64,000 bases of DNA from Spirochaetaceae bacterium (GCA_965224705.1 OZ245056.1:1664001-1728000), one strand, 5' to 3'. Positions 1 through 64,000 are shown, counted from the stretch's first letter. Notes: generated by a model from the sequence alone, not told the origin. Program-made: numbers and translations.

Positions 1-2
1 TT

Positions 3-254
3 CTTTATGAATTCAAAAGTTTTTGTGTACACTCGTTTCTTGTTTCCATCTTCAACTATAAAAAAAGGAGCCAGCTTCACATTGTACTCAGCGGCCAGCC
101 TCATCCCTTCTGACGATACATCGTCTTCCACTGCAATAATGACATTATTGATTCGTTTCCAGAATCCGCGTTTTTTCAAGAGGTTTTCAGCCTGAGTACA
201 TTTGGCACAGGGCGAGCCATCGGCAAGGATTTTTTTTACCATGGTGATAAGCAT
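3..254 (-). CDS. Small CxxC thioredoxin/glutaredoxin-like protein (partial, runs off window start)
   Basis: Own translation from ATG at 254 (-): MLITMVKKILADGSPCAKCTQAENLLKKRGFW...LAPFFIVEDG..., open to the window edge. Contains a CxxC motif and an 'APFF' cis-Pro-like motif. Not in the ORF track because it has no stop in the window. Confidence 0.6.
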   Translation of the reverse strand, partial: MLITMVKKILADGSPCAKCTQAENLLKKRGFWKRINNVIIAVEDDVSSEGMRLAAEYNVKLAPFFIVEDGNKKRVYTKTFEFIK

Positions 255-488
255 TCTTCATGATATCAAGCAGGTGTGATTGATCATAGGGTGCCTGTGA
301 AAACCTTATACTGTGTCAGGAAGCTTGTTATATCTGATCCCATTTTATCCAGTCAGGTGGGGATTCTTGATGGATGCCGTGATTCAGTGCTGAGTGATAG
401 TTGTGATTCGGGGAATAACTCTTTAGAATCATGAGAGCCCTGGCCGGTAAAAACTAAATACTTTCATACAAGTAAGGGGAGAAACCGC

Positions 489-1418
489 ATGAAGAATGAA
501 ATCGTACCTCATCTTTTTTTTGACACGCAGGCTGTGGAAGCGGCAGAATTCTATTGTTCAATATTCCCGCATTCAACGATCAAATCACGAAGTATTATTC
601 GTGATACACCTTCAGGAGACTGTGACTATCTTTCGTTTGAGCTCTGGGGGAAGAGTTTTGAGGCGATCAGTGCTGGACCGTTTTTTACATTTAATCCATC
701 CATTTCGTTCATGGTCAATTTTGATCCCGCTTTTTTTGACAAATCAGAAGATCCCGTCTCAGAAGCTCGAAGCAAACTTACTGAAGTATGGAACAGACTG
801 AGAGTTGGAGGGCAAACTCTTATGGAACTGGAGGAATATGATTTCAGTCCCTTATATGGGTGGTTGCAGGATAAATACGGAATCTCCTGGCAGCTCATCC
901 TTACTGGATCAGAAGGAGATCCAAGACCTCCAATCATGCTGTCAATGCTCTTTGTTGGGGAGAATTGCGGCAAAGCCGAAGATGCAGGAGACTTCTACCG
1001 ATCTGTTTTTCCGAGTTCTATGGGTATGTTAGTTCGATACCCTTCCGGTATGGAACCGGAGAAAGAAGGTAATGTAATGTTCTCTGATTTTCAGTTAGGT
1101 GAAACCTGGATCACGGCAATGGACAGTGCAGACAGCCATCAATTTCAGTTTAACGAAGCGGTGTCTTTCATAGTTACATGTAAGAATCAAACGGAAATTG
1201 ATTTTTATTGGGAAAAGCTTTCTGCTGTTCCGGAAGCTGAGCAATGTGGCTGGCTGAAAGATAAATACGGTGTTTCCTGGCAGATTGTCCCTGAAGATTT
1301 GAGTGTTTTGATGACGGAGGGAACGGAACAGCAGATCAAGGCTGTCACTCAAGCATCACTTAAGATGAAGAAGTTTTCTATTGATGAACTGCGCCAGGCT
1401 CACGGGAATGCCTTATAG
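489..1418 (+). CDS. VOC/PhnB-like protein (two 3-demethylubiquinone-9 3-methyltransferase-like domains)
   Basis: IVPHLFFD..A.EAAEFY start; duplicated motifs YGWLQDKYGISWQ and CGWLKDKYGVSWQ; SD-like GGGGAG upstream. Confidence 0.9.
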   Translation: MKNEIVPHLFFDTQAVEAAEFYCSIFPHSTIKSRSIIRDTPSGDCDYLSFELWGKSFEAISAGPFFTFNPSISFMVNFDPAFFDKSEDPVSEARSKLTEVWNRLRVGGQTLMELEEYDFSPLYGWLQDKYGISWQLILTGSEGDPRPPIMLSMLFVGENCGKAEDAGDFYRSVFPSSMGMLVRYPSGMEPEKEGNVMFSDFQLGETWITAMDSADSHQFQFNEAVSFIVTCKNQTEIDFYWEKLSAVPEAEQCGWLKDKYGVSWQIVPEDLSVLMTEGTEQQIKAVTQASLKMKKFSIDELRQAHGNAL

Positions 1419-1478
1419 TTGCTGTCAACTCATCATGGAATCTTAATACCGGAAGGTTGAGTAACCTCCTGGCAGCCT

Positions 1479-1502
1479 CCCTGCGGCATCGAACCAGCAG
1501 GG
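1479..1502. terminator. Hairpin between convergent genes (possible terminator or REP-like palindrome)
   Basis: CCCTGC-GGCATCGAACCA-GCAGGG stem between the stop codons at 1418 and 1518. Confidence 0.35.
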
Positions 1503-1517
1503 ATACTTCACTTAAAA

Positions 1518-2705
1518 TCAGCGGATCCTGGCCGAACCATCCTTCAGCAGCCTGTCCAGTTTCTCTGCCGGTTCCTTGAACTGACTCATGAAAATCATCC
1601 CGGCAATGATATAGGGCTTGTAACTGGCTTCCTTGTACAATGGTATGCGGTAACGATCGAAAACGGACGCTTCCACTTCACCTTTTTCGCAGCTGACGCC
1701 AGTAATATCTGCCGGCAGACAATGCATGTAAAGAGCCCTGGAATTCTTCGTTGCCGCCATCAAGTTTTCGGTGCATTCCCAGTCCCTGTGATTTCCATTC
1801 TGCTCCAGCAATTTTTTCTCCAGAGTCTTGATACCAGCCGAATCGCCATTTCCGTAGAGAATGGTTCGTTCCTCCATGGCGGCGAAGGGAGCCCAGCTTT
1901 TGGGATAGACAATGTCCGCATCTTCAAAAGCCTCCGCCATGCTGTGAGTTTTTTTGAAGCTGCCGCCGTTTTCCCCGGCCTGTTTCCGGGCAATTTCCTC
2001 CACTTCGGGCATCACCTCGTAGCCCTTCGGATGGGCAAGAACAACATCCATGCCCAGGCGGCTCATCAATCCAATGATTCCCTGGGGAACGGACAGGGGT
2101 TTGCCGTAGGAGGGGCTGTATGCCCATGTCATGGCAAGTTTCCGGCCTTTCAGATTATTGATGTTACCGTCAAAGTGATTGATCAGGTGCAGGGCATCGG
2201 CCATGCTCTGAGTGGGATGATCAATGTCACACTGGAGATTGACCAGAGTTGGGCGTTGTTCAAGGACACCATCTTTATGACCCTCTTCAACGGCTGCGGC
2301 CACATCTTTCATATACGTATGACCCTTTCCAATATACATATCATCTCGAATGCCGATAACATCGGCCATGAACGAAATCATATTGGCCGTTTCCCTCACC
2401 GTTTCACCATGGGCAATCTGGCTTTTTCCCTCATCCAGATCCTGAACCTCCAGGCCCAGCATGTTACATGCACTGGCATAGCTGAACCGTGTGCGGGTGG
2501 AATTGTCCCGGAAAAGACTGATGCCCAGACCCGAATCAAACACCCTGGAAGATATATTTTTCTCCCTCAGTTCACGTAGAATGTCTGCAACCAGAAAAAC
2601 TGCCTCGATTTCATCCTGAGTCTTATCCCATGTGAGTAAAAAGTCCTTTTGATACATGTTTGTTTTTTTACCCTTGAGATCTTCAATCATTTTTTGTACG
2701 TTCAT
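1518..2705 (-). CDS. ygeW: Knotted carbamoyltransferase YgeW
   Basis: FRDNSTRT, HPTQ, SYGKPLSVPQG and HCLP motifs; lies in a ygfK/ssnA/ygeY cluster. Confidence 0.93.
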   Translation of the reverse strand: MNVQKMIEDLKGKKTNMYQKDFLLTWDKTQDEIEAVFLVADILRELREKNISSRVFDSGLGISLFRDNSTRTRFSYASACNMLGLEVQDLDEGKSQIAHGETVRETANMISFMADVIGIRDDMYIGKGHTYMKDVAAAVEEGHKDGVLEQRPTLVNLQCDIDHPTQSMADALHLINHFDGNINNLKGRKLAMTWAYSPSYGKPLSVPQGIIGLMSRLGMDVVLAHPKGYEVMPEVEEIARKQAGENGGSFKKTHSMAEAFEDADIVYPKSWAPFAAMEERTILYGNGDSAGIKTLEKKLLEQNGNHRDWECTENLMAATKNSRALYMHCLPADITGVSCEKGEVEASVFDRYRIPLYKEASYKPYIIAGMIFMSQFKEPAEKLDRLLKDGSARIR

Positions 2706-2782
2706 TTCACTTCCTTTTATTGATCTTCTAACTAATCGCAGAATACCACGGCATACATTGAATGGCGGAGATTCCCCAACTG

Positions 2783-5656
2783 TCAGTTAATTTTTCCCAG
2801 CGCCCTAAGAATCTTCTCAGGAGAAAACGGCCATGAACGCATCCAGACTCCAACAGCATCATGAATTGCGTTTGCCAGAACGGGTGCCGCTCCGTTAACC
2901 GATACCTCTGCGATGGATTTCGCTCCAAAAGGTCCATAAGGATCATCGGTTTCCACCAGAATGGCCTGGAAATCTTCAGGAACATCTCCTACCATCGGAA
3001 CACCATAGCTGCGAAGGTCTGCATTCAAACAACGGCCTTCTTCATCCAGTATCATTTCCTCGTACATTGCATGACCGATGGACTTCAGCACTCCGCCATA
3101 TATCTGTCCCAGAGCATATTCCGGGTTAATAGGAATACCGGAATCCTGCAAGGCATAGTATTTCTGTACCTTTACTTTTCCCGTTCTGGTATTGACAGCT
3201 ACCTGAGCAAAATGGGCACCATAGGGAAAAGAAAAATACTCGGTGGTGAAGCTGGCACTGGCAATTAACTGTCCACTTCCTTCCCCTCCCTGGGTATGCC
3301 AGGCAAGCTTCTTAAACGTCATTTCCCCTTTTTTGCCCACCACTTTTGAGGGATGTTCTATATGGAGATCTCCGGGATCCTCATCCATCAGCCGGGCTGC
3401 TTCCATCCTGATCATTTCAGCCATTTTCATCGCGGCATTTCTTGCAGCTCCACCAGAAAAATAAGTGCCGGACGACGCATAGGCACCTGTGTCGAAAGGA
3501 GCCATATCCGTATCCCCGGACTGTACAGTGATGTTATCCATATCCGTTTTCAGGACTTCGGCGGTCATTTTCGCTGTAACAAGATCCAGACCCGTTCCTA
3601 TGTCGGCCCCACCGGACTGCACAAGGAGGGTTCCATCGCCCAGCATTTTGACTGTGGCATTGGCCATGTCCAGGCCGGGTAGTCCGGAGCCCTGTTGAAT
3701 CGTTACGACTCCCTTTCCAATTTTCACATCAGGATCGTTTGAATCCTCCTGGATTCCCCATTTGATCATTTCGGCCCCTTGTTTCAGTGCCGGTCCCAGT
3801 CCGCAGCTCACCGCAGGAACGGCCTTGCCCTCTCTTCCTTCACCCAGAGACTTAAGAATTTCCAGCATAGCACCTTCTTTCACACGATTCAATTCAATGA
3901 ATTCCAGATGGTCCATGCCGAGTTCCTCGGCCAGTTCCTTAATGGCTACCTGCAGCGCATAATTGGCCTTTGGAGCCCCATATCCCTGGTAGGCCCCTGT
4001 AGGCGGACGGTTGCTGTAATAAGCCGTTACATCGAACCGGGAATTATCGCAGAGAAATAATGGAAGTGATTTTGATACACCATTCATGGGGACGGTGAGG
4101 GCATGGGCTCCGTACGCTCCCTGATTCGATTCCACCTTCATATACATGGCGGTGAGTTTACCATTCATTTCGGCCCCAAGCTTCACCGTGATGCGCATGG
4201 GTTTTCGGGTAGAACACCCGGTGAATTCCTCTTCACGGCTGTACTGCTGAAACACAGGCCGACCAGTCTTCCAGGCACAGAAAGCAACAAGGTCTTCCAA
4301 TAGGATGTCCTGCTTGCTGCCATATCCGCCGCCCACCCTTTCTTTGATTACCCGGATACGGTTTTCCGGCAGGTCGAGAAGGGTTGAAATTATGCGGCGT
4401 ACATGGTAGGGAACCTGGGTGGAGGCATGGACAATGAGACGATCTCCTTCCAGTCGGGCATAGCAGGTATGCTTCTCCAGCGGAGTGCATTGTATCTGAG
4501 TCGTTGTATAGGTTTTCTCAACAATGACATCGGCCTGGGCCAGTCCTTTCTCCAGATCTCCAATGCCATCGGAGATGGAAGCTGCAATGTTTTTCCGGGG
4601 ATTACCCCCAATGGGGAACTGGTAAAGCACTGGTTCTTCATCGGCATCAGCCTCCTGGTTCAGGTTGTCGAGATCTTCAGGAGCACCGACTTCATAGTAA
4701 ATTCTTCCTCCGTGGATCAGCGGTGCTTCAGCAGCGATGGCGGCATCCCAGTCAAGGAAGACGGGCAGTTTTTCGTACTTGACATCGATAAGACCCAGGG
4801 CCTTCTCGGCTGTTTCTTCGCTTTCAGCAACAACGGCGGCCACTCTGTCGCCCACATGGCGTACCTTTCTGGACAGGAGCATACGGTCGTAGGGAGAGGG
4901 CTCAGGGAATCCCTGACCTGCCTGGCTGTAGGTTTTCTTCGGTACATCCTTGTAGGTAAAGACGGCAACAACTCCATCCAGAGATTCAGCTTTTTCAGTA
5001 TCGACAGCAGTAATTCTGGCATGAGCGTGGGGGGAACGCAGAACTTTCAGAAAGCAGGCATCATCCTCCACCCTGTCCTCAACAAAAACCTTCTCACCAG
5101 CCGCCATACGGGCTGAATCCTTCTTGGGGGATGGTTTCCCGACAATATTGTAGTCCTCACCGAAATGAGGTATGTCAACGGACCCTTTGTCCGGGTTTTT
5201 CATTCTTTCCGCAGCCAGAGTTATGGCGTCAAAAAACTGTTTGTAGCCGGTGGCCCGATTATAGAGCCCGGAAAGAGCATCCTCGATGTCTTCTCTGGAT
5301 GGATTCGGTTTTCGCTGAAGAAGTTCCCATATCATCAGAGCAGCGGCCGGTGAATTGTAGCCGGACTGAATACAGCCGCATTCCAGCATGGCCTGCTGAA
5401 CAATGCTGAGGGAACGGCCGTTCCTTAGAGATTCAATTGTCCGTACATCCCGGTCGGCAAGCTGGGGAGCCAGAAGAAGTCCGGCACATACAATTCGGTC
5501 ATCACAGAGGATGCTGTCGGAACCGGCAAATCCATACCCATCATCGGAATTGCGGACAGATGAAATGCCGATTCGCTGGAGGAATTTCTGTGCACTTTCC
5601 CCTGGATCGGCTTCCCTGGAGACCGTCCGGCCGTTCAGTGTGAATTCAACTTTCAT
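2783..5656 (-). CDS. xdhD: Fused Fe-S/molybdopterin oxidoreductase, XdhD-like
   Basis: N-terminal degenerate 2Fe-2S-like domain fused to a Mo-binding domain (GGGYGSK, GAYQGYG, GPFGAKS); 957 aa; next to a ygfM-like gene. Confidence 0.82.
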   Translation of the reverse strand: MKVEFTLNGRTVSREADPGESAQKFLQRIGISSVRNSDDGYGFAGSDSILCDDRIVCAGLLLAPQLADRDVRTIESLRNGRSLSIVQQAMLECGCIQSGYNSPAAALMIWELLQRKPNPSREDIEDALSGLYNRATGYKQFFDAITLAAERMKNPDKGSVDIPHFGEDYNIVGKPSPKKDSARMAAGEKVFVEDRVEDDACFLKVLRSPHAHARITAVDTEKAESLDGVVAVFTYKDVPKKTYSQAGQGFPEPSPYDRMLLSRKVRHVGDRVAAVVAESEETAEKALGLIDVKYEKLPVFLDWDAAIAAEAPLIHGGRIYYEVGAPEDLDNLNQEADADEEPVLYQFPIGGNPRKNIAASISDGIGDLEKGLAQADVIVEKTYTTTQIQCTPLEKHTCYARLEGDRLIVHASTQVPYHVRRIISTLLDLPENRIRVIKERVGGGYGSKQDILLEDLVAFCAWKTGRPVFQQYSREEEFTGCSTRKPMRITVKLGAEMNGKLTAMYMKVESNQGAYGAHALTVPMNGVSKSLPLFLCDNSRFDVTAYYSNRPPTGAYQGYGAPKANYALQVAIKELAEELGMDHLEFIELNRVKEGAMLEILKSLGEGREGKAVPAVSCGLGPALKQGAEMIKWGIQEDSNDPDVKIGKGVVTIQQGSGLPGLDMANATVKMLGDGTLLVQSGGADIGTGLDLVTAKMTAEVLKTDMDNITVQSGDTDMAPFDTGAYASSGTYFSGGAARNAAMKMAEMIRMEAARLMDEDPGDLHIEHPSKVVGKKGEMTFKKLAWHTQGGEGSGQLIASASFTTEYFSFPYGAHFAQVAVNTRTGKVKVQKYYALQDSGIPINPEYALGQIYGGVLKSIGHAMYEEMILDEEGRCLNADLRSYGVPMVGDVPEDFQAILVETDDPYGPFGAKSIAEVSVNGAAPVLANAIHDAVGVWMRSWPFSPEKILRALGKIN

Positions 5657-6438
5657 GCAAGGACCTCCTTTCCGCAGAGTTCAACCGCATCAGCAATTTT
5701 TACGGCATTCAGATACTTCTTGAAGTCAGCACTTCCCAGTATATCATCTTCCGGATGGATGGATTCCATTACAGCCTGCTCCACATCGGCACCCTTCATA
5801 ACAGCTTCTTCCACCTCTGTAAGTTTCAGAACTTTTGATCCGATACAGCCGGCATAAACAGCCGCCTCTGCGATTCTTCCATCACGGCCGACAAGGCAAA
5901 CGGCGGCTGATACAACCGGTAAAGCCTGATGGGATCGTGACTCCTTTACAGCGGTGCAGAAGCCCTGAACCGGTGGTATGTCAAACTCAAGGATTAAATC
6001 CCCTCTGTCTTCAGCTACCCAGGATTCAACACTGACCTTTGCTTCCTCCACTGTTTTCAGACTGGCCCCCAGGGCCAGAAGAACCGGGATGATACAGGAA
6101 TCCCGTCTATTGGCCCCAACATTTCCGCCAATGGTGGCCATGTTTCTAATGGGTCTGCTCGGGATGAATTGAGCGGCCTGACGAAGTGCCGCAGGCACAG
6201 CGGAACTGTCAGCAATGTCCTGGAGTGTGGTTGTTGCTCCGATACGGGTGTGTCCATCCCTGTGTTCAATGTGACTGAGTTTCAAAGAATCAAGGGAAAC
6301 AACTTTCTCCACGGGTTTTCCCCATTTGCGAAATGGAGCGCTGTTTACCTGTGTACCTCCGGCAAGAAAAACATAGCCCGATCGGCCCATTTCCGCTGCA
6401 TGTTCAAGTGATTCAGCTCGTATAAATTCCTCTATCAT
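5653..6438 (-). CDS. ygfM: FAD-binding subunit of a molybdenum hydroxylase, YgfM-like
   Basis: FLAGGT and IRNMATIGGN motifs; overlaps the xdhD-like start (ATGA). Confidence 0.75.
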   Translation of the reverse strand: MIEEFIRAESLEHAAEMGRSGYVFLAGGTQVNSAPFRKWGKPVEKVVSLDSLKLSHIEHRDGHTRIGATTTLQDIADSSAVPAALRQAAQFIPSRPIRNMATIGGNVGANRRDSCIIPVLLALGASLKTVEEAKVSVESWVAEDRGDLILEFDIPPVQGFCTAVKESRSHQALPVVSAAVCLVGRDGRIAEAAVYAGCIGSKVLKLTEVEEAVMKGADVEQAVMESIHPEDDILGSADFKKYLNAVKIADAVELCGKEVLA

Positions 6439-7805
6439 ATTCCCGCCTCCCTGAGCAGTCTCTCTGCCGCAGCCTGTGCCCTGCTGAAAATCTCATCTTC
6501 ATCCAATCCAGTCAATCGGCCATGTTCTACGACAACTTTGCCATTGACAATCGTGTAATCTGCCCCATGATTGTAACCGGAGAAGAGAAATGCGGCCGCA
6601 GGATCACTGTGAGATCCGGCATATTCCATCTTGAAAAGATCAAACATGGCAATATCAGCAGCCATCCCTTCCTCCAGTCTGCCGCAGGACGGGAAGTTCA
6701 GCAATCTGGCTCCGTTTTCAGTTCCCATCCGAAAGACATCCCGGGCAGAGAGGGCATTGGATCCCTTTGTTACCCGCTGAAGAAGCAATGCATTCCGCAA
6801 TTCGCCCAGCATGTCCGAGGAATCGTTGGAGGCACTGCCATCCACACCCAGAGCAACATTGATTCCCATTTCCTTCATTTCCGTCACCCGGCATATTCCC
6901 GATCCAAGGCGCATATTGGATGTGGGACAGTGACATATCTGGCAGCCGGTTTCCTTGAGGATGGTCAACTCCTCATCATTGAAGTGAATGCCGTGGGCAA
7001 ACCACACATCGGGTCCGGTAAAATCACAGTCCTGCATGACACGCAGCGGCCGCCGTCCCCCCATTTCCCGTTCGCAAAAACTATTCTCATCCAGAGTTTC
7101 GGCCAGATGGGTGTGGAGAAGCACTCCGTTCTCCCGGGCCAGGGCTGCCGTGTCCCTCATTGACTGTTCGGAGACGGAAAAAGGGCTGCAGGGAGCCAGA
7201 ACAATTTTTCTCATGGACAAATCCGATGGATCGTGGAACTGCTGGATAACCCTCAGGGAGTCTTTGAGAATATCCTCCTCAGACTGCACAACGGTATCCG
7301 GCGGCAGACCGCCATCCTTTTTTGAAAGGCTCATGGAACCTCTGGTAGGGGAAAAACGTATGCCTGTGGCTTCAGCCGCAGAAAACTGAATGCCCATGAT
7401 GTCGGCTGTCACACTCTGCGGATAGAGGTAATGATGATCTGTACTCAGTGTACAGCCTGTTTTAAGGAGTTCCGCTGTGGCCAGGGCTGTCGACCAGTAA
7501 ATCCCATCTTCATCCAGATATTTCCAGATTTCATAGAGATACACAAGCCACTTGAACAGTTTGGCATTCTGCACAGCCGGGAGATTTCGGGTCAGTGTTT
7601 GATAGAAATGGTGATGCGTATTCACAAGACCTGGAATGACCAGATGCCGGGAAGCATCAATCTCCCGGACATCGCCATCCGGCCGGGGTATGTCCCGGGC
7701 AATTCGCCGAATCACACCGCCGCCGTCCATCAGCACATCGACTTCACTGAGGGCCTGGCTGTCCGCGTCAGTCACTAAAGCATAACAATCCTTGAGGAGA
7801 ACCAT
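6435..7805 (-). CDS. Amidohydrolase, 8-oxoguanine deaminase/AtzB-like
   Basis: PGLVNTHHHFYQTLTR, APCSPFSV, HTHLAET and GVDGSASND motifs. Confidence 0.85.
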   Translation of the reverse strand: MVLLKDCYALVTDADSQALSEVDVLMDGGGVIRRIARDIPRPDGDVREIDASRHLVIPGLVNTHHHFYQTLTRNLPAVQNAKLFKWLVYLYEIWKYLDEDGIYWSTALATAELLKTGCTLSTDHHYLYPQSVTADIMGIQFSAAEATGIRFSPTRGSMSLSKKDGGLPPDTVVQSEEDILKDSLRVIQQFHDPSDLSMRKIVLAPCSPFSVSEQSMRDTAALARENGVLLHTHLAETLDENSFCEREMGGRRPLRVMQDCDFTGPDVWFAHGIHFNDEELTILKETGCQICHCPTSNMRLGSGICRVTEMKEMGINVALGVDGSASNDSSDMLGELRNALLLQRVTKGSNALSARDVFRMGTENGARLLNFPSCGRLEEGMAADIAMFDLFKMEYAGSHSDPAAAFLFSGYNHGADYTIVNGKVVVEHGRLTGLDEDEIFSRAQAAAERLLREAGI

Positions 7806-7807
7806 TT

Positions 7808-9277
7808 CTAATCCTTTTTATGATGTTCAATTCTTCTATTGAAAGATTCAATCAGGACATCCAGCCTGTCCCGAACGGCATAAACACTCTCCCAGTAGTC
7901 CCTGTCGTACCATTGCCTGTTAATTTCTTCGTAAGTTTTTCCCTGCTGTTCCACCCAGGTGTAGTACTTCAAATTGTGGATGCGTTTCCGATCTTCATAC
8001 CGTAGTTCCAGCAGGGAATCTGTACCAATTTGCTGGAGCATTTCAAAATCTGCTACCGCATTGTCCCTTGTGTAGGCACCATTTTCTGCTTCAAGCTCTT
8101 TGAGTCTGGAAGAGTACAGTCCTCTGGAATCGGTGAATACAGTCATGACGAAGTCTTCCTCGGTGAGTTCGTAGTATCTGGCCAGCTTGATGGCGGTAAT
8201 CATGTTGCAGATTCCGCTTATACCCATTATATCCAGACGCGATACAAAATCTCTGGACAGGCCCTTCTCCAATAGATAATCCCGGCCTATCTTCTCGTTG
8301 AATAAACGAAGAAGCCTCATCGTATGTTCATCATCAACAGCAGCCACCATGTCTGTATTTCTGACATTGTGAATCCAGGGAACATGTTTGTCGCCGATGC
8401 CCTCAATTCGATGACCCCCGAAACCATTATTGAGCAGCGTAGGGCATTGCAGGGCTTCGCTCACCGCCAGTCTGGCTCCGGGGAAGACCTTCTTTAAATA
8501 CTCACCGCTGGCCGTGGTTCCGGCAGAACCCGATGAAACACAGGTGGCCGCAAAACGGTCGCGGGGGCCCATCAACTGCCGCAGAACCTTCTCCATGGCC
8601 CGGCCTGTCACTTCATGGTGCCACAGATGGTTGCCAAGCTGATCAAATTGATTGAAGATATAGAGATATTCACCCCGTTCAGCATCCAGTTCATGGCATT
8701 TATCAAAGATTTCCTTCACATTGCTTTCGCAGCCCGGTGTGGCAATGGTTTCATCAGCCATCTTTTCCAGCCATTCAAAGCGTTCCCTGGACATTTCCTC
8801 CGGCAGTATCGCAATCGATTTGCATCCAAGAAGCCGGGAAATATAGGCTCCTCCGCGGCAGTAGTTCCCTGTACTCGGCCACACCGCCATATTCCGGTCT
8901 GGATCGAACTGACCTGTCACCAGAGCAGGGGCCAGACAGCTGTAAGCCGCCCCCACCTTGTGAGAACCAGTGGGAAACCACTTGCCTTCCAGACCAACAA
9001 TTCTGGCCTTCACACCAGTTAGATCGGATGGAAGCTCAACATGATTCACACCGCTGTAACTACCCCCGACATCCTTCTGTTCATTTTCCCAGGAAACCCT
9101 GAAAAGATTATGACTGTGAACTTCATCCCGTCCGATTTTCGTCAGGGAAGTCTTTATATAATCCGGAATCAGGGCTGGATCAGCCATCTGCCTGTAGGTT
9201 GGCAGTACAATACCCTGTTCAGCACAGTATTCCGCATTCTTCTCAATCTGTTCTTCATTCAATGTCAAATCTATCAT
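7808..9277 (-). CDS. PLP-dependent fold-type II enzyme (tryptophan synthase beta/cysteine synthase superfamily)
   Basis: PTGSHKVGAAY (PLP lysine), PSTGNY and HRIEGIG motifs. Confidence 0.8.
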   Translation of the reverse strand: MIDLTLNEEQIEKNAEYCAEQGIVLPTYRQMADPALIPDYIKTSLTKIGRDEVHSHNLFRVSWENEQKDVGGSYSGVNHVELPSDLTGVKARIVGLEGKWFPTGSHKVGAAYSCLAPALVTGQFDPDRNMAVWPSTGNYCRGGAYISRLLGCKSIAILPEEMSRERFEWLEKMADETIATPGCESNVKEIFDKCHELDAERGEYLYIFNQFDQLGNHLWHHEVTGRAMEKVLRQLMGPRDRFAATCVSSGSAGTTASGEYLKKVFPGARLAVSEALQCPTLLNNGFGGHRIEGIGDKHVPWIHNVRNTDMVAAVDDEHTMRLLRLFNEKIGRDYLLEKGLSRDFVSRLDIMGISGICNMITAIKLARYYELTEEDFVMTVFTDSRGLYSSRLKELEAENGAYTRDNAVADFEMLQQIGTDSLLELRYEDRKRIHNLKYYTWVEQQGKTYEEINRQWYDRDYWESVYAVRDRLDVLIESFNRRIEHHKKD

Positions 9278-10107
9278 TTTTCCTCCTCGATAACTGTTAA
9301 AAACTCGTCCAGGGAATTCAATGCTGCCTGCTTTCTATACTCAGCCGTAGACCTCTGGTCATCTATGGGTCTGATAACCTCAGAGGCGGCCTCCAGAATT
9401 GATTCTATATCCTCACCTTCGAGTACCATCTGCTCAGCCTTACTGAGTCGTATTGCTGTTGGAGCAACGGCTCCAAGGGCAAAGCGGAAATCCACTGTCT
9501 GTCCATTTTCCTCCCGCACGTAACCAGCCGCCGAGAGTTTCGAAAGGGCGTTGGCCCTGCGGGTTCCCACTTTCCTGTAGTATGTTGACCCCCTTCCCAG
9601 AATCGGGATATGAATTTCTGTAAGAATTTCATTGTCAGCCAGCACAGTGGAACCCGGTCCGGTAAAGAATTCCCCGACAGGGACAATACGTTCCCCCTGT
9701 GTGGACTTCAAAACGAAACTGGCCTCATGGACGAAGAGGGCGGGTAAACTGTCCCCGGCTGGTGAGGCATTGCAGATGTTTCCGCCCAGAGTTGCCCGGT
9801 TGCGGAGACCCGGGGACGCAATATCCAGCATTGAATTTCGCACCAGGGCTGGCAGAAGCTGGAAGTCAATGATTTCCGACATGGTTGCTGCTCCGCCAAT
9901 GCACAATTGAGAACCGGACAGAAAAATGCTCTTCATACTCTCAACGGCATCCAGAAACAGAACAGGTTCCTCAAAAAAAGGGCCGGTACCGGTGTACCCC
10001 CGCCGCTTCACCATCAAGTCTGTTCCGCCGGCAAAGAGCAATGCCCCTGTTTCCTCCCGGTAACTCAGGGCTTCATCCAATGAGACAGGCCGCAGGCTTT
10101 TTACCAT
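9274..10107 (-). CDS. Xanthine dehydrogenase-family FAD-binding subunit
   Basis: AGGTDL, RNRATLGGNICNASPAGD and PIDDQRSTAEYR motifs. Confidence 0.9.
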   Translation of the reverse strand: MVKSLRPVSLDEALSYREETGALLFAGGTDLMVKRRGYTGTGPFFEEPVLFLDAVESMKSIFLSGSQLCIGGAATMSEIIDFQLLPALVRNSMLDIASPGLRNRATLGGNICNASPAGDSLPALFVHEASFVLKSTQGERIVPVGEFFTGPGSTVLADNEILTEIHIPILGRGSTYYRKVGTRRANALSKLSAAGYVREENGQTVDFRFALGAVAPTAIRLSKAEQMVLEGEDIESILEAASEVIRPIDDQRSTAEYRKQAALNSLDEFLTVIEEEK

Positions 10108-10580
10108 TTCACCTTCTCCTCTACTGCCCTTTCGGCGGCAATCTTAACGCCGTCCACAATCATGTCATAGCCTGTACAACGGCAGATATTGCCGGAAAGT
10201 CCTTCCCGTATAAAGTCTTCCGAGGGCTGAGAATTCTTTTTAAGCAGACTCACAGCCGCCATAACCATGCCCGGTGTACAGAAACCGCATTGAGCCGAAT
10301 GGGCTTCTGTAAAGGACTGGACAATCAGTTGACCGGAAGGCAGGTTCTTCAGACCATCGATGGTCATTACACTGCCTCCATCACACTGATGAGCTGGAAC
10401 CAGGCAACTGTTCACCAGCTTGTTATTTAAAAAAACACTGCATGCACCGCATTCTCCTTCTCCGCAGCCTTCCTTGCTGCCCGTCAAACCCAGATCATCT
10501 CTGAGTATATCCAGAAGTCGCCGCACAGGCTGCACGGTCAGTGTATGCTTTTCTCCATTGACCTCAAAACTAAGTTCCAT
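10101..10580 (-). CDS. Xanthine dehydrogenase-family 2x[2Fe-2S] subunit
   Basis: GCGEGECGAC, QCGFCTPG and GNICRCTGY motifs. Confidence 0.93.
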   Translation of the reverse strand: MELSFEVNGEKHTLTVQPVRRLLDILRDDLGLTGSKEGCGEGECGACSVFLNNKLVNSCLVPAHQCDGGSVMTIDGLKNLPSGQLIVQSFTEAHSAQCGFCTPGMVMAAVSLLKKNSQPSEDFIREGLSGNICRCTGYDMIVDGVKIAAERAVEEKVKW

Positions 10581-12705
10581 TCGTCATTACCTCCATCAGG
10601 TATTCAGGTGTTACAGGAATTTTCGGGCAATCCCGCCCTGTGGCCTGCTCCACAGCCGAGGCAAAGGCGGCATGTCCGCCATCATGCACCATTTCGCCCA
10701 TGCCCTTTGCTCCAAAGGGCCCAAATTCATAGGGATTGTCTATCGTGACCGCCTGGGTTCGTGGATAATCCAGAGCCGTAGGAATTATGTAATCGGCCAT
10801 AGTGGTCTGTTTGAAAGCTCCATCTCCATCCGTCTCAAGTTTCTCCAGGCAGGCATAGCCCAGGGCCTGACTCATGCCGCCCTGAATCTGGCCATCAACC
10901 ACCCGGCGGTCAATGGGGACGCCGACATCATACACGGCCCAGACACCCTCAACTGTGACTTCCCAGCTCACCGGATCCACCGAAACTTCAACAACATTCA
11001 CCCCCCAGCCAAAGGCTCCATAAGCATCACCCTTCAATTTCTCCTGGTTCCATTGAATGCCGGGGGGCAGGGTGTAGCGGGCATCAGTTTCCTGCCTTTC
11101 CCCATCTTTCCATATCTTCTTGAGTTTTGAGGCAGCCACCTGCAGGAGATAGCCAACAACCATCATTGTACGGCTGGCCACCGTTGGCCCTGAGTCAGGA
11201 ACACGGTCGGTATCCGGATTCTCATAAATTATCTCGTGGGGTGGGATGTCAAGAATTGTTCCCACAACTTTTCTCAGTGTCGTGGAAGGGCCCTGGCCCA
11301 TGTCTATATTGGCCACCAGAATTTCAACCCTGTTCTGCTCATCTTTCTGTAGTTTCACCTGCCCCTTGATGATCTTCTGCTCCCCATCACCGGTGAAACC
11401 GCAGCCGTGATTGAACATGGACATGCTGATGCCCCGATACGGTTCACTGTCATACCTTGCCCGTTTTTCATCATAGCCGGAAATTTCCCTTGCCTTGAGA
11501 ATGAGTTGATCCAGTATGACTGATTCCCGGACAGTTCCCCCGGTAATTGTAGAATCACCCTTGCGGAGCAGGTGTTTCTGCTTCAGTGCAAGGGGTTCCA
11601 TATTGAATGACCGGGCAGCCTTCTCCATGTGTTTTTCCAGTGCAAATATGGCCTGGGGCGCTCCGAATCCCCGAAATGCCCCGGATGGAACAGTGTTGGT
11701 GGCCAATGCCAGCCCATGCACACGGACGTTGGGAAAATTGTACACACCGTTGGAAGTGAAAATGGCCCGCTGCAGAACGATATTGGAATAGCTTTCATAG
11801 GCACCGCCATTGAGTGTAATCTCATAATCCATGGCCATTACCGATCCATCATCCCCGTGGGCTGTGCGGATACGGGTTTGTGATGGATGACGTTTCGAAG
11901 TCCATGCCATGTCTTCGGTACGGTCAAAAATCATTCTCAGAGGTTTACCGGTTTTGATGGCTGCCACAGCAAGAGGAACGCCCATAATTTCAGGATAATC
12001 TTCCTTGCCGCCAAATCCTCCGCCGGTAACAGACTGAATCACCCGTACCTTGTATTCTTTACCAAGAGCTTCTTCAAGGGAATGCTTCACATAGAACGGA
12101 CACTGGAGGGTCCCATGGATCACAACCTTGCTTCCCTCATCTTCCAGCCAGGCACAGAGTCCCTGAGGTTCCATGTAGAGCTGTTCCTGAAAACCAGTCT
12201 CATACACTCCTTCCACCACATGGGATGCCCTGGAAAAGACAGATTCCGCATCCCCTTTTTCAAGGTGAAGATCTGCGTAAACATTGTCCGTTCCATGGAT
12301 GGGTCCACCTTTCAGGGCCAGGGAATCTGCCAGAGTTACGGCGGTTTCCACTTCGTCGTAATCAACCTTAATCTGAGCAATCAGCCGGTCAACAACAAAA
12401 GGATCCGGTCCGGCCAGCACCAGAATGATCTGTCCCTTATATCGAATTTCCTTTTCAGCAAAAGCAGGCCAGTCCGTGGTTATCAGGGCAACGTGATTAT
12501 GGGCCGGAACATCCCTGTAATCCGTTACATAGTAACCATCCGGGATATCAGGCAGATGAATCTGCCTGATATATCCTCTTGAAAATGCCGATCTGTAGAA
12601 GCGTGCCGTCAGGAAGTCCTTCCGTGGAAAATCAGCGATGTACATCGCCTCTCCCGAACACTTTTCCTGACCATCCACACGGGGAATACTTGCACTGATA
12701 CTCAT
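10570..12705 (-). CDS. Xanthine dehydrogenase-family molybdopterin-binding subunit
   Basis: GGGFGGKE, GAFRGFGAPQ, SGPTVASR and GPFGAKGMGE motifs. Confidence 0.92.
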   Translation of the reverse strand: MSISASIPRVDGQEKCSGEAMYIADFPRKDFLTARFYRSAFSRGYIRQIHLPDIPDGYYVTDYRDVPAHNHVALITTDWPAFAEKEIRYKGQIILVLAGPDPFVVDRLIAQIKVDYDEVETAVTLADSLALKGGPIHGTDNVYADLHLEKGDAESVFSRASHVVEGVYETGFQEQLYMEPQGLCAWLEDEGSKVVIHGTLQCPFYVKHSLEEALGKEYKVRVIQSVTGGGFGGKEDYPEIMGVPLAVAAIKTGKPLRMIFDRTEDMAWTSKRHPSQTRIRTAHGDDGSVMAMDYEITLNGGAYESYSNIVLQRAIFTSNGVYNFPNVRVHGLALATNTVPSGAFRGFGAPQAIFALEKHMEKAARSFNMEPLALKQKHLLRKGDSTITGGTVRESVILDQLILKAREISGYDEKRARYDSEPYRGISMSMFNHGCGFTGDGEQKIIKGQVKLQKDEQNRVEILVANIDMGQGPSTTLRKVVGTILDIPPHEIIYENPDTDRVPDSGPTVASRTMMVVGYLLQVAASKLKKIWKDGERQETDARYTLPPGIQWNQEKLKGDAYGAFGWGVNVVEVSVDPVSWEVTVEGVWAVYDVGVPIDRRVVDGQIQGGMSQALGYACLEKLETDGDGAFKQTTMADYIIPTALDYPRTQAVTIDNPYEFGPFGAKGMGEMVHDGGHAAFASAVEQATGRDCPKIPVTPEYLMEVMTNGT

Positions 12706-13844
12706 AGCTTCACTCCTTTACGGGCTGATGCAATGTCCTTCAGTCCATTACCGGTAAGCAGTATAACATACGTTGCCTTTTTGGGCAGGCGGTCCCTGAG
12801 TTTGATGAATCCAGCAGCCGCTGCGGCTCCGGCCGGTTCTGAGAAAAGTCCGGTACTGCGGGCAACTGTGTTCTGGGCATGAAGTATTTCATCATCGCTG
12901 ACGGTGAGTACTTCACCGCTGTGCCTCTGCAGCCGTTGAAGGGCAAAATACCCCCCCCTGGGAACATCCACCGATATGGAATCGGCGATTGTTTCTGCCC
13001 GAATAGGCTTTGTGAAAGCACCCTTCTGAATTGCTCTGGCAATGGCAGCAGAGCCCTCCGCCTGGACGGCCATGACGGTCGGTATTCTATCAATTTTCCC
13101 CTGGGCAAGAAGGTCTTCCAAACCCCTGTATACACCGCTGAGAATAACACCATCTCCAACGGAGACAAAAATGTAATCCGGGACACGATTTCCAAGCTGT
13201 TTGAATAACTCCAGGGATACGGTTTTCTTCCCCTCAATGGTGAGAGGATTGTGTGCGGTATTGCGCGAGAGACCACCATGCTTCGCCGCATATTTCATAG
13301 ACTGCTCATAGGCCTGATCATAACTGCCTTCAACCCGTATCAGGGTTGCCCCGTACTGGCAGGACTGAACTATTTTCGCCTCCGGTGCAGATTCAGGGAG
13401 GTAGAGGCGTACATTGAGGGAAGCGGCTGCCCCCACACCGGCCATGGAGGAACCGGCATTGCCCGTCGAGGCCACCACGATGTCTCTTATGCCGAATTTT
13501 CTGGCAAATGCCGCCACCAGATAACTGGCCCTGTCCTTGAATGATCCGGTAGGATTCATTCCATCGTCCTTGAGGTACAGATTCGGGAAACCGGTTTCCT
13601 GCTGGAGGTTTTCTCCCACCCACAATGGGGTGTTCCCCACGGGTATGGGCGGAAAAAAACTCTGCTCTACCGGCAGGAAATCGTAAACATCCCACTTCTC
13701 AGGTACCTTTGCGTCAAGTTCAAACTCCAGCAGCCCTCTCAGAGGTTCATCGGGTTTCTGCCGGGCGGAACAGGGATCGCACAGCATTCTGGCAGGGGTT
13801 GTTTCATAGGACTTTCCGCATTCGATACACCGCAAACCAAACAT
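12702..13844 (-). CDS. Threonine synthase-like PLP enzyme
   Basis: Likely start MFGLRCIECG at 13844, because the track start at 13901 overlaps ygeY. N-terminal CxxC...CxxC; NPTGSFKDR, STGNAG and LTGNGLKD motifs. Confidence 0.82.
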   Translation of the reverse strand: MFGLRCIECGKSYETTPARMLCDPCSARQKPDEPLRGLLEFELDAKVPEKWDVYDFLPVEQSFFPPIPVGNTPLWVGENLQQETGFPNLYLKDDGMNPTGSFKDRASYLVAAFARKFGIRDIVVASTGNAGSSMAGVGAAASLNVRLYLPESAPEAKIVQSCQYGATLIRVEGSYDQAYEQSMKYAAKHGGLSRNTAHNPLTIEGKKTVSLELFKQLGNRVPDYIFVSVGDGVILSGVYRGLEDLLAQGKIDRIPTVMAVQAEGSAAIARAIQKGAFTKPIRAETIADSISVDVPRGGYFALQRLQRHSGEVLTVSDDEILHAQNTVARSTGLFSEPAGAAAAAGFIKLRDRLPKKATYVILLTGNGLKDIASARKGVKL

Positions 13845-13849
13845 TGGAA

Positions 13850-15070
13850 TCAGGAGCCGTCTTCCAGGGCATAGGGCAGCATGGCATAGAATGCGCTGCA
13901 CTTTTCAAGATCATCGACACGGGTTATTTCATTCGGAGCATGGGCCTGGTTTTCATCTCCCGGACCGAATCCGATAGCGGGGATTTTGTGTCGGCCGGTG
14001 GTGGCCACGAGATTGGTTGAAAATGTCCACTTATCGATTTCCGGAGTCCCGTTCCAGAGAGCCCTGTATCCTCTCACACCGGCCTGTACCAGATCGTGGG
14101 ATTCAGGCACCTTCCATGTCGGGAAATAGAGTTCCTGGCTGTAATCGGCATTCTTCCAGCCCCGTTTTTCATAGTCCGGCATGGTAACATCCACTGCGGA
14201 TTCATCTTCACCCAGAGCGTCGGAAACGGCCTTTTTCACCTGGGAAATGGCCAGATCAGCATCCTCACCCCAGGTGAGTCTCCTGTCCAGGTAGAGCATG
14301 GCCTGATCCGGAACCGCACATTGAGAAGGACCCTTTACATGAATTTGTGAGACAACAATGGTTCCTTTACCGAGGAAATTATCATCATCCGGCTGGAGCT
14401 GAGTGTTCAGATTTTCCAGGGCCAGGGCCGCCCGTGCCGCCTTATAGGCCGCACTGTCACCGCGTTCGGGGGCACTGCCGTGAGCAGAAAGGCCCTTCAG
14501 TCTCAGCACCATTTCCATTCTTCCCCGATGTCCCCGGTACAGCCGACAACTGGTTGGTTCTGTGGAGACCACATAGTCCGGCCTGAGTTTTTCTTCTTCT
14601 ATCAGGTATTTCCAGCACATTCCGTCACAGTCTTCCTCCATCACGGTAAAGACGAAATAAACACTGTACTGGCCATTGTAGCCCAGTTCCTTCAAAACTC
14701 GGCCAGCCGTTACCATGCTGGCCGCACCGCCTTTTTGATCGCTGGTGCCCCGGCCATGGACAAGGCCGCCGGAGATTTCACCGGAAAAAGGATCCCTGTT
14801 CCACTGGGAGGGATCCCCAATCTCCACCGTATCGATATGGGCATCAATGGCGATTTTCTTCGGGCCATGACCCACCCGGGTCACAAGGTTTCCCAATCCA
14901 TCAATTCTCACTTCATCAAATCCGTAACCCTCACACATTTCCTTCAGTTTATAGATAACTTCTTTTTCCTCACTTGAGTAAGATTTTATCTTTACGATGT
15001 CACTCAGTACACGGGCTGTGTCATCCCTGTACCGAGCCGCTTTTGACAGAATGTCATCACTGATTCTCAT
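13850..15070 (-). CDS. ygeY: M20-family hydrolase YgeY
   Basis: DAHIDTV, GRGTSDQKGG, EEDCDG, KWTFSTN and AHAPNE motifs. Confidence 0.9.
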   Translation of the reverse strand: MRISDDILSKAARYRDDTARVLSDIVKIKSYSSEEKEVIYKLKEMCEGYGFDEVRIDGLGNLVTRVGHGPKKIAIDAHIDTVEIGDPSQWNRDPFSGEISGGLVHGRGTSDQKGGAASMVTAGRVLKELGYNGQYSVYFVFTVMEEDCDGMCWKYLIEEEKLRPDYVVSTEPTSCRLYRGHRGRMEMVLRLKGLSAHGSAPERGDSAAYKAARAALALENLNTQLQPDDDNFLGKGTIVVSQIHVKGPSQCAVPDQAMLYLDRRLTWGEDADLAISQVKKAVSDALGEDESAVDVTMPDYEKRGWKNADYSQELYFPTWKVPESHDLVQAGVRGYRALWNGTPEIDKWTFSTNLVATTGRHKIPAIGFGPGDENQAHAPNEITRVDDLEKCSAFYAMLPYALEDGS

Positions 15071-15078
15071 TTTTTCTC

Positions 15079-16401
15079 CTATGCTTTTACTTTATTCATT
15101 CTATCCCAGAGTGCCAGACTCCGGTCGGCTGCATTCCTGTAGATTTCATCTGTCTCAAAAGGAAATACTCCATCCCTGTATACAAACTTCCCATCGATTA
15201 TCACGGATTCGACAATGGCAGAACCCATGCCGAAAACAAGATGCCCGGCCACATTCTCCGGCAGCAGTGCCGTGGGAGCCGGGTAATCGGCAATAACCAG
15301 ATCAGCCTTGTAGCCGGGTTTCAGTCTGCCGAATGAAGCCCCGAAGTTTCGTTCCAGAATCGTATTACCGGCCATCAAAGCCTTGAGGTAGTCGCCAGGC
15401 CACCAGGGACCACCGTTATTCTTATGGTTGAAATAGGCAAACTTCACTTCTTCAAACATGTCAGCCCCAATACCGTCTGTTCCAATGGCCAGATGGTTAA
15501 GCTCTGGAAGATGCTGACTGTAACCAACATTATTATTCATGTTCGACCGGGCATTGTGCACCAGAAAAGTATTCCTCTCATTGAGAAGTTCTATCTCAGA
15601 AGAATTGAGATAGACTCCATGCACCATCAGACTTTTCTCATTGACCAATCCAAACTCATCCAGACGTACAATTAAATCTTTGCCGTAATTGGCATGAGAG
15701 AACGAAACATCGTAGCGGTCTTCAGCAACATGAATGTGAAATCCCCGGCCGCTGCTTTCAACCACATCGCCAAGAAGTCTCAGTGACTCATCGCTCAGTG
15801 TAAATGGAGCATGACCACCGATATGAGCTTCAAACAAGCCCTGCCACTGACCCGATGCTTTTTCCCTGTCCAATGCCTCCGCAAATCGACGATTTTCCTC
15901 TACTCCGGCCAGCATTTCATCCCTGCCGTTCCGGTCTGTTACTTCATAGCAGCTCATGCCCCTCAACCCGCAGAATTCAAAGGCTTCCTTGAGTATGCTG
16001 AGCGATCCCTCGACACAGGACGGTGAGGCGTGATGGTCAATGACGGAAGTAGTTCCCGACCGTATTGCATCCAGGGAGCAGATTTGGGCCGATGCCTTCA
16101 GGCTTTCCTCATCCAGGGCACGATCAAGACGCCACCAGAGGTTTTTCAGAACCGAAGCAAAATCCGGTGTTGGACCTATGTTCGCCATAATTCCCCGGGC
16201 AAGCCCTGAATAGTAATGATGATGACTGCATACAAGGCCGGGGAAGAGCAGTTTTCCTCCCAGATCCACCACCCGGGCACCCGGCGCGGAAAGATTGCCG
16301 CCTACTTCCTTAATAATGTCATTCTCCACCAGAAGATCCATGGAATTCCTGACAGCAGGTGGATCCATATCAATCAGCGTTGCGTTTTTCAGTAGAATCA
16401 T
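15079..16401 (-). CDS. ssnA: Aminohydrolase SsnA
   Basis: PGLVCSHHHYYSGLARG, DHHASP and NARSNMNN motifs; directly downstream of ygfK. Confidence 0.9.
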   Translation of the reverse strand: MILLKNATLIDMDPPAVRNSMDLLVENDIIKEVGGNLSAPGARVVDLGGKLLFPGLVCSHHHYYSGLARGIMANIGPTPDFASVLKNLWWRLDRALDEESLKASAQICSLDAIRSGTTSVIDHHASPSCVEGSLSILKEAFEFCGLRGMSCYEVTDRNGRDEMLAGVEENRRFAEALDREKASGQWQGLFEAHIGGHAPFTLSDESLRLLGDVVESSGRGFHIHVAEDRYDVSFSHANYGKDLIVRLDEFGLVNEKSLMVHGVYLNSSEIELLNERNTFLVHNARSNMNNNVGYSQHLPELNHLAIGTDGIGADMFEEVKFAYFNHKNNGGPWWPGDYLKALMAGNTILERNFGASFGRLKPGYKADLVIADYPAPTALLPENVAGHLVFGMGSAIVESVIIDGKFVYRDGVFPFETDEIYRNAADRSLALWDRMNKVKA

Positions 16402-19400
16402 ACGGCCACCCCCTCCGAATCCATTGGAGCAAAAAGTTCCGGTCTGGATTCCTTGAGAATTGAGTACAGTCTCATAAACGCCCTGAGATCCCCGTCCTCT
16501 TTGGGGTCAGGGTCAACCATGATTTCACCTTTGAATCGGATATGAAGCTTGCCGCTGTCCAGCAGCCAGCCGGGATTCTCACTGTTTTCAAAATCCTTCA
16601 TGGAATTGAACACCGTCGGCTTGTCAACATAGGGCCGTCCTTCCCAGGGACAGTAACGGCCGCAGTCTCCACATTCATTGCAGTAAGCGTCAATGTGAAC
16701 AATTTCAAATGGATTGTTAAACATGGGTTCCTTCTGAACCGGGACGGCAATATTGGATCGATTCGGGCAGACATCAACGCATTTATTACAAATATAATTA
16801 CATTCCAAACATCGATTTAATTCTGTAGATCCGAATACCGAAACACTGTACCCGGAGCGGGTATCCGGCCTGGCCGACACCTCTCCTTTCTTGCTTCCTA
16901 TCTGCTTCTTCTGCTCGACGGGATCCATGAACGGAATTTTTTCAGTTCGATTCCATGAGGGGTTTTCTTTCCGGCAGATGACATCGGCGGCACTTCGGCC
17001 CTCATTGATGCACTGAACAATGGTGGAGGTTCCCGTGCGGCCGTCGCCAATGAGGAACACATTGGTCAGCTCCGTTTCGCCTCCTTCAAATGTTTGTACT
17101 CTGGCGCTGCGGTCAGGTTTCAATCCCACCTCCTTCAATAGATTCTCATCGGGATCATCGCCGATGGCGTACACTATGCTGTCAACCTGCAGAGTTTCGG
17201 TTTTGTCGGTGGGAACCGGCCGCCGTCTGCCGGAAGAATCTTTCTCACCGAGTTCCATCACCCGAAGTGTGAGAGTACCATCCGGGGTAAATCTCTCCGG
17301 ATTGCGAAGCCAGTGGAAATCAACATTATCTTCCAGGGCCGATTGATACTCCTCTCGGCTGGCCGGCATCTGACGGAAGGCCCTCCTGTAGACTATGGTC
17401 GCCTTCTCCGTTCCCGGACAGCGGATGGAGCTTCTGGCACAGTCCATTGCCGTATCCCCGGCACCGATAACCACAACATGTTTTCCCATGTTCAGCGTTG
17501 AGGAATCCCTGTTAAACTGAGCCAGGAAGGGAACAGAAGGGTGTATGTTGGCATTGCCTCCTTCAAGAATGAAGTCTCTTGTCTGGTAGGTTCCTATGCC
17601 CAGAAGGATGTATTCAAATCCCTGACTTCTCAGGGTATCAATATCAATGTTCTCCGGCGCATTGAACTCAAATTGAACACCTTGATCCTTGATGAAATCA
17701 ACATCACTGCTGATGGCTTCTCTTGGAATTCTGAAGTGAGGGACAACGTAGCGCACCACACCGCCGGCATCCTCTTCTCTCTCAAAGACTGTTACGGGAA
17801 AGCCCTCCCTGGCCAGAAAAAAAGCTGCTGATAACCCGGCCGGCCCGGCACCCACAACGGCGACTTTTTTGTTTTGTGTAACCTCAGGTTTCACCCAGCT
17901 CTGACGATACTCATCCATACCGTTCAGAACAGCGGCCTTCTTTACCTCCCTGATATTGATGCAGCCATCGTAATCCAGCCTTGTACACACGAGTTGGCAT
18001 TGATGATCGCAGATATGCCCTGTTATAGATGGGAGGGCATTCCTTTCATAGATGCATTCCATGGCATCGCGGTAGCGGCCTTCCCCAACGAGGCGGATGT
18101 ATTCAGGAATGTGCTGACCAATGGCACAGGCGGAGATGCAGGGAGCCTCATAGCAGTCGAAGAGGGGCAGGGGGGCTGGAGTGGCCGCCTCATCCTCGCC
18201 GCGGTAATCCTTTGCAAGCGTTTTATCGGTCAGGGAATCCCTGGCCAGTTGACTCAATGCCTTCACATCAATTTTTGGATAGTCCCAGCTTGCCAGATTA
18301 TCCAGTTTTTGAGCCATCTGTACCTGACGCAGATAACCACCGGGTTTGAGCAGGTCTGTGGCCAGGGTGATGGGACGAATACCCGTTTTGAATACCGCCT
18401 CCACATTGTGGATTGATATTCCGCCGGAAAAAGATATGGGAAGATCGCCGTCAAAATGTGTTGAAAGTTTATCCGCTATGCCAATCGATAGGGGGAACAG
18501 GGCTCGGCCTGAAAGGTACATTTCCTTATCCGGCAGAGCATTTCTGTTATTGATGACCGCCAGGGTGTTGGTCAGTTTTACACCAAAAACAAGACCTGAG
18601 TCTCTGGCTGTTTTGCGAAGTCTGGAGAGGATGTCCAATGCGTCAGGATATTGAAGATCGTGCTTGAAGCCTTCCGCATTTAACTGGACATACCCATAAC
18701 CAAGATTCGTCAATATATCCTGAACGGTATCAAGGCCCAGAAGGGTTGGATTGAGTTTCACATAAGTATCCAGTTTCCGCTCGGTCAGCATGTAATGACA
18801 GATGGATTCAATTTCCTCCGGCGGACAGCCATGCATGGTGGAGAGGGTCACTGAATGACATATTTTGCTGCTGATACGCTCAATGGCCTCAGGAATTTTT
18901 ACCGCCTTGTGTTCCAGACCCGTCCCCTTCAGCATGGCAGGTAATTCTCGGGCAGCATCGCCCAGCCACTGTTGAAAGAGCGGTTCTTCCGAGCAATCCG
19001 TCAGCCGATCGAGATACTCCTGCATCCGGTCGGTTTTAATGCCCTTCATGTCGTAGCCAACGCTCATGTTAAACACAAAAGATCGTGTTTCATCGGCTGG
19101 TTTCATATCAAAAATCTCTTCAAGAAGATGAAGGGCAATCCATGCCCGGGCATATTCCCGCCATGCTTCTTCAAGTGACAGCTCTGTGGACCACTCCGTA
19201 TTGTATCCCTCATCATAGATGTCGATACAGGGTTTATCGATTTCCAGAGCATCAAGAATCTGAACTGTTTTCAATTCAATGAATCGGCTTCCGGTAAGGT
19301 AGGAAGCCACAATGTTCTGGGCAAGCTGGGTATGGGGTCCTGCTGCCGGACCGAGAACCGTACCGCAGTTATCGCCCAGAATGTTGATCTTCCGCTCATC

Positions 19401-19517
19401 CTTTTTCCTGTACCAGTTCGTCTTCGGTAAGTCAAATATTGATTCCTGAGTTCTATACTCATCGAAGATCCTTCTCAGTAACGGAATCATTCCCGTCAGT
19501 CTCATTTTATCGCTCAT
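16398..19517 (-). CDS. ygfK: Fe-S flavoprotein oxidoreductase YgfK
   Basis: GPAAGPHTQLAQN, HGCPPEEI, GAGPAG and C-terminal 4Fe-4S motifs; 1039 aa. Confidence 0.93.
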   Translation of the reverse strand: MSDKMRLTGMIPLLRRIFDEYRTQESIFDLPKTNWYRKKDERKINILGDNCGTVLGPAAGPHTQLAQNIVASYLTGSRFIELKTVQILDALEIDKPCIDIYDEGYNTEWSTELSLEEAWREYARAWIALHLLEEIFDMKPADETRSFVFNMSVGYDMKGIKTDRMQEYLDRLTDCSEEPLFQQWLGDAARELPAMLKGTGLEHKAVKIPEAIERISSKICHSVTLSTMHGCPPEEIESICHYMLTERKLDTYVKLNPTLLGLDTVQDILTNLGYGYVQLNAEGFKHDLQYPDALDILSRLRKTARDSGLVFGVKLTNTLAVINNRNALPDKEMYLSGRALFPLSIGIADKLSTHFDGDLPISFSGGISIHNVEAVFKTGIRPITLATDLLKPGGYLRQVQMAQKLDNLASWDYPKIDVKALSQLARDSLTDKTLAKDYRGEDEAATPAPLPLFDCYEAPCISACAIGQHIPEYIRLVGEGRYRDAMECIYERNALPSITGHICDHQCQLVCTRLDYDGCINIREVKKAAVLNGMDEYRQSWVKPEVTQNKKVAVVGAGPAGLSAAFFLAREGFPVTVFEREEDAGGVVRYVVPHFRIPREAISSDVDFIKDQGVQFEFNAPENIDIDTLRSQGFEYILLGIGTYQTRDFILEGGNANIHPSVPFLAQFNRDSSTLNMGKHVVVIGAGDTAMDCARSSIRCPGTEKATIVYRRAFRQMPASREEYQSALEDNVDFHWLRNPERFTPDGTLTLRVMELGEKDSSGRRRPVPTDKTETLQVDSIVYAIGDDPDENLLKEVGLKPDRSARVQTFEGGETELTNVFLIGDGRTGTSTIVQCINEGRSAADVICRKENPSWNRTEKIPFMDPVEQKKQIGSKKGEVSARPDTRSGYSVSVFGSTELNRCLECNYICNKCVDVCPNRSNIAVPVQKEPMFNNPFEIVHIDAYCNECGDCGRYCPWEGRPYVDKPTVFNSMKDFENSENPGWLLDSGKLHIRFKGEIMVDPDPKEDGDLRAFMRLYSILKESRPELFAPMDSEGVAV

Positions 19518-20892
19518 GATTCACCTTTCCTCCTTTCACACGAATCGGTTTCTGCAGTCTGCCCCATCCGGCATTCTTACAGCCGCCATTATTTCTATCG
19601 TAAACAATCTTTCCCCGAACAAAGGTGTAATCCACCCGTCCGCGGAACGTCATTCCTTCAAAGGGAGTTACCCTGCCTTTGGATTGGAAGTCATCAATAC
19701 TGACCTTGTGTTCCGCCTTACGGTGTATCAGCACCATATCGGCATCCTTTCCCACGTCCAGAGAACCCTTTCGGTCAAACAGGCCATAGCGTCTGGCCGC
19801 ATTTTCACTCATCACTTCCAGATAGCGCGGCAGAGTAAGTCGACCGGCTAGATATCCTTCGGAAAACAAATAAGGAAGGATGGTTTCCGTACCGGCAATC
19901 CCGGCAGAATTGCACCATATATCACCGTGGGCTTTCTCTTCCTTCGTTCCCGGGGCATGGTCTGAAGCAACGAATTCAAGTGTTCCATCGGCCAGAAGTT
20001 CCCACAGCCTCTGACGGTTGCCATCCTCCTTGATGGGGGGAGATATCTTCAGAGCCGGTCCCTGTTCAAGGAAATCCTTTAATGAAAAGGCCAGATACTG
20101 GGGACAGGTTTCCCCTGTCGCAGTGGCCCCGGGCCAGGGTTTCTGAAGCATTTCCGCTGCTTCGGAGGAACCAATGTGCACAATGTGAAGATTGCCTCCC
20201 ACCTCCTGATTGATGCGCAGGGCACTTCCCACAGCCAGAATCTCTGCCAGTTCCGGCCTGCAATCGTACCACTCACGAGGGCTTTTCCCCTGAGTCTGGT
20301 AATAATCAGTGGCATTGTTGACATATTCCGCATCCTCGGCATGCAGTAAGATGATTGTATTCAGTTTCTTCGCATGTTCAAGAATTCGTCGGAAGCGCCA
20401 GTGGTCAACAGCCCCCCACCACGACTCAGCACCGGACACCGCATACACCTTGTAGGCCAGTACATCATCAACGATGGACTCCATGCCGGACTCATAGCCG
20501 GCATCAAACAACTGTCTGGAAAGTCCACCGAAAAAGGCAAAATCACAGTGTGCCCTGGGCTGCACCACTGAAAGCTTGTAATCCAGGCTTTTCCGGTCTG
20601 TCACAGGAGGAATTGAGGTACTCGGCATATCCACAACCATGGTAATGCCGCCTGCAACCGCCGCCGATGTTCCATGGAAAAAATCTTCTTTCTCCGTATA
20701 ACCGGGATCATAAAAGTGAACATGCGGATCGATTCCGCCTGGCAGGACCCAGTAATCGGACGCATCCAGCACTTCGTCTGCATTGAGATTGGTTCCGAAC
20801 TCGATAAACTGACCGTTTTCGATCCTGATGTCCCGATATTGGAAATCAGCAGCACCCTGGAAAGCTGTTAGAGCATTTTTTATAATCATCAT
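19507..20892 (-). CDS. Cyclic amidohydrolase (allantoinase/dihydropyrimidinase, HyuA-like)
   Basis: PGGIDPHVH, LHAED, ETCPQYL and ASDHAP motifs; first gene of the operon. Confidence 0.85.
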   Translation of the reverse strand: MMIIKNALTAFQGAADFQYRDIRIENGQFIEFGTNLNADEVLDASDYWVLPGGIDPHVHFYDPGYTEKEDFFHGTSAAVAGGITMVVDMPSTSIPPVTDRKSLDYKLSVVQPRAHCDFAFFGGLSRQLFDAGYESGMESIVDDVLAYKVYAVSGAESWWGAVDHWRFRRILEHAKKLNTIILLHAEDAEYVNNATDYYQTQGKSPREWYDCRPELAEILAVGSALRINQEVGGNLHIVHIGSSEAAEMLQKPWPGATATGETCPQYLAFSLKDFLEQGPALKISPPIKEDGNRQRLWELLADGTLEFVASDHAPGTKEEKAHGDIWCNSAGIAGTETILPYLFSEGYLAGRLTLPRYLEVMSENAARRYGLFDRKGSLDVGKDADMVLIHRKAEHKVSIDDFQSKGRVTPFEGMTFRGRVDYTFVRGKIVYDRNNGGCKNAGWGRLQKPIRVKGGKVNHER

Positions 20893-21123
20893 TCACCCCC
20901 ATCGGTTTAAAATTCACGAATTACAGATCTTTCAGGGAGAGAGAGATTATTAAAACATCCTTAAAGATCCGCAATCCTTTTTGTTTTTAATCTGAAAAAA
21001 AGGAATTGGAAAAATCAGAATGACCCCAGTACAAGCCTGTGCTCACATTGATTAAAGGATAAGAACCTGGATCCAGAGTATAGGATAGATAGTTTTTGTC
21101 GTCAAGATGAAACACTGCATCAG

Positions 21124-21337
21124 CAGGGCAATTGCATCTAAAATCCACTTATGAAAGCCTTATTCATGATTCTTAACCGCAGAGAACGCAGAGAACGCAG
21201 AGTGTTCAAGGTAATTATTCACATCACAACGATAACAAAAAGTTGACAAATTCCTCCTATTGAAGGAAACTCCATTCGTTCCCCCAGAAATTAGTGTTTT
21301 TCATTTTTTTGGGATAGAATTAGATGCGATTGCCCTG
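21124..21337. mobile_element. MITE family A, short copy (214 bp)
   Basis: 18-bp imperfect terminal inverted repeats CAGGGCAATTGCATCTAA / TTAGATGCGATTGCCCTG, shared with the copies at 22222 and 33264. Confidence 0.8.
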
Positions 21338-22197
<860 letters not shown>

Positions 22198-22221
22198 ATT
22201 CACCATTTCAACCTGATGCAG

Positions 22222-22619
22222 CAGGGTAATTGCATCTAATTCTGTCCCAAAAAGAATGAAAAACACTGATTTTCGAGGTCAATGGAAATTTTTATCCAGT
22301 GTCTCAAAGAATGTGGAATCTCCTCAAAGCGGCATTAAACCGCAGAGAACGCAGAGGTTCGCAGAGAGATATAGGGCAGCTCTTAAAACCGCTTAGAGCT
22401 GCCCGTGGGCGCATGGACGCACCCACATTTTGGGCAAAACGCCCAAAAATGGAGAAAAAGTCTTACTTTAGTCCGGGTTTTTTCGTCTCTATAGCATAAA
22501 CAGATTGGTCAACATTTATCTTGAACACTCTGCGCTCTCTGCGTCCTCTGCGGTTAAAAACCCATGAATAAGGCTTTGAAGAACACTCTGGCTAGTGGAT
22601 TTTAGATGCGATTGCCCTG
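22222..22619. mobile_element. MITE family A, full copy (398 bp)
   Basis: TIRs CAGGGTAATTGCATCTAA / TTAGATGCGATTGCCCTG; near-identical inverted copy at 33264-33826. Confidence 0.88.
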
Positions 22620-22782
22620 GGTGCACTTCGCTGGGGTCTTGATAAGATGGCTATGAGACGGGTTTTTTCGACAAAAAGAAAGTTTAACAAAGAAAAATAC
22701 GACTCAAGGGGGGGGGCTTGAGAATCCCCCCTGCGCTCCGTAAAAAGCGGCTTTTTCAAGCCGTATGCGGGCCAGCTCTGAG
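22620..22782 (-). pseudogene. 5' remnant and upstream spacer repeat of the AAA-nuclease gene, inverted
   Basis: The reverse complement matches the array spacer (CTCAAG..CCCCTTGAGTCGTATTTTTCTTTGTTAAACTTTC) joined to ...CTCATAGC.CATCTTATCAAGACCCCAGCGAAGTGCACC of the gene. Confidence 0.82.
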
Positions 22783-23028
22783 CAAAAAAGCGTCATAAAA
22801 GGAATGGGCCAGGATTCCTGTTTTTGGCAAAGAAGTATGTCTAAAACATTAAAAGGCATGGCAGAAACTTCATTTTCAATGATCATTGGGTCGAGGCAGC
22901 GACATTTCTTCTCGGACTGATACCTTAATGGAGAGTTTTTGAATTAGCTCAATAGTTAACCGGATTTTCTATTGACCCATTACATACTAACATATAGATT
23001 TGGATTACTCGTGGACAAGGAGAGAGTT

Positions 23029-23982
23029 ATGAAAAACTATAAAACAGCAGGAGCGTTACTGGTAATCGCACTCATGATATTGACGGGCTGCCCTTCGCCG
23101 ACGGGGAACGGTGATGGTGTAACTGAGATGAAATTCATCGATATTCAGGGCGGAACCTTCCAGATGGGCAGTACCGACAGCGATGCTAGTCCGGATGAAA
23201 GCCCGGTGCACAGCGTAACGGTGGATTCGTTTTCAATGACCGAAACGGAGGTGACCCACCGGCAGTATTTGGAATTTCTAAACGATGCCGGAGTGTCTGC
23301 ATCCGGGGAGCTGAATGGCAACAAGGTGATAGATATGGGAACATATAGCTTTACAGCTTTTAGCCATGACGGCACGAAGTTTATCTTTTCCATATCAGAA
23401 AAAGCGGATGATATTGACTGTCCGGTGATGGAAGTGACGTGGTACGGAGCCGTGGAATACAGCAACTGGCTGAGTGAACAAGATGGTCTCACCAGGGCGT
23501 ATACCATAAGCGACACAGACAGCACAGATGTAACCTGGGACCAGACTGCCAACGGCTACCGTTTGCCGACGGAAGCGGAGTGGGAGTATGCGGCTCGGGG
23601 AGGGGGCCAATCACAGGGGTATAAGTATGCTGGGAGTAACGATGTGAGTGAAGTGGGGTGGTATTGGGATAATTCCGAGTTTAAGACCCATCCGGTGAAG
23701 GGAAAGAAGGCCAATGAACTGGGCTTGTATGACATGAGCGGTAATGTGGCGGAGTGGTGCTGGGATTGGTATGCTTCGTATTCAAGTTCCCCTGAAAACA
23801 ATCCCACAGGTCCGTCTTCAGCCCCGGACGACATACGCTCGGCACGAGTCCTTCGGGGCGGTAACCACTCCAGTTTCACCGGTCGCTACAGTAGTTTGCG
23901 TTCAACTAAGCGCATCGGTACCCTCCTCCCTGGCACCGGCTCAGACAAGTACGGGTTCCGGCTGGCCCGGTCTGCGGATTGA
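23029..23982 (+). CDS. FGE-sulfatase/SUMF1 (CLec-fold) domain lipoprotein
   Basis: Start MKNYK after AAGGAG; lipobox LTGC; GGTFQMGS, RLPTEAEWEYAARG, NELGLYDMSGNVAEWCWD and GFRLAR motifs. Confidence 0.9.
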   Translation: MKNYKTAGALLVIALMILTGCPSPTGNGDGVTEMKFIDIQGGTFQMGSTDSDASPDESPVHSVTVDSFSMTETEVTHRQYLEFLNDAGVSASGELNGNKVIDMGTYSFTAFSHDGTKFIFSISEKADDIDCPVMEVTWYGAVEYSNWLSEQDGLTRAYTISDTDSTDVTWDQTANGYRLPTEAEWEYAARGGGQSQGYKYAGSNDVSEVGWYWDNSEFKTHPVKGKKANELGLYDMSGNVAEWCWDWYASYSSSPENNPTGPSSAPDDIRSARVLRGGNHSSFTGRYSSLRSTKRIGTLLPGTGSDKYGFRLARSAD

Positions 23983-24269
23983 AATCATCCTCCAACAGGG
24001 ACTCGGGGCTCGGGGGTGAGTTTCGGCGACTGTCCGGAGGGCTGGGGAACGAAGCCCGAAAGACGGACTGCCGTCGAAGCGGTAGGGAGACTTAAGGAAA
24101 ATGCAGCTTGCACTCTTTCTGCGGCCTTCCTTTGTGTTCAGACGATGCGTCATTTTCTGTTTCCAGGAAGCATCCGCGGATCGGTTTACACGGACCATCT
24201 CGCTGCTGTAAATTGAAGTGTGCGAAATCGCGGCCATACTATCGGAAAAGGCCGTGGACGGAGGCAGCA

Positions 24270-24439
24270 ATGATGAACGAAACAGACGAAAACAAACCGA
24301 AGGTACGAACCTGCCTCTGGTTCGACGGCAGCGGTGAACAAGCCGCTGAGTTCTACGTCTCGATCCTGCCTACAGCGCCATGCTGAAGATGAAAAAGATC
24401 GACATCGCTGCACTCGAGACGGCGTTCCGTGGAGAATGA
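24270..24439 (+). pseudogene. PhnB/VOC gene with a large internal deletion
   Basis: N-terminus KVRTCLWFDGSGEQAAEFYVSILP is joined out of frame to a C-terminus AMLKMKKIDIAALETAFRGE*. Confidence 0.75.
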
Positions 24440-24445
24440 CAGCCG

Positions 24446-24694
24446 ATGGGCTCAGCTATTGGCACAGGAGTCGTCCACGAAGTGCCCACAGACCTCCACA
24501 AGGCGCTCAAGGCCGCATCTGAGGTCCGGGAAGCATGGAACGACCTTACCCCCCTCGCTCGCAATGAATGGATCTGCTGGGTCATCTCCGTGAAGAAGCC
24601 GGAAACAAGGCGAAAGCATATAGAACGAACCTGCGCCGAGCTTCTGGAGGGAAAACGCCGACCATGCTGCTGGCCCGGCTGCCCGCATCGATGA
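24446..24694 (+). CDS. YdeI/OmpD-associated (bacteriocin-protection-like) small protein
   Basis: VPTDL..AL....AWNDLTPLARNEWICWVISVKKPETR..IER pattern; RRPCCWPGC tail. Confidence 0.8.
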   Translation: MGSAIGTGVVHEVPTDLHKALKAASEVREAWNDLTPLARNEWICWVISVKKPETRRKHIERTCAELLEGKRRPCCWPGCPHR

Positions 24695-24789
24695 GGGACA
24701 GAAAGGCTTCGGCAAGGGAATTATCCGCTTCCAGCCCGACAAGCCGATGTCGGCTTCACTCGTCCGCAAAGCATCCCTGTAAGGGATCT

Positions 24790-25533
24790 CCCAGGCGGTT
24801 CAATGAGCTGCCGGAGACGACCAGAACGGTCTGCTGCACTCTGGCCGACCGGCTCAAGGCCGCACTTCCGGGCACCGTCCATGGCATCTACCTGCACGGT
24901 GCCATGGTCTTCCCCGAAACTGACCGCATCGTGGATCTCGACGCCCATAGCATTCTGAACCGGCCCCTATCCGATGCGGAAAAGGAAGCCGTCCTGGCCG
25001 TCCACCGCTCCCTGACGGAAGAGTTCCCGCCCCTGACGAGTGACGATCTGGACGTCTGGTACATTCTTCTGGAGGAAACCGGGCAGTCCGCTCCGCGGCA
25101 CCAGATCAATCCAGACCTCGCTGACACGTCCTGGGCCCTGCATCGGGCGCACCTGAGAGCCGGATACGGCATCGTCCTGCACGGCCCCCCGCCCTGGGAG
25201 ACGTTCCGGGCACCCACGTGGCCGGAACTCAAGGCGAGTCTCGACGGGGAGCTGAAGTTCGTCCTGGATCATGCCGCAAGGTATCCCGCATACTGCGTCC
25301 TGAACGCCTGCAGGCTGATGGTCAGCTATCAGACCAGGGACGTGGTCTTTTCCAAGAAGACCTCCGCCGAATGGACGATGGACAATTTCCGCGCATGGGA
25401 AGGCCTCATCGCCGCAGCACTCCGCGACTATGCGAAGAGCGCAGGCAGCGGGGATCGGCAACTGCTGACCAAAAAGACGGGGCCCTTCCTGGAATTCGCC
25501 CGGGCTGTCATCGCCGCTGGCAAATCGGATTGA
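24790..25533 (+). CDS. Nucleotidyltransferase with AadA-like/DUF4111 C-terminal domain (start uncertain, possibly 5'-truncated)
   Basis: GIYLHGA...DLD, GIVLHGPPP and YCVLNACR...SKK motifs; no good in-frame ATG close to the domain start. Confidence 0.65.
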   Translation, partial: PRRFNELPETTRTVCCTLADRLKAALPGTVHGIYLHGAMVFPETDRIVDLDAHSILNRPLSDAEKEAVLAVHRSLTEEFPPLTSDDLDVWYILLEETGQSAPRHQINPDLADTSWALHRAHLRAGYGIVLHGPPPWETFRAPTWPELKASLDGELKFVLDHAARYPAYCVLNACRLMVSYQTRDVVFSKKTSAEWTMDNFRAWEGLIAAALRDYAKSAGSGDRQLLTKKTGPFLEFARAVIAAGKSD

Positions 25534-25614
25534 AGGTGGGTTCCGAAGTATACTCGGGCCGTCCTTTTACTTCATCAAAGGTGGAAGTCCAGTCTGGAAT
25601 TGTTTCAATACCCA

Positions 25615-25777
25615 GGAGTCTGTCGGATTTTAAGGCTTCGAGGCGATTTTTGATGATTTTTTTCCGATACAAGGCGGCAAAAACGGAACGTAGCTGGGCT
25701 ACGTGAGTATTTTGGCAACGCGGTAGCGGGAAAAAAGGGCAAAAATCGAGCCGTGAGGCGTAAACCCGACAGACTCC
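25615..25777 (-). mobile_element. MITE family B (163 bp)
   Basis: GGAGTCTGTCGG...CCGACAGACTCC terminal repeats with a CA duplication. Confidence 0.85.
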
Positions 25778-25919
25778 CAGAAAAACAAATAAAATCAGAA
25801 CAGGCAGAATGGCAGCAAGTAAAAGGCTGAAAACCCCATCCCCATGCTGATCAGCAGAGGCTTCCGGCTGAATGATAGTAGCCCGTCAGCGGCCATCCGC
25901 AGCATCAGGGATATCAAGG

Positions 25920-26897
25920 TCATCCGGCCACTGCTATCGAAAACTCCTTAGAATCAAACTCCCTGTGGATTTCTGATAGAAGCGAAAAGAAGGCATCACC
26001 AAGTTCCTGTGGAGGTTGTGGGTCACAAATGGATTTTCCCCTGATAGGATAAGTCCCGGGCAAACCCTTATTGTGCTTGAGAATGAATTCCTTGTATTCC
26101 GGCGATATATAGAAAGTGACTGTAAGCCTGTGCGTCGGTCTATCTTTATCGTACCCTATTTCCAGCATTTCTGGAGACAGATAACCATTGAGAGGTTTCC
26201 CGTTTAGTTGTGCTGATGCAAGATATTTTTTTATAAACATAGCAACAGGATGCACATCCGCAGATTCGTAAACTATACCCTTCTCGCTCGAAACCATGAA
26301 AGAGCCAACCAGGTCCGAACGTACATACGGGTGTGAAATATGATATCCGGAGGACTCTGGATACTCTTGACACAACGCTTTAATGAGGACGGTTTCCAAA
26401 TCCCCCACTGTTAAATCAGGCTCATTCAACATAAGAGGGGTACTATAGAAATGAATATTTGTAATCCTTCCATAGGAGTCTGTCGGACTTACGCCTCACG
26501 GCTCGATTTTTGCCCTTTTCCCCTGCTGCTGCGTTGCCAAAATACTCACGTAGCCCAGCTACGCTCCGTTTTTGTCGCCTTGCATCAGGAAAAAATCATC
26601 AAAAATCGCCTCAAAGTCTTAAAGTCCGACAGACTCATAGAGTTCTGACGATTCTTCCATAATGAAGTAATCGCTGAGTACTTTTCCATTAATTTTGGTT
26701 TTCTTCAGGTGATCCGCTATAAAAGAAACAACCTCATAACCTACCCCAACCCCGTCATCTAATCGTGTGATGGACAGTCCGAAATCAGGATGGGCTTCAT
26801 AGGAAAAGGCCGGCAATACACCGGCCAAAGGGAGAATCAGGAAAAATGCCATCATCAATGGATTTCGCCTCTTTATACAGATCCTCAAAAGCATCAA
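25920..26897 (-). pseudogene. Secreted hypothetical protein interrupted by MITE B
   Basis: Removing 26475-26637 and one TA joins ...MEESSEL-YGRITNIHFYSTPL-MLNEPD in frame (about 270 aa); signal-peptide-like N-terminus. Confidence 0.78.
26475..26637 (+). mobile_element. MITE family B (163 bp)
   Basis: TIRs GGAGTCTGTCGGACTT / AAGTCCGACAGACTCA, flanked by TA. Confidence 0.88.
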
Positions 26898-27109
26898 TGG
26901 AGTTTAATTTGTTGGAGCTGCGCAGTCAATACTTTACACAGCTTCCCAAAATTTGAAATTCTTCTCCTCAAATTCGGAAATCAAAGGAGTAAGGGAGTTT
27001 TTGAATTAGCTCGAATCAATATGATTTCTTTATATCTCTATATGAGATTCACAATACATTCACAACTGTCAAATACCTTCAATCAGATTTGAAGGAGGCG
27101 GAGCGTGAA

Positions 27110-28408
27110 ATGCGGGAACCAATAGTTCAGGCGGAAAAGCTAAAACCCGTGCGGACACCCAGACAAAAGCGTCAATGGCGGATTGTTTTGACTCTGCTGG
27201 CGGCCCTCCCGCTGCTGGCCGGGGGGGGATATCTTCTTTTGATGCCGCGTGAAAGGGTATTTCGGTTAACAGACTATACAATTGATACTGTTCAGAAGGG
27301 AGATTTATCCCAGACCACCCAGGCCAGCGGAACGGTGTCCATTCCATCCACCCTGAGCGTGCTTAGCCCGGAATCGGGTTACGCGGCAACTCTTATGGTG
27401 GAGGAAGGAGAATTCGTACAAAAGGGGCGGATACTGGCCCGGCTGGATGTGCCGGATCTGCTGTTGGAGTTGGAGGATCTGCTGATCGATTTACAGATAA
27501 AACGCCAGAACCTGGATACGTCTCTGGAGGAAACACGGTTTGCGCTTATGAAACTGCAAAAAAGCGTGGACTACGCGGCGGAAGACATTCAGGACGCGCG
27601 GGACGATGTGGCCCGCATGGAAAAACTGGTAGAGATAAACGATTCCCGGCAGAGCGAACTGGATACGGCCAATACAAGCCTGCGGACACTTGTACGCGGA
27701 AAGGATGATCTGGTTTTCAGTATGGAGGAAACCCGGTCGCTTGCCCTGCTTTCCCAGGAGAGCCAGAAGGCGGAAATCACCCGCGTGGAAACAGAGGTGG
27801 CCCGATTGCGGGAGCGTATCGATGATGCGTCTATAAGAAATCCCATGGACGGGGAAGTGCTGGAAATCGCGGCGGCCCTGGCGGTTCCAGGAACACTGAT
27901 TGGGGTGAATGAACCCTTGTTCAGCATCGCGGACCGAAAAACGGCCATTGTGGAGCTGGACGTATCAGAGGTGTACAGCGGATTGATCGAACCGGGACTG
28001 CCGGTGCGGCTGACGGTGGGTAATCAGCAGATTTCCGGTTCGGTAACGGCGGTGGGCAAGGTGGCGACGGCATCCAGCGATGGTATTGGCTCCACGGTGG
28101 TGGTGAAAGTTAAACCACAGGGCGATCCGGCGGTGCTTGTGCCGGGGTCCACCGTGGTGGGCGAGATGAGGGTCGGTCAGCAGGCTGATGCCCTGTATCT
28201 TCCCCGCGGTCCCTACCTGACAACGGGAAGCCAGAAGTACCTGTATGTGGTTGACGGGAGTACCGCGATAAAACGGGAGGTCAGTTTTGGAACGGTGCAG
28301 GGGAACAATGTTGTGATACTTCGGGGTATTGAGGCCGGAGAAAGGGTTTTGGTCAGCGGTTATCAGAACTTTATTGAATACAATGAAATCAAACTGGAGG
28401 AAAAATAG
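27110..28408 (+). CDS. Periplasmic adaptor (MacA/HlyD-like membrane fusion protein)
   Basis: N-terminal TM segment, lipoyl-like VEEGEFVQKG, long coiled coil, IRNPMDG. Confidence 0.85.
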   Translation: MREPIVQAEKLKPVRTPRQKRQWRIVLTLLAALPLLAGGGYLLLMPRERVFRLTDYTIDTVQKGDLSQTTQASGTVSIPSTLSVLSPESGYAATLMVEEGEFVQKGRILARLDVPDLLLELEDLLIDLQIKRQNLDTSLEETRFALMKLQKSVDYAAEDIQDARDDVARMEKLVEINDSRQSELDTANTSLRTLVRGKDDLVFSMEETRSLALLSQESQKAEITRVETEVARLRERIDDASIRNPMDGEVLEIAAALAVPGTLIGVNEPLFSIADRKTAIVELDVSEVYSGLIEPGLPVRLTVGNQQISGSVTAVGKVATASSDGIGSTVVVKVKPQGDPAVLVPGSTVVGEMRVGQQADALYLPRGPYLTTGSQKYLYVVDGSTAIKREVSFGTVQGNNVVILRGIEAGERVLVSGYQNFIEYNEIKLEEK

Positions 28409-28410
28409 TT

Positions 28411-29136
28411 ATGATTGAACTTGATGGCATAGGAAAAAACTATGATCTGGAGGCGGTTCAGGTTAAGGCCCTGGACGGCATCTCTCTGAAAATTGAAAGC
28501 GGTGAGTATGTGGCGGTTATGGGGGCCTCCGGGTCGGGCAAGTCCACCCTGATGCACATACTGGGCATTCTGGATCTTCCCACTTCGGGCAGCTACAAAC
28601 TGGAGGGTTACGATGTGACGCGGCTGCCGGATAAGGAGCAGGCCCGTATACGCAACAAGCACTTTGGGTTTGTGTTTCAGAGCTTTAATCTGTTTTCGGA
28701 ATTGAGCTCCATGGAAAATGTTATGCTGCCCATGAGCTACGCGGGAGTCTCCCACACGAAACGCCGTGAGAGGGCCGCCCAGTTGTTAAGCGATGTGGGA
28801 CTGGAACACCGCCTGCATCATTTGCCGACCATGCTGAGCGGCGGTGAACAGCAGCGTGTGGCTATTGCCCGCGCCCTGGCCAATACCCCCGGCCTTATTC
28901 TGGCGGATGAACCGACAGGCAACCTGCCCTCCGGCAAGGGCGAGGAGGTATTACAGATTCTGGAAAATCTGAACCGCCAGGGGGTAACAATTATTATGGT
29001 GACCCACAACGAGGATCAGGGTCGGCGCGCCCATCGGCGCATCCATATCACGGACGGCAAACTCCACAGCGACGACAAGCAGGTGAATACGGCAGCCGGA
29101 ACGTCCGCGGCCGAGGCAATGAGAGAGGCAAAATGA
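28411..29136 (+). CDS. ABC transporter ATP-binding protein (LolD/MacB-type)
   Basis: [22 protein letters not shown] and [10 protein letters not shown] motifs. Confidence 0.95.
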
Positions 29137-30485
29137 AACGCGGAGAAGATTTACTGTTGAGCACGCGTTCTGTCAGCAGCCGCGTTGTGGAATCCGTTCT
29201 TCTGGTGGCGGCCATTGCCCTGGGCATCGGGGCCGCTGGCGCCGGTATTGCCATGATGGCCGGAACAGCCTCCCAGAGCAAAAAGCTGCTGGCCCTGCCC
29301 GAGTACCGGGAAATTGTGGTGAGTACCCGAACCGATACCGAAGAGATGGATATTCCGGCCATTGCCATCAGCGACGACAGCAGCGATGTTGTACTGACCA
29401 CCATTGATCTAAAGGCCGCGGACGAAGCCCCCGATGTCCGTTACGCCTATGTGGCCAACCGCACCCGCTTCCATCTGGGAGACTTCCAGTTTGGGCGGGG
29501 ACAGGCAGCCGGACAAAATACAGACGGGACTGGTTCAAGTGGTGCTGATTCCGGCGGTGCTGGTTCCCCAGATACCGGGGACGATGGGTCAGACCGTACT
29601 GCCGATTCTTCCGATTCGGAAAACCAGGCAGAGATGTCCCGCTTCGACGAATTGGACGGCTACGAGGTAAGTCCGGAATTTTTTGCGTCCAACGGCATGA
29701 ATGCCGCCGAGGGCAGCCTCTTTACAGCGGATGACATGATTTCTGGCGAACCAATGCTTATCTACGGCGCGGCTCTGGCCCGGGACATGAACGGTGCCGT
29801 GGGCGAGCAGATTATGGTTCGGGGAGAAATGAGAACCGTTGTGGGAATACTGGCCCCCACCGGCACCAACTACGACAAGATGGCCTTCGCTCCCACGATT
29901 ATGCTGGATTTGCAGGGGTTGACGGAAGTCCCCCGCCGTTACCGGCGGTGGGGATCTACCCTGCGGTTCTCGGTGGACGATGTGAACCGGCTGGAACAGG
30001 CCCGCAGCCAGTTGGAAACATGGTTCAGCCGAACTTACGGCCCCGGCGCGATAAGCATTACCGTACCCCGTGCCGAGGCCGAGGCGGCTAAGATACGGGC
30101 CTCACGGCTGGCCGCTGTGGTTCTGTTTCTGTCTCTGGCCGGACTGTTCATAGCGGCGGTCAACGTGTCCAACATTCTTTACAGCCGAATGGTGAGACGG
30201 CACCGCGATGTGGGCATACTGAAGGCATTGGGGGCCTCCATGCGGGATGTGTTTCGTCTTTTCTTCAGCGAAGCAATGCTGCTGGGTGTTCTGGGCGCGG
30301 CAGTGGGCATAGGTGTTTCCGTCCTGCTTTCCCGCCTGATGGTGAACACACTGGGCTTTGAGAAGATTTCAGTTATTGTCCTGGCACTGGGTATAATCGG
30401 CGCATGGTTGCTGACAGTGATTTTGACAGTATTTCCGGCGCTGCAGGCGGCCCGTGTACCGGCGGCTGAGGCCATGAGAGAATAG
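29133..30485 (+). CDS. MacB/FtsX-type ABC permease
   Basis: One TM, a periplasmic domain, then three TMs with RHRDVGILKALGAS. Confidence 0.88.
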   Translation: MKRGEDLLLSTRSVSSRVVESVLLVAAIALGIGAAGAGIAMMAGTASQSKKLLALPEYREIVVSTRTDTEEMDIPAIAISDDSSDVVLTTIDLKAADEAPDVRYAYVANRTRFHLGDFQFGRGQAAGQNTDGTGSSGADSGGAGSPDTGDDGSDRTADSSDSENQAEMSRFDELDGYEVSPEFFASNGMNAAEGSLFTADDMISGEPMLIYGAALARDMNGAVGEQIMVRGEMRTVVGILAPTGTNYDKMAFAPTIMLDLQGLTEVPRRYRRWGSTLRFSVDDVNRLEQARSQLETWFSRTYGPGAISITVPRAEAEAAKIRASRLAAVVLFLSLAGLFIAAVNVSNILYSRMVRRHRDVGILKALGASMRDVFRLFFSEAMLLGVLGAAVGIGVSVLLSRLMVNTLGFEKISVIVLALGIIGAWLLTVILTVFPALQAARVPAAEAMRE

Positions 30486-30494
30486 GAGAAAATC

Positions 30495-31820
30495 ATGAAA
30501 ATTATTCGCAGTGTACTGCGGGGCATCGCCGCCTCGCCGGGAAAAAATCTTTTGACCGTCTTCACGGTTGGGGCCGGAGTGGGCGTATTGATTCTGGCTT
30601 TGAGTTTGAGTTCATTCTTTTCCAGCCTGGTCGAAAAACAACTTTCTTCCAATGGAACAATCATCACATTTGCCAATGGCACATTGGATGCCAACGGCCA
30701 GGTGAGCCGAGCCCGACCCGCCCAGTTTGATGAAAATGTTATGGACATCGTCCAAAGCGAGGTGGCGGGAGTGTCGGCCATTTCGCCCATCGACACACCT
30801 CCATGGCAGACAATGCGTATCGATAACCGTAACTATCAGATTCGCAGTGCCATTGGCGTATCGGGAGATTATTTTGACGTAATGGGATTGACGATGGCCA
30901 TTGGTCAGCCTTTTAGTGACGAGGATATACGGCTGGCCAATAAAAAGGCCATTGTTACCCGCAATTTGGCCGAGCAGCTCTTTGGTTCCGCCGACGCGGC
31001 TCTGGGCAAAACAGTGCAGCCTCCCAGCTTTGGCCCTCCACCGGACCAGAACCAGGCCAACGCGGCAGTGCCCAGTATACAAACTTTTGTTATTCAGGGT
31101 GTGATGGAAAACCCCGACGAAGTACAGCGGCGGGCCTACGGTGTGGCCGACATAATGGTTCCCTACACCGCCGCCTTGCCTGAAGCCATGCGGAACAGCA
31201 GTTTTTTCAGCATGGGTTTTCTTTTGGCCACCCAGGTTATCCGGGTAGAAGGAGCCAGCCTGTCCACCGTTTCAGCCCAGCTGAACGAAGTACTCACCCG
31301 TGCCTACGGGGAAGATCTGGAACTGCTGGTGTGGGAGGGAACACCTGATGGCGAATCCGCGTGGCTGGAAGAAGCCCGTCAAACCATTGCCACCTTTAAC
31401 CTGGTTATCAACCTGTTGGGATTTGTCCTGTTAGTCACCGGAGCCATCGGCATACTGAGCATAATGCTGGTAGAAACCCTGGGAAGAAGCAGGCAGATTG
31501 CCCTGGAACGGTCATTCGGAGCATCAAAGGGCCGGATTGTCGGGGAATTCTTTGCCCGTTCGGCAGCACTGAGCCTGATCAGTGCCTTTGTCGGGTTAAT
31601 CCTTAGCCTGATATTCGCCAGTCCCCTGAAGTTAGTTCTGGAACCGGTGCTGACGGGTGCGGGACTTGGCGGCGCGGTAACCAACGGCGATTTACTCATA
31701 ACCCTGCCTTCCATTCTGATAGCCTTTGCCGCGTCGGTTGTGATTGGCGGTGTGTTCGGGATATTCCCGGTCATGTCCAATCTAAAAGTACCAATCTCAG
31801 ACGGGATTCGGGATTTATAG
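30495..31820 (+). CDS. MacB/FtsX-type ABC permease
   Basis: Same topology; GILSIML...RSRQIALERSFGAS. Confidence 0.88.
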   Translation: MKIIRSVLRGIAASPGKNLLTVFTVGAGVGVLILALSLSSFFSSLVEKQLSSNGTIITFANGTLDANGQVSRARPAQFDENVMDIVQSEVAGVSAISPIDTPPWQTMRIDNRNYQIRSAIGVSGDYFDVMGLTMAIGQPFSDEDIRLANKKAIVTRNLAEQLFGSADAALGKTVQPPSFGPPPDQNQANAAVPSIQTFVIQGVMENPDEVQRRAYGVADIMVPYTAALPEAMRNSSFFSMGFLLATQVIRVEGASLSTVSAQLNEVLTRAYGEDLELLVWEGTPDGESAWLEEARQTIATFNLVINLLGFVLLVTGAIGILSIMLVETLGRSRQIALERSFGASKGRIVGEFFARSAALSLISAFVGLILSLIFASPLKLVLEPVLTGAGLGGAVTNGDLLITLPSILIAFAASVVIGGVFGIFPVMSNLKVPISDGIRDL

Positions 31821-31829
31821 GACGCCGTT

Positions 31830-33230
31830 GTGGATTCAAACACAGACGACAGGAGTTGGAAGTTGAAAATCAAATTAGCCGGACTGGTTTTGCTCTTTTT
31901 CGCCATGTCTGCCGGTGCAATGGATCAGCTGTCTCTAGAAGAAACGGCCCTCAAGGCTCAGGCGGAGAACCCGCAGGTACTCAAATCCATGAGAGCCGCG
32001 GGAATAGCCCAGCGGAATCTGAAGGGAAACGCCCGTCTGGAAAGCAGCTCAATCAGCTTCAACGCCGCCTATGGCAGTTCCTCAAGTAATTCATCCGGCA
32101 GTTCATCGTCTGCCTCCAGCGCAAATTCTGCGGCCGCCGATTCGGTACTGTCTGGAACATCCACCGTTTCCATACCGATACTGGATCAACTGACACTGGG
32201 GGGAAGTATCACCGCCAAAGAGAGTCAGGAGCTAAGCGGAAATGCCACCCTCACGGCCAAACCCTTTGCCGCACCAACCCCCGTCTGGACTACAGAAACT
32301 GTGCACGCCAAGGCCGTGATTACCTGGGAATACCAACGCCGCCAAACCTATTACGATGCTGAAACAAAGGCCCTGGAATACCTGGCCGCCGATATGAAAC
32401 AAATCCAGTCGCGGGCCGATTTTGATCTGGAAACCCGTATCTCCGATGTCATGCAAGCCAAACTGAAACTGGGCGAGGCCACTTTCGACGAACTGCAGGA
32501 ACAGCTATCCGCCTTAACGGATGCCAGAAAAGCCCTGTACTCCGCTGAATCCGCGAAAGTATCCACCTGGAAAAATCTGCGCCAGCTGTTCAACCCCGAG
32601 AGTGAGCCCTTTAGCCCCGCACCCCTGCCCCTGCCGGAGATGGAAGATCGGATTGCCCAGAGGTCATCCCTGCTCACGCAGATAACCAGCGAAGGAAAAC
32701 TCCGCCCGGTTTCCGCCTTGATGTCCAGCCTGAAGCTGGATCTGCAATCCCTGGGCAAAGAGTTACAAGCCACTCCCGCCTGGCGGCCTGATTTAAGCAT
32801 CACCGGCACCCTGGGGCTTCCCGATACCACAAAATCCAGTGTCGGACTCACCCTGTCCTTTGCACCCAGCGACATAAAAAAGGATGAACGGCAAAACATC
32901 AAAGACCAGAGGGCCGATACCATGGCCGATATTCAGATGGAGCAATACAATCTGGAGCTGCAAAGGCAGTTGCTGGAGCGCGGCATTGAAATCACCAGAC
33001 AGGCATTTGAAGCCGCCAAAGTAGTTAGAACGCAGGCCGATTTAACACTCCGGGAGACGGAACTGCTGTACACACAAGGCGACCGCACCGTGTTTGAACG
33101 GGATAAGGCCCGTCTGGCATTGCAAAATGCCGATCTTGAATGCTTCTCCAGCGCGGTGGACTGGTACGCGGCTCTGGGCGAGATGCTGGCCCTGTTTGGG
33201 GTGGAAGGAAGCGATGCTCAAGTGATGTAA
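31830..33230 (+). CDS. TolC-family outer membrane efflux protein
   Basis: Signal peptide, LSLEE.A..A...NP start and a repeated helical pattern; last gene of the exporter operon. Confidence 0.7.
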   Translation: MDSNTDDRSWKLKIKLAGLVLLFFAMSAGAMDQLSLEETALKAQAENPQVLKSMRAAGIAQRNLKGNARLESSSISFNAAYGSSSSNSSGSSSSASSANSAAADSVLSGTSTVSIPILDQLTLGGSITAKESQELSGNATLTAKPFAAPTPVWTTETVHAKAVITWEYQRRQTYYDAETKALEYLAADMKQIQSRADFDLETRISDVMQAKLKLGEATFDELQEQLSALTDARKALYSAESAKVSTWKNLRQLFNPESEPFSPAPLPLPEMEDRIAQRSSLLTQITSEGKLRPVSALMSSLKLDLQSLGKELQATPAWRPDLSITGTLGLPDTTKSSVGLTLSFAPSDIKKDERQNIKDQRADTMADIQMEQYNLELQRQLLERGIEITRQAFEAAKVVRTQADLTLRETELLYTQGDRTVFERDKARLALQNADLECFSSAVDWYAALGEMLALFGVEGSDAQVM

Positions 33231-33263
33231 CTTATGCACACTGCTGCGGATGGGTGTACCTGT

Positions 33264-33826
33264 CAGGGCAATCGCATCTAAAATCCACTAGCCAGAGTGT
33301 TCTTCAAAGCCTTATTCATGGGTTTTTAACCGCAGAGGACGCAGAGAGCGCAGAGTGTTCAAAATAAATGTTGACCAATCTGTTTATGCTATAGAGACGA
33401 AAAAACCCGGACTAAAGTAAGACTTTTTCTCCATTTTTGGGCGTTTTGCCCAAAATGTGGGTGCGTCCATGCGCCCACGGTCAGCTCTAAGCGGTTTTAA
33501 GAGCTGCCCTATATCTCTCTGCGTACCTCTGCGTTCTCTGCGGTTTAATGCCGCTTTGAGGAGATTCCACATTCTTTGAGACACTAGGAGTCTGTCGGAC
33601 TTACGCCTCACGGCTCGATTTTTGCCCTTTTTTCCCGCTACGGCGTTGTCAAAATGCTCACGTAGCCCAGCTACACTCCGCTTTTGCCGCCTTGTATCGG
33701 AAAAAAATCATCAAAAATCGCCTCGAAGTCTCAAAGTCCGACAGACTCCTAGATAAAAATTTCCATTGATCTCGAAAATCAGTGTTTTTCATTCTTTTTG
33801 GGACAGAATTAGATGCAATTACCCTG
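33264..33826. mobile_element. MITE family A carrying a nested MITE B
   Basis: Inverted copy of 22222-22619. Flanks GTGTACCTGT / GCGTACCTGT form a 10-bp target duplication with one mismatch. Confidence 0.88.
33587..33749 (+). mobile_element. MITE family B nested in MITE A
   Basis: Perfect 16-bp TIRs and a TA duplication; the empty site is visible in the 22222 copy. Confidence 0.9.
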
Positions 33827-33873
33827 GCGTACCTGTGTGTGATTATTGATCTTTACAGCTGCAGGATGGTACG

Positions 33874-34824
33874 ATGGTTTTTATGGGAAGAGATATCAGA
33901 TTAACTGCGTTTTTGTTTGTACTGATGTTGTTGTATTCTCCTTTTGAGGCGGGGGCCCAATCCAAGAACGGTTTCGATCTGACAAAGGCATCGGTCAGCG
34001 AAGAGGAAATCTTTTTCGGAGGGCCTCCCCGGGACGGCATCCCTTCAATTGATCGTCCGAAATTCATCGCCATCGAAAAGGTCAACTACCTCCGTGATGA
34101 TGACATTGTCATTGGCTTAGGGAGTGGAGATACAGCGCGTGCTTATCCAACCCGCATTCTGATGTGGCATGAAATTGTCAATGATGCCTTAGGAGACGAT
34201 GCCGTTGCCGTGACCTACTGTCCCCTATGCGGAAGTGCCATGGTTTTTGATCGCAAGATTGATGGGGAGACCCGAACTTTTGGCGTTTCGGGACTTCTCT
34301 ATCGGAGTGACCTGCTGATGTATGACCGGGAAAGTGAATCTCTGTGGTCTCAGTTGGGGATGAAGGCCCTCAGTGGACCATCGGTTGGCAAGGAACTGAC
34401 CTTACTGCCGAGCGAATACTCGACCTGGAAGGCCTGGCGGGAAAAATATCCCCGCGGAAAAGTACTCTCCACCGATACAGGCTACAGCCGCAACTACGGA
34501 AGGGAGGCCTATGCCTCGTATTTTGCCTCCGAGAAGACAATGTTTCCGGTGCCCCACACACGCAAGGAACTTCCGAACAAGTCATTGGTCATCGGCCTGG
34601 TCATTGATGGAAAGGCGAAGGCGTATCCGGTCGATCTCTTCTCGGCCCACAAGGTCGTCGAAGACCGGGTTGGAAACAAGAGAGTGTTCCTTCGCTACGA
34701 TGAAGAAAGACGGTATCCCCAGGTTAACGATGTCAGGGGGGAGGCGGTTCCCGCGGTGATGGTCTTCTGGTTCGCGTGGCAGGCATTTTACCCTGAGACT
34801 GCTCTGTGGAAACCCCTGCCATAG
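33874..34824 (+). CDS. DUF3179-family exported protein
   Basis: GGPPRDGIPSID.P, WHEIVND, TYCPLCGS, FGVSGLLY and FWFAW motifs. Confidence 0.85.
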   Translation: MVFMGRDIRLTAFLFVLMLLYSPFEAGAQSKNGFDLTKASVSEEEIFFGGPPRDGIPSIDRPKFIAIEKVNYLRDDDIVIGLGSGDTARAYPTRILMWHEIVNDALGDDAVAVTYCPLCGSAMVFDRKIDGETRTFGVSGLLYRSDLLMYDRESESLWSQLGMKALSGPSVGKELTLLPSEYSTWKAWREKYPRGKVLSTDTGYSRNYGREAYASYFASEKTMFPVPHTRKELPNKSLVIGLVIDGKAKAYPVDLFSAHKVVEDRVGNKRVFLRYDEERRYPQVNDVRGEAVPAVMVFWFAWQAFYPETALWKPLP

Positions 34825-35014
34825 GAGTCTGTCGGATTTTAAGGCTTCGAGGAGTCTGTCGGACTTCCGCCTCACGGCTCGATTTTTGCCCTTTTTCCCT
34901 GCTGCGGCGTTGCCAAAATACTCGCGTAGCCCAGCTACGCTTAAGTTTTTGTCGCCTTGCATCAGGAAAAAATCATCAAAAATCGCCTCGAAGTCTTAAA
35001 GTCCGACAGACTCC
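34824..35014. mobile_element. MITE B (34851-35014) inserted into the end of an opposite-orientation MITE B stub
   Basis: The stub GGAGTCTGTCGGATTTTAAGGCTTCGA is followed by a full copy flanked by GA. Confidence 0.8.
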
Positions 35015-35016
35015 GA

Positions 35017-35158
35017 GGCTCCTGCTTCACCGATATCCGCCGCAAGCCTCAAATCCTCCAAACCCTACAGAAAAGCTCTTCTGAACAGTTCCTGATGGAT
35101 TCATTGTACTCTAACCAGGGAATCTTTGAGAAGATCGTTAACGGATTGGGGAATTTCA
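35017..35158 (+). mobile_element. Remnant of IS family C
   Basis: GGCTCCTGCTTCACCGATATCCGCCGCAAGCCTC matches the 48.5 and 51.2 kb elements; ends in TGGGGAATTTC. Confidence 0.6.
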
Positions 35159-35259
35159 TGAGGCAATTCGGGGTGCATAGAACTTCCAGCACGAAACCAG
35201 CACAGCATTGAGAATAAACCCCGCAGTACTCGATTCATTCGCAAAAAAAAAGTTCAGTG

Positions 35260-35288
35260 TTGACAAAATTAGCAAAAAAACCCAAGAT
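35260..35288 (+). promoter_or_regulatory. Putative sigma70 promoter for the giant lipoprotein gene
   Basis: TTGACA-17 bp-CAAGAT, with an A-tract upstream. Confidence 0.45.
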
Positions 35289-35563
35289 AGTGATTAGTTG
35301 TCCCAAAGTCCTGCCTCTGTGGAGACTGACTTTGGAATTTCTTATGGGATAAGGAGGTAATGCAGCACTTATTTGAATCACCACTCAAACCTGGAAATTC
35401 AAATAAGTTGTTTACATCGCCTTGAAACAATGAGGGAGCCCGCCGTTCCTCACTCAGGTTCGCGGGACGGCAGGAGGGTGTGTTCAACCCCGCCCTTCTG
35501 ATCGCAGCGGAAGCAGGCGGTTCGTCTGCTGTCAGTATTTCATATAATATAAGGAATGAAACA

Positions 35564-38500
35564 ATGTTAAAAACAGTTCTGAAGTCTCTTGCATTCTTCT
35601 CGATCTTATTCTTGATGGCCTGTCCATCCCCGGTGGTCGATACTGGAGACGCCGATGCCGTCGCCAGCGCCAAGGCGGCCCTCACCATCGGATACAAGGC
35701 CGCTGATGGCTATTATCCGACTGCTGATAGCGCGGATTCGGTTACGGCGGACATTACCCTTCCCAGCACCGGCACGGGGGGAACCACTGTTACATGGGAA
35801 TCCAGCAAGGCAAGTGTCATCGGCACGGATGGCAGCGTCACTCGCCCGGCATCCGGCGCGGGCGATGAAACCATTACACTCACGGCAACCATTAGCAAGG
35901 GTAACGCGGAGGATACCAGGGAATTTACTCTCATTGTTAAGCAAAAGACTGCCGCGGATGTCGATATTGATACCGCCGAAAGCAATCTTGCCATTTCCTA
36001 TGCGGGTACGGATGCTGCGGATTCGGTCACAGAGGACATTACCCTCCCCACCCTTGGTTCGGAAGACACCACCGTTACCTGGGAATCCGACAATGAGGCC
36101 ATCGTCATTCAGAATGGTCAGGCCACTGTGAACCGCCCCCTATCCAGCGCGGCGGACGCGGAAGTTACACTCACGGCAACCATCAGCAAGCAAGGCGGCC
36201 GGTCGATTACAAAAACCTTCACTCTTACCGTAAAGAAGAATGCCGATGCCGCCGGAGACAATCTCGCGGCAGCCAAGGCGGCTCTGGTTATCGATTATGC
36301 GGGATCTGATACCGCGGATGCAGTCACAGAGGACATCACCCTTCCCGACACCGGGGAGCACGACTCCACCATCACCTGGGAGTCCGGCGATACCAACATC
36401 ATCAGCGATGCAGGCATTGTAACTCGAGGAGACTTTGCTGACGGCGAAGGCCATGAACAGGTAACCCTGACGGCCACCATCACGATTGCTCCTTCCTCCG
36501 TAACGAAGTCCTTTACTCTCACCGTGCTGGAAGAAGACCCAAGCGATCAGCAAGCCGTCAATACCGCCAAGGCCGACCTGAGTGTCTCTTACGCTGCGGG
36601 TGATAGCCAAAAAGTGGTAACCGCGAACTTTGAACTTCCCGCCAAAGGCAAGTACGACACCGATATTGCCTGGAATTCCGACAATACCGCCATCGAAATA
36701 AGCCAGACCCCGAGCAATGGGTTCTACACCGCCACCGTCACCCGTCCCGATTTGACGACTGGGGATGTGTCTGTCATCCTGAAAGCCACTATTTCCAGGG
36801 GAACCACCGAAGAAACCAGGCAATTCTTTCCCACGGTGGAGGCTTCCGGCAAACCCGAAATAACAGGAAGCATCGCCTATGTTATACAGGCAACCACCTA
36901 TGGTACCGGCACCACAACACCCGTTGACGCCCAGGGACTGGACGGACGGAAGGACCTCGCGTATGCCCTTGTGAAAGATGTACCGGGCATAACGGTGAAC
37001 GAGGCGAATGGAGAGCTGGAAATAGGGGTCGGCGTACAGGCTGGCGAGCATTCCATTACAGTAGAGCTTCGTTCATCGGATACCACGGGCACCCTCGAAT
37101 GGAGCGGAACCATAACCGTAGAGAAGAAATTACTTACGGGAGAAAGTCTGACTTATCCCGCGCTGACGACGGTTCGGGGTGCGGACAGTGGAAATATGGC
37201 CAGTCCTCTGGCCGGTTTCCTGGCGGGAGGCGATAATCTGGCCGATGTTGTCGATTTCGCTATTGCCAAAACAGGAACAGGGGGAAGTGGAACGGACAGC
37301 GATGTGTCGATCTCTACAGACGGAGTCGTCACTGTCGAAACAGACATTGAAATCACCGCGACCGAATACACCGTCACCGCCACCGCAAAGACCGATGGCA
37401 GCTATGCCGATTTCACGACTGGAACCATTACCGTGACGGTGGGAACCCCCAGTATAGACGGGGAGTTCGACCACAGCATACCGACTTCGATTACGTATGG
37501 TGAGGGTGCAACATACTCGGTTGAGAGCAATACTGTCACAGGAGAATCCGTGACATTTGCCCTTGAGAATCCGGTTACAGGCATAACGGTTGCTTCAAAT
37601 GGAGAGATAACAGTCGCAGCAGATTTGGATGCCGGTACCCATTCTATAACGGTGAAAGCGACAGCCTTAGATCTCCTTGGAACAGTTACGAAATCCTACA
37701 CCATCACCATTGATCCAAAATCCATCTCGGCCGCATCCCTGACATACGCTCCACTGACGGTGGATAGGGACGCGAGTACTGGAAATACGGTCACTCCTAC
37801 CCTGACGAGTTTGACTGATTTGTTGGTATCAGGCGATAGCCTTACCGATGCGGTCAGTTTTTCCATCGCCAAGACAGGAACATCGGGAACTGGAACGGAC
37901 GGCGCTGTGTCGGTCGATGATAATGGCGTTGTTACTGCCATTACCTCAACGGTCTTCACCGCGACCGAGTACACCGTTACCGCGACCGGGAAAGGGAACT
38001 ATGCCGGTTCCCCGACCGGGACCATTACTGTAACGGTGAATACACCCGCGATGAGCGGAGATTTCGACTACGACATACCGGATTCGATTACGTATGGCGA
38101 TGGCCCGACATACGGTATTTCCACCAACAATATTGCTACAACTCAAGGCCTAACATTTGCCCTTGAAACTTCAGTCCCAGGCATAACGGTTGCCCCGGGT
38201 GATGGAACGATAACAGTCGACGAAAATTTGGCTGTCGCTGATTATGATATAACGGTAAAAGCCACTTCAGCAGACTTCACGGGCGAGATTAGTCAGGATG
38301 AAACCATAAGTGTCCAGAAGAAATCAATAACGGGCACTTTAGGGTACACCGCTCTGACACTAGCTGTGAATGCTCAGGACAATACTTCCACTTCGCCAAC
38401 GGTTAATTTCCTGGTGGGAGGCGATGCTCTGGCCGATGCCGTGGACTTCACAATCGCGAAGAAAAGCGGCCCGGGGCCAGCTGCAGGCAGCATTGCTGCA

Positions 38501-41500
38501 GACGGAGTCATTACTGTCAACACAGCAACTAACTTTACAGAAACCGTTTACACCGTTACCGCGACCGGGAAAGGGAACTATGACGGTTCCATAACCGGGG
38601 ACATTAGCATAACGGTAACAGCGGATGATGTAGGACCTGGAAAGCCCGGCAACTTTGGCGTCAGTACGGAGAGCAATGGGGGTGTCAAGCTCACCTGGGC
38701 TGAACCTACAGATAAAGGTATATACAACAATACGACAGCAACAATCACAGGTTACACAATCTATTATTCGACAAGCTCTACCTTCACAAAGGGCAATGCG
38801 GAGACTACAATACCTGATTTGGATTCAGCGCTCACCAGCCACACAATCACGTCCGGGCTGACTGCCGGTACGCAGTATTACTTCCTCATGACGGCGACGA
38901 ACGGACATGGTGAGGGCGGGGTAACGGACACGTTATCGACGTATACGAATAGCGCCCCAGGAGCGCCCGCCCTAACGCTGGCAACGACCAGCACCGGGGT
39001 CAGCGTAGACTGGAATGTCTCGGATCTGGGATATTACGAGGGCAAGGATGCGGCGCTAACCGGAATCGATATCTATTATGCCAATCAATCAAACGTCAGC
39101 ACGAGCGGTACCCCTGTGTCAGTTTCAACGAGTAGCGCGACGGGCTCAGAGAATATAGATATTGCTGATCCTGGCGTGAAGTATTACTTCATCGCGACGG
39201 CCACGAATGGAGCTGCTACGGGCAGTCCGACGAGCCCGGCAGTATCGGTGACTCTAGATAAGGCGCCGGGAGCCCCCACCGGCTTCTCCGCCACTGGTGG
39301 AACTACTGAAGTTACGCTCAACTGGGACGTGCCTTCTGATCTGGGATATAAGGATAACGCGGAGGGGTCGATAACGAGTTACCATATCTACTACAAGGAG
39401 GGTTCCAGCGTCTCAACGACAGATTCTACTGGCACTGCAACAGCGGCTTCGACTGATAGATCGAAGACAATAAGTAGTCTCACTGCCGGCACACAGTATG
39501 CCTTCATCATGACGGCGGAAACTGGCGCTGGCGTGGGTGCGGCTACGACTGTAAAGACAGTGTATACGAATGCTGCCCCTGGAGCGCCTACTCTTATCTC
39601 CGTAACAGGGGGGGATGAAGAAGCCACGCTTGTCTGGACTGCGCCAAGTGATAAGGGCTATTCAGGCGGTTCAACAGCAACGCTCTCAGGCTACTATATC
39701 TATTACTCGACGACTTCTGGCTTTAATAAGGCTACGAGTGGAGTTACGAAGTCCGGCCTCCTAGGTGTGGGTGCCAGCCCTCATACAATTACTGGACTTA
39801 CTACTGCCGGTACACAGTATTACTTCCTCGTGACGGCGGCGAACGCTGCTGACGAGGGTACGGCGTCGAATGAGGAGTCGACGTATACGGATGGCGGCCC
39901 AGGAGCGCCCACCCTAACGGTGACAGCGACCAGCACTGGGGTCAGCGTAGGCTGGACCGTCTCGGATCCGGGATATTCGGGGGGATCGGCGGCATCAGTA
40001 ACCGGAATCGATATCTATTATGCCGATCAAACAGGCGTCACCACCACGAGCGGCGGAGCCCATGTGTCAGTTTCAACGACTAGCGCGACGGGCACAGAGG
40101 CTATAACTATTGATGATCCTGGCGTGGAGTATTACTTCATCGCGACGGCCACGACTGGAGCTGGTACGAGTGTGGGGAGTACGGAGGCATCGGTGATTCT
40201 TAATAAGGCGCCGGGAGCCCCCGCCAGCTTCACCGCCACGGGTGGAGATGAAGAAGTTACACTCAACTGGGCCGCACCTTCTGATCTGGGTTATGTGAAT
40301 GGCTCGGAGGGATCGATAACGAGTTACGCTATCTATTACAAGGCGGGTTCCAGCGTCACAACGTCAGATTATGATACTGTGACAACAGCGATTTTGACTG
40401 CAACATCGAAGACAATAACCGGTCTTAGTGCCGGCACGCTGTATCACTTCATCATGACGGCGTCTAACGGTCATGCTGAGAGCGCGCCAACGGACGAAAG
40501 GGCGACACATACGGATACTGTCCCTGAGAAACCTACCGGTGTTTCACTATCGGGCGGAGATCAACGGGTTACATTAACATGGACCGCACCTGGTAATACG
40601 GGCTATGTAGGCGGTTCAGCAGGAACGCTCACAGGTTACAATATTTACTATTCGCAGAACTCCGGCGTTACTGTTGAAAATGGAACTAAGCACGAAGTCA
40701 ACTCGGGGACTGCCACCATGCAGGAAATCTCCAACCTTGCTCCCAATACGCAGTATTACTTCATCATAACGGCGAAGACTGCTGCCGGTGAGAGTTTGCC
40801 GACAACTGCGGAAACATTCACAATCTCCCCGGCATTCAGCTCCGGTGAAGTAACCATGGACGTCAATGAAATAATAACCAGGGTGGGCACGGCCGCAAGC
40901 GAGCAGGTTACCTTTGGAGGCTCTCTCACAGCGGGTACGCACTACACCCTGTCCTTGCAGCGTCCTCAGGGCGCCAGCTCTTCGGTCACCATAAACGACG
41001 CCACAGGACTCATAACTGTAGCCAACACGGTAGCCGCCGCCGATGGCGGACAATACACTGTCATCGCAGCGGGATCAGGCGGCCAAAAACTCTCCGCGGC
41101 GTTTACTTTGACGCTTTACGATACCGATCTGGCGGGTCTCCTGCTGAACGGTGAAAGGATTCCGGCTGACTTGAGCAACTCCGACGCATTCACCCAGGCC
41201 ATACTTGCAGACTACAATGCCGACGCGACCATGACGGCCTTCTATGTCACCGAGAACGGTGCCGGAAGCAAAGATGGTTCTTCCTGGGCCAACGCCATCG
41301 CCGGGACTGGCCTGCGAAGCGAGCTTCAGAGTCCGGCCGGCGATGCGGACAACATACACTTCATCCTGGTTGGCGCCGGTACCTACAAACCGACGAAGCA
41401 AATGATGATGCGGAGCCACGCTGCCATCATCGGCGGCTGGCCGGCTTCGGGCGGCTGGATCCGCGGCGGCGCTGAGACCATCTTTGATGGAGAGAAGCAG

Positions 41501-42793
41501 AGGCGATTGTTCTATAACAGTATCCCCCTGACTAACGCCAAGCTCTATGGGGCGGTTATTCAGAATGGCAGTTACTCTACAGCAAATGGGGGAGCGGTGT
41601 TCAGCATGAGTTCAACTACCGCGTTTATCGACGTGCGCTTCCTCAATAACACCTCAGGAAGTAATGGCGGAGCTGTATACGACAGAGACGGTACTGTTAA
41701 GTTTTCTAATGTTACATTCGACGGCAATACTTCCACTGTCGCTACCACTGGTTCCGTCGGCGGCGGAGCTCTCTACACTGACACTTCAAGTGCCGAACTC
41801 ACCGACGTGGTATTTAAAAACAATAAAGCCCATGCTTACGGTGGGGGCCACTATAGCCTTAACGCATCTCTTGAGTACAGCCGAGTGCAATTCCTGAACA
41901 ATGAATCCGGCCTGTCTAAAGAGGGGGACGGCGGGGGTTTATTCGTGAGAAGTGGTACTAATGTTAAGCTTTCTCATGTAATATTTGATGGCAACAACAC
42001 AGCCAAAGGTAATGGCGGGGGAGCCAGCATTTGGACTGCTACCGGGACCTCATTATCCCATGTGACTTTCAAGAATAATACGATTCTATCCTACCAAAAT
42101 GGTGGAGGATTGTATGCCTGGGAGTCAGACTTCAGCGTTTCTCATGCGACATTTTCTGGAAATTCGGGGAGGGGTTCCGCGATTGGAACAAAGAAGTCCA
42201 CGTATGAGCTCAACCAGATGACAATCACGGAGAATGATGGCGATGCGGTAATATTCTATGGCGAAGACTCAAACGCGGTGATTACCAACACCCTCATCTG
42301 GGGGAACACAGCCACAATAGGAGGAGGTGTAGAAGTTGCGCCCGCGTTCTGGTTAGAACCCAAGGCCAACACGACGGATGTTTTGACGATTTACAACAGT
42401 TTATGGGAGGAGGGCATCAGGGAGTATGGTGGTGTTAAAGGTTTCTATTTATGGGGCGGCAGCGGCTCCGCCGTAACCCTTACCCAAGCCAGCAATATCA
42501 TTACCGACGGGACTGAGGCTGCAGTGCTCGGCAGCTTGATGACCACCGGCGACGAATACCTCATGACTTATCCCCTGACCACAGGCAGTCTGGCCCAGAA
42601 CGCGGGCATCTATGTCCAGCGGGGGACGGACGGTACCTATTACTACAGTGGTGATAACTCGAATTGGTTCGAAGAACCGGGACTTACCACTTCCGTTACG
42701 CTGCCCAGCGGCACGGAGGAACTGACGGCGAAGGATGTTCCGGGGAATAACCGCAACGGTGTCCCCGACATCGGTGCCTACGAACTGCAATAG
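35564..42793 (+). CDS. Giant surface lipoprotein (~2409 aa): Ig-like repeats, 7 FN3 domains and a C-terminal beta-helix
   Basis: Start MLKTV after AAGGA; lipobox FLMAC. Four SVT.DITLP...TW.S..VTRP..TLTATI repeats, three two-domain repeats, seven PGAP..W..Y.IYY..YYF repeats, GG(A)/F.NN repeats and a PDIGAYE end. Confidence 0.88.
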   Translation: MLKTVLKSLAFFSILFLMACPSPVVDTGDADAVASAKAALTIGYKAADGYYPTADSADSVTADITLPSTGTGGTTVTWESSKASVIGTDGSVTRPASGAGDETITLTATISKGNAEDTREFTLIVKQKTAADVDIDTAESNLAISYAGTDAADSVTEDITLPTLGSEDTTVTWESDNEAIVIQNGQATVNRPLSSAADAEVTLTATISKQGGRSITKTFTLTVKKNADAAGDNLAAAKAALVIDYAGSDTADAVTEDITLPDTGEHDSTITWESGDTNIISDAGIVTRGDFADGEGHEQVTLTATITIAPSSVTKSFTLTVLEEDPSDQQAVNTAKADLSVSYAAGDSQKVVTANFELPAKGKYDTDIAWNSDNTAIEISQTPSNGFYTATVTRPDLTTGDVSVILKATISRGTTEETRQFFPTVEASGKPEITGSIAYVIQATTYGTGTTTPVDAQGLDGRKDLAYALVKDVPGITVNEANGELEIGVGVQAGEHSITVELRSSDTTGTLEWSGTITVEKKLLTGESLTYPALTTVRGADSGNMASPLAGFLAGGDNLADVVDFAIAKTGTGGSGTDSDVSISTDGVVTVETDIEITATEYTVTATAKTDGSYADFTTGTITVTVGTPSIDGEFDHSIPTSITYGEGATYSVESNTVTGESVTFALENPVTGITVASNGEITVAADLDAGTHSITVKATALDLLGTVTKSYTITIDPKSISAASLTYAPLTVDRDASTGNTVTPTLTSLTDLLVSGDSLTDAVSFSIAKTGTSGTGTDGAVSVDDNGVVTAITSTVFTATEYTVTATGKGNYAGSPTGTITVTVNTPAMSGDFDYDIPDSITYGDGPTYGISTNNIATTQGLTFALETSVPGITVAPGDGTITVDENLAVADYDITVKATSADFTGEISQDETISVQKKSITGTLGYTALTLAVNAQDNTSTSPTVNFLVGGDALADAVDFTIAKKSGPGPAAGSIAADGVITVNTATNFTETVYTVTATGKGNYDGSITGDISITVTADDVGPGKPGNFGVSTESNGGVKLTWAEPTDKGIYNNTTATITGYTIYYSTSSTFTKGNAETTIPDLDSALTSHTITSGLTAGTQYYFLMTATNGHGEGGVTDTLSTYTNSAPGAPALTLATTSTGVSVDWNVSDLGYYEGKDAALTGIDIYYANQSNVSTSGTPVSVSTSSATGSENIDIADPGVKYYFIATATNGAATGSPTSPAVSVTLDKAPGAPTGFSATGGTTEVTLNWDVPSDLGYKDNAEGSITSYHIYYKEGSSVSTTDSTGTATAASTDRSKTISSLTAGTQYAFIMTAETGAGVGAATTVKTVYTNAAPGAPTLISVTGGDEEATLVWTAPSDKGYSGGSTATLSGYYIYYSTTSGFNKATSGVTKSGLLGVGASPHTITGLTTAGTQYYFLVTAANAADEGTASNEESTYTDGGPGAPTLTVTATSTGVSVGWTVSDPGYSGGSAASVTGIDIYYADQTGVTTTSGGAHVSVSTTSATGTEAITIDDPGVEYYFIATATTGAGTSVGSTEASVILNKAPGAPASFTATGGDEEVTLNWAAPSDLGYVNGSEGSITSYAIYYKAGSSVTTSDYDTVTTAILTATSKTITGLSAGTLYHFIMTASNGHAESAPTDERATHTDTVPEKPTGVSLSGGDQRVTLTWTAPGNTGYVGGSAGTLTGYNIYYSQNSGVTVENGTKHEVNSGTATMQEISNLAPNTQYYFIITAKTAAGESLPTTAETFTISPAFSSGEVTMDVNEIITRVGTAASEQVTFGGSLTAGTHYTLSLQRPQGASSSVTINDATGLITVANTVAAADGGQYTVIAAGSGGQKLSAAFTLTLYDTDLAGLLLNGERIPADLSNSDAFTQAILADYNADATMTAFYVTENGAGSKDGSSWANAIAGTGLRSELQSPAGDADNIHFILVGAGTYKPTKQMMMRSHAAIIGGWPASGGWIRGGAETIFDGEKQRRLFYNSIPLTNAKLYGAVIQNGSYSTANGGAVFSMSSTTAFIDVRFLNNTSGSNGGAVYDRDGTVKFSNVTFDGNTSTVATTGSVGGGALYTDTSSAELTDVVFKNNKAHAYGGGHYSLNASLEYSRVQFLNNESGLSKEGDGGGLFVRSGTNVKLSHVIFDGNNTAKGNGGGASIWTATGTSLSHVTFKNNTILSYQNGGGLYAWESDFSVSHATFSGNSGRGSAIGTKKSTYELNQMTITENDGDAVIFYGEDSNAVITNTLIWGNTATIGGGVEVAPAFWLEPKANTTDVLTIYNSLWEEGIREYGGVKGFYLWGGSGSAVTLTQASNIITDGTEAAVLGSLMTTGDEYLMTYPLTTGSLAQNAGIYVQRGTDGTYYYSGDNSNWFEEPGLTTSVTLPSGTEELTAKDVPGNNRNGVPDIGAYELQ

Positions 42794-42849
42794 GGTTTTT
42801 CCGGTTCCGGCTGATAGCCGGAACCGGGAATTGGATGTTTTGAACACGG

Positions 42850-42897
42850 AAAGGCCCACAGGCCGCGGATAAAGCCGCAGTCTGTGGGCCTTTTTTT
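42850..42897. terminator. Intrinsic terminator
   Basis: AAAGGCCCACAG-loop-CTGTGGGCCTTTTTTT; a further perfect hairpin TTCCGGTTCCGGCT/AGCCGGAACCGG lies at about 42799-42828. Confidence 0.75.
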
Positions 42898-42919
42898 AGC
42901 TCGGAATAGGTCACGCAGT

Positions 42920-43780
42920 TCAGGCGGCTTCACGGCTGTAATCCACCGCAATGACAATGCTTAAAAACATCAGGGCGAAACCCACAATCATTAAAGAGGT
43001 GAGAGGCTCTTTGACGATAAGCACGGACAGAAGAGTGCCAAAGGCCGCTTCGGTCGACAGAAGAAGCGCGGCCTTGGACTGAGAGACATAGCGCTGGGCG
43101 CTATGCTGCAGGAAGAATGCGATCAGAGTGCTGAACATCGCCAGATATCCAACGTAGGCCAATCCCTCCAGATTCGGGACGAAAACCTTCTCAAGACTGA
43201 ATGCGGCAATGATGGAAATGACAGCGGCAACAAGAAACTGAAGGAAAACGATTTTCGTCACATTACATCCTTTCTCCCTCACGTAGTAGCCAATGAAATA
43301 GATATGAAACGCAAAGAGAACGGCGCAGAGAAGAGTGAGGATATCTCCGATATTCATTCCAGAGAACCCATTCAACGTTATGAGCGCTATGCCGAAGATG
43401 GCGAGGACGACGGACAGGATAATCTTCCGTTTGATGCGCCTTCTGGTCAAAAAGAAAAAGATGAAGGGTGTGAAGATGATGTTTGTCGCGGTGAGAAAAG
43501 CGTTCTTGGATGGCGTGGTATACTGCAGCCCTATGGTCTGAAGGATGAATGCCGTTCCCAGAAAGGATCCCAGCACAAATCCGGGCAAAAGCAGCGGTTT
43601 CAGGTTTCTTAGACGGCGGAATAATACGGCATAAAAAAGCATGGATGCGATGGTGAACCGCAGAGCCGTAACAAAAATCGGCGGTAACCCGGCTGCCAGG
43701 GCGCCGTGTGTACCGATGAAGCCGCTTCCCCAAATCACGGCGATTAGAAGCAGAATCCCTTCAGCGGATCGGGGCGACAT
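42920..43780 (-). CDS. DMT/EamA family transporter
   Basis: About 10 TM segments; IWGSGF, LRF, GLQYTT and GDILTLLCA motifs. Confidence 0.9.
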   Translation of the reverse strand: MSPRSAEGILLLIAVIWGSGFIGTHGALAAGLPPIFVTALRFTIASMLFYAVLFRRLRNLKPLLLPGFVLGSFLGTAFILQTIGLQYTTPSKNAFLTATNIIFTPFIFFFLTRRRIKRKIILSVVLAIFGIALITLNGFSGMNIGDILTLLCAVLFAFHIYFIGYYVREKGCNVTKIVFLQFLVAAVISIIAAFSLEKVFVPNLEGLAYVGYLAMFSTLIAFFLQHSAQRYVSQSKAALLLSTEAAFGTLLSVLIVKEPLTSLMIVGFALMFLSIVIAVDYSREAA

Positions 43781-43947
43781 GGGGGGTTCCGATTTTCAGC
43801 ATAACGGCGCAGCCTGGCGGTGCGGCCAGCGTCCTCTGGAGTACTTTGTTCCGTTCTGGCTTAAACATTGCGGCTGGTTCCTTTTGAAATGAGGGCTATA
43901 TCAAATCATGCTTCAAGAGCTGAGAATACACTGTACAGGGTTGGGGT

Positions 43948-43980
43948 ATCCTGCCGGACTCAGTTGAGACCGGGCAGGAT
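43948..43980. terminator. Hairpin downstream of rbsB
   Basis: ATCCTGCCGG...CCGGGCAGGAT stem. Confidence 0.45.
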
Positions 43981-43991
43981 GGCTTTGTCCC

Positions 43992-44900
43992 CTACTTAAC
44001 CAGCCTCAGGGCAACGGGGATGTAATCATCCAGGGGCACATTGCGGAGCATGTCGGCAACAGCCTCCACACCCAGGGAACCTATCAAGGCAGGCTGCTGG
44101 GCCACCGTAGCCGCCATGGTTCCCGCTTCCACGGACTTCACGGCATCATCGGTGGCATCAAAACCCACCACCAGGATGTCTCGTCCACTGCCTTCCACAG
44201 CCTTCAAGGCCCCCAGGGCCATCTCGTCGTTGTGGGCAAAGACGGCATCAATTTCGGGCTGACCCTGGAGGATGTTCTCCATTACGTTGAGACCCTTTGT
44301 CCGATCAAAGTCGGCGGTTTGGCGGGCCACCACGGTAACATCCGAACCTTTCAGGGCCTCGTTAAAACCCTTGCCGCGATCACGGGCGGCGGAGGTTCCG
44401 GGGATTCCCTCTAACTCCACAACTTTGCCGCTTCCGTTAAGGATATCCAGGATAAACTCTCCGGCCATCACGCCGCCAGCCACGTTATCCGAGGCAATGT
44501 GGGTTACAACCTCACCTGAGTCGGCTCCCCGATCCAGGGTGATCACGGGAATATCCTCTCGATTTGCCTTCTTAATGGCGTTGCCCACCGCATCTGAGTC
44601 GGCGGGATTGATGAGAATCGCATCGACGCCCCGGACAATCAAGTCTTCCACATTGGCTATCTCTTTGGCGGAGTCGTTCTGGGAATCAAGGACAACCAGG
44701 GAAAATCCCAGCTCCCGGGTCTTCGACTCCGCTCCGTCTTTCAGAGCAACGAAGAACGGATTGTTCAGCGTAGAGAGAACCAATCCAACACTCACGGTAT
44801 CATTTTTCTCCTTCTGGCCCCCCGCGAAAACAGGCAGTCCCACATAGATTACCGCAAGAATCAACAACAGAAATTTTTTCATTTCTTCCTCCTTTTTCAT
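43992..44900 (-). CDS. rbsB: Ribose ABC transporter substrate-binding protein
   Basis: [27 protein letters not shown] and [10 protein letters not shown] motifs. Confidence 0.92.
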
Positions 44901-44928
44901 TTCTATCCGGTCAACGACCGGGTATTAT

Positions 44929-45861
44929 CTAGTTTTTATTACGGTCCAGCAGAACCGCAATCAGGATGACTGTCCCCTTGGCTATCATCTGATAATAGGA
45001 GGACACGTTCATCAGGTTCAGGGCATTGTTTAAAATGCCAATAATCAAAGCCCCTATGATGGTACCAAGGATCTTTCCCGATCCTCCGGCAAGACTGGTT
45101 CCTCCCAGGACCACCGCGGCGATGGCGTCAAGCTCGTACCCCGCTCCCGCGGTGGGTTGGGCGGAAGAAAGCCGGGAAGTGAGGATGATCCCCGCCGAAG
45201 CGGCGAGGAATCCGCTGATCCCGTAGACCAGTACCTTCAACCTCAAGATGGCGAGTCCTGAAAGGCGTGCCGCCTCTTCGTTTCCCCCCAACGCATAGAT
45301 GTATCTCCCAAACCGGGTTTGATGGAGGGTGTACCAGCCGACGGCATAAACAAGAATCATCATATAGACGGGGACGGGGATTCCCAATAGATATCCGTCT
45401 CCGAACCATGCGAAGGCCTCGGACCATAGTCCTTCACTGGCATTGATGGGCCTTCCATCGGTGAATACCAGAGTAGCTCCGCGCATGATGGTCATGGTGA
45501 CCAGGGTGGCAATAAAGGGCTGGACCCTGCCCCGGCTGATAATCGTTCCCGTGGCCGCGCCAAAGCATGCTCCGGCAATCATGGGGACCAGAATGACTAC
45601 AAGGATATTCAGATTCGCCCCCACAAGGGCAGCGGAAAGGGCCCCGCAGAATGCCAGGACTGATCCCACGGACAAATCAATTCCCCCGGTGAGGATGACG
45701 AATGTCATACCTGCGGCGATCACCGAATTGATTGAAGTCTGCCTTAGAACATTTAAGATGTTCGAAAGCGATAGAAATCGAGGATTCACAATCGATATAA
45801 CCGCCGAAAAAATCAGCAGAGCAATCAGGGGCCGCAGCTGCTTCAACCTCTCTCCTGTCAC
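44929..45861 (-). CDS. rbsC: Ribose ABC transporter permease
   Basis: GGIDLSVGS, GGNEEAARLSG and GYELDAIAAVVLGGTSL motifs. Confidence 0.92.
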   Translation of the reverse strand: MTGERLKQLRPLIALLIFSAVISIVNPRFLSLSNILNVLRQTSINSVIAAGMTFVILTGGIDLSVGSVLAFCGALSAALVGANLNILVVILVPMIAGACFGAATGTIISRGRVQPFIATLVTMTIMRGATLVFTDGRPINASEGLWSEAFAWFGDGYLLGIPVPVYMMILVYAVGWYTLHQTRFGRYIYALGGNEEAARLSGLAILRLKVLVYGISGFLAASAGIILTSRLSSAQPTAGAGYELDAIAAVVLGGTSLAGGSGKILGTIIGALIIGILNNALNLMNVSSYYQMIAKGTVILIAVLLDRNKN

Positions 45862-45862
45862 C

Positions 45863-47365
45863 CTATTTTTCCTTGATCCCTATGGCCAAACGCATGATTG
45901 ACTCCTGGGTTGCCTTTTCCCGCGTCAGTTCGCCTTCTATTGTATTGCTGCGCATCACCATGACGCGATCACTTATTCCAAGAAGTTCCGGCATTTCCGA
46001 AGAAATCATGATAATGCCCAGCCCTTCGGCTTTGAACTTGTTGATGAGTTTGTAGATTTCTTTCTTTGCTCCCACATCGACCCCTCTGGTGGGTTCATCC
46101 ATAATAAGGACTTTGGGCTTGGTAATCAATCCCCGGGCTATGGATACCTTTTGCTGGTTGCCGCCGCTCAGGGTTCCCACCATCTGCTGGCGGCTGGAGG
46201 TCTTGATGGCGAGATCCTTGATGTAGCCATCCACCACCCGGTTTCGCTCTCCTTCGTCAGTGCGAAAGCCGAATTTCTCGTACTGTCTCAGCACCGGGAG
46301 GGTCATGTTATCCTTGAGATTCATCCCTGGAAAGAGGCCAAGCTGCTTCCGGTCCTCGGAAATGTAGGCAATTCCCTTGCTTATGGCCCTGGCGGGGCTG
46401 TCAATACGCTCCTTCTTTCCGTCAAGAATGATGGATCCCCCGGTGGGAGGATGGATACCAAAGAGAGTCAGTGCCAATTCCGTACGTCCCGCCCCCATCA
46501 ATCCGGCAAGTCCCACCACCTCGCCCCGGCGTATGGAAAAGTTGATGTTCCGGGAGACCGCGCTTTCCAATCCCCTTACAGTCAATAAAGGTTCCCCGGC
46601 CTCCATCTTCTGGTAGGGGATGTAATCCTCCAACCTTCGACCCACCATCATTTCTATAATACTGTCTTCATCCAGGGCGCTCACCGGTTCTTCACCGATG
46701 AACTTACCGTCTCTCAGGACCGTTACCCGATCACAAATCTGGAAAACCTCGGAAAGGCGGTGGGAAATGTAGACCAGGGCCTTGCCGCTTCTCTTGAGTT
46801 CCTTAATTACTCGAAAGAGGTTTTCCGTTTCTTGATCAGTCAGGGCATCGGTGGGTTCATCGAAGATAAGGATCTGGGCATTCATAGAGAGTGCTTTGGC
46901 GATCTCCACCATCTGCTGATCCCCTATGCTCAGTTTTGCGGCGGAAATTCTGGGATCAATCTTCACCCCAAGACGGTCCAAAAGCCTCCGTGATTCACCC
47001 ATCATCATCTTCCAGTCGAGCCTTCCGGTCTTCAATACCGGTTCTCGGCCAAGGTAGATATTCTCTCCCACACTGAGACCGGGGATGAGATTCAACTCCT
47101 GGTAGATAATGGCGATCCCCTGATCCATGGCTTTCCGTGGAGAGGATGGGTTAAGCTCCCTTCCCCCCATGGTGATCAAACCGGTTTCATGGGGGTACAT
47201 CCCACTCAAGACCTTCATCAGAGTGGATTTCCCCGCACCATTCTCCCCCAGTAAAGCCATGACTTCATTAGGAAAGATCCGCAGCCGCGCCCCATCCAGA
47301 GCCGTTACTCCAGGAAATTTTTTGGTAATGTCCCTCATTTCCAGGAGGACCGGCTCATTGCTCAC
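45863..47365 (-). CDS. rbsA: Ribose ABC transporter ATP-binding protein
   Basis: Tandem ABC domains; GENGAGKST, LSGGNQQK and DEPTRGVDVGAK motifs. Confidence 0.92.
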   Translation of the reverse strand: MSNEPVLLEMRDITKKFPGVTALDGARLRIFPNEVMALLGENGAGKSTLMKVLSGMYPHETGLITMGGRELNPSSPRKAMDQGIAIIYQELNLIPGLSVGENIYLGREPVLKTGRLDWKMMMGESRRLLDRLGVKIDPRISAAKLSIGDQQMVEIAKALSMNAQILIFDEPTDALTDQETENLFRVIKELKRSGKALVYISHRLSEVFQICDRVTVLRDGKFIGEEPVSALDEDSIIEMMVGRRLEDYIPYQKMEAGEPLLTVRGLESAVSRNINFSIRRGEVVGLAGLMGAGRTELALTLFGIHPPTGGSIILDGKKERIDSPARAISKGIAYISEDRKQLGLFPGMNLKDNMTLPVLRQYEKFGFRTDEGERNRVVDGYIKDLAIKTSSRQQMVGTLSGGNQQKVSIARGLITKPKVLIMDEPTRGVDVGAKKEIYKLINKFKAEGLGIIMISSEMPELLGISDRVMVMRSNTIEGELTREKATQESIMRLAIGIKEK

Positions 47366-47784
47366 GAAAAAGCTACCCCCGAATAGAGGATGATGTTGGC
47401 ATAGGGCTTCATTTCTCCCGTCCGTACCACCGCCCTGGCGGAGGGGATCCTCTCTTTGAACGCCTGGTGGGAGATGAATTCAAACTCCACCTGCAATCCC
47501 GACAGCCTCCGATACCCTTCAATGAGTCCCTCAATTCTCTGAAGTCCCTCGGGATTGGCCTTTCGGATCTCTTCGGCCAGGACCACCTTTTCGATATAAA
47601 GGTCCTCCAGTACCGTGGAGAGCACATCGAAGAAGGAAGGTAAGCCCGCCTTTACCACCAGATCAATACGCCAGGATTCTTCAGGGATGGGCAGTCCCGC
47701 ATCACTGATGACAAGGCTATCGGTATGTCCCATGGAAGCGATGGCGAAAGAAACGTCAGCATTCAGTAAATTTCCTCTTTTCAC
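47362..47784 (-). CDS. rbsD: D-ribose pyranase
   Basis: MGHTD.LVISDAGLPIP and VVRTGE..PYANIIL.SGV motifs. Confidence 0.93.
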   Translation of the reverse strand: MKRGNLLNADVSFAIASMGHTDSLVISDAGLPIPEESWRIDLVVKAGLPSFFDVLSTVLEDLYIEKVVLAEEIRKANPEGLQRIEGLIEGYRRLSGLQVEFEFISHQAFKERIPSARAVVRTGEMKPYANIILYSGVAFS

Positions 47785-47806
47785 AATAAGCTTTTAATCC
47801 TTTCAG

Positions 47807-48209
47807 AGTGTCAGCAAGCTTGTTGAATTCTCACTTTTTCTAGTAACTACAAGGTTCTAAATCATCAAAACACTCGGATTAGGAGTCTGTCGGACTTACG
47901 CCTCACGGCTCGATTTTTGCCCTTCTCTCCAGAAGCAAGCCTCCTGCTTGCTTCCTCCGAGCCGCCTTCGTTCGTTTTCGCCGCCATCCGTGGCGGCTTT
48001 TCCTCGCTATCGCTCGGCACTCTCTCAGGATGCGAGTTTATAGACTCGCATCCCCTGCTGCTGCGTTGCCAAAATACTCACGTAGCCCAGCTACGCTCCG
48101 TTTTTGTCGCCTTGCATCAGGCAAAAATCATCAAAAATCGCCTCAAAGTCTTAAAGTCCGACAGACTCCTAGAGAAATGTTTTTCTATTTTAACAAGCTT
48201 TCTGACACT
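47807..48209. repeat. 18-bp inverted repeat pair (family D) enclosing a MITE B
   Basis: AGTGTCAGCAAGCTTGTT ... AACAAGCTTTCTGACACT. Confidence 0.6.
47882..48169 (+). mobile_element. MITE B with a 125-bp internal hairpin insert
   Basis: 16-bp TIRs and TA flanks; 288 bp versus 163 bp for the other copies. Confidence 0.85.
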
Positions 48210-48405
48210 TGGTATTGGTCAAAATCCTATTAGTAAAACTCCCTGCCTGTCAAGGAAAACTCATCAGGTATAGAAATTCCCCAACCGCCTCCGACATTCC
48301 CCTTATTCCAGCAGAGATGCCTCTTCTTCTCCCAAAAGCACACAGGGTGGACCGAGCTGTCCCTACAAGGAGACACAGGAGTTTTCAATGAATTCGACGA
48401 TCGAC

Positions 48406-48633
48406 TTAAAACGGCCCCTGCTTCAACCGATTTGAACCGAGAAGTTTTTTGAATGCGCTTTGACGGCTTTTGTTGTCGAGAGCCAGGAACAGGCCGACAA
48501 TGGGCATCAGGAAGATGGAGGTGATGATGTGGGTTAAGGGGATCTGAGGCTTGCGGCGGATATCGGTAAAGCAGGAGCCGATTCTTCCGGGCAGATTAAC
48601 CCTGGTTTTGAGCAGTCTGATTATATTCTTCAT
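48406..48633 (-). pseudogene. Truncated putative transposase N-terminus
   Basis: Near-identical to 50871-51239 and located just inside an IS-like end. Confidence 0.55.
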
Positions 48634-48807
48634 ACACCCTTCCGGGTAGTTTTACTTATAGGTAATCTGGATTGAGGGATATTTCTGGATCGCTGAGGCA
48701 GGGTGGATGATTTTTTTAGCCTGGGAATTTCCAATCTCCTTGAATGCCCTTTCAAAGCTTACCCCCAAACTGTTATGATGGGAGCATCAATAAGGAGGTC
48801 TTCCGTT

Positions 48808-50700
48808 ATGGAAACATCTATACCACGCCTACTTCGACACACGGTGGACAAGTATCCCGAATTTACCGCGCAAATGCACAAGGACTCTGACGGAACATTC
48901 CAGGCCACCTCTTTCCGCCAACTATACGATCAGACAAGACAGTTTGCCGTTGGACTGCGCCGTCACGGCGTGAAGCGCGGCGACCGTGTGGGCCTAATAT
49001 CAGATAACCGGCAGGAATGGCTCGTCGCCGACCTGGCCATCCTGAGTCTTGGGGCCATGGACGTACCCCGCGGCTGTGACTCCGATGCCGATGAAATTGC
49101 CTACATACTCTCGTTCTCGGAATGCTCCCTTTGCGTCCTGGAAAACATCGGGCAACTCGAAAAGGTGGCGAACCGGGAGAAAGATATTCCCAGTCTCAAG
49201 GAGGTCATCATACTCGATCCGGATTTCGACCCGCAGTCAGCACCTCAATGCCAATTCGCGATACACCCCTATCGCGACATCCTGACCATGGGTGAAAATG
49301 CTGATCTGGCTCCTATCGACGCTGAAATCGATTTGGGCAGTTCTGAAGACGTGGCAACCATCATCTTCACATCAGGCACCACGGGGAAGCCGAAAGGAGC
49401 GATGCTCACCCATCTCAACTTCCTCCATCAAGTGCAATGGGCCCCCGAGCGCATGGAGGTGCTTCCAGGAAACCGCTGGCTCAGCATCCTCCCGGTGTGG
49501 CACGCCTTTGAACGAGTCATCCAGTACGTGAGTCTGGGCTGTGCCAGCACCCTCTGCTACTCCAAACCTCTTGGCCCCATACTCCTGGCCGATATGCAGA
49601 AAGTCAAACCGACCTTCATGGCGTCGGTGCCTCGAATTTGGGAATCCATCCGTAACGGCGTGTACCGCAGCATCAACCAGGCCGGGGGTGTGAAAAAGTT
49701 CATGTTCCATTACTTCATGGCTGTCAGCAAGGCATGGACAAAGTCATCAAATCTGGTGAGGGGATTGCTCCCCCGATTCCGAAAGCGATCCCGCCTTCTG
49801 GATTTCATCGTCGGCATCATCCCCTTCGTCTCGCTCTGGCCTCTCAAGGCTCTCGGGTCCATCCTGGTCTTCAGGAAGATCAAGCAAAAGCTGGGGGGGC
49901 GGTTCGTGGGGGCCATTTCGGGCGGCGGCAGCCTTCCCGGTTATGTTGATGACTTCTTCCAGGCGGCGGGCGTACTTCTCCTTGAGGGATACGGCCTTAC
50001 CGAAAGCGCTCCAGTACTCACCCTGCGCTGGAGACACCACATGGTGCCCGGCACCATCGGGCCGCCGTTAAGGAAGACCGAAATAAAAATCGTCGGTGAG
50101 GACGGCCGCGTCCTCGGTCCCAATCAGGTTGGCATCCTGCATGCCCGAGGCCCTCAAGTAATGAAGGGATACTACAAGCGGGACGATCTCACTGCTGAAA
50201 TGATTGATCAGCACGGCTGGCTGAACACCGGGGATCTCGCCATGAAAACGCATGATGGAGAGTATGCCATCGTCGGCCGCGCCAAGGATACGATTGTCCT
50301 TCTTAGCGGCGAAAACATCGAACCATCCCCCATTGAAGACAAATTAAAGCTCAGCCCATACATCGAGTCAAGTATGGTTATCGGCCAGGACAAGAAGTAT
50401 CTTGGTGCCATCATCCAGGCCAACCTGGACAATGTGCGGGACTGGGCCGAAGCAAGCAGAAAGGTTTTCCATAGCGATGCGGAACTCCTTGGCAGTCCAG
50501 AGGTTCACGAGCTGATCGCGGCAGATATTTCGCAGATCATCAGTCCGAAGAGGGGGTTCAAGCCATTCGAACGGATAGCCCGCTTCTCGATTCTGCCTGA
50601 ACCCTTCGAGCTTGGACGGGATCTTTCCGCGAAGCAGGAAGTCAAGCGCCATGTTGTCTGCGAACACTACGCCGATGTGATTGCCGAGCTGTTTGATTAA
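48808..50700 (+). CDS. Long-chain fatty acid-CoA ligase (AMP-dependent synthetase)
   Basis: Start METSIP after TAAGGAGG; IFTSGTTGKPKG, EGYGLTE, WLNTGD and GRAKD..GENIEP motifs. Confidence 0.92.
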   Translation: METSIPRLLRHTVDKYPEFTAQMHKDSDGTFQATSFRQLYDQTRQFAVGLRRHGVKRGDRVGLISDNRQEWLVADLAILSLGAMDVPRGCDSDADEIAYILSFSECSLCVLENIGQLEKVANREKDIPSLKEVIILDPDFDPQSAPQCQFAIHPYRDILTMGENADLAPIDAEIDLGSSEDVATIIFTSGTTGKPKGAMLTHLNFLHQVQWAPERMEVLPGNRWLSILPVWHAFERVIQYVSLGCASTLCYSKPLGPILLADMQKVKPTFMASVPRIWESIRNGVYRSINQAGGVKKFMFHYFMAVSKAWTKSSNLVRGLLPRFRKRSRLLDFIVGIIPFVSLWPLKALGSILVFRKIKQKLGGRFVGAISGGGSLPGYVDDFFQAAGVLLLEGYGLTESAPVLTLRWRHHMVPGTIGPPLRKTEIKIVGEDGRVLGPNQVGILHARGPQVMKGYYKRDDLTAEMIDQHGWLNTGDLAMKTHDGEYAIVGRAKDTIVLLSGENIEPSPIEDKLKLSPYIESSMVIGQDKKYLGAIIQANLDNVRDWAEASRKVFHSDAELLGSPEVHELIAADISQIISPKRGFKPFERIARFSILPEPFELGRDLSAKQEVKRHVVCEHYADVIAELFD

Positions 50701-50751
50701 CGGGTCATTTTGTTTCAAAACTTATCTCCGTAAGAAACTGGAGGCCCCAAA

Positions 50752-50890
50752 ATGAAAAAACTCATCCTTCTCTACTGACCATCGCTACGCTAATCCTGTC
50801 GGCCCAGAAAAAAGTGGCCCTTGTTATCGGCAACAGTGCCTACGAGCACGTGGCCCCGCTTAAGAACCCGTTAAACGATGCCCAATCGGC
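50752..50890 (+). pseudogene. 5' fragment of a secreted caspase-like (peptidase C14) gene
   Basis: GGAGG then MKKLIL (frameshift) ...AQKKVALVIGNSAYEHVAPLKNPLNDAQ, cut by the IS remnant. Confidence 0.7.
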
Positions 50891-51239
50891 GGCTCTTTCC
50901 CTTTTGTGTGAACTTGATTTTCAAGGCATCATACTCTTCAAAGAGATCAGGTCCCAATGCCCATTTTGACTCTTTAAAGTTCCTGCCCCACCGAGGTACC
51001 CGTTCAATGGTGGAGTCTGAGGAGACCATCTTTCGTTTTGAACCGAGAAGTTTTTTGAATGCGCTTTGACAGCTTTTGTTGTCGAGAGCCAGGAACAGGC
51101 CGACAATGGGCATCAGGAATATGGAGGTGATGATGTGGGTTAAAGGGATCTGAGGCTTGCGGCGGATATCGGTGAAGCAGGAGCCGATTCTTCCGGGTAG
51201 ATCAACCCTGGTTTTGGGCAGTCTGATTATATTCTTCAT
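50871..51239 (-). pseudogene. Truncated putative DDE transposase N-terminus
   Basis: D.RRKPQIP...LD......F..L......SDSTI.R pattern next to a terminal inverted repeat; no catalytic core. Confidence 0.55.
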
Positions 51240-51486
51240 ACACCCTCCCAGATAGTTTTACTTAACCTGGATTGAGGGATGTTTCTGGATCGCTGGGGCA
51301 GGGTGGATGTTTTTTTTAGCCTGGGGAATTTCTACATCAGGTTTAAGTCTTAATAGAATTATTGATGACTCATCAACCAACTTTCTGGTATGATGCTTCC
51401 ATGGAAATGATCATTAAGGATGTCGCTGCCGGGGGAAATCTCCGCCAATGTCTCGACTATTACATGAAATACCAGGAAACAAATGA

Positions 51487-52368
51487 GTGAAGGTATTAAA
51501 CTACGGTTCTCTCAATATCGACCACGTATACAGTGTATCCCACATCGCTCGACCGGGCGAAACTTTGCCGAGCCGTGAACTCAATTTCTTTGCCGGAGGA
51601 AAGGGAGCCAACCAGTCAGTGGCCCTGGCCAAAACAGGAGTAGAGGTCTGGCACGCCGGAAAAGTCGGAAAAGACGGGTTGTGGCTGATAGAAGAGCTGA
51701 AAAAGAGGGGCGTCACAACTGACCTGATACGAACCTGCGACGGCCCCACAGGGCACGCCATCATTCAGGTGACTCCAAAGGGGGAAAACTCCATCGTCCT
51801 TTTCGGCGGTGGAAACCATCGGATTACCCCTGAGGAGGTGGAGGAAACCCTGGAGAAATTCGAGGCCGGGGATTATCTGGTTTTACAGAACGAGATTAAC
51901 GGCACCGAAATCATCATGGAGAAGGCATATAAGCTGGGGATGAGAATCTGTCTTAATCCTGCCCCCTTCTCCAAAAAGGTACTGGAATGGCCCCTGCATC
52001 TGGTCGATATTCTGATTGTGAATGAAACCGAAGCCATGGGTCTCGCAGGTTCCCGGATGGAGTTTACCGCATTGGTGGATAAACTCACCCAGATTTGCCC
52101 CGACACAGAAATCATCATGACGGTCGGCAAAGAGGGAGCCTATTTCGGTCACAACAGAGAGAGGGAGTTCGTCCCCAGCCGAGTGGTCAAGGCGGTGGAC
52201 ACCACCGCCGCCGGGGACACATTCATGGGCTACTACATCGCCTCCCGCATGGCGAATCTGGGAATTAAATCGGCCATGGAAAAGGCTGCCCTGGCCGCTT
52301 CAATCACCGTCTCCCGCTCCGGGGCGATGGATTCGATCCCCACAAACTCAGAGCTTCAGGGATATTGA
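51487..52368 (+). CDS. rbsK: Ribokinase (PfkB family)
   Basis: GSLNID, GGKGANQ, LQNE, NETEA and DTTAAGDTF motifs. Confidence 0.88.
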   Translation: MKVLNYGSLNIDHVYSVSHIARPGETLPSRELNFFAGGKGANQSVALAKTGVEVWHAGKVGKDGLWLIEELKKRGVTTDLIRTCDGPTGHAIIQVTPKGENSIVLFGGGNHRITPEEVEETLEKFEAGDYLVLQNEINGTEIIMEKAYKLGMRICLNPAPFSKKVLEWPLHLVDILIVNETEAMGLAGSRMEFTALVDKLTQICPDTEIIMTVGKEGAYFGHNREREFVPSRVVKAVDTTAAGDTFMGYYIASRMANLGIKSAMEKAALAASITVSRSGAMDSIPTNSELQGY

Positions 52369-52440
52369 ACTGAAAGAAGCTGTGTCAGAAAGCTTGTAGA
52401 CATCTGTTTGCATTGCACCATTTCGACCTGATGGGTAACT

Positions 52441-52480
52441 TGTCAAATTAACTGTCCACTTTTTTCATGAAACTCATGAT
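52441..52480 (+). mobile_element. Isolated IS30-like end
   Basis: TGTCAAATTAACTGTCC...CATGAAACTCATG resembles the reverse complement of 22143-22197. Confidence 0.5.
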
Positions 52481-52509
52481 GACCTGTCTTTCAAGCTGTC
52501 AAATGAATT

Positions 52510-52599
52510 CCTGAAAAGATTATCATCTACGGGGTGGGCTTCCGCGGTAAGACACTGGCTCTGGAGGCAAGAGAGGGGGCGCTTCGCGCCCAGTTCTGA
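52510..52599 (+). pseudogene. 3' tail of a lost copy of the AAA-nuclease gene
   Basis: PEKIIIYGVGFRGKTLALEAREGALRAQF*. Confidence 0.85.
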
Positions 52600-52777
52600 G
52601 TTGACCCGCATACGGCGTTAAAAGCCGCTTTTCACAAAGTGCATGGGGGATTCTCAAGGGGGACACCCCCTTGAGTCGTATTTTTCTTTGTTAAACTTTC
52701 TTTTTGTCGAAAAAAAAGAAAGTTTAGGCCCAGCGGCCCGAGCGACACCCACAAAACCATGCTATGCTAAAGACGTC
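52600..52777 (+). repeat. Conserved ~180-bp hairpin spacer (also at 54530-54708, 56488-56680, 58463-58644, interrupted at 60418-60700, inverted at 22663-22782)
   Basis: Near-identical copies with CTCAAGGGG-loop-CCCCTTGAG and AAACTTTCTTTTT-GTCG-AAAAAAAGAAAGTTT stems. Confidence 0.9.
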
Positions 52778-54529
52778 ATGAAAAAGAATCTGACTCAGGG
52801 CATCACCGATTTCAAGGAATTCATCGACAATGATTGCTACTTTGTCGATAAAACCCATCTCATAGCGCATCTTATCAATGACCCCAGTAAGGTGCATCTC
52901 ATCACCCGCCCCCGCCGTTTCGGCAAAACCCTGAACCTCAGCATGATCCGCTACTTCTTCGAGGCACCCCCACCGGGCGGCGGCAGCGGCGCCGTGCCGC
53001 CCAATGCTGTGCTGTTCAATGACATGTCCATATCAAAACACCCCCGATGCCGCGAGTACATGGGCCAATATCCGGTGATACATTTAAGCTTCAAGAACGT
53101 AAAAAAATCGAATCATGAAGATTGCATGGCACTTATCAAAGATATGCTCTCCGATGAATTCCGTAGACATCAATACTTGCAAAACTCCGGTATGTTGGAT
53201 GATGCTGATCAAGAATGTTTTATCAGAATGCTGCAAAGAAAAGGTGCCGATCAGGATTGTGCCCAATCCATAAAACACCTCTCCTCCTGGCTCCATCGTG
53301 CCTACGGCAAACCGGTCTACATCCTTCTGGACGAGTACGACACCCCGCTGCACGCCGCCTATACCGACAGTTTTTATGATGAAATGATTGCCTTCATCCG
53401 CAGCTTCATGGTGCAGAGCTTCAAGGACAACCCCAATTTGAAACAGGCGGTGGTCATCGGGATACTCAAAGTGGCCCAGGAAAGCATCTTTAGCGACTTC
53501 AATAACCCGGCGGTGTCCACCGTGCTGAGCGACGCCATGAAGGATTGCTTTGGCTTCACGGAACCCGAAGTGGAAGAAATGGCCGCCTATTTCGGGCAGG
53601 AGTCCAGACTGGACGGCATTCGTCAATGGTACAACGGCTACATCTTCGGCGGCGACACGGTTATCTACAATCCCTGGAGTCTTGTGAGCTATTTCAGAAA
53701 CATCAAGGACGGACTTCTGCCCTACTGGGTGCACACCAGTGCCAACAGGATGGTTAAGGAAACGCTGCAGCTGAACAAAAGGGACAGCCGGGAAACCATG
53801 GAGAGGCTGCTCAGGGGAGAGGAGGTCAGACGGGAGGTGGCACTCAACATCGTCTACCCGCAGATCCGAACCCGCCCGGATGTGGCATGGAGTTTCCTTC
53901 TCCACGGCGGTTATCTCAAGGCCAGCGAAAGGCGGCAGCACGAGTTCAGCCAGGACTACCGGCTGGAAATTCCCAACCGGGAGGTGCGCTATTCCTACAT
54001 GACCACAATCAAGGATTGGCTGGAGGAAGATATGGAGGCAGGCGAATCCTTTCATTTCTTCATCCGCGGCATCAGGGAGGGAAATGCCGCCCTGATCGAG
54101 AGGGGTCTGGGGAAGGTTCTCCTGAGCATGGCCAGTTATTATGACACCGCTGGCGAAGACGAAGAAATGGAGCGGGTGGAGGGCTTCTACCACGGCCTGG
54201 TTCTGGGAATGCTGGCCTACCTGAGCGGCGAGTACACGGTGGAGAGCAACCGGGAATGCGGCATGGGCCGCCCCGACATCGTATTGATTCAACGCGGCTC
54301 CGGGCGGCCGGGTCATATTCTGCTGTTCGAGTTCAAACGGGAACCTGCCGCCGGAACCACGCCGCTCAAGCAGCTGGCGCAGGAGGCCTATGCCCAGGCG
54401 GAGCAAAAATACCTGGAGGGGGCGCAGGAGAAGTGGAACCCGGAAAAGATTATCATTTACGGGGTGGGCTTTCGCGGTAAGGCACTGGCTCTGGAGGCAG
54501 GCGGAGGGACGCTTCGCCCCCAGTTCTGA
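52778..54529 (+). CDS. AAA-ATPase-like + PD-(D/E)XK nuclease 9 protein, copy 1
   Basis: YFVDKT, RPRRFGKT (Walker A), ILLDEYD (Walker B), YNPWS, NRE.G.GRPD..FEFK. Start set by comparison with the paralogs. Confidence 0.92.
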   Translation: MKKNLTQGITDFKEFIDNDCYFVDKTHLIAHLINDPSKVHLITRPRRFGKTLNLSMIRYFFEAPPPGGGSGAVPPNAVLFNDMSISKHPRCREYMGQYPVIHLSFKNVKKSNHEDCMALIKDMLSDEFRRHQYLQNSGMLDDADQECFIRMLQRKGADQDCAQSIKHLSSWLHRAYGKPVYILLDEYDTPLHAAYTDSFYDEMIAFIRSFMVQSFKDNPNLKQAVVIGILKVAQESIFSDFNNPAVSTVLSDAMKDCFGFTEPEVEEMAAYFGQESRLDGIRQWYNGYIFGGDTVIYNPWSLVSYFRNIKDGLLPYWVHTSANRMVKETLQLNKRDSRETMERLLRGEEVRREVALNIVYPQIRTRPDVAWSFLLHGGYLKASERRQHEFSQDYRLEIPNREVRYSYMTTIKDWLEEDMEAGESFHFFIRGIREGNAALIERGLGKVLLSMASYYDTAGEDEEMERVEGFYHGLVLGMLAYLSGEYTVESNRECGMGRPDIVLIQRGSGRPGHILLFEFKREPAAGTTPLKQLAQEAYAQAEQKYLEGAQEKWNPEKIIIYGVGFRGKALALEAGGGTLRPQF

Positions 54530-54708
54530 GTTGACCCGCATACGGCGTAAAAAGCCGCTTTTCACAAAGCACATGGGGGATTCTCAAGGGGGCCACCCCC
54601 TTGAGTCGTATTTTTCTTTGTTAAACTTTCTTTTTGTCGAAAAAAAAGAAAGTTTAGGCCCAGCGGCCCGAGCGACCACTCACAAAACCATGCTATGCTA
54701 AAGACACC

Positions 54709-56487
54709 ATGAAAAAGAATCTGACTCAGGGCATCACCGATTTCAAGAAATTCATCGACAATGATTGCTACTTTGTCGATAAAACCCATCTCATAGCATA
54801 TCTTATCAATGACCCCAGCGAAGTGCACCTCATTACCCGCCCCCGGCGCTTCGGTAAAACCCTGAACCTGAGCATGATCCGCTACTTCTTCGAGGCCCCG
54901 CCACTGCACGGCGACCGCGGCGTTAGCAGCGAAGCCTCCACCGAAGAGCCGCCCAATGCGCCCTTGTTCAATGACATGTCCATATCAAAACACCCCCGAT
55001 GCCGCGAATACATGGGCCAATATCCGGTGATACACTTAAGCTTCAAGGACGTGAAAAAATCGAATCATGAAGATTGCATGGCACTCATCAAGGATATGCT
55101 CTCCGATGAATTCCGTAGACATCAATACTTGCAAAACTCCGGCATGTTGGATGACAGGGAACGGACAAAATTTGAAAAAATTCTGTACGATGAGGGCACG
55201 GATCAGGATTGTGCCCAATCCATAAAACACCTCTCCGCCTGGCTCCATCGCGCCTACAACAAACCGGTCTACATCCTTCTGGACGAGTACGACACCCCGC
55301 TGCACGCCGCCTACACCGACAACTTCTACGATGAAATGATTGCCTTCATCCGCAGCTTCATGGTGCAGAGCTTCAAGGACAACCCCAATTTGAAGCAGGC
55401 GGTGGTCATCGGCATACTCAAAGTGGCTCAGGAGAGCATCTTCAGCGACTTCAATAACCCGGCGGTGTCCACCGTGCTGAGCGACGCCATGAAGGATTGC
55501 TTTGGCTTCACGGAACCCGAAGTGGAAGAAATGGCCGCCTATTTTGGGCAGGAGTCCAGACTGGACGGCATTCGTCAATGGTACAACGGCTACATCTTCG
55601 GCGGCGACACGGTCATCTACAATCCCTGGAGTCTCGTGAGCTATTTCAGAAATATCAAGGACGGATTTCTGCCCTACTGGGTGCACACCAGTGCCAACAG
55701 GATGGTCAAGGAAACGCTGCAGCTGAACAAAAGGGACAGCCGGGAAACCATGGAGAGGCTGCTTAAGGGAGAGGAGGTCAGGCGGGAGGTGGCGGTCAAC
55801 ATCGTCTATCCGCAGATACGAACCCGCCCGGATGTGGCATGGAGTTTCCTGCTCCACGGCGGCTACCTGAAGGCCAGCGAAAGGCGGCAGCACGAGATAA
55901 GCCAGGACTACCGGCTGGAAATTCCCAACCGCGAGGTACGCTATTCCTACATGACCACAATCAAGGACTGGCTGGAGGAGGATGTGGAGGCGGGCGAGTC
56001 CTTTCATTCCTTTATCCGCGGCATCAGGGAAGGGGACGCGACCCTGATAGCGGAGGGTCTTGGGGAAATTCTCCTGGGCCTTGCCAGCTTCCACGATACC
56101 GCCTCCCAGGGCGAAAAAGAAGAAAAGAAGCGGGTGGAGGGCTTCTACCACGGCCTGGTTCTGGGGATGCTGGCCTACCTGAGCGGCGAGTACACGGTGG
56201 AGAGCAACCGGGAATGCGGCATGGGCCGCCCCGACATCGTATTGATTCAACGTTGCTCTGGGCGACCCGGTCATGTTCTGCTGTTCGAGTTCAAACGGGA
56301 ACCTGCCGCCGGAACCACGCCGCTCAAGCAGCTGGCACAGGAGGCCCATACCCAGGCGGAGCAAAAATACCTGAAGGGGGCGCGGGAAAAGTGGAACCCG
56401 GAAAAGATTGTCATCTACGGTGTGGGCTTTCGCGGCAAGGCACTGGCTCTGGAAGCAGACGAGGGGGTGCTTCGCACCCAGTCCTGA
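54709..56487 (+). CDS. AAA-ATPase-like + PD-(D/E)XK nuclease 9 protein, copy 2
   Basis: Same motifs as copy 1; intact ORF. Confidence 0.92.
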   Translation: MKKNLTQGITDFKKFIDNDCYFVDKTHLIAYLINDPSEVHLITRPRRFGKTLNLSMIRYFFEAPPLHGDRGVSSEASTEEPPNAPLFNDMSISKHPRCREYMGQYPVIHLSFKDVKKSNHEDCMALIKDMLSDEFRRHQYLQNSGMLDDRERTKFEKILYDEGTDQDCAQSIKHLSAWLHRAYNKPVYILLDEYDTPLHAAYTDNFYDEMIAFIRSFMVQSFKDNPNLKQAVVIGILKVAQESIFSDFNNPAVSTVLSDAMKDCFGFTEPEVEEMAAYFGQESRLDGIRQWYNGYIFGGDTVIYNPWSLVSYFRNIKDGFLPYWVHTSANRMVKETLQLNKRDSRETMERLLKGEEVRREVAVNIVYPQIRTRPDVAWSFLLHGGYLKASERRQHEISQDYRLEIPNREVRYSYMTTIKDWLEEDVEAGESFHSFIRGIREGDATLIAEGLGEILLGLASFHDTASQGEKEEKKRVEGFYHGLVLGMLAYLSGEYTVESNRECGMGRPDIVLIQRCSGRPGHVLLFEFKREPAAGTTPLKQLAQEAHTQAEQKYLKGAREKWNPEKIVIYGVGFRGKALALEADEGVLRTQS

Positions 56488-56680
56488 GTACAAAGTTCTG
56501 AGTTGGCCCGCATACGGCATAAAAAGCCGCTTTTTACAGAGCGCAGGGGGGATTCTCAAGGGGGACACCCCCTTGAGTCGTATTTTTCTTTGTTAAACTT
56601 TCTTTTTGTCGAAAAAAAAGAAAGTTTAGGCCCAGCGGCCCGAGCGACCACTCACAAAACCATGCTATGCTAAAGACACC

Positions 56681-58462
56681 ATGAAAAAGAATCTGACTCA
56701 GGGCATCACCGATTTCAAGAAATTCATCGACAATGATTGCTACTTTGTCGATAAAACCCATCTCATAGCATATCTTATCAATGACCCAAGCGAAGTGCAT
56801 CTCATCACCCGCCCCCGCCGCTTCGGTAAAACCCTGAACCTGAGCATGATCCGCTACTTCTTTGAAGCCCTGCCGCCGGGCGGCAACAGCGGCGTTAGCA
56901 GCGAAGCCTCCACCGAAGAGCCGCCCAATGCCTCATTGTTTAATGACATGTCCATATCAAAACACCCCCGATGCCGCGAATACATGGGCCAATATCCGGT
57001 GATACACTTAAGTTTCAAGAACGTGAAAAATTCGAATTATGAAGATTGCATGGCACTTATCAAAGATATGCTCTCCGATGAATTCCGTAGACATCAATAC
57101 TTGCAAAACTCCGGTATGTTGGATGATGCTGATCAAGAATGTTTTATCAGGATGCTGCAAAGAAAAGGTGCCGATCAGGATTGTGCCCAATCCATAAAAC
57201 ACCTCTCCTCCTGGCTCCATCATGCCTACGGCAAACCGGTCTACATTCTTCTGGACGAGTACGACACCCCGCTGCACGCCGCCTACACCGACAACTTCTA
57301 CGATGCAATGATCGCCTTCATCCGCAGCTTCATGGTGCAGAGCTTCAAGGACAACCCCAATTTGAAGCAGGCGGTGGTCATCGGCATACTCAAAGTGGCC
57401 CAGGAGAGCATTTTCAGTGACTTCAATAACCCCAGGGTGTCCACCCTCATGGATCCAGCAATGAAGAATTGCTTCGGCTTCACGGAACCCGAAGTGGAGG
57501 CCATGGCGGACTACTACGGACTAGGGGACAGGATGGACGGCATCAGGGAATGGTACAACGGTTACATCTTCGGCGGGGACACAGTCATCTACAATCCCTG
57601 GAGCATCATCAACTACCTAAGCGCTCCGGAGGCCGGACTGCGGCCCTACTGGGTGCACACCAGTGCCAACAGGATGGTCAAGGAAACGCTGCAGCTGAAC
57701 AAAAGGGACAGCCGGGAAACCATGGAAAGGCTGCTCAGAGGAGAGGAAGTCAGGCGTGAGGTGGCACTCAACATCGTCTATCCGCAGATACGAACCCGTC
57801 CGGATGTGGCGTGGAGTTTCCTTCTCCACGGCGGCTACCTGAAGGCCAGCGAAAGACGGCAGCACGAGATAAGCCAGGACTACCGGCTGGAAATTCCCAA
57901 CCGGGAGGTGCGCTATTCCTACATGACCACAATCAAGGATTGGCTGGAGGAGGATATGGAGGCCGGTGAATCCTTTCATTTCTTCATCCGCGGTATCAGG
58001 GAAGGGGATGCCACCCTGATCGAGAGAGGTCTGGGGAAGGTTCTCCTGAGCATGGCCAGTTATTACGACACCGCTGATACCGACGACGACGACGAGGAAA
58101 TGGAGCGAGTGGAGGGCTTCTACCACGGTCTGGTTCTGGGAATGCTGGCCTACCTGAGCGGCGAGTACACGGTGGAGAGCAACCGGGAATGCGGCATGGG
58201 CCGCCCCGACATCATATTGATTCAACGCGGCTCCGGGCGGCCGGGTCATATTCTGCTGTTCGAGTTCAAACGGGAGCCTGCCGCCGGAACTACACCGCTC
58301 AAGCAGCTGGCACAGGAGGCCTATTCCCAGGCGGAGAAGAAATACCTGGAGGGGGCACAGGAGAAGTGGAACCCGGAGAAGATTGTCATCTACGGGGTGG
58401 GCTTTCGCGGCAAGACACTGGCTCTGGAGGCAGGCGGAGGGACGCTTCGCGCCCAGTTCTGA
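56681..58462 (+). CDS. AAA-ATPase-like + PD-(D/E)XK nuclease 9 protein, copy 3
   Basis: Same motifs as copy 1; intact ORF. Confidence 0.92.
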   Translation: MKKNLTQGITDFKKFIDNDCYFVDKTHLIAYLINDPSEVHLITRPRRFGKTLNLSMIRYFFEALPPGGNSGVSSEASTEEPPNASLFNDMSISKHPRCREYMGQYPVIHLSFKNVKNSNYEDCMALIKDMLSDEFRRHQYLQNSGMLDDADQECFIRMLQRKGADQDCAQSIKHLSSWLHHAYGKPVYILLDEYDTPLHAAYTDNFYDAMIAFIRSFMVQSFKDNPNLKQAVVIGILKVAQESIFSDFNNPRVSTLMDPAMKNCFGFTEPEVEAMADYYGLGDRMDGIREWYNGYIFGGDTVIYNPWSIINYLSAPEAGLRPYWVHTSANRMVKETLQLNKRDSRETMERLLRGEEVRREVALNIVYPQIRTRPDVAWSFLLHGGYLKASERRQHEISQDYRLEIPNREVRYSYMTTIKDWLEEDMEAGESFHFFIRGIREGDATLIERGLGKVLLSMASYYDTADTDDDDEEMERVEGFYHGLVLGMLAYLSGEYTVESNRECGMGRPDIILIQRGSGRPGHILLFEFKREPAAGTTPLKQLAQEAYSQAEKKYLEGAQEKWNPEKIVIYGVGFRGKTLALEAGGGTLRAQF

Positions 58463-58644
58463 GTTGACCCGCATACGGCGTTAAAAAAGCCGCTTTTCAC
58501 AAAGTGCATGGGGGATTCTCAAGGGGGTGCCCCCCTTTGAGTCGTATTTTTCTTTGTTAAACTTTCTTTTTGTCGAAAAAAAAGAAAGTTTAGGCCCAGC
58601 GGCCCGAGCGACCACTCACAAAACCATGCTATGCTAAAGACGTC

Positions 58645-60417
58645 ATGAAAAAGAATCTGACTCAGGGCATCACCGATTTCAAGGAATTCATCGACAATGA
58701 TTGCTACTTTGTCGATAAAACCCGTCTCCTAGCGCATCTTATCAATGACCCCAGCAAGGTTCATCTCATCACCCGCCCCCGCCGCTTCGGTAAAACCCTG
58801 AACCTCAGCATGATCCGCTACTTCTTCGAGGCCCTGCCGCCGGGCGGCAACAGCGGCGTTAGCGGCGATGCCCCCTCCGAAGAGCCGCCCAATGTCTCAT
58901 TGTTCAATGACATGTCCATATCAAAACACCCCCGATGCCGCGAATACATGGGCCAATATCCGGTGATACACTTAAGTTTCAAGAACGTGAAAAAATCGAA
59001 TCATGAAGATTGCATGACACTTATCAAGGATATGCTCTCCGATGAATTCCGTAGACATCAATACTTGCAAAACTCCGGCATGTTGGAAGACAGGGAACGG
59101 ACAAAATTTGAAAAAATTCTGTACGATGAGGGCACGGATCAGGATTGTGCCCAATCCATAAAACACCTCTCCGCCTGGCTCCATTGTGCCTACGGTAAAC
59201 CGGTCTACATCCTTCTGGACGAGTACGACACCCCGCTGCACGCCGCCTACGCCGACAAATTCTACGATGAGATGATCGCCTTCATCCGCAGCTTCATGGT
59301 ACAGAGCTTCAAGGACAACCCCAATTTGAAGCAGGCGGTGGTCATCGGCATACTCAAAGTGGCCCAGGAGAGCATCTTCAGCGACTTCAACAATCCGGCA
59401 GTGTCCACCCTGCTCGATCCCGAAATGGAGGACTGTTTCGGCTTCACGGAACCCGAAGTGGAGGCCATGGCGGACTACTATGGGCTTGGGGACAGGATGG
59501 ACGGCATCAGGAAATGGTACAACGGCTACATCTTCGGCGGGGACACGATCATCTACAATCCCTGGAGCATAGTCAATTACCTCAGGAGACCATCGGCCGG
59601 ACTGCGCCCCTACTGGGTGCACACCAGTGCCAACAGGATGGTCAAGGAAACGCTGCAGCTGAACAAAAGAGACAGCCGGGAAACCATGGAGAGGCTGCTC
59701 AGGGGAGAGGAGGTCAGACGGGAGGTGGCACTCAACATCGTCTACCCGCAGATACGGACCCGCCCGGATGTGGCATGGAGTTTCCTGCTCCACGGCGGCT
59801 ACTTGAAAGCCAGCGAAAGGCGGCAGCACGAGTTCAGCCAGGACTACCGGCTGGAAATTCCCAACCGGGAGGTGCGCTATTCCTACATGACCACAATCAA
59901 AGACTGGCTGGAGGAGGATGTGGAGGCGGGCGAGTCCTTTCATTTCTTCATCCGCGGCATCAGGGAAGGGGATGCCGCCCTGATCGAGAGGGGTCTGGGG
60001 AAGGTTCTTTTGAGCATGGCCAGTTATTATGACACCACTGGCGAAGACGAGGAAATGGAGCGGGTGGAGGGCTTCTACCACGGACTGGTACTGGGGATGC
60101 TTGCCTACCTGAGTGGCGAGTACACGGTGGAGAGCAACCGGGAATGCGGCATGGGCCGCCCCGACATCGTATTGATTCAGCGCAGCTCCGGGCGGCCCGC
60201 CCATGTTCTGCTGTTCGAGTTCAAACGGGAGCCTCCCGCCGGAACCACGCCGCTCAAGCAGCTGGCGCAGGAGGCCTATTCCCAGGCGGAGCAAAAATAC
60301 CTGAAGGGGGCACAGGAGAAGTGGAACCCGGAGAAGATTGTCATCTACGGGGTGGGCTTTCGCGGCAAGGCACTGGCATTGGAAGCAAGCGGAGGGGCGC
60401 TTCGCGCCCAGTTCTGA
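58645..60417 (+). CDS. AAA-ATPase-like + PD-(D/E)XK nuclease 9 protein, copy 4
   Basis: Same motifs as copy 1; intact ORF. Confidence 0.92.
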   Translation: MKKNLTQGITDFKEFIDNDCYFVDKTRLLAHLINDPSKVHLITRPRRFGKTLNLSMIRYFFEALPPGGNSGVSGDAPSEEPPNVSLFNDMSISKHPRCREYMGQYPVIHLSFKNVKKSNHEDCMTLIKDMLSDEFRRHQYLQNSGMLEDRERTKFEKILYDEGTDQDCAQSIKHLSAWLHCAYGKPVYILLDEYDTPLHAAYADKFYDEMIAFIRSFMVQSFKDNPNLKQAVVIGILKVAQESIFSDFNNPAVSTLLDPEMEDCFGFTEPEVEAMADYYGLGDRMDGIRKWYNGYIFGGDTIIYNPWSIVNYLRRPSAGLRPYWVHTSANRMVKETLQLNKRDSRETMERLLRGEEVRREVALNIVYPQIRTRPDVAWSFLLHGGYLKASERRQHEFSQDYRLEIPNREVRYSYMTTIKDWLEEDVEAGESFHFFIRGIREGDAALIERGLGKVLLSMASYYDTTGEDEEMERVEGFYHGLVLGMLAYLSGEYTVESNRECGMGRPDIVLIQRSSGRPAHVLLFEFKREPPAGTTPLKQLAQEAYSQAEQKYLKGAQEKWNPEKIVIYGVGFRGKALALEASGGALRAQF

Positions 60418-60826
60418 GTTGGCCTACATACGGCGTTGAAAAAGCCCCTTGAAATTTTCAAGTATATGTATCGTCCAGCGCTTTCAAGCGGGTTTACCGT
60501 CTCTAAAAAAGCCATGGAGGAATTTTTTAGAAGTTCCATTAAGAACCAAATCCTACGCCCTGAATTAAGTCCCCCCGAAATTTTGGGGGGGCGCGGAGCG
60601 AAGGGGGATTCTCAAGGGGGCCCCCCCTTGAGTCGTATTTTTCTTTGTTAAACTTTCTTTTTGTCGAAAAAAAGAAAGTTTAGGCCCAGCGGCCTGAGCG
60701 ATATTGAAGAAAGAACCTTTTGGCCATAGAATACGTGCATTATGTCATATTTCAGACCTAAGCGCACTGCAAAGAAATATCTGTTGCCGACCGGTATATT
60801 CATTGTGTACCTAAGCGGTTGCCAGG

Positions 60827-62497
60827 ATGAGTGATTTCATACGGCAGATTGTCAGAGACGATCTGGAATCCGGCCGGATACCGCGGGTTGTCACCCGGTT
60901 CCCCCCCGAACCCAACGGGTATCTTCACATTGGTCATGCCAAGGCATTTCTTCTGAATTTCTCCATCGCCGAGGAATTCGGCGGTATCTGCCGCCTGCGC
61001 TACGACGATACGAATCCCGAAAAAGAAGATGAGGAATTTGTTCGGGGAATAGAGGAAGACCTTCAATGGATGGGTTGCCGATGGGAGGGGGAAGCCCGTC
61101 ATGCCTCGGCCTATTTCGACCAGTTTTACGAGTGGGCTATGGAGCTTATCAAGGGTGGAAAAGCCTACGTTGACCATCAAAGCCCCGAAGAGATCGTGGA
61201 GAATCGGGGAACGCCCACCAGTGCGGGGGTGGATTCTCCCTACCGGGATCGGACAGTCGAGGAAAATCTTGCGTTATTGGAAAAAATGAAGGCCGGTGAG
61301 CTTGAAGAGGGTGAATGTGTTCTCAGGGCGAAAATTGCCATGAACCATCAGAACATCCTCATGCGGGACCCGACTATCTACCGTATTCGGAAAGGACGTC
61401 ATCACAGGACAGGGGATCGGTGGTGCATCTACCCCATGTACGATTTTGCCCACGGCTACGAAGATGCTATTGAAGGGGTTACCCATTCGCTGTGCTCCCT
61501 GGAATTTGAAAACCACCGCCCCCTTTACGATTGGTTCCTCGACAATGTTTCCATCCCCTGCCGACCGCGGCAGTATGAATTCGCCCGACTCAACCTTTCC
61601 CATACCATCATGAGTAAGCGCTACTTGAGAAAGTTGGTGGAAGAACATCATGTTCATGGTTGGGATGACCCCCGGATGCCCACCCTCCGAGGTATGCGCC
61701 GCCGGGGGTATCCTGCCGTGAGTATTCGGAAATTCATTGAGCAGATCGGTGTGAGCAAGGCAAACAGTCTCGTGGATGCCGAATTTCTGCATTTCCATGT
61801 CCGGGAAGAACTGAATGCCTCCGCCCAGAGGCGCATGGCCGTTCTGAATCCCATCAAACTCACCATTACGAATTGGCCGGAGGGAAGAATTGAAACCTTT
61901 ACGGCAGAGAACAACCCCGGCAGCCGGGATGCCGGCAGCCGGGAACTCCAGTTTTCCGGAGCCCTCTGGGTGGAGCGCGACGACTACATGGACAACCCGC
62001 CGCGCAAATGGTTCCGTCTGGCTCCAGGTAAGGAGGTGAGGCTCAAGTACGCGTACTACATTACGGTTACCGGAGTGATTCGGGGCAGGAATGATGAACC
62101 CCTGGAGATACTCTGCACCTACGACCCTGAAAGCCGGGGAGGGGATACGCCGGATGGACGGAAAGTCCGGGGTACGCTTCATTGGCTCTCACGGCATAAC
62201 GCCGTCGATGCCGAAGTCCGGCTTTACGACCACCTGATTACTCTGGAGGATGTGGGTCAGGTTGAAGAGGGGAAGGACTTCCTGGATTACATGAATCCAG
62301 ACTCGGAGGTGGTGCTGCCGTTGTCGAAAGTTGAGCCGGCACTGGCGAATGCCGAAAGGGCGGACCGGTTCCAATTCCTCCGAAACGGTTATTTCACCGC
62401 CGATGGGGTGGATCACGTCCCTGGAGAGAAACCTGTTTTCAACCGTATTGTGGGACTTCGGGACAGCTGGGCCAAGATCGCGAAAAAGGGTGTGTAG
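60827..62497 (+). CDS. glnS: Glutamine--tRNA ligase
   Basis: TRFPPEPNGYLHIGH, MSKR, GWDDPRMPTL and EVRLYD motifs. Confidence 0.96.
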   Translation: MSDFIRQIVRDDLESGRIPRVVTRFPPEPNGYLHIGHAKAFLLNFSIAEEFGGICRLRYDDTNPEKEDEEFVRGIEEDLQWMGCRWEGEARHASAYFDQFYEWAMELIKGGKAYVDHQSPEEIVENRGTPTSAGVDSPYRDRTVEENLALLEKMKAGELEEGECVLRAKIAMNHQNILMRDPTIYRIRKGRHHRTGDRWCIYPMYDFAHGYEDAIEGVTHSLCSLEFENHRPLYDWFLDNVSIPCRPRQYEFARLNLSHTIMSKRYLRKLVEEHHVHGWDDPRMPTLRGMRRRGYPAVSIRKFIEQIGVSKANSLVDAEFLHFHVREELNASAQRRMAVLNPIKLTITNWPEGRIETFTAENNPGSRDAGSRELQFSGALWVERDDYMDNPPRKWFRLAPGKEVRLKYAYYITVTGVIRGRNDEPLEILCTYDPESRGGDTPDGRKVRGTLHWLSRHNAVDAEVRLYDHLITLEDVGQVEEGKDFLDYMNPDSEVVLPLSKVEPALANAERADRFQFLRNGYFTADGVDHVPGEKPVFNRIVGLRDSWAKIAKKGV

Positions 62498-62528
62498 GGC
62501 GTATGGAAGATTGACCGGAGGAGAAAGC

Positions 62529-63113
62529 ATGTGGGATGAAAGGTACAGCGCGGAAGAATACGCGTATGGCAAGAATCCAAACGAATTCCTGAAGAACAGC
62601 TTTCGCTGCATACCGAAAGGCAGGGTTCTCAGCCTGGCCGAAGGTGAGGGGCGGAATGCCGTGTTTCTTGCCAGGCAGGGCTATCAGGTGACGGCCGTTG
62701 ATAGTTCTCAAGTCGGTTTGAGTAAGGGCGGGAAGTTGGCCGAAGAGAATGGGGTTGAAGTGAGCTTCATTCATGCGGATTTGTCTGAATTCGACATCGG
62801 TGAGAACCAGTGGGACGGAATAGTCTCTATTTTCTGCCATCTGCCTTCAGCCATACGAAAGGTACTGCATAAAAAGGTCGTCGCGGGGCTAAAACCAGGG
62901 GGCGTGTTTCTTGTCGAAGCGTACACCCCGAATCAGCTGCAGTATGGAACTGGCGGCGGCAATTCGGCAGATACCATGATGTCTGAGGAATCCTTGATTC
63001 TTGAATTGGATGGGTTGAAGTTTGCCCATCTGGCTGAACTTGAGCGGAATGTTGTAGAGGGCGTATATCACACAGGACTGGGGGCAGTGGTTCAAGCAAT
63101 TGCTTCCAGGTAA
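62529..63113 (+). CDS. Class I SAM-dependent methyltransferase (TehB-like)
   Basis: Start MWDERY after GGAGGAG; LSLAEGEGRNA, VTAVD and LKPGG motifs. Confidence 0.88.
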   Translation: MWDERYSAEEYAYGKNPNEFLKNSFRCIPKGRVLSLAEGEGRNAVFLARQGYQVTAVDSSQVGLSKGGKLAEENGVEVSFIHADLSEFDIGENQWDGIVSIFCHLPSAIRKVLHKKVVAGLKPGGVFLVEAYTPNQLQYGTGGGNSADTMMSEESLILELDGLKFAHLAELERNVVEGVYHTGLGAVVQAIASR

Positions 63114-63138
63114 AGAAGTTTACGGATGCCGGTGCCCA

Positions 63139-64000
63139 TCAAATTCCCTTAACCGCCCGTTCCACCTTCCATCTTTCCGCGCGTTCAAGAACCAGATCCT
63201 GGGCGAGGGGAGCCATGGTTAAGCCTTCAGGGGCTCCTATGGATAATGCGGCCAGGTGACCATCGACAAAGCATGGGCGCCAGAGTGCGGTTCCGACTTC
63301 CCAGGTTTCTGCGGTCTTGAACTGGGCGACAGGTCCCGCCGAAAACCAGAAGCCGCCGAATACCTCACATTTTAGTCGGTAAGGAGGGTTTTCGTTTTTC
63401 ACTTTCCGGCCAAGCATGCTCAGAGCGGCCAGATGTCCCTGCTCTTCGGCGGAACGCCACAGACCGGTCGTCGTGCCGTCGGGATGCTCCGCACAGTCTC
63501 CCGCCGCCCAGATATGCGGCTGCGAAGTGCGCAGGCTTGAATCGACTGCTATACCGCGCCCTATGTCAAGTCCCGCCGATTGGGCTAAACGTATCTCAGG
63601 TTCCGAACCAAGGGTGAGAACCCCATAATCGGCGCTGAATTTGCCCTCTCGAGTTTGAAACTCCAGACCTCCGCCCCCATCAATCAGGCGGACTTCTTCA
63701 ATGGATTGACCAAAAACCAGATCGACACCAGCGTCAGACAGTTTTCGAGTCAGGAGATTGGCTGTCATGGAATCCAGATATTCCGCCAGCGGGTACTCGG
63801 ATCGTCCAATCAGGGTAACATGCAGACCGGCCTCGGTTAGCTGCCATGCGGCCTCCACACCGAGTACTCCCGCACCAGCAACGATGATTTCTTTCACTTG
63901 AGGGATTTTTTTGTTCAGAGTTCGCCCATCATCTTCAGTCCAGAGCGTACTCCATTTTCCGGCAGGCATGATGAAGGGTATTCGAGGACGGGCTCCAGTG
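63139..64000 (-). CDS. FAD-dependent pyridine nucleotide-disulphide oxidoreductase (rubredoxin/ferredoxin reductase-like), 5' part outside window
   Basis: GAGVLGVE, GIAVD..LRTS.P.IWAAGDCAE and A.EQG.LAA motifs; the N-terminal FAD motif is missing, so the gene continues past the edge. Confidence 0.8.
   Translation of the reverse strand, partial: TGARPRIPFIMPAGKWSTLWTEDDGRTLNKKIPQVKEIIVAGAGVLGVEAAWQLTEAGLHVTLIGRSEYPLAEYLDSMTANLLTRKLSDAGVDLVFGQSIEEVRLIDGGGGLEFQTREGKFSADYGVLTLGSEPEIRLAQSAGLDIGRGIAVDSSLRTSQPHIWAAGDCAEHPDGTTTGLWRSAEEQGHLAALSMLGRKVKNENPPYRLKCEVFGGFWFSAGPVAQFKTAETWEVGTALWRPCFVDGHLAALSIGAPEGLTMAPLAQDLVLERAERWKVERAVKGI

Follow-up and report, generated by a model that had tools for sequence, protein, structure and literature searches.

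Within a 64,000-nucleotide stretch of a Spirochaetaceae genome (GCA_965224705.1, OZ245056.1:1664001-1728000; the window), four closely similar ATPase-nuclease genes stand one behind the other and differ mainly in discrete blocks that recur in different combinations. How this mosaic arose, and what the exchanged blocks might do, are the questions addressed here.

Organization of the array

The four intact ORFs, all on the + strand and in tandem, were copy 1 (52778..54529, 583 aa), copy 2 (54709..56487, 592 aa), copy 3 (56681..58462, 593 aa) and copy 4 (58645..60417, 590 aa), with start-to-start spacings of 1931, 1972 and 1964 bp and 86–92 % protein identity to one another. Each of the four scored above cut-off for PF09820 (150–158 bits, cut-off 26.1) and for the C-terminal PF08011 (PDDEXK_9; 43–47 bits, cut-off 25.5), in agreement with the initial annotation of four tandem ATPase/nuclease paralogues. 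Their neighbours were a sugar kinase gene (pfkB) on one side and glnS (from 60827) on the other. This pair of domains defines the DUF1703 family (Knizewski et al., 2007; PMC1913061); in the available text of that paper both domains, the Walker A/B and nuclease motifs and a four-part layout are shared, with no difference in architecture, while function, copy number and block variation are not given.

The variable blocks were located on the predicted structure of copy 4. Loop A (aa 63–82, 58831..58890, + strand) is a low-confidence, indel-rich loop. Block B (aa 113–172, 58981..59160, +) is a helical segment inserted after strand 2 and ahead of the Walker B strand, and differences among the array copies fell chiefly at aa 145–164. 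In its core (aa 147–163) copies 1 and 3 (DADQ type) were 100 % alike and copies 2 and 4 (DRER type) 94 % alike, compared with 29–35 % identity across types, which upholds the two B classes originally described. Block C (aa 251–322, 59395..59610, +) covers the end of the NTPase core and a helical lid domain. Copies 1 and 2 did share one C type (SLVS, 99 % alike), as had been stated, but copies 3 (SAP) and 4 (RRP) did not; these were two distinct alleles, 85 % alike, giving three C alleles in the array, with 65–69 % identity across types. Block D, a helix preceding the nuclease domain together with an acidic tract, had an alternative allele in copy 2 (56044..56135, +) that was unique within the array, as noted earlier, but also occurred in three other copies of the same genome and, among 42 close proteins taken from other records, in 16. 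The four copies are natural chimeras on a backbone that is ~90 % identical, differing chiefly in B, C and D.

Recombination and the genome-wide family

Among 99 informative sites in the four copies, 45 supported the grouping 12|34, 41 supported 13|24 and 13 supported 14|23. These sites clustered in runs (81 adjacent-equal, compared with a permutation mean of 38 and a maximum of 58 in 100,000; p ~1e-5) and a PHI-like test was at its floor (p = 0.0005), so that a recombinational origin of the mosaic, as first suggested, is strongly supported by the sequences. The same p of 0.0005 was obtained for a 16-member subfamily without the array copies and for two other subfamilies, and recombination was detected in all three arrays tested from the relatives G001 and G009 (p = 0.001).

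No read or contig spanned the array, and the pattern could in principle be an assembly chimera of dispersed paralogues. We regard this as extremely unlikely, given that all four frames are open with private differences in each copy, that identical alleles occur in other pairings among the 42 proteins from other records, and that arrays of two other, single-contig genomes have the same block pattern.

The array comprised only four of 44 intact DUF1703 genes (PF09820 + PF08011) collected from this genome, at ~25 loci, which together account for 2.6 % of the genome and are accompanied by ~12 remnants. Copies within the main subfamilies were 80–96 % identical in DNA and mosaic; the whole-protein tree, a quick and unfinished search confounded by recombination, served solely to define these subfamilies. 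The nearest donor for a block often sat at another locus. In these alignments the shuffling unit is the genome-wide family and not the single array, at variance with the initial picture of a self-contained system. Two B cores and three C types were found in all six pairings among the 42 close proteins, showing that B and C are not locked together, and the extent of the B swap varied from copy to copy. No recombinase adjoined the array between pfkB and glnS, and no fixed crossover sites were seen. In phase-variable type I restriction hsdS shuffling and in shufflons, exchangeable segments generate combinations of specificity. Exchangeable segments are common to those systems and the array, which differs in lacking an adjoining recombinase, in having a promoter-like box for each copy and in having variable breakpoints, as in homologous conversion.

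Expansion of DUF1703 with intragenic recombination has been described in Cardinium cCpun and a midge Rickettsia, with function unknown (Siozios et al., 2019; PMC6387759). The Cardinium set, as presented in the main text of that paper, resembles the present family in its many paralogues (25) and intragenic recombination; that text never uses the word 'tandem'. Here there were 44 copies, many in tandem arrays, with 80–96 % DNA identity within subfamilies compared with a mean protein identity of 39 % in Cardinium. Unlike that set, swaps here fell into discrete blocks, alleles were common to different species, and no signal peptide was seen in the 44 copies by a crude hydropathy check. The present data are thus the published pattern at finer resolution.

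The family is widespread, 7571 of the 7999 candidates scored reaching E ≤1e-20. In a phage collection there were 32 DUF1703 records, all of them unannotated faecal contigs with <60 % identity, and in a plasmid collection 60, of which 49 were non-mobilisable; no clear vector emerged from these two collections.

Catalytic motifs and predicted fold

Motifs were checked as defined in the accessible part of PMC1913061, i.e. RPRRFGK(S/T) for Walker A, DEYD for Walker B and the nuclease D + ExK. Residues G49, K50, D192, E193, D507, E525 and K527 were invariant in all 44 intact copies, and T51 of Walker A was S in one.

In the model of copy 4 (pLDDT 74, pTM 0.57), a predicted STAND/Orc1-like NTPase is followed by a helical lid, then by a winged-helix-like domain and, at the C terminus, by a nuclease of restriction type. 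The best fold match was Paby2304 (2qen; Z 12.5, rmsd 5.1, 285 aligned), followed by SSO1545 (2fna; Z 11.8, rmsd 4.1, 279 aligned); CED-4, plant NLRs and ORC2 also matched, and the STAND/ORC arrangement of this predicted model was recovered at Z 9–12.5 over 220–297 residues. Together with Orc1/Cdc6, Paby2304 and SSO1545 provide the best fold for residues ~20–420 of the model, including helices inserted between strand 2 and helix 2, but have ~10 % sequence identity to copy 4 and leave the nuclease uncovered. By topology, rather than residue-level superposition, block B is predicted to occupy the place of the DNA-binding insertion of Orc1/Cdc6; DNA binding by that insertion is established for Orc1. 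Sequence searches of solved structures with a single protein and with a profile gave chance matches only, and a viral fold library gave no match at E ≤0.001.

The anti-phage, NLR-like Avs (AVAST) proteins likewise combine a STAND-type NTPase with a nuclease (Avs3: Z 9.4, rmsd 4.1, 220 aligned). The array proteins differ from them in their size (590 aa), in ending in a PD-(D/E)XK nuclease instead of a C-terminal TPR-type repeat sensor, in varying within the ATPase module and in lacking a match for copies 2 and 4 in PADLOC (2023 library), or in NCBIfam, at E 0.1. The model of copy 4 contained no separate sensor domain, and the 'sensor' part of the earlier term 'sensor-nuclease' finds no support in it.

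The nuclease part matched EcoRV and, most closely, CidB/CinB of Wolbachia (Z 10.0, rmsd 3.4, 148 aligned), and the likeness to CidB/CinB bears on two other readings. One is a self-policing toxin-antidote set in which compatible paralogues would co-assemble and hold the nuclease off, so that loss of a type kills and types pile up. A STAND-like fold is typically oligomerising, and the beetle MEDEA element includes a DUF1703 gene, according to the main text of PMC6387759; nevertheless, we consider this reading improbable. B and C combine without restriction, which would not be expected of a co-evolved interface; copies have been lost or broken, as the remnants attest; and the genus member G007 (93 % complete) had no match. 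The other, that the proteins are secreted effectors against an animal host or neighbouring microbes, diversified versus host targets as proposed for Cardinium, is even less probable. It agrees with the expansion in symbionts reported in PMC6387759 and with the presence of the array sequence in mollusc metagenome runs, but a hydrophobic N-terminal stretch was found in none of the 44 copies (maximum 9-residue hydropathy mean 1.76, by the same crude check rather than a signal-peptide predictor), secretion genes were absent beside the array, and relatives are present in free-living anaerobes.

Selection and age of the alleles

Overall dN/dS was 0.21–0.22, falling to 0.03–0.15 in core stretches 176–250 and 323–443, and with the catalytic motifs intact throughout this indicates purifying rather than relaxed selection. 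In blocks B and C both dN and dS were raised (dS 1.09 in B compared with 0.26 in aa 176–250, in the 16-copy subfamily). As dN/dS was <1 in B, C and D, there was no sign of positive selection by point mutation; several hydrophobic or scaffold positions of B were fixed, with variable positions between them.

Block C of copy 1 was 82 % identical to copies of another species, G009, compared with 67–69 % to copies 3 and 4, whereas its C-terminal half was 96 % identical to copies 3 and 4 and ≤57 % to G001/G009 copies. A second array of G001 carried two B alleles 45 % alike on C-terminal halves 88–98 % identical, each allele being 77–83 % identical to a different allele of the present genome. As judged from the raised dN and dS and from these identities, B and C are old, divergent alleles common to separate arrays and species, although the B cores of the four array copies had no close match in G001/G009 (≤53 %). 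The cross-species likeness of copy 1's C allele is consistent with balancing selection or gene flow, and the sharing of alleles between species may reflect recent gene flow.

It could be that a tolerated gene multiplied through unequal and IS-assisted recombination, and that divergent blocks, acquired from relatives living alongside, were reshuffled with function unaffected. Such near-neutral behaviour would accommodate the repeats and IS pieces that crowd the flanks, the dN/dS of <1 in the blocks and ~1 in loop A (array's subfamily), and signs of gene flow with G009, in which some genes are 96 % identical to those here and GlnRS just 79 %. We think it unlikely, because 44 copies remain intact with invariant catalytic residues and take up 2.6 % of the genome, and because the same two blocks remain divergent in separate arrays, from three genomes, that have C-terminal halves homogenised to 88–100 %.

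Spacers, remnants and mobility

A double-hairpin spacer, element S, preceded each copy on the + strand (52645..52745, 54575..54675, 56546..56647 and 58510..58611; the last with two hairpins, z = -4.07 as DNA), and a trailing, gene-less S (60603..60701, +) was followed by glnS. An Rfam scan of the array gave no matches at E 5. All 27 S copies in this genome lay within ~1 kb of a DUF1703 gene or remnant. Searches of G001 and G009 found no S, though both have DUF1703 arrays, and in G012 it was sited away from the DUF1703 gene, which rules it out as a DUF1703-specific end or recombination site. Four identical junctions of S with a 3' tail occurred elsewhere in the genome. A match of 11–13 bp between the S end and one gene allele disfavours a site-specific cut there; a single microhomology deletion, copied afterwards, is more likely.

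Upstream of copy 1, what remains of a lost fifth copy, its final 29 codons plus the stop (52510..52599, +), was fused to the truncated end of a repeated element (52434..52512, +) with three other genome copies 94–96 % alike. Both the fifth tail and the empty trailing spacer of the initial annotation are therefore present, and at least one copy has been lost. The element is probably an IS end, as suggested by a transposase-like ORF at one site, and the fusion is likely the deletion junction that took out the fifth copy. Elsewhere in the window lay a frameshifted, truncated DUF1703 remnant (21338..21689, +) and a shortened S together with a scrap of gene (22663-22781, − strand). The remnant had been assigned the B type of copies 2 and 4; its core is indeed of DRER type, but its wider B region appeared by eye nearer to the allele at G000:1450608 (in this genome) than to those copies.

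No Shine-Dalgarno motif preceded any array gene. An extended -10-like box lay near the ATG in all four copies (copy 4: 58627..58635, +, ending 9 nt ahead of the ATG), a predicted leaderless promoter, and was present in 42 of 44 DUF1703 genes compared with 204 of 1311 other genes. One RNA run contained DUF1703 contigs, at a depth that pools all paralogues and may include DNA.

The compact unit of gene and box is one of several features expected of a selfish mobile element, in which the nuclease would act as a transposase or homing-type cutter, an Orc1/TnsC-like ATPase would pick targets, B would shift target preference, and arrays would arise incidentally when the unit reinserts locally or undergoes unequal crossing-over. 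The dispersal over ~25 loci fits, as do the positions of the loci in G001, G009 and G012, which do not correspond to those here; in none of these three is a DUF1703 gene near glnS. Some 85 bp of upstream sequence was common to four unrelated loci, starting at an almost identical point, TnsC was among the fold matches (Z 7.9), and the available text of PMC8195603, citing Zhang et al. (2016), links STAND NTPases to transposase ATPases. We nonetheless rate this reading as rather unlikely. At 23 loci no terminal inverted repeat or target-site duplication exceeded chance, the longest exact flank repeats being at chance level save for leftovers of the unit itself; S is no obligatory end; and among the joints listed, on short public contigs, there was no empty site. 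An apparent empty-site junction at 52512 proved to come from a further copy of the repeated element. In a synteny search for an empty site, the sugar kinase beside the array had matches of just 42–47 % in relatives, too distant for clear orthology. IS copies that have spread recently hardly differ from one another, unlike the divergent, mosaic copies of the subfamilies. Retroposition is also unlikely, as sequence upstream of the promoter-like box moves along with the gene.

A possible role in defence

The reading we favour, at a little under an even chance, is that the family is a repertoire of stand-alone anti-invader nucleases whose blocks set recognition and are swapped genome-wide by recombination. 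Unequal crossing-over of a two-gene unit would give the ABAB order of B, and homologous gene conversion, initiated in the conserved flanks, would exchange entire blocks. The ATPase would keep the nuclease inactive until the B insertion and C lid encounter a trigger, for which foreign DNA or a phage DNA–protein complex is the likeliest candidate. Selection for breadth would maintain multiple alleles while the backbone is homogenised, each protein being made from its own predicted leaderless promoter. A more specific formulation is doubtful: that these are sensor-less, NLR-like nucleases with specificity inside the ATPase (in the lid and in a swappable insertion placed where the initiator-specific motif would lie), forming an MHC-like balanced repertoire across species, reshuffled by gene conversion among dozens of self-promoted genes. 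If the blocks do set the target or trigger, a common family would turn out to consist of ATP-gated nucleases open to retargeting, and would offer a new path to immune-type diversity in bacteria.

Our literature search returned no biochemical or phage test of DUF1703. Known defence genes lay within ~5 kb of five of 22 DUF1703 regions and none of 18 control regions, a borderline difference (one-sided Fisher p 0.04–0.05) that depends on judging which PADLOC matches are specific; raw PADLOC matches were 21 of 141 proteins near the loci and 10 of 150 in controls. No defence neighbour was present at the other 17 scanned regions or at the array, and mobile-DNA hot spots would produce an equal enrichment. 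In relatives, methyltransferases were encoded near three DUF1703 loci.

Array organization and recombination

Four intact genes on the forward strand (52778–54529, 54709–56487, 56681–58462 and 58645–60417; copies 1–4), each encoding PF09820 and PF08011 (DUF1703) domains, lay between genes for a pfkB kinase and glnS and shared 86–92 % identity. The window is part of a single contig of 3,005,944 bp (genome G000); the closest named relatives by protein were two Spirochaetaceae genomes (61–63 % identity), and window sequence was present in mollusc metagenome-labelled runs, among others.

The initial annotation had proposed that variable blocks were shuffled among the copies, and a recombinant origin of this mosaic is well supported. 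Of 99 informative sites, 45 favoured the pairing 12|34, 41 favoured 13|24 and 13 favoured 14|23; gene sites 435–492 supported 13|24 (block B) and, with a single exception, sites 766–962 supported 12|34 (block C). The sites were clustered in runs (81 agreeing neighbours, compared with a permutation mean of 38), and a PHI-like test was at its floor, also with third codon positions (an in-house version that scores four-gamete incompatibility among biallelic sites, rather than PhiPack). Two details of the block pattern were revised: copies 3 and 4 carry two different C alleles (85 % alike) rather than one common type, and the block D type thought to be unique to copy 2 is the same allele as at G000:1108958, 1110895 and 1450608. 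The proposed fifth 3′ tail is real: the final 29 codons remain from a copy since lost, joined at 52510–52512 to a truncated repeat that occurs at three further genome sites.

A genome-wide family

A scan of all G000 ORFs identified 44 full-length family members and approximately 12 remnants at approximately 25 loci, totalling 77.6 kb (2.6 % of the genome). The array belongs to a subfamily of 16 members (DNA identity 81–94 %), and two other subfamilies had 11 and seven. When matches to the array copies were sought in 150-nt windows, the closest was often at a distant locus: G000:1646083 was identical to copy 3 near aa 427–473 and G000:504972 to copy 2 from aa 519 on, and copy 4 near aa 228–278 was 99 % identical to three other loci. 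Recombination was also detected in 12 non-array members of the subfamily and in both other subfamilies. At a 10 % DNA cut-off, the 44 copies comprised 24 B, 17 C and 14 D allele classes, with 15 distinct B–C–D combinations among the 16 subfamily members. It is the family as a whole, across the genome, that forms the real unit.

At another array (locus L054, G000:C1:1449128–1450537), a 469-aa transposase-like gene with an apparent 4-bp duplication (by eye) separates a family gene from its promoter-like box; similar ORFs were present at 110154 and 2906102. A five-gene array is adjoined by a tandem pair of nearly identical genes (~285 aa each; L050:16273–18704), which by eye look Rpn/PD-(D/E)XK-like and may represent a second expanded nuclease family.

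Comparison with relatives

Among 13 same-genus genomes, four had family matches (G001, 10; G009, 11; G012, four; G003, one); no match was found in G007 (93 % complete), and the remaining eight genomes were fragmented. Of 22 full-length copies (~580 aligned residues), 18 were analysed, a set that excludes one member of a G001 array and the solitary genes of G009 and G012. The relatives' arrays varied at the same places as the G000 array, most in B and second in C, with one G001 array also variable near aa 391–450; block B followed the order a-b-a-b in both G001 arrays, and recombination was detected in all three arrays tested. In addition, the same two B cores and three C types were found in all six possible combinations among 42 close proteins from other records, some of which may come from related samples. 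The mosaic is not an assembly artefact; the copy order is provisionally that of the assembly, none of the public contigs compared spanning the whole array. One subfamily protein with G000's B, C and D alleles (P0047), on a 2-kb contig, is labelled as from a gammaproteobacterial symbiont, reflecting mis-binning or transfer.

Selection and origin of the block alleles

The Walker A G/K, Walker B D/E and nuclease D/E/K residues were invariant in all 44 G000 copies and all 18 from relatives, and overall dN/dS was 0.21–0.22. In blocks B, C and D both dN and dS were high, with ratios below 1, so that they represent old divergent alleles moved whole rather than fresh hypermutation; only loop A had a dN/dS near 1 in the array's subfamily.

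Block alleles cross species boundaries. Block C of copy 1 was 82 % identical to G009 copies, compared with 67–69 % to copies 3 and 4, whereas its C-terminal half was 96 % identical to copies 3 and 4 and at most 57 % to G001/G009 copies. The second G001 array and the three-gene G009 array each held two B alleles (42–45 % alike), each 77–88 % identical to a different G000 allele. In a gene family subject to conversion, selection favouring differing variants is expected to leave a local peak of divergence. Two observations count against this: gene flow between species could have supplied the alleles, since some G009 genes were 96 % identical to G000 and GlnRS only 79 %, and the array's own B cores had no close match in G001 or G009. 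In G009, gyrase/topoisomerase-like genes (L037:15296–19676) were 96 % identical to G000, compared with 79 % for GlnRS, a possible recent transfer between species.

Predicted structure

A model of copy 4 (72-row alignment, pLDDT 74, pTM 0.57) gave one Foldseek match at E 0.001 or better. Residues ~20–425 matched archaeal STAND-like ATPases, CED-4, plant NLRs, ORC/Cdc6 and Avs3, and residues ~428–584 matched CidB/CinB and EcoRV. The 'sensor' part of the initial annotation was not borne out, no repeat sensor being present in the predicted structure. In the model, block B forms a three-helix insertion between strand 107–111 and the helix preceding the Walker B strand, block C spans the lid and block D is the helix preceding the nuclease. 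As described in PMC5039278, the initiator-clade insertion lies between α2 and β2 and in Orc1 binds DNA; by topology, block B may correspond to it.

DUF1703 was defined by Knizewski (2007; PMC1913061), and 25 recombining paralogues of unknown function were reported in Cardinium, with recombination also in Rickettsia (Siozios 2019; PMC6387759). The array is a further case of this expansion. G000 adds resolution: its alleles are discrete, old and shared across species, they lie at a predicted recognition surface, and the near-identical backbones that carry them render specificity a testable question. Our literature search, with most subscription papers outside it, found no functional test of DUF1703 and no published account of cross-species block alleles.

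Defence and mobility

Copies 2 and 4 had no match in PADLOC or NCBIfam. Validation of defence systems that include PD-(D/E)XK and NTPase domains has been reported (PMC13092281), in passages that do not name DUF1703. Neighbours were scanned in 22 family regions (141 of 148 called) and in 18 of 19 control regions whose positions had been picked arbitrarily (150 of 166 genes). Any defence-library match was obtained for 21/141 and 10/150 proteins, respectively, and matches specific in our own judgement for 5/22 and 0/18 regions (one-sided p 0.04, or 0.05 once both window loci were added). These were type II restriction–modification (twice), Cas3, HEC-01, and JetD with PD-Lambda-5. Nine hand-picked neighbours in relatives included three methyltransferases.

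Family loci lie at different places in different species, indicating that the gene moves. At 23 loci the flanks contained neither terminal repeats nor target duplications beyond chance expectation, and no empty site was seen among the joints listed. A transposase origin of STAND ATPases has been proposed (Zhang 2016, as cited in PMC8195603).

Around a two-gene array (L053:608–14414), a defence cluster contained JetD (Wadjet), the remnant of a type IIG restriction gene and a PD-Lambda-5 A/B-like pair; ahead of the pair stands element S, a spacer that also precedes array genes. Reverse transcriptase genes or pieces lay a few kilobases from three family loci (L046:11923–12534, L058:11549–12811 and L062:4157–4750), and FGE-sulfatase-type genes were recognised by eye close to L046 and by Pfam at window 22972–23982; together they are worth checking as a candidate diversity-generating retroelement.

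Upstream sequences and minor features

The motif TAnnnT ended 5–11 nt ahead of the start in 42/44 family genes, compared with 204/1311 other called genes, and a Shine–Dalgarno-like motif preceded 0/44 and 566/1311, respectively, the 44 paralogues not being independent of one another. Each copy thus looks like a predicted self-promoted, leaderless cassette.

Element S, 100 bp long, forms a double hairpin (z −4.07) and has no Rfam match. Each of its 27 occurrences in G000 had a family gene or remnant within ~1 kb; S was found in neither G001 nor G009, and in G012 it sits between unrelated genes. Most likely, therefore, S is a small palindromic repeat that this lineage's copies carry along. At G000:C1:506900, 507272, 1645891 and 2215449, all at array ends, S is fused at the same base to the gene's last 76 codons or fewer; these mini-units are possibly silent 3′ donors.

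A transposase-like 5′ scrap occurred either side of an acyl-CoA synthetase gene in the window (48406–48633 and 50871–51239), with further copies elsewhere in the genome. The window also encodes a probable surface adhesin of 2437 aa (35480–42793), which contains Ig-like, fibronectin III and beta-helix repeats.
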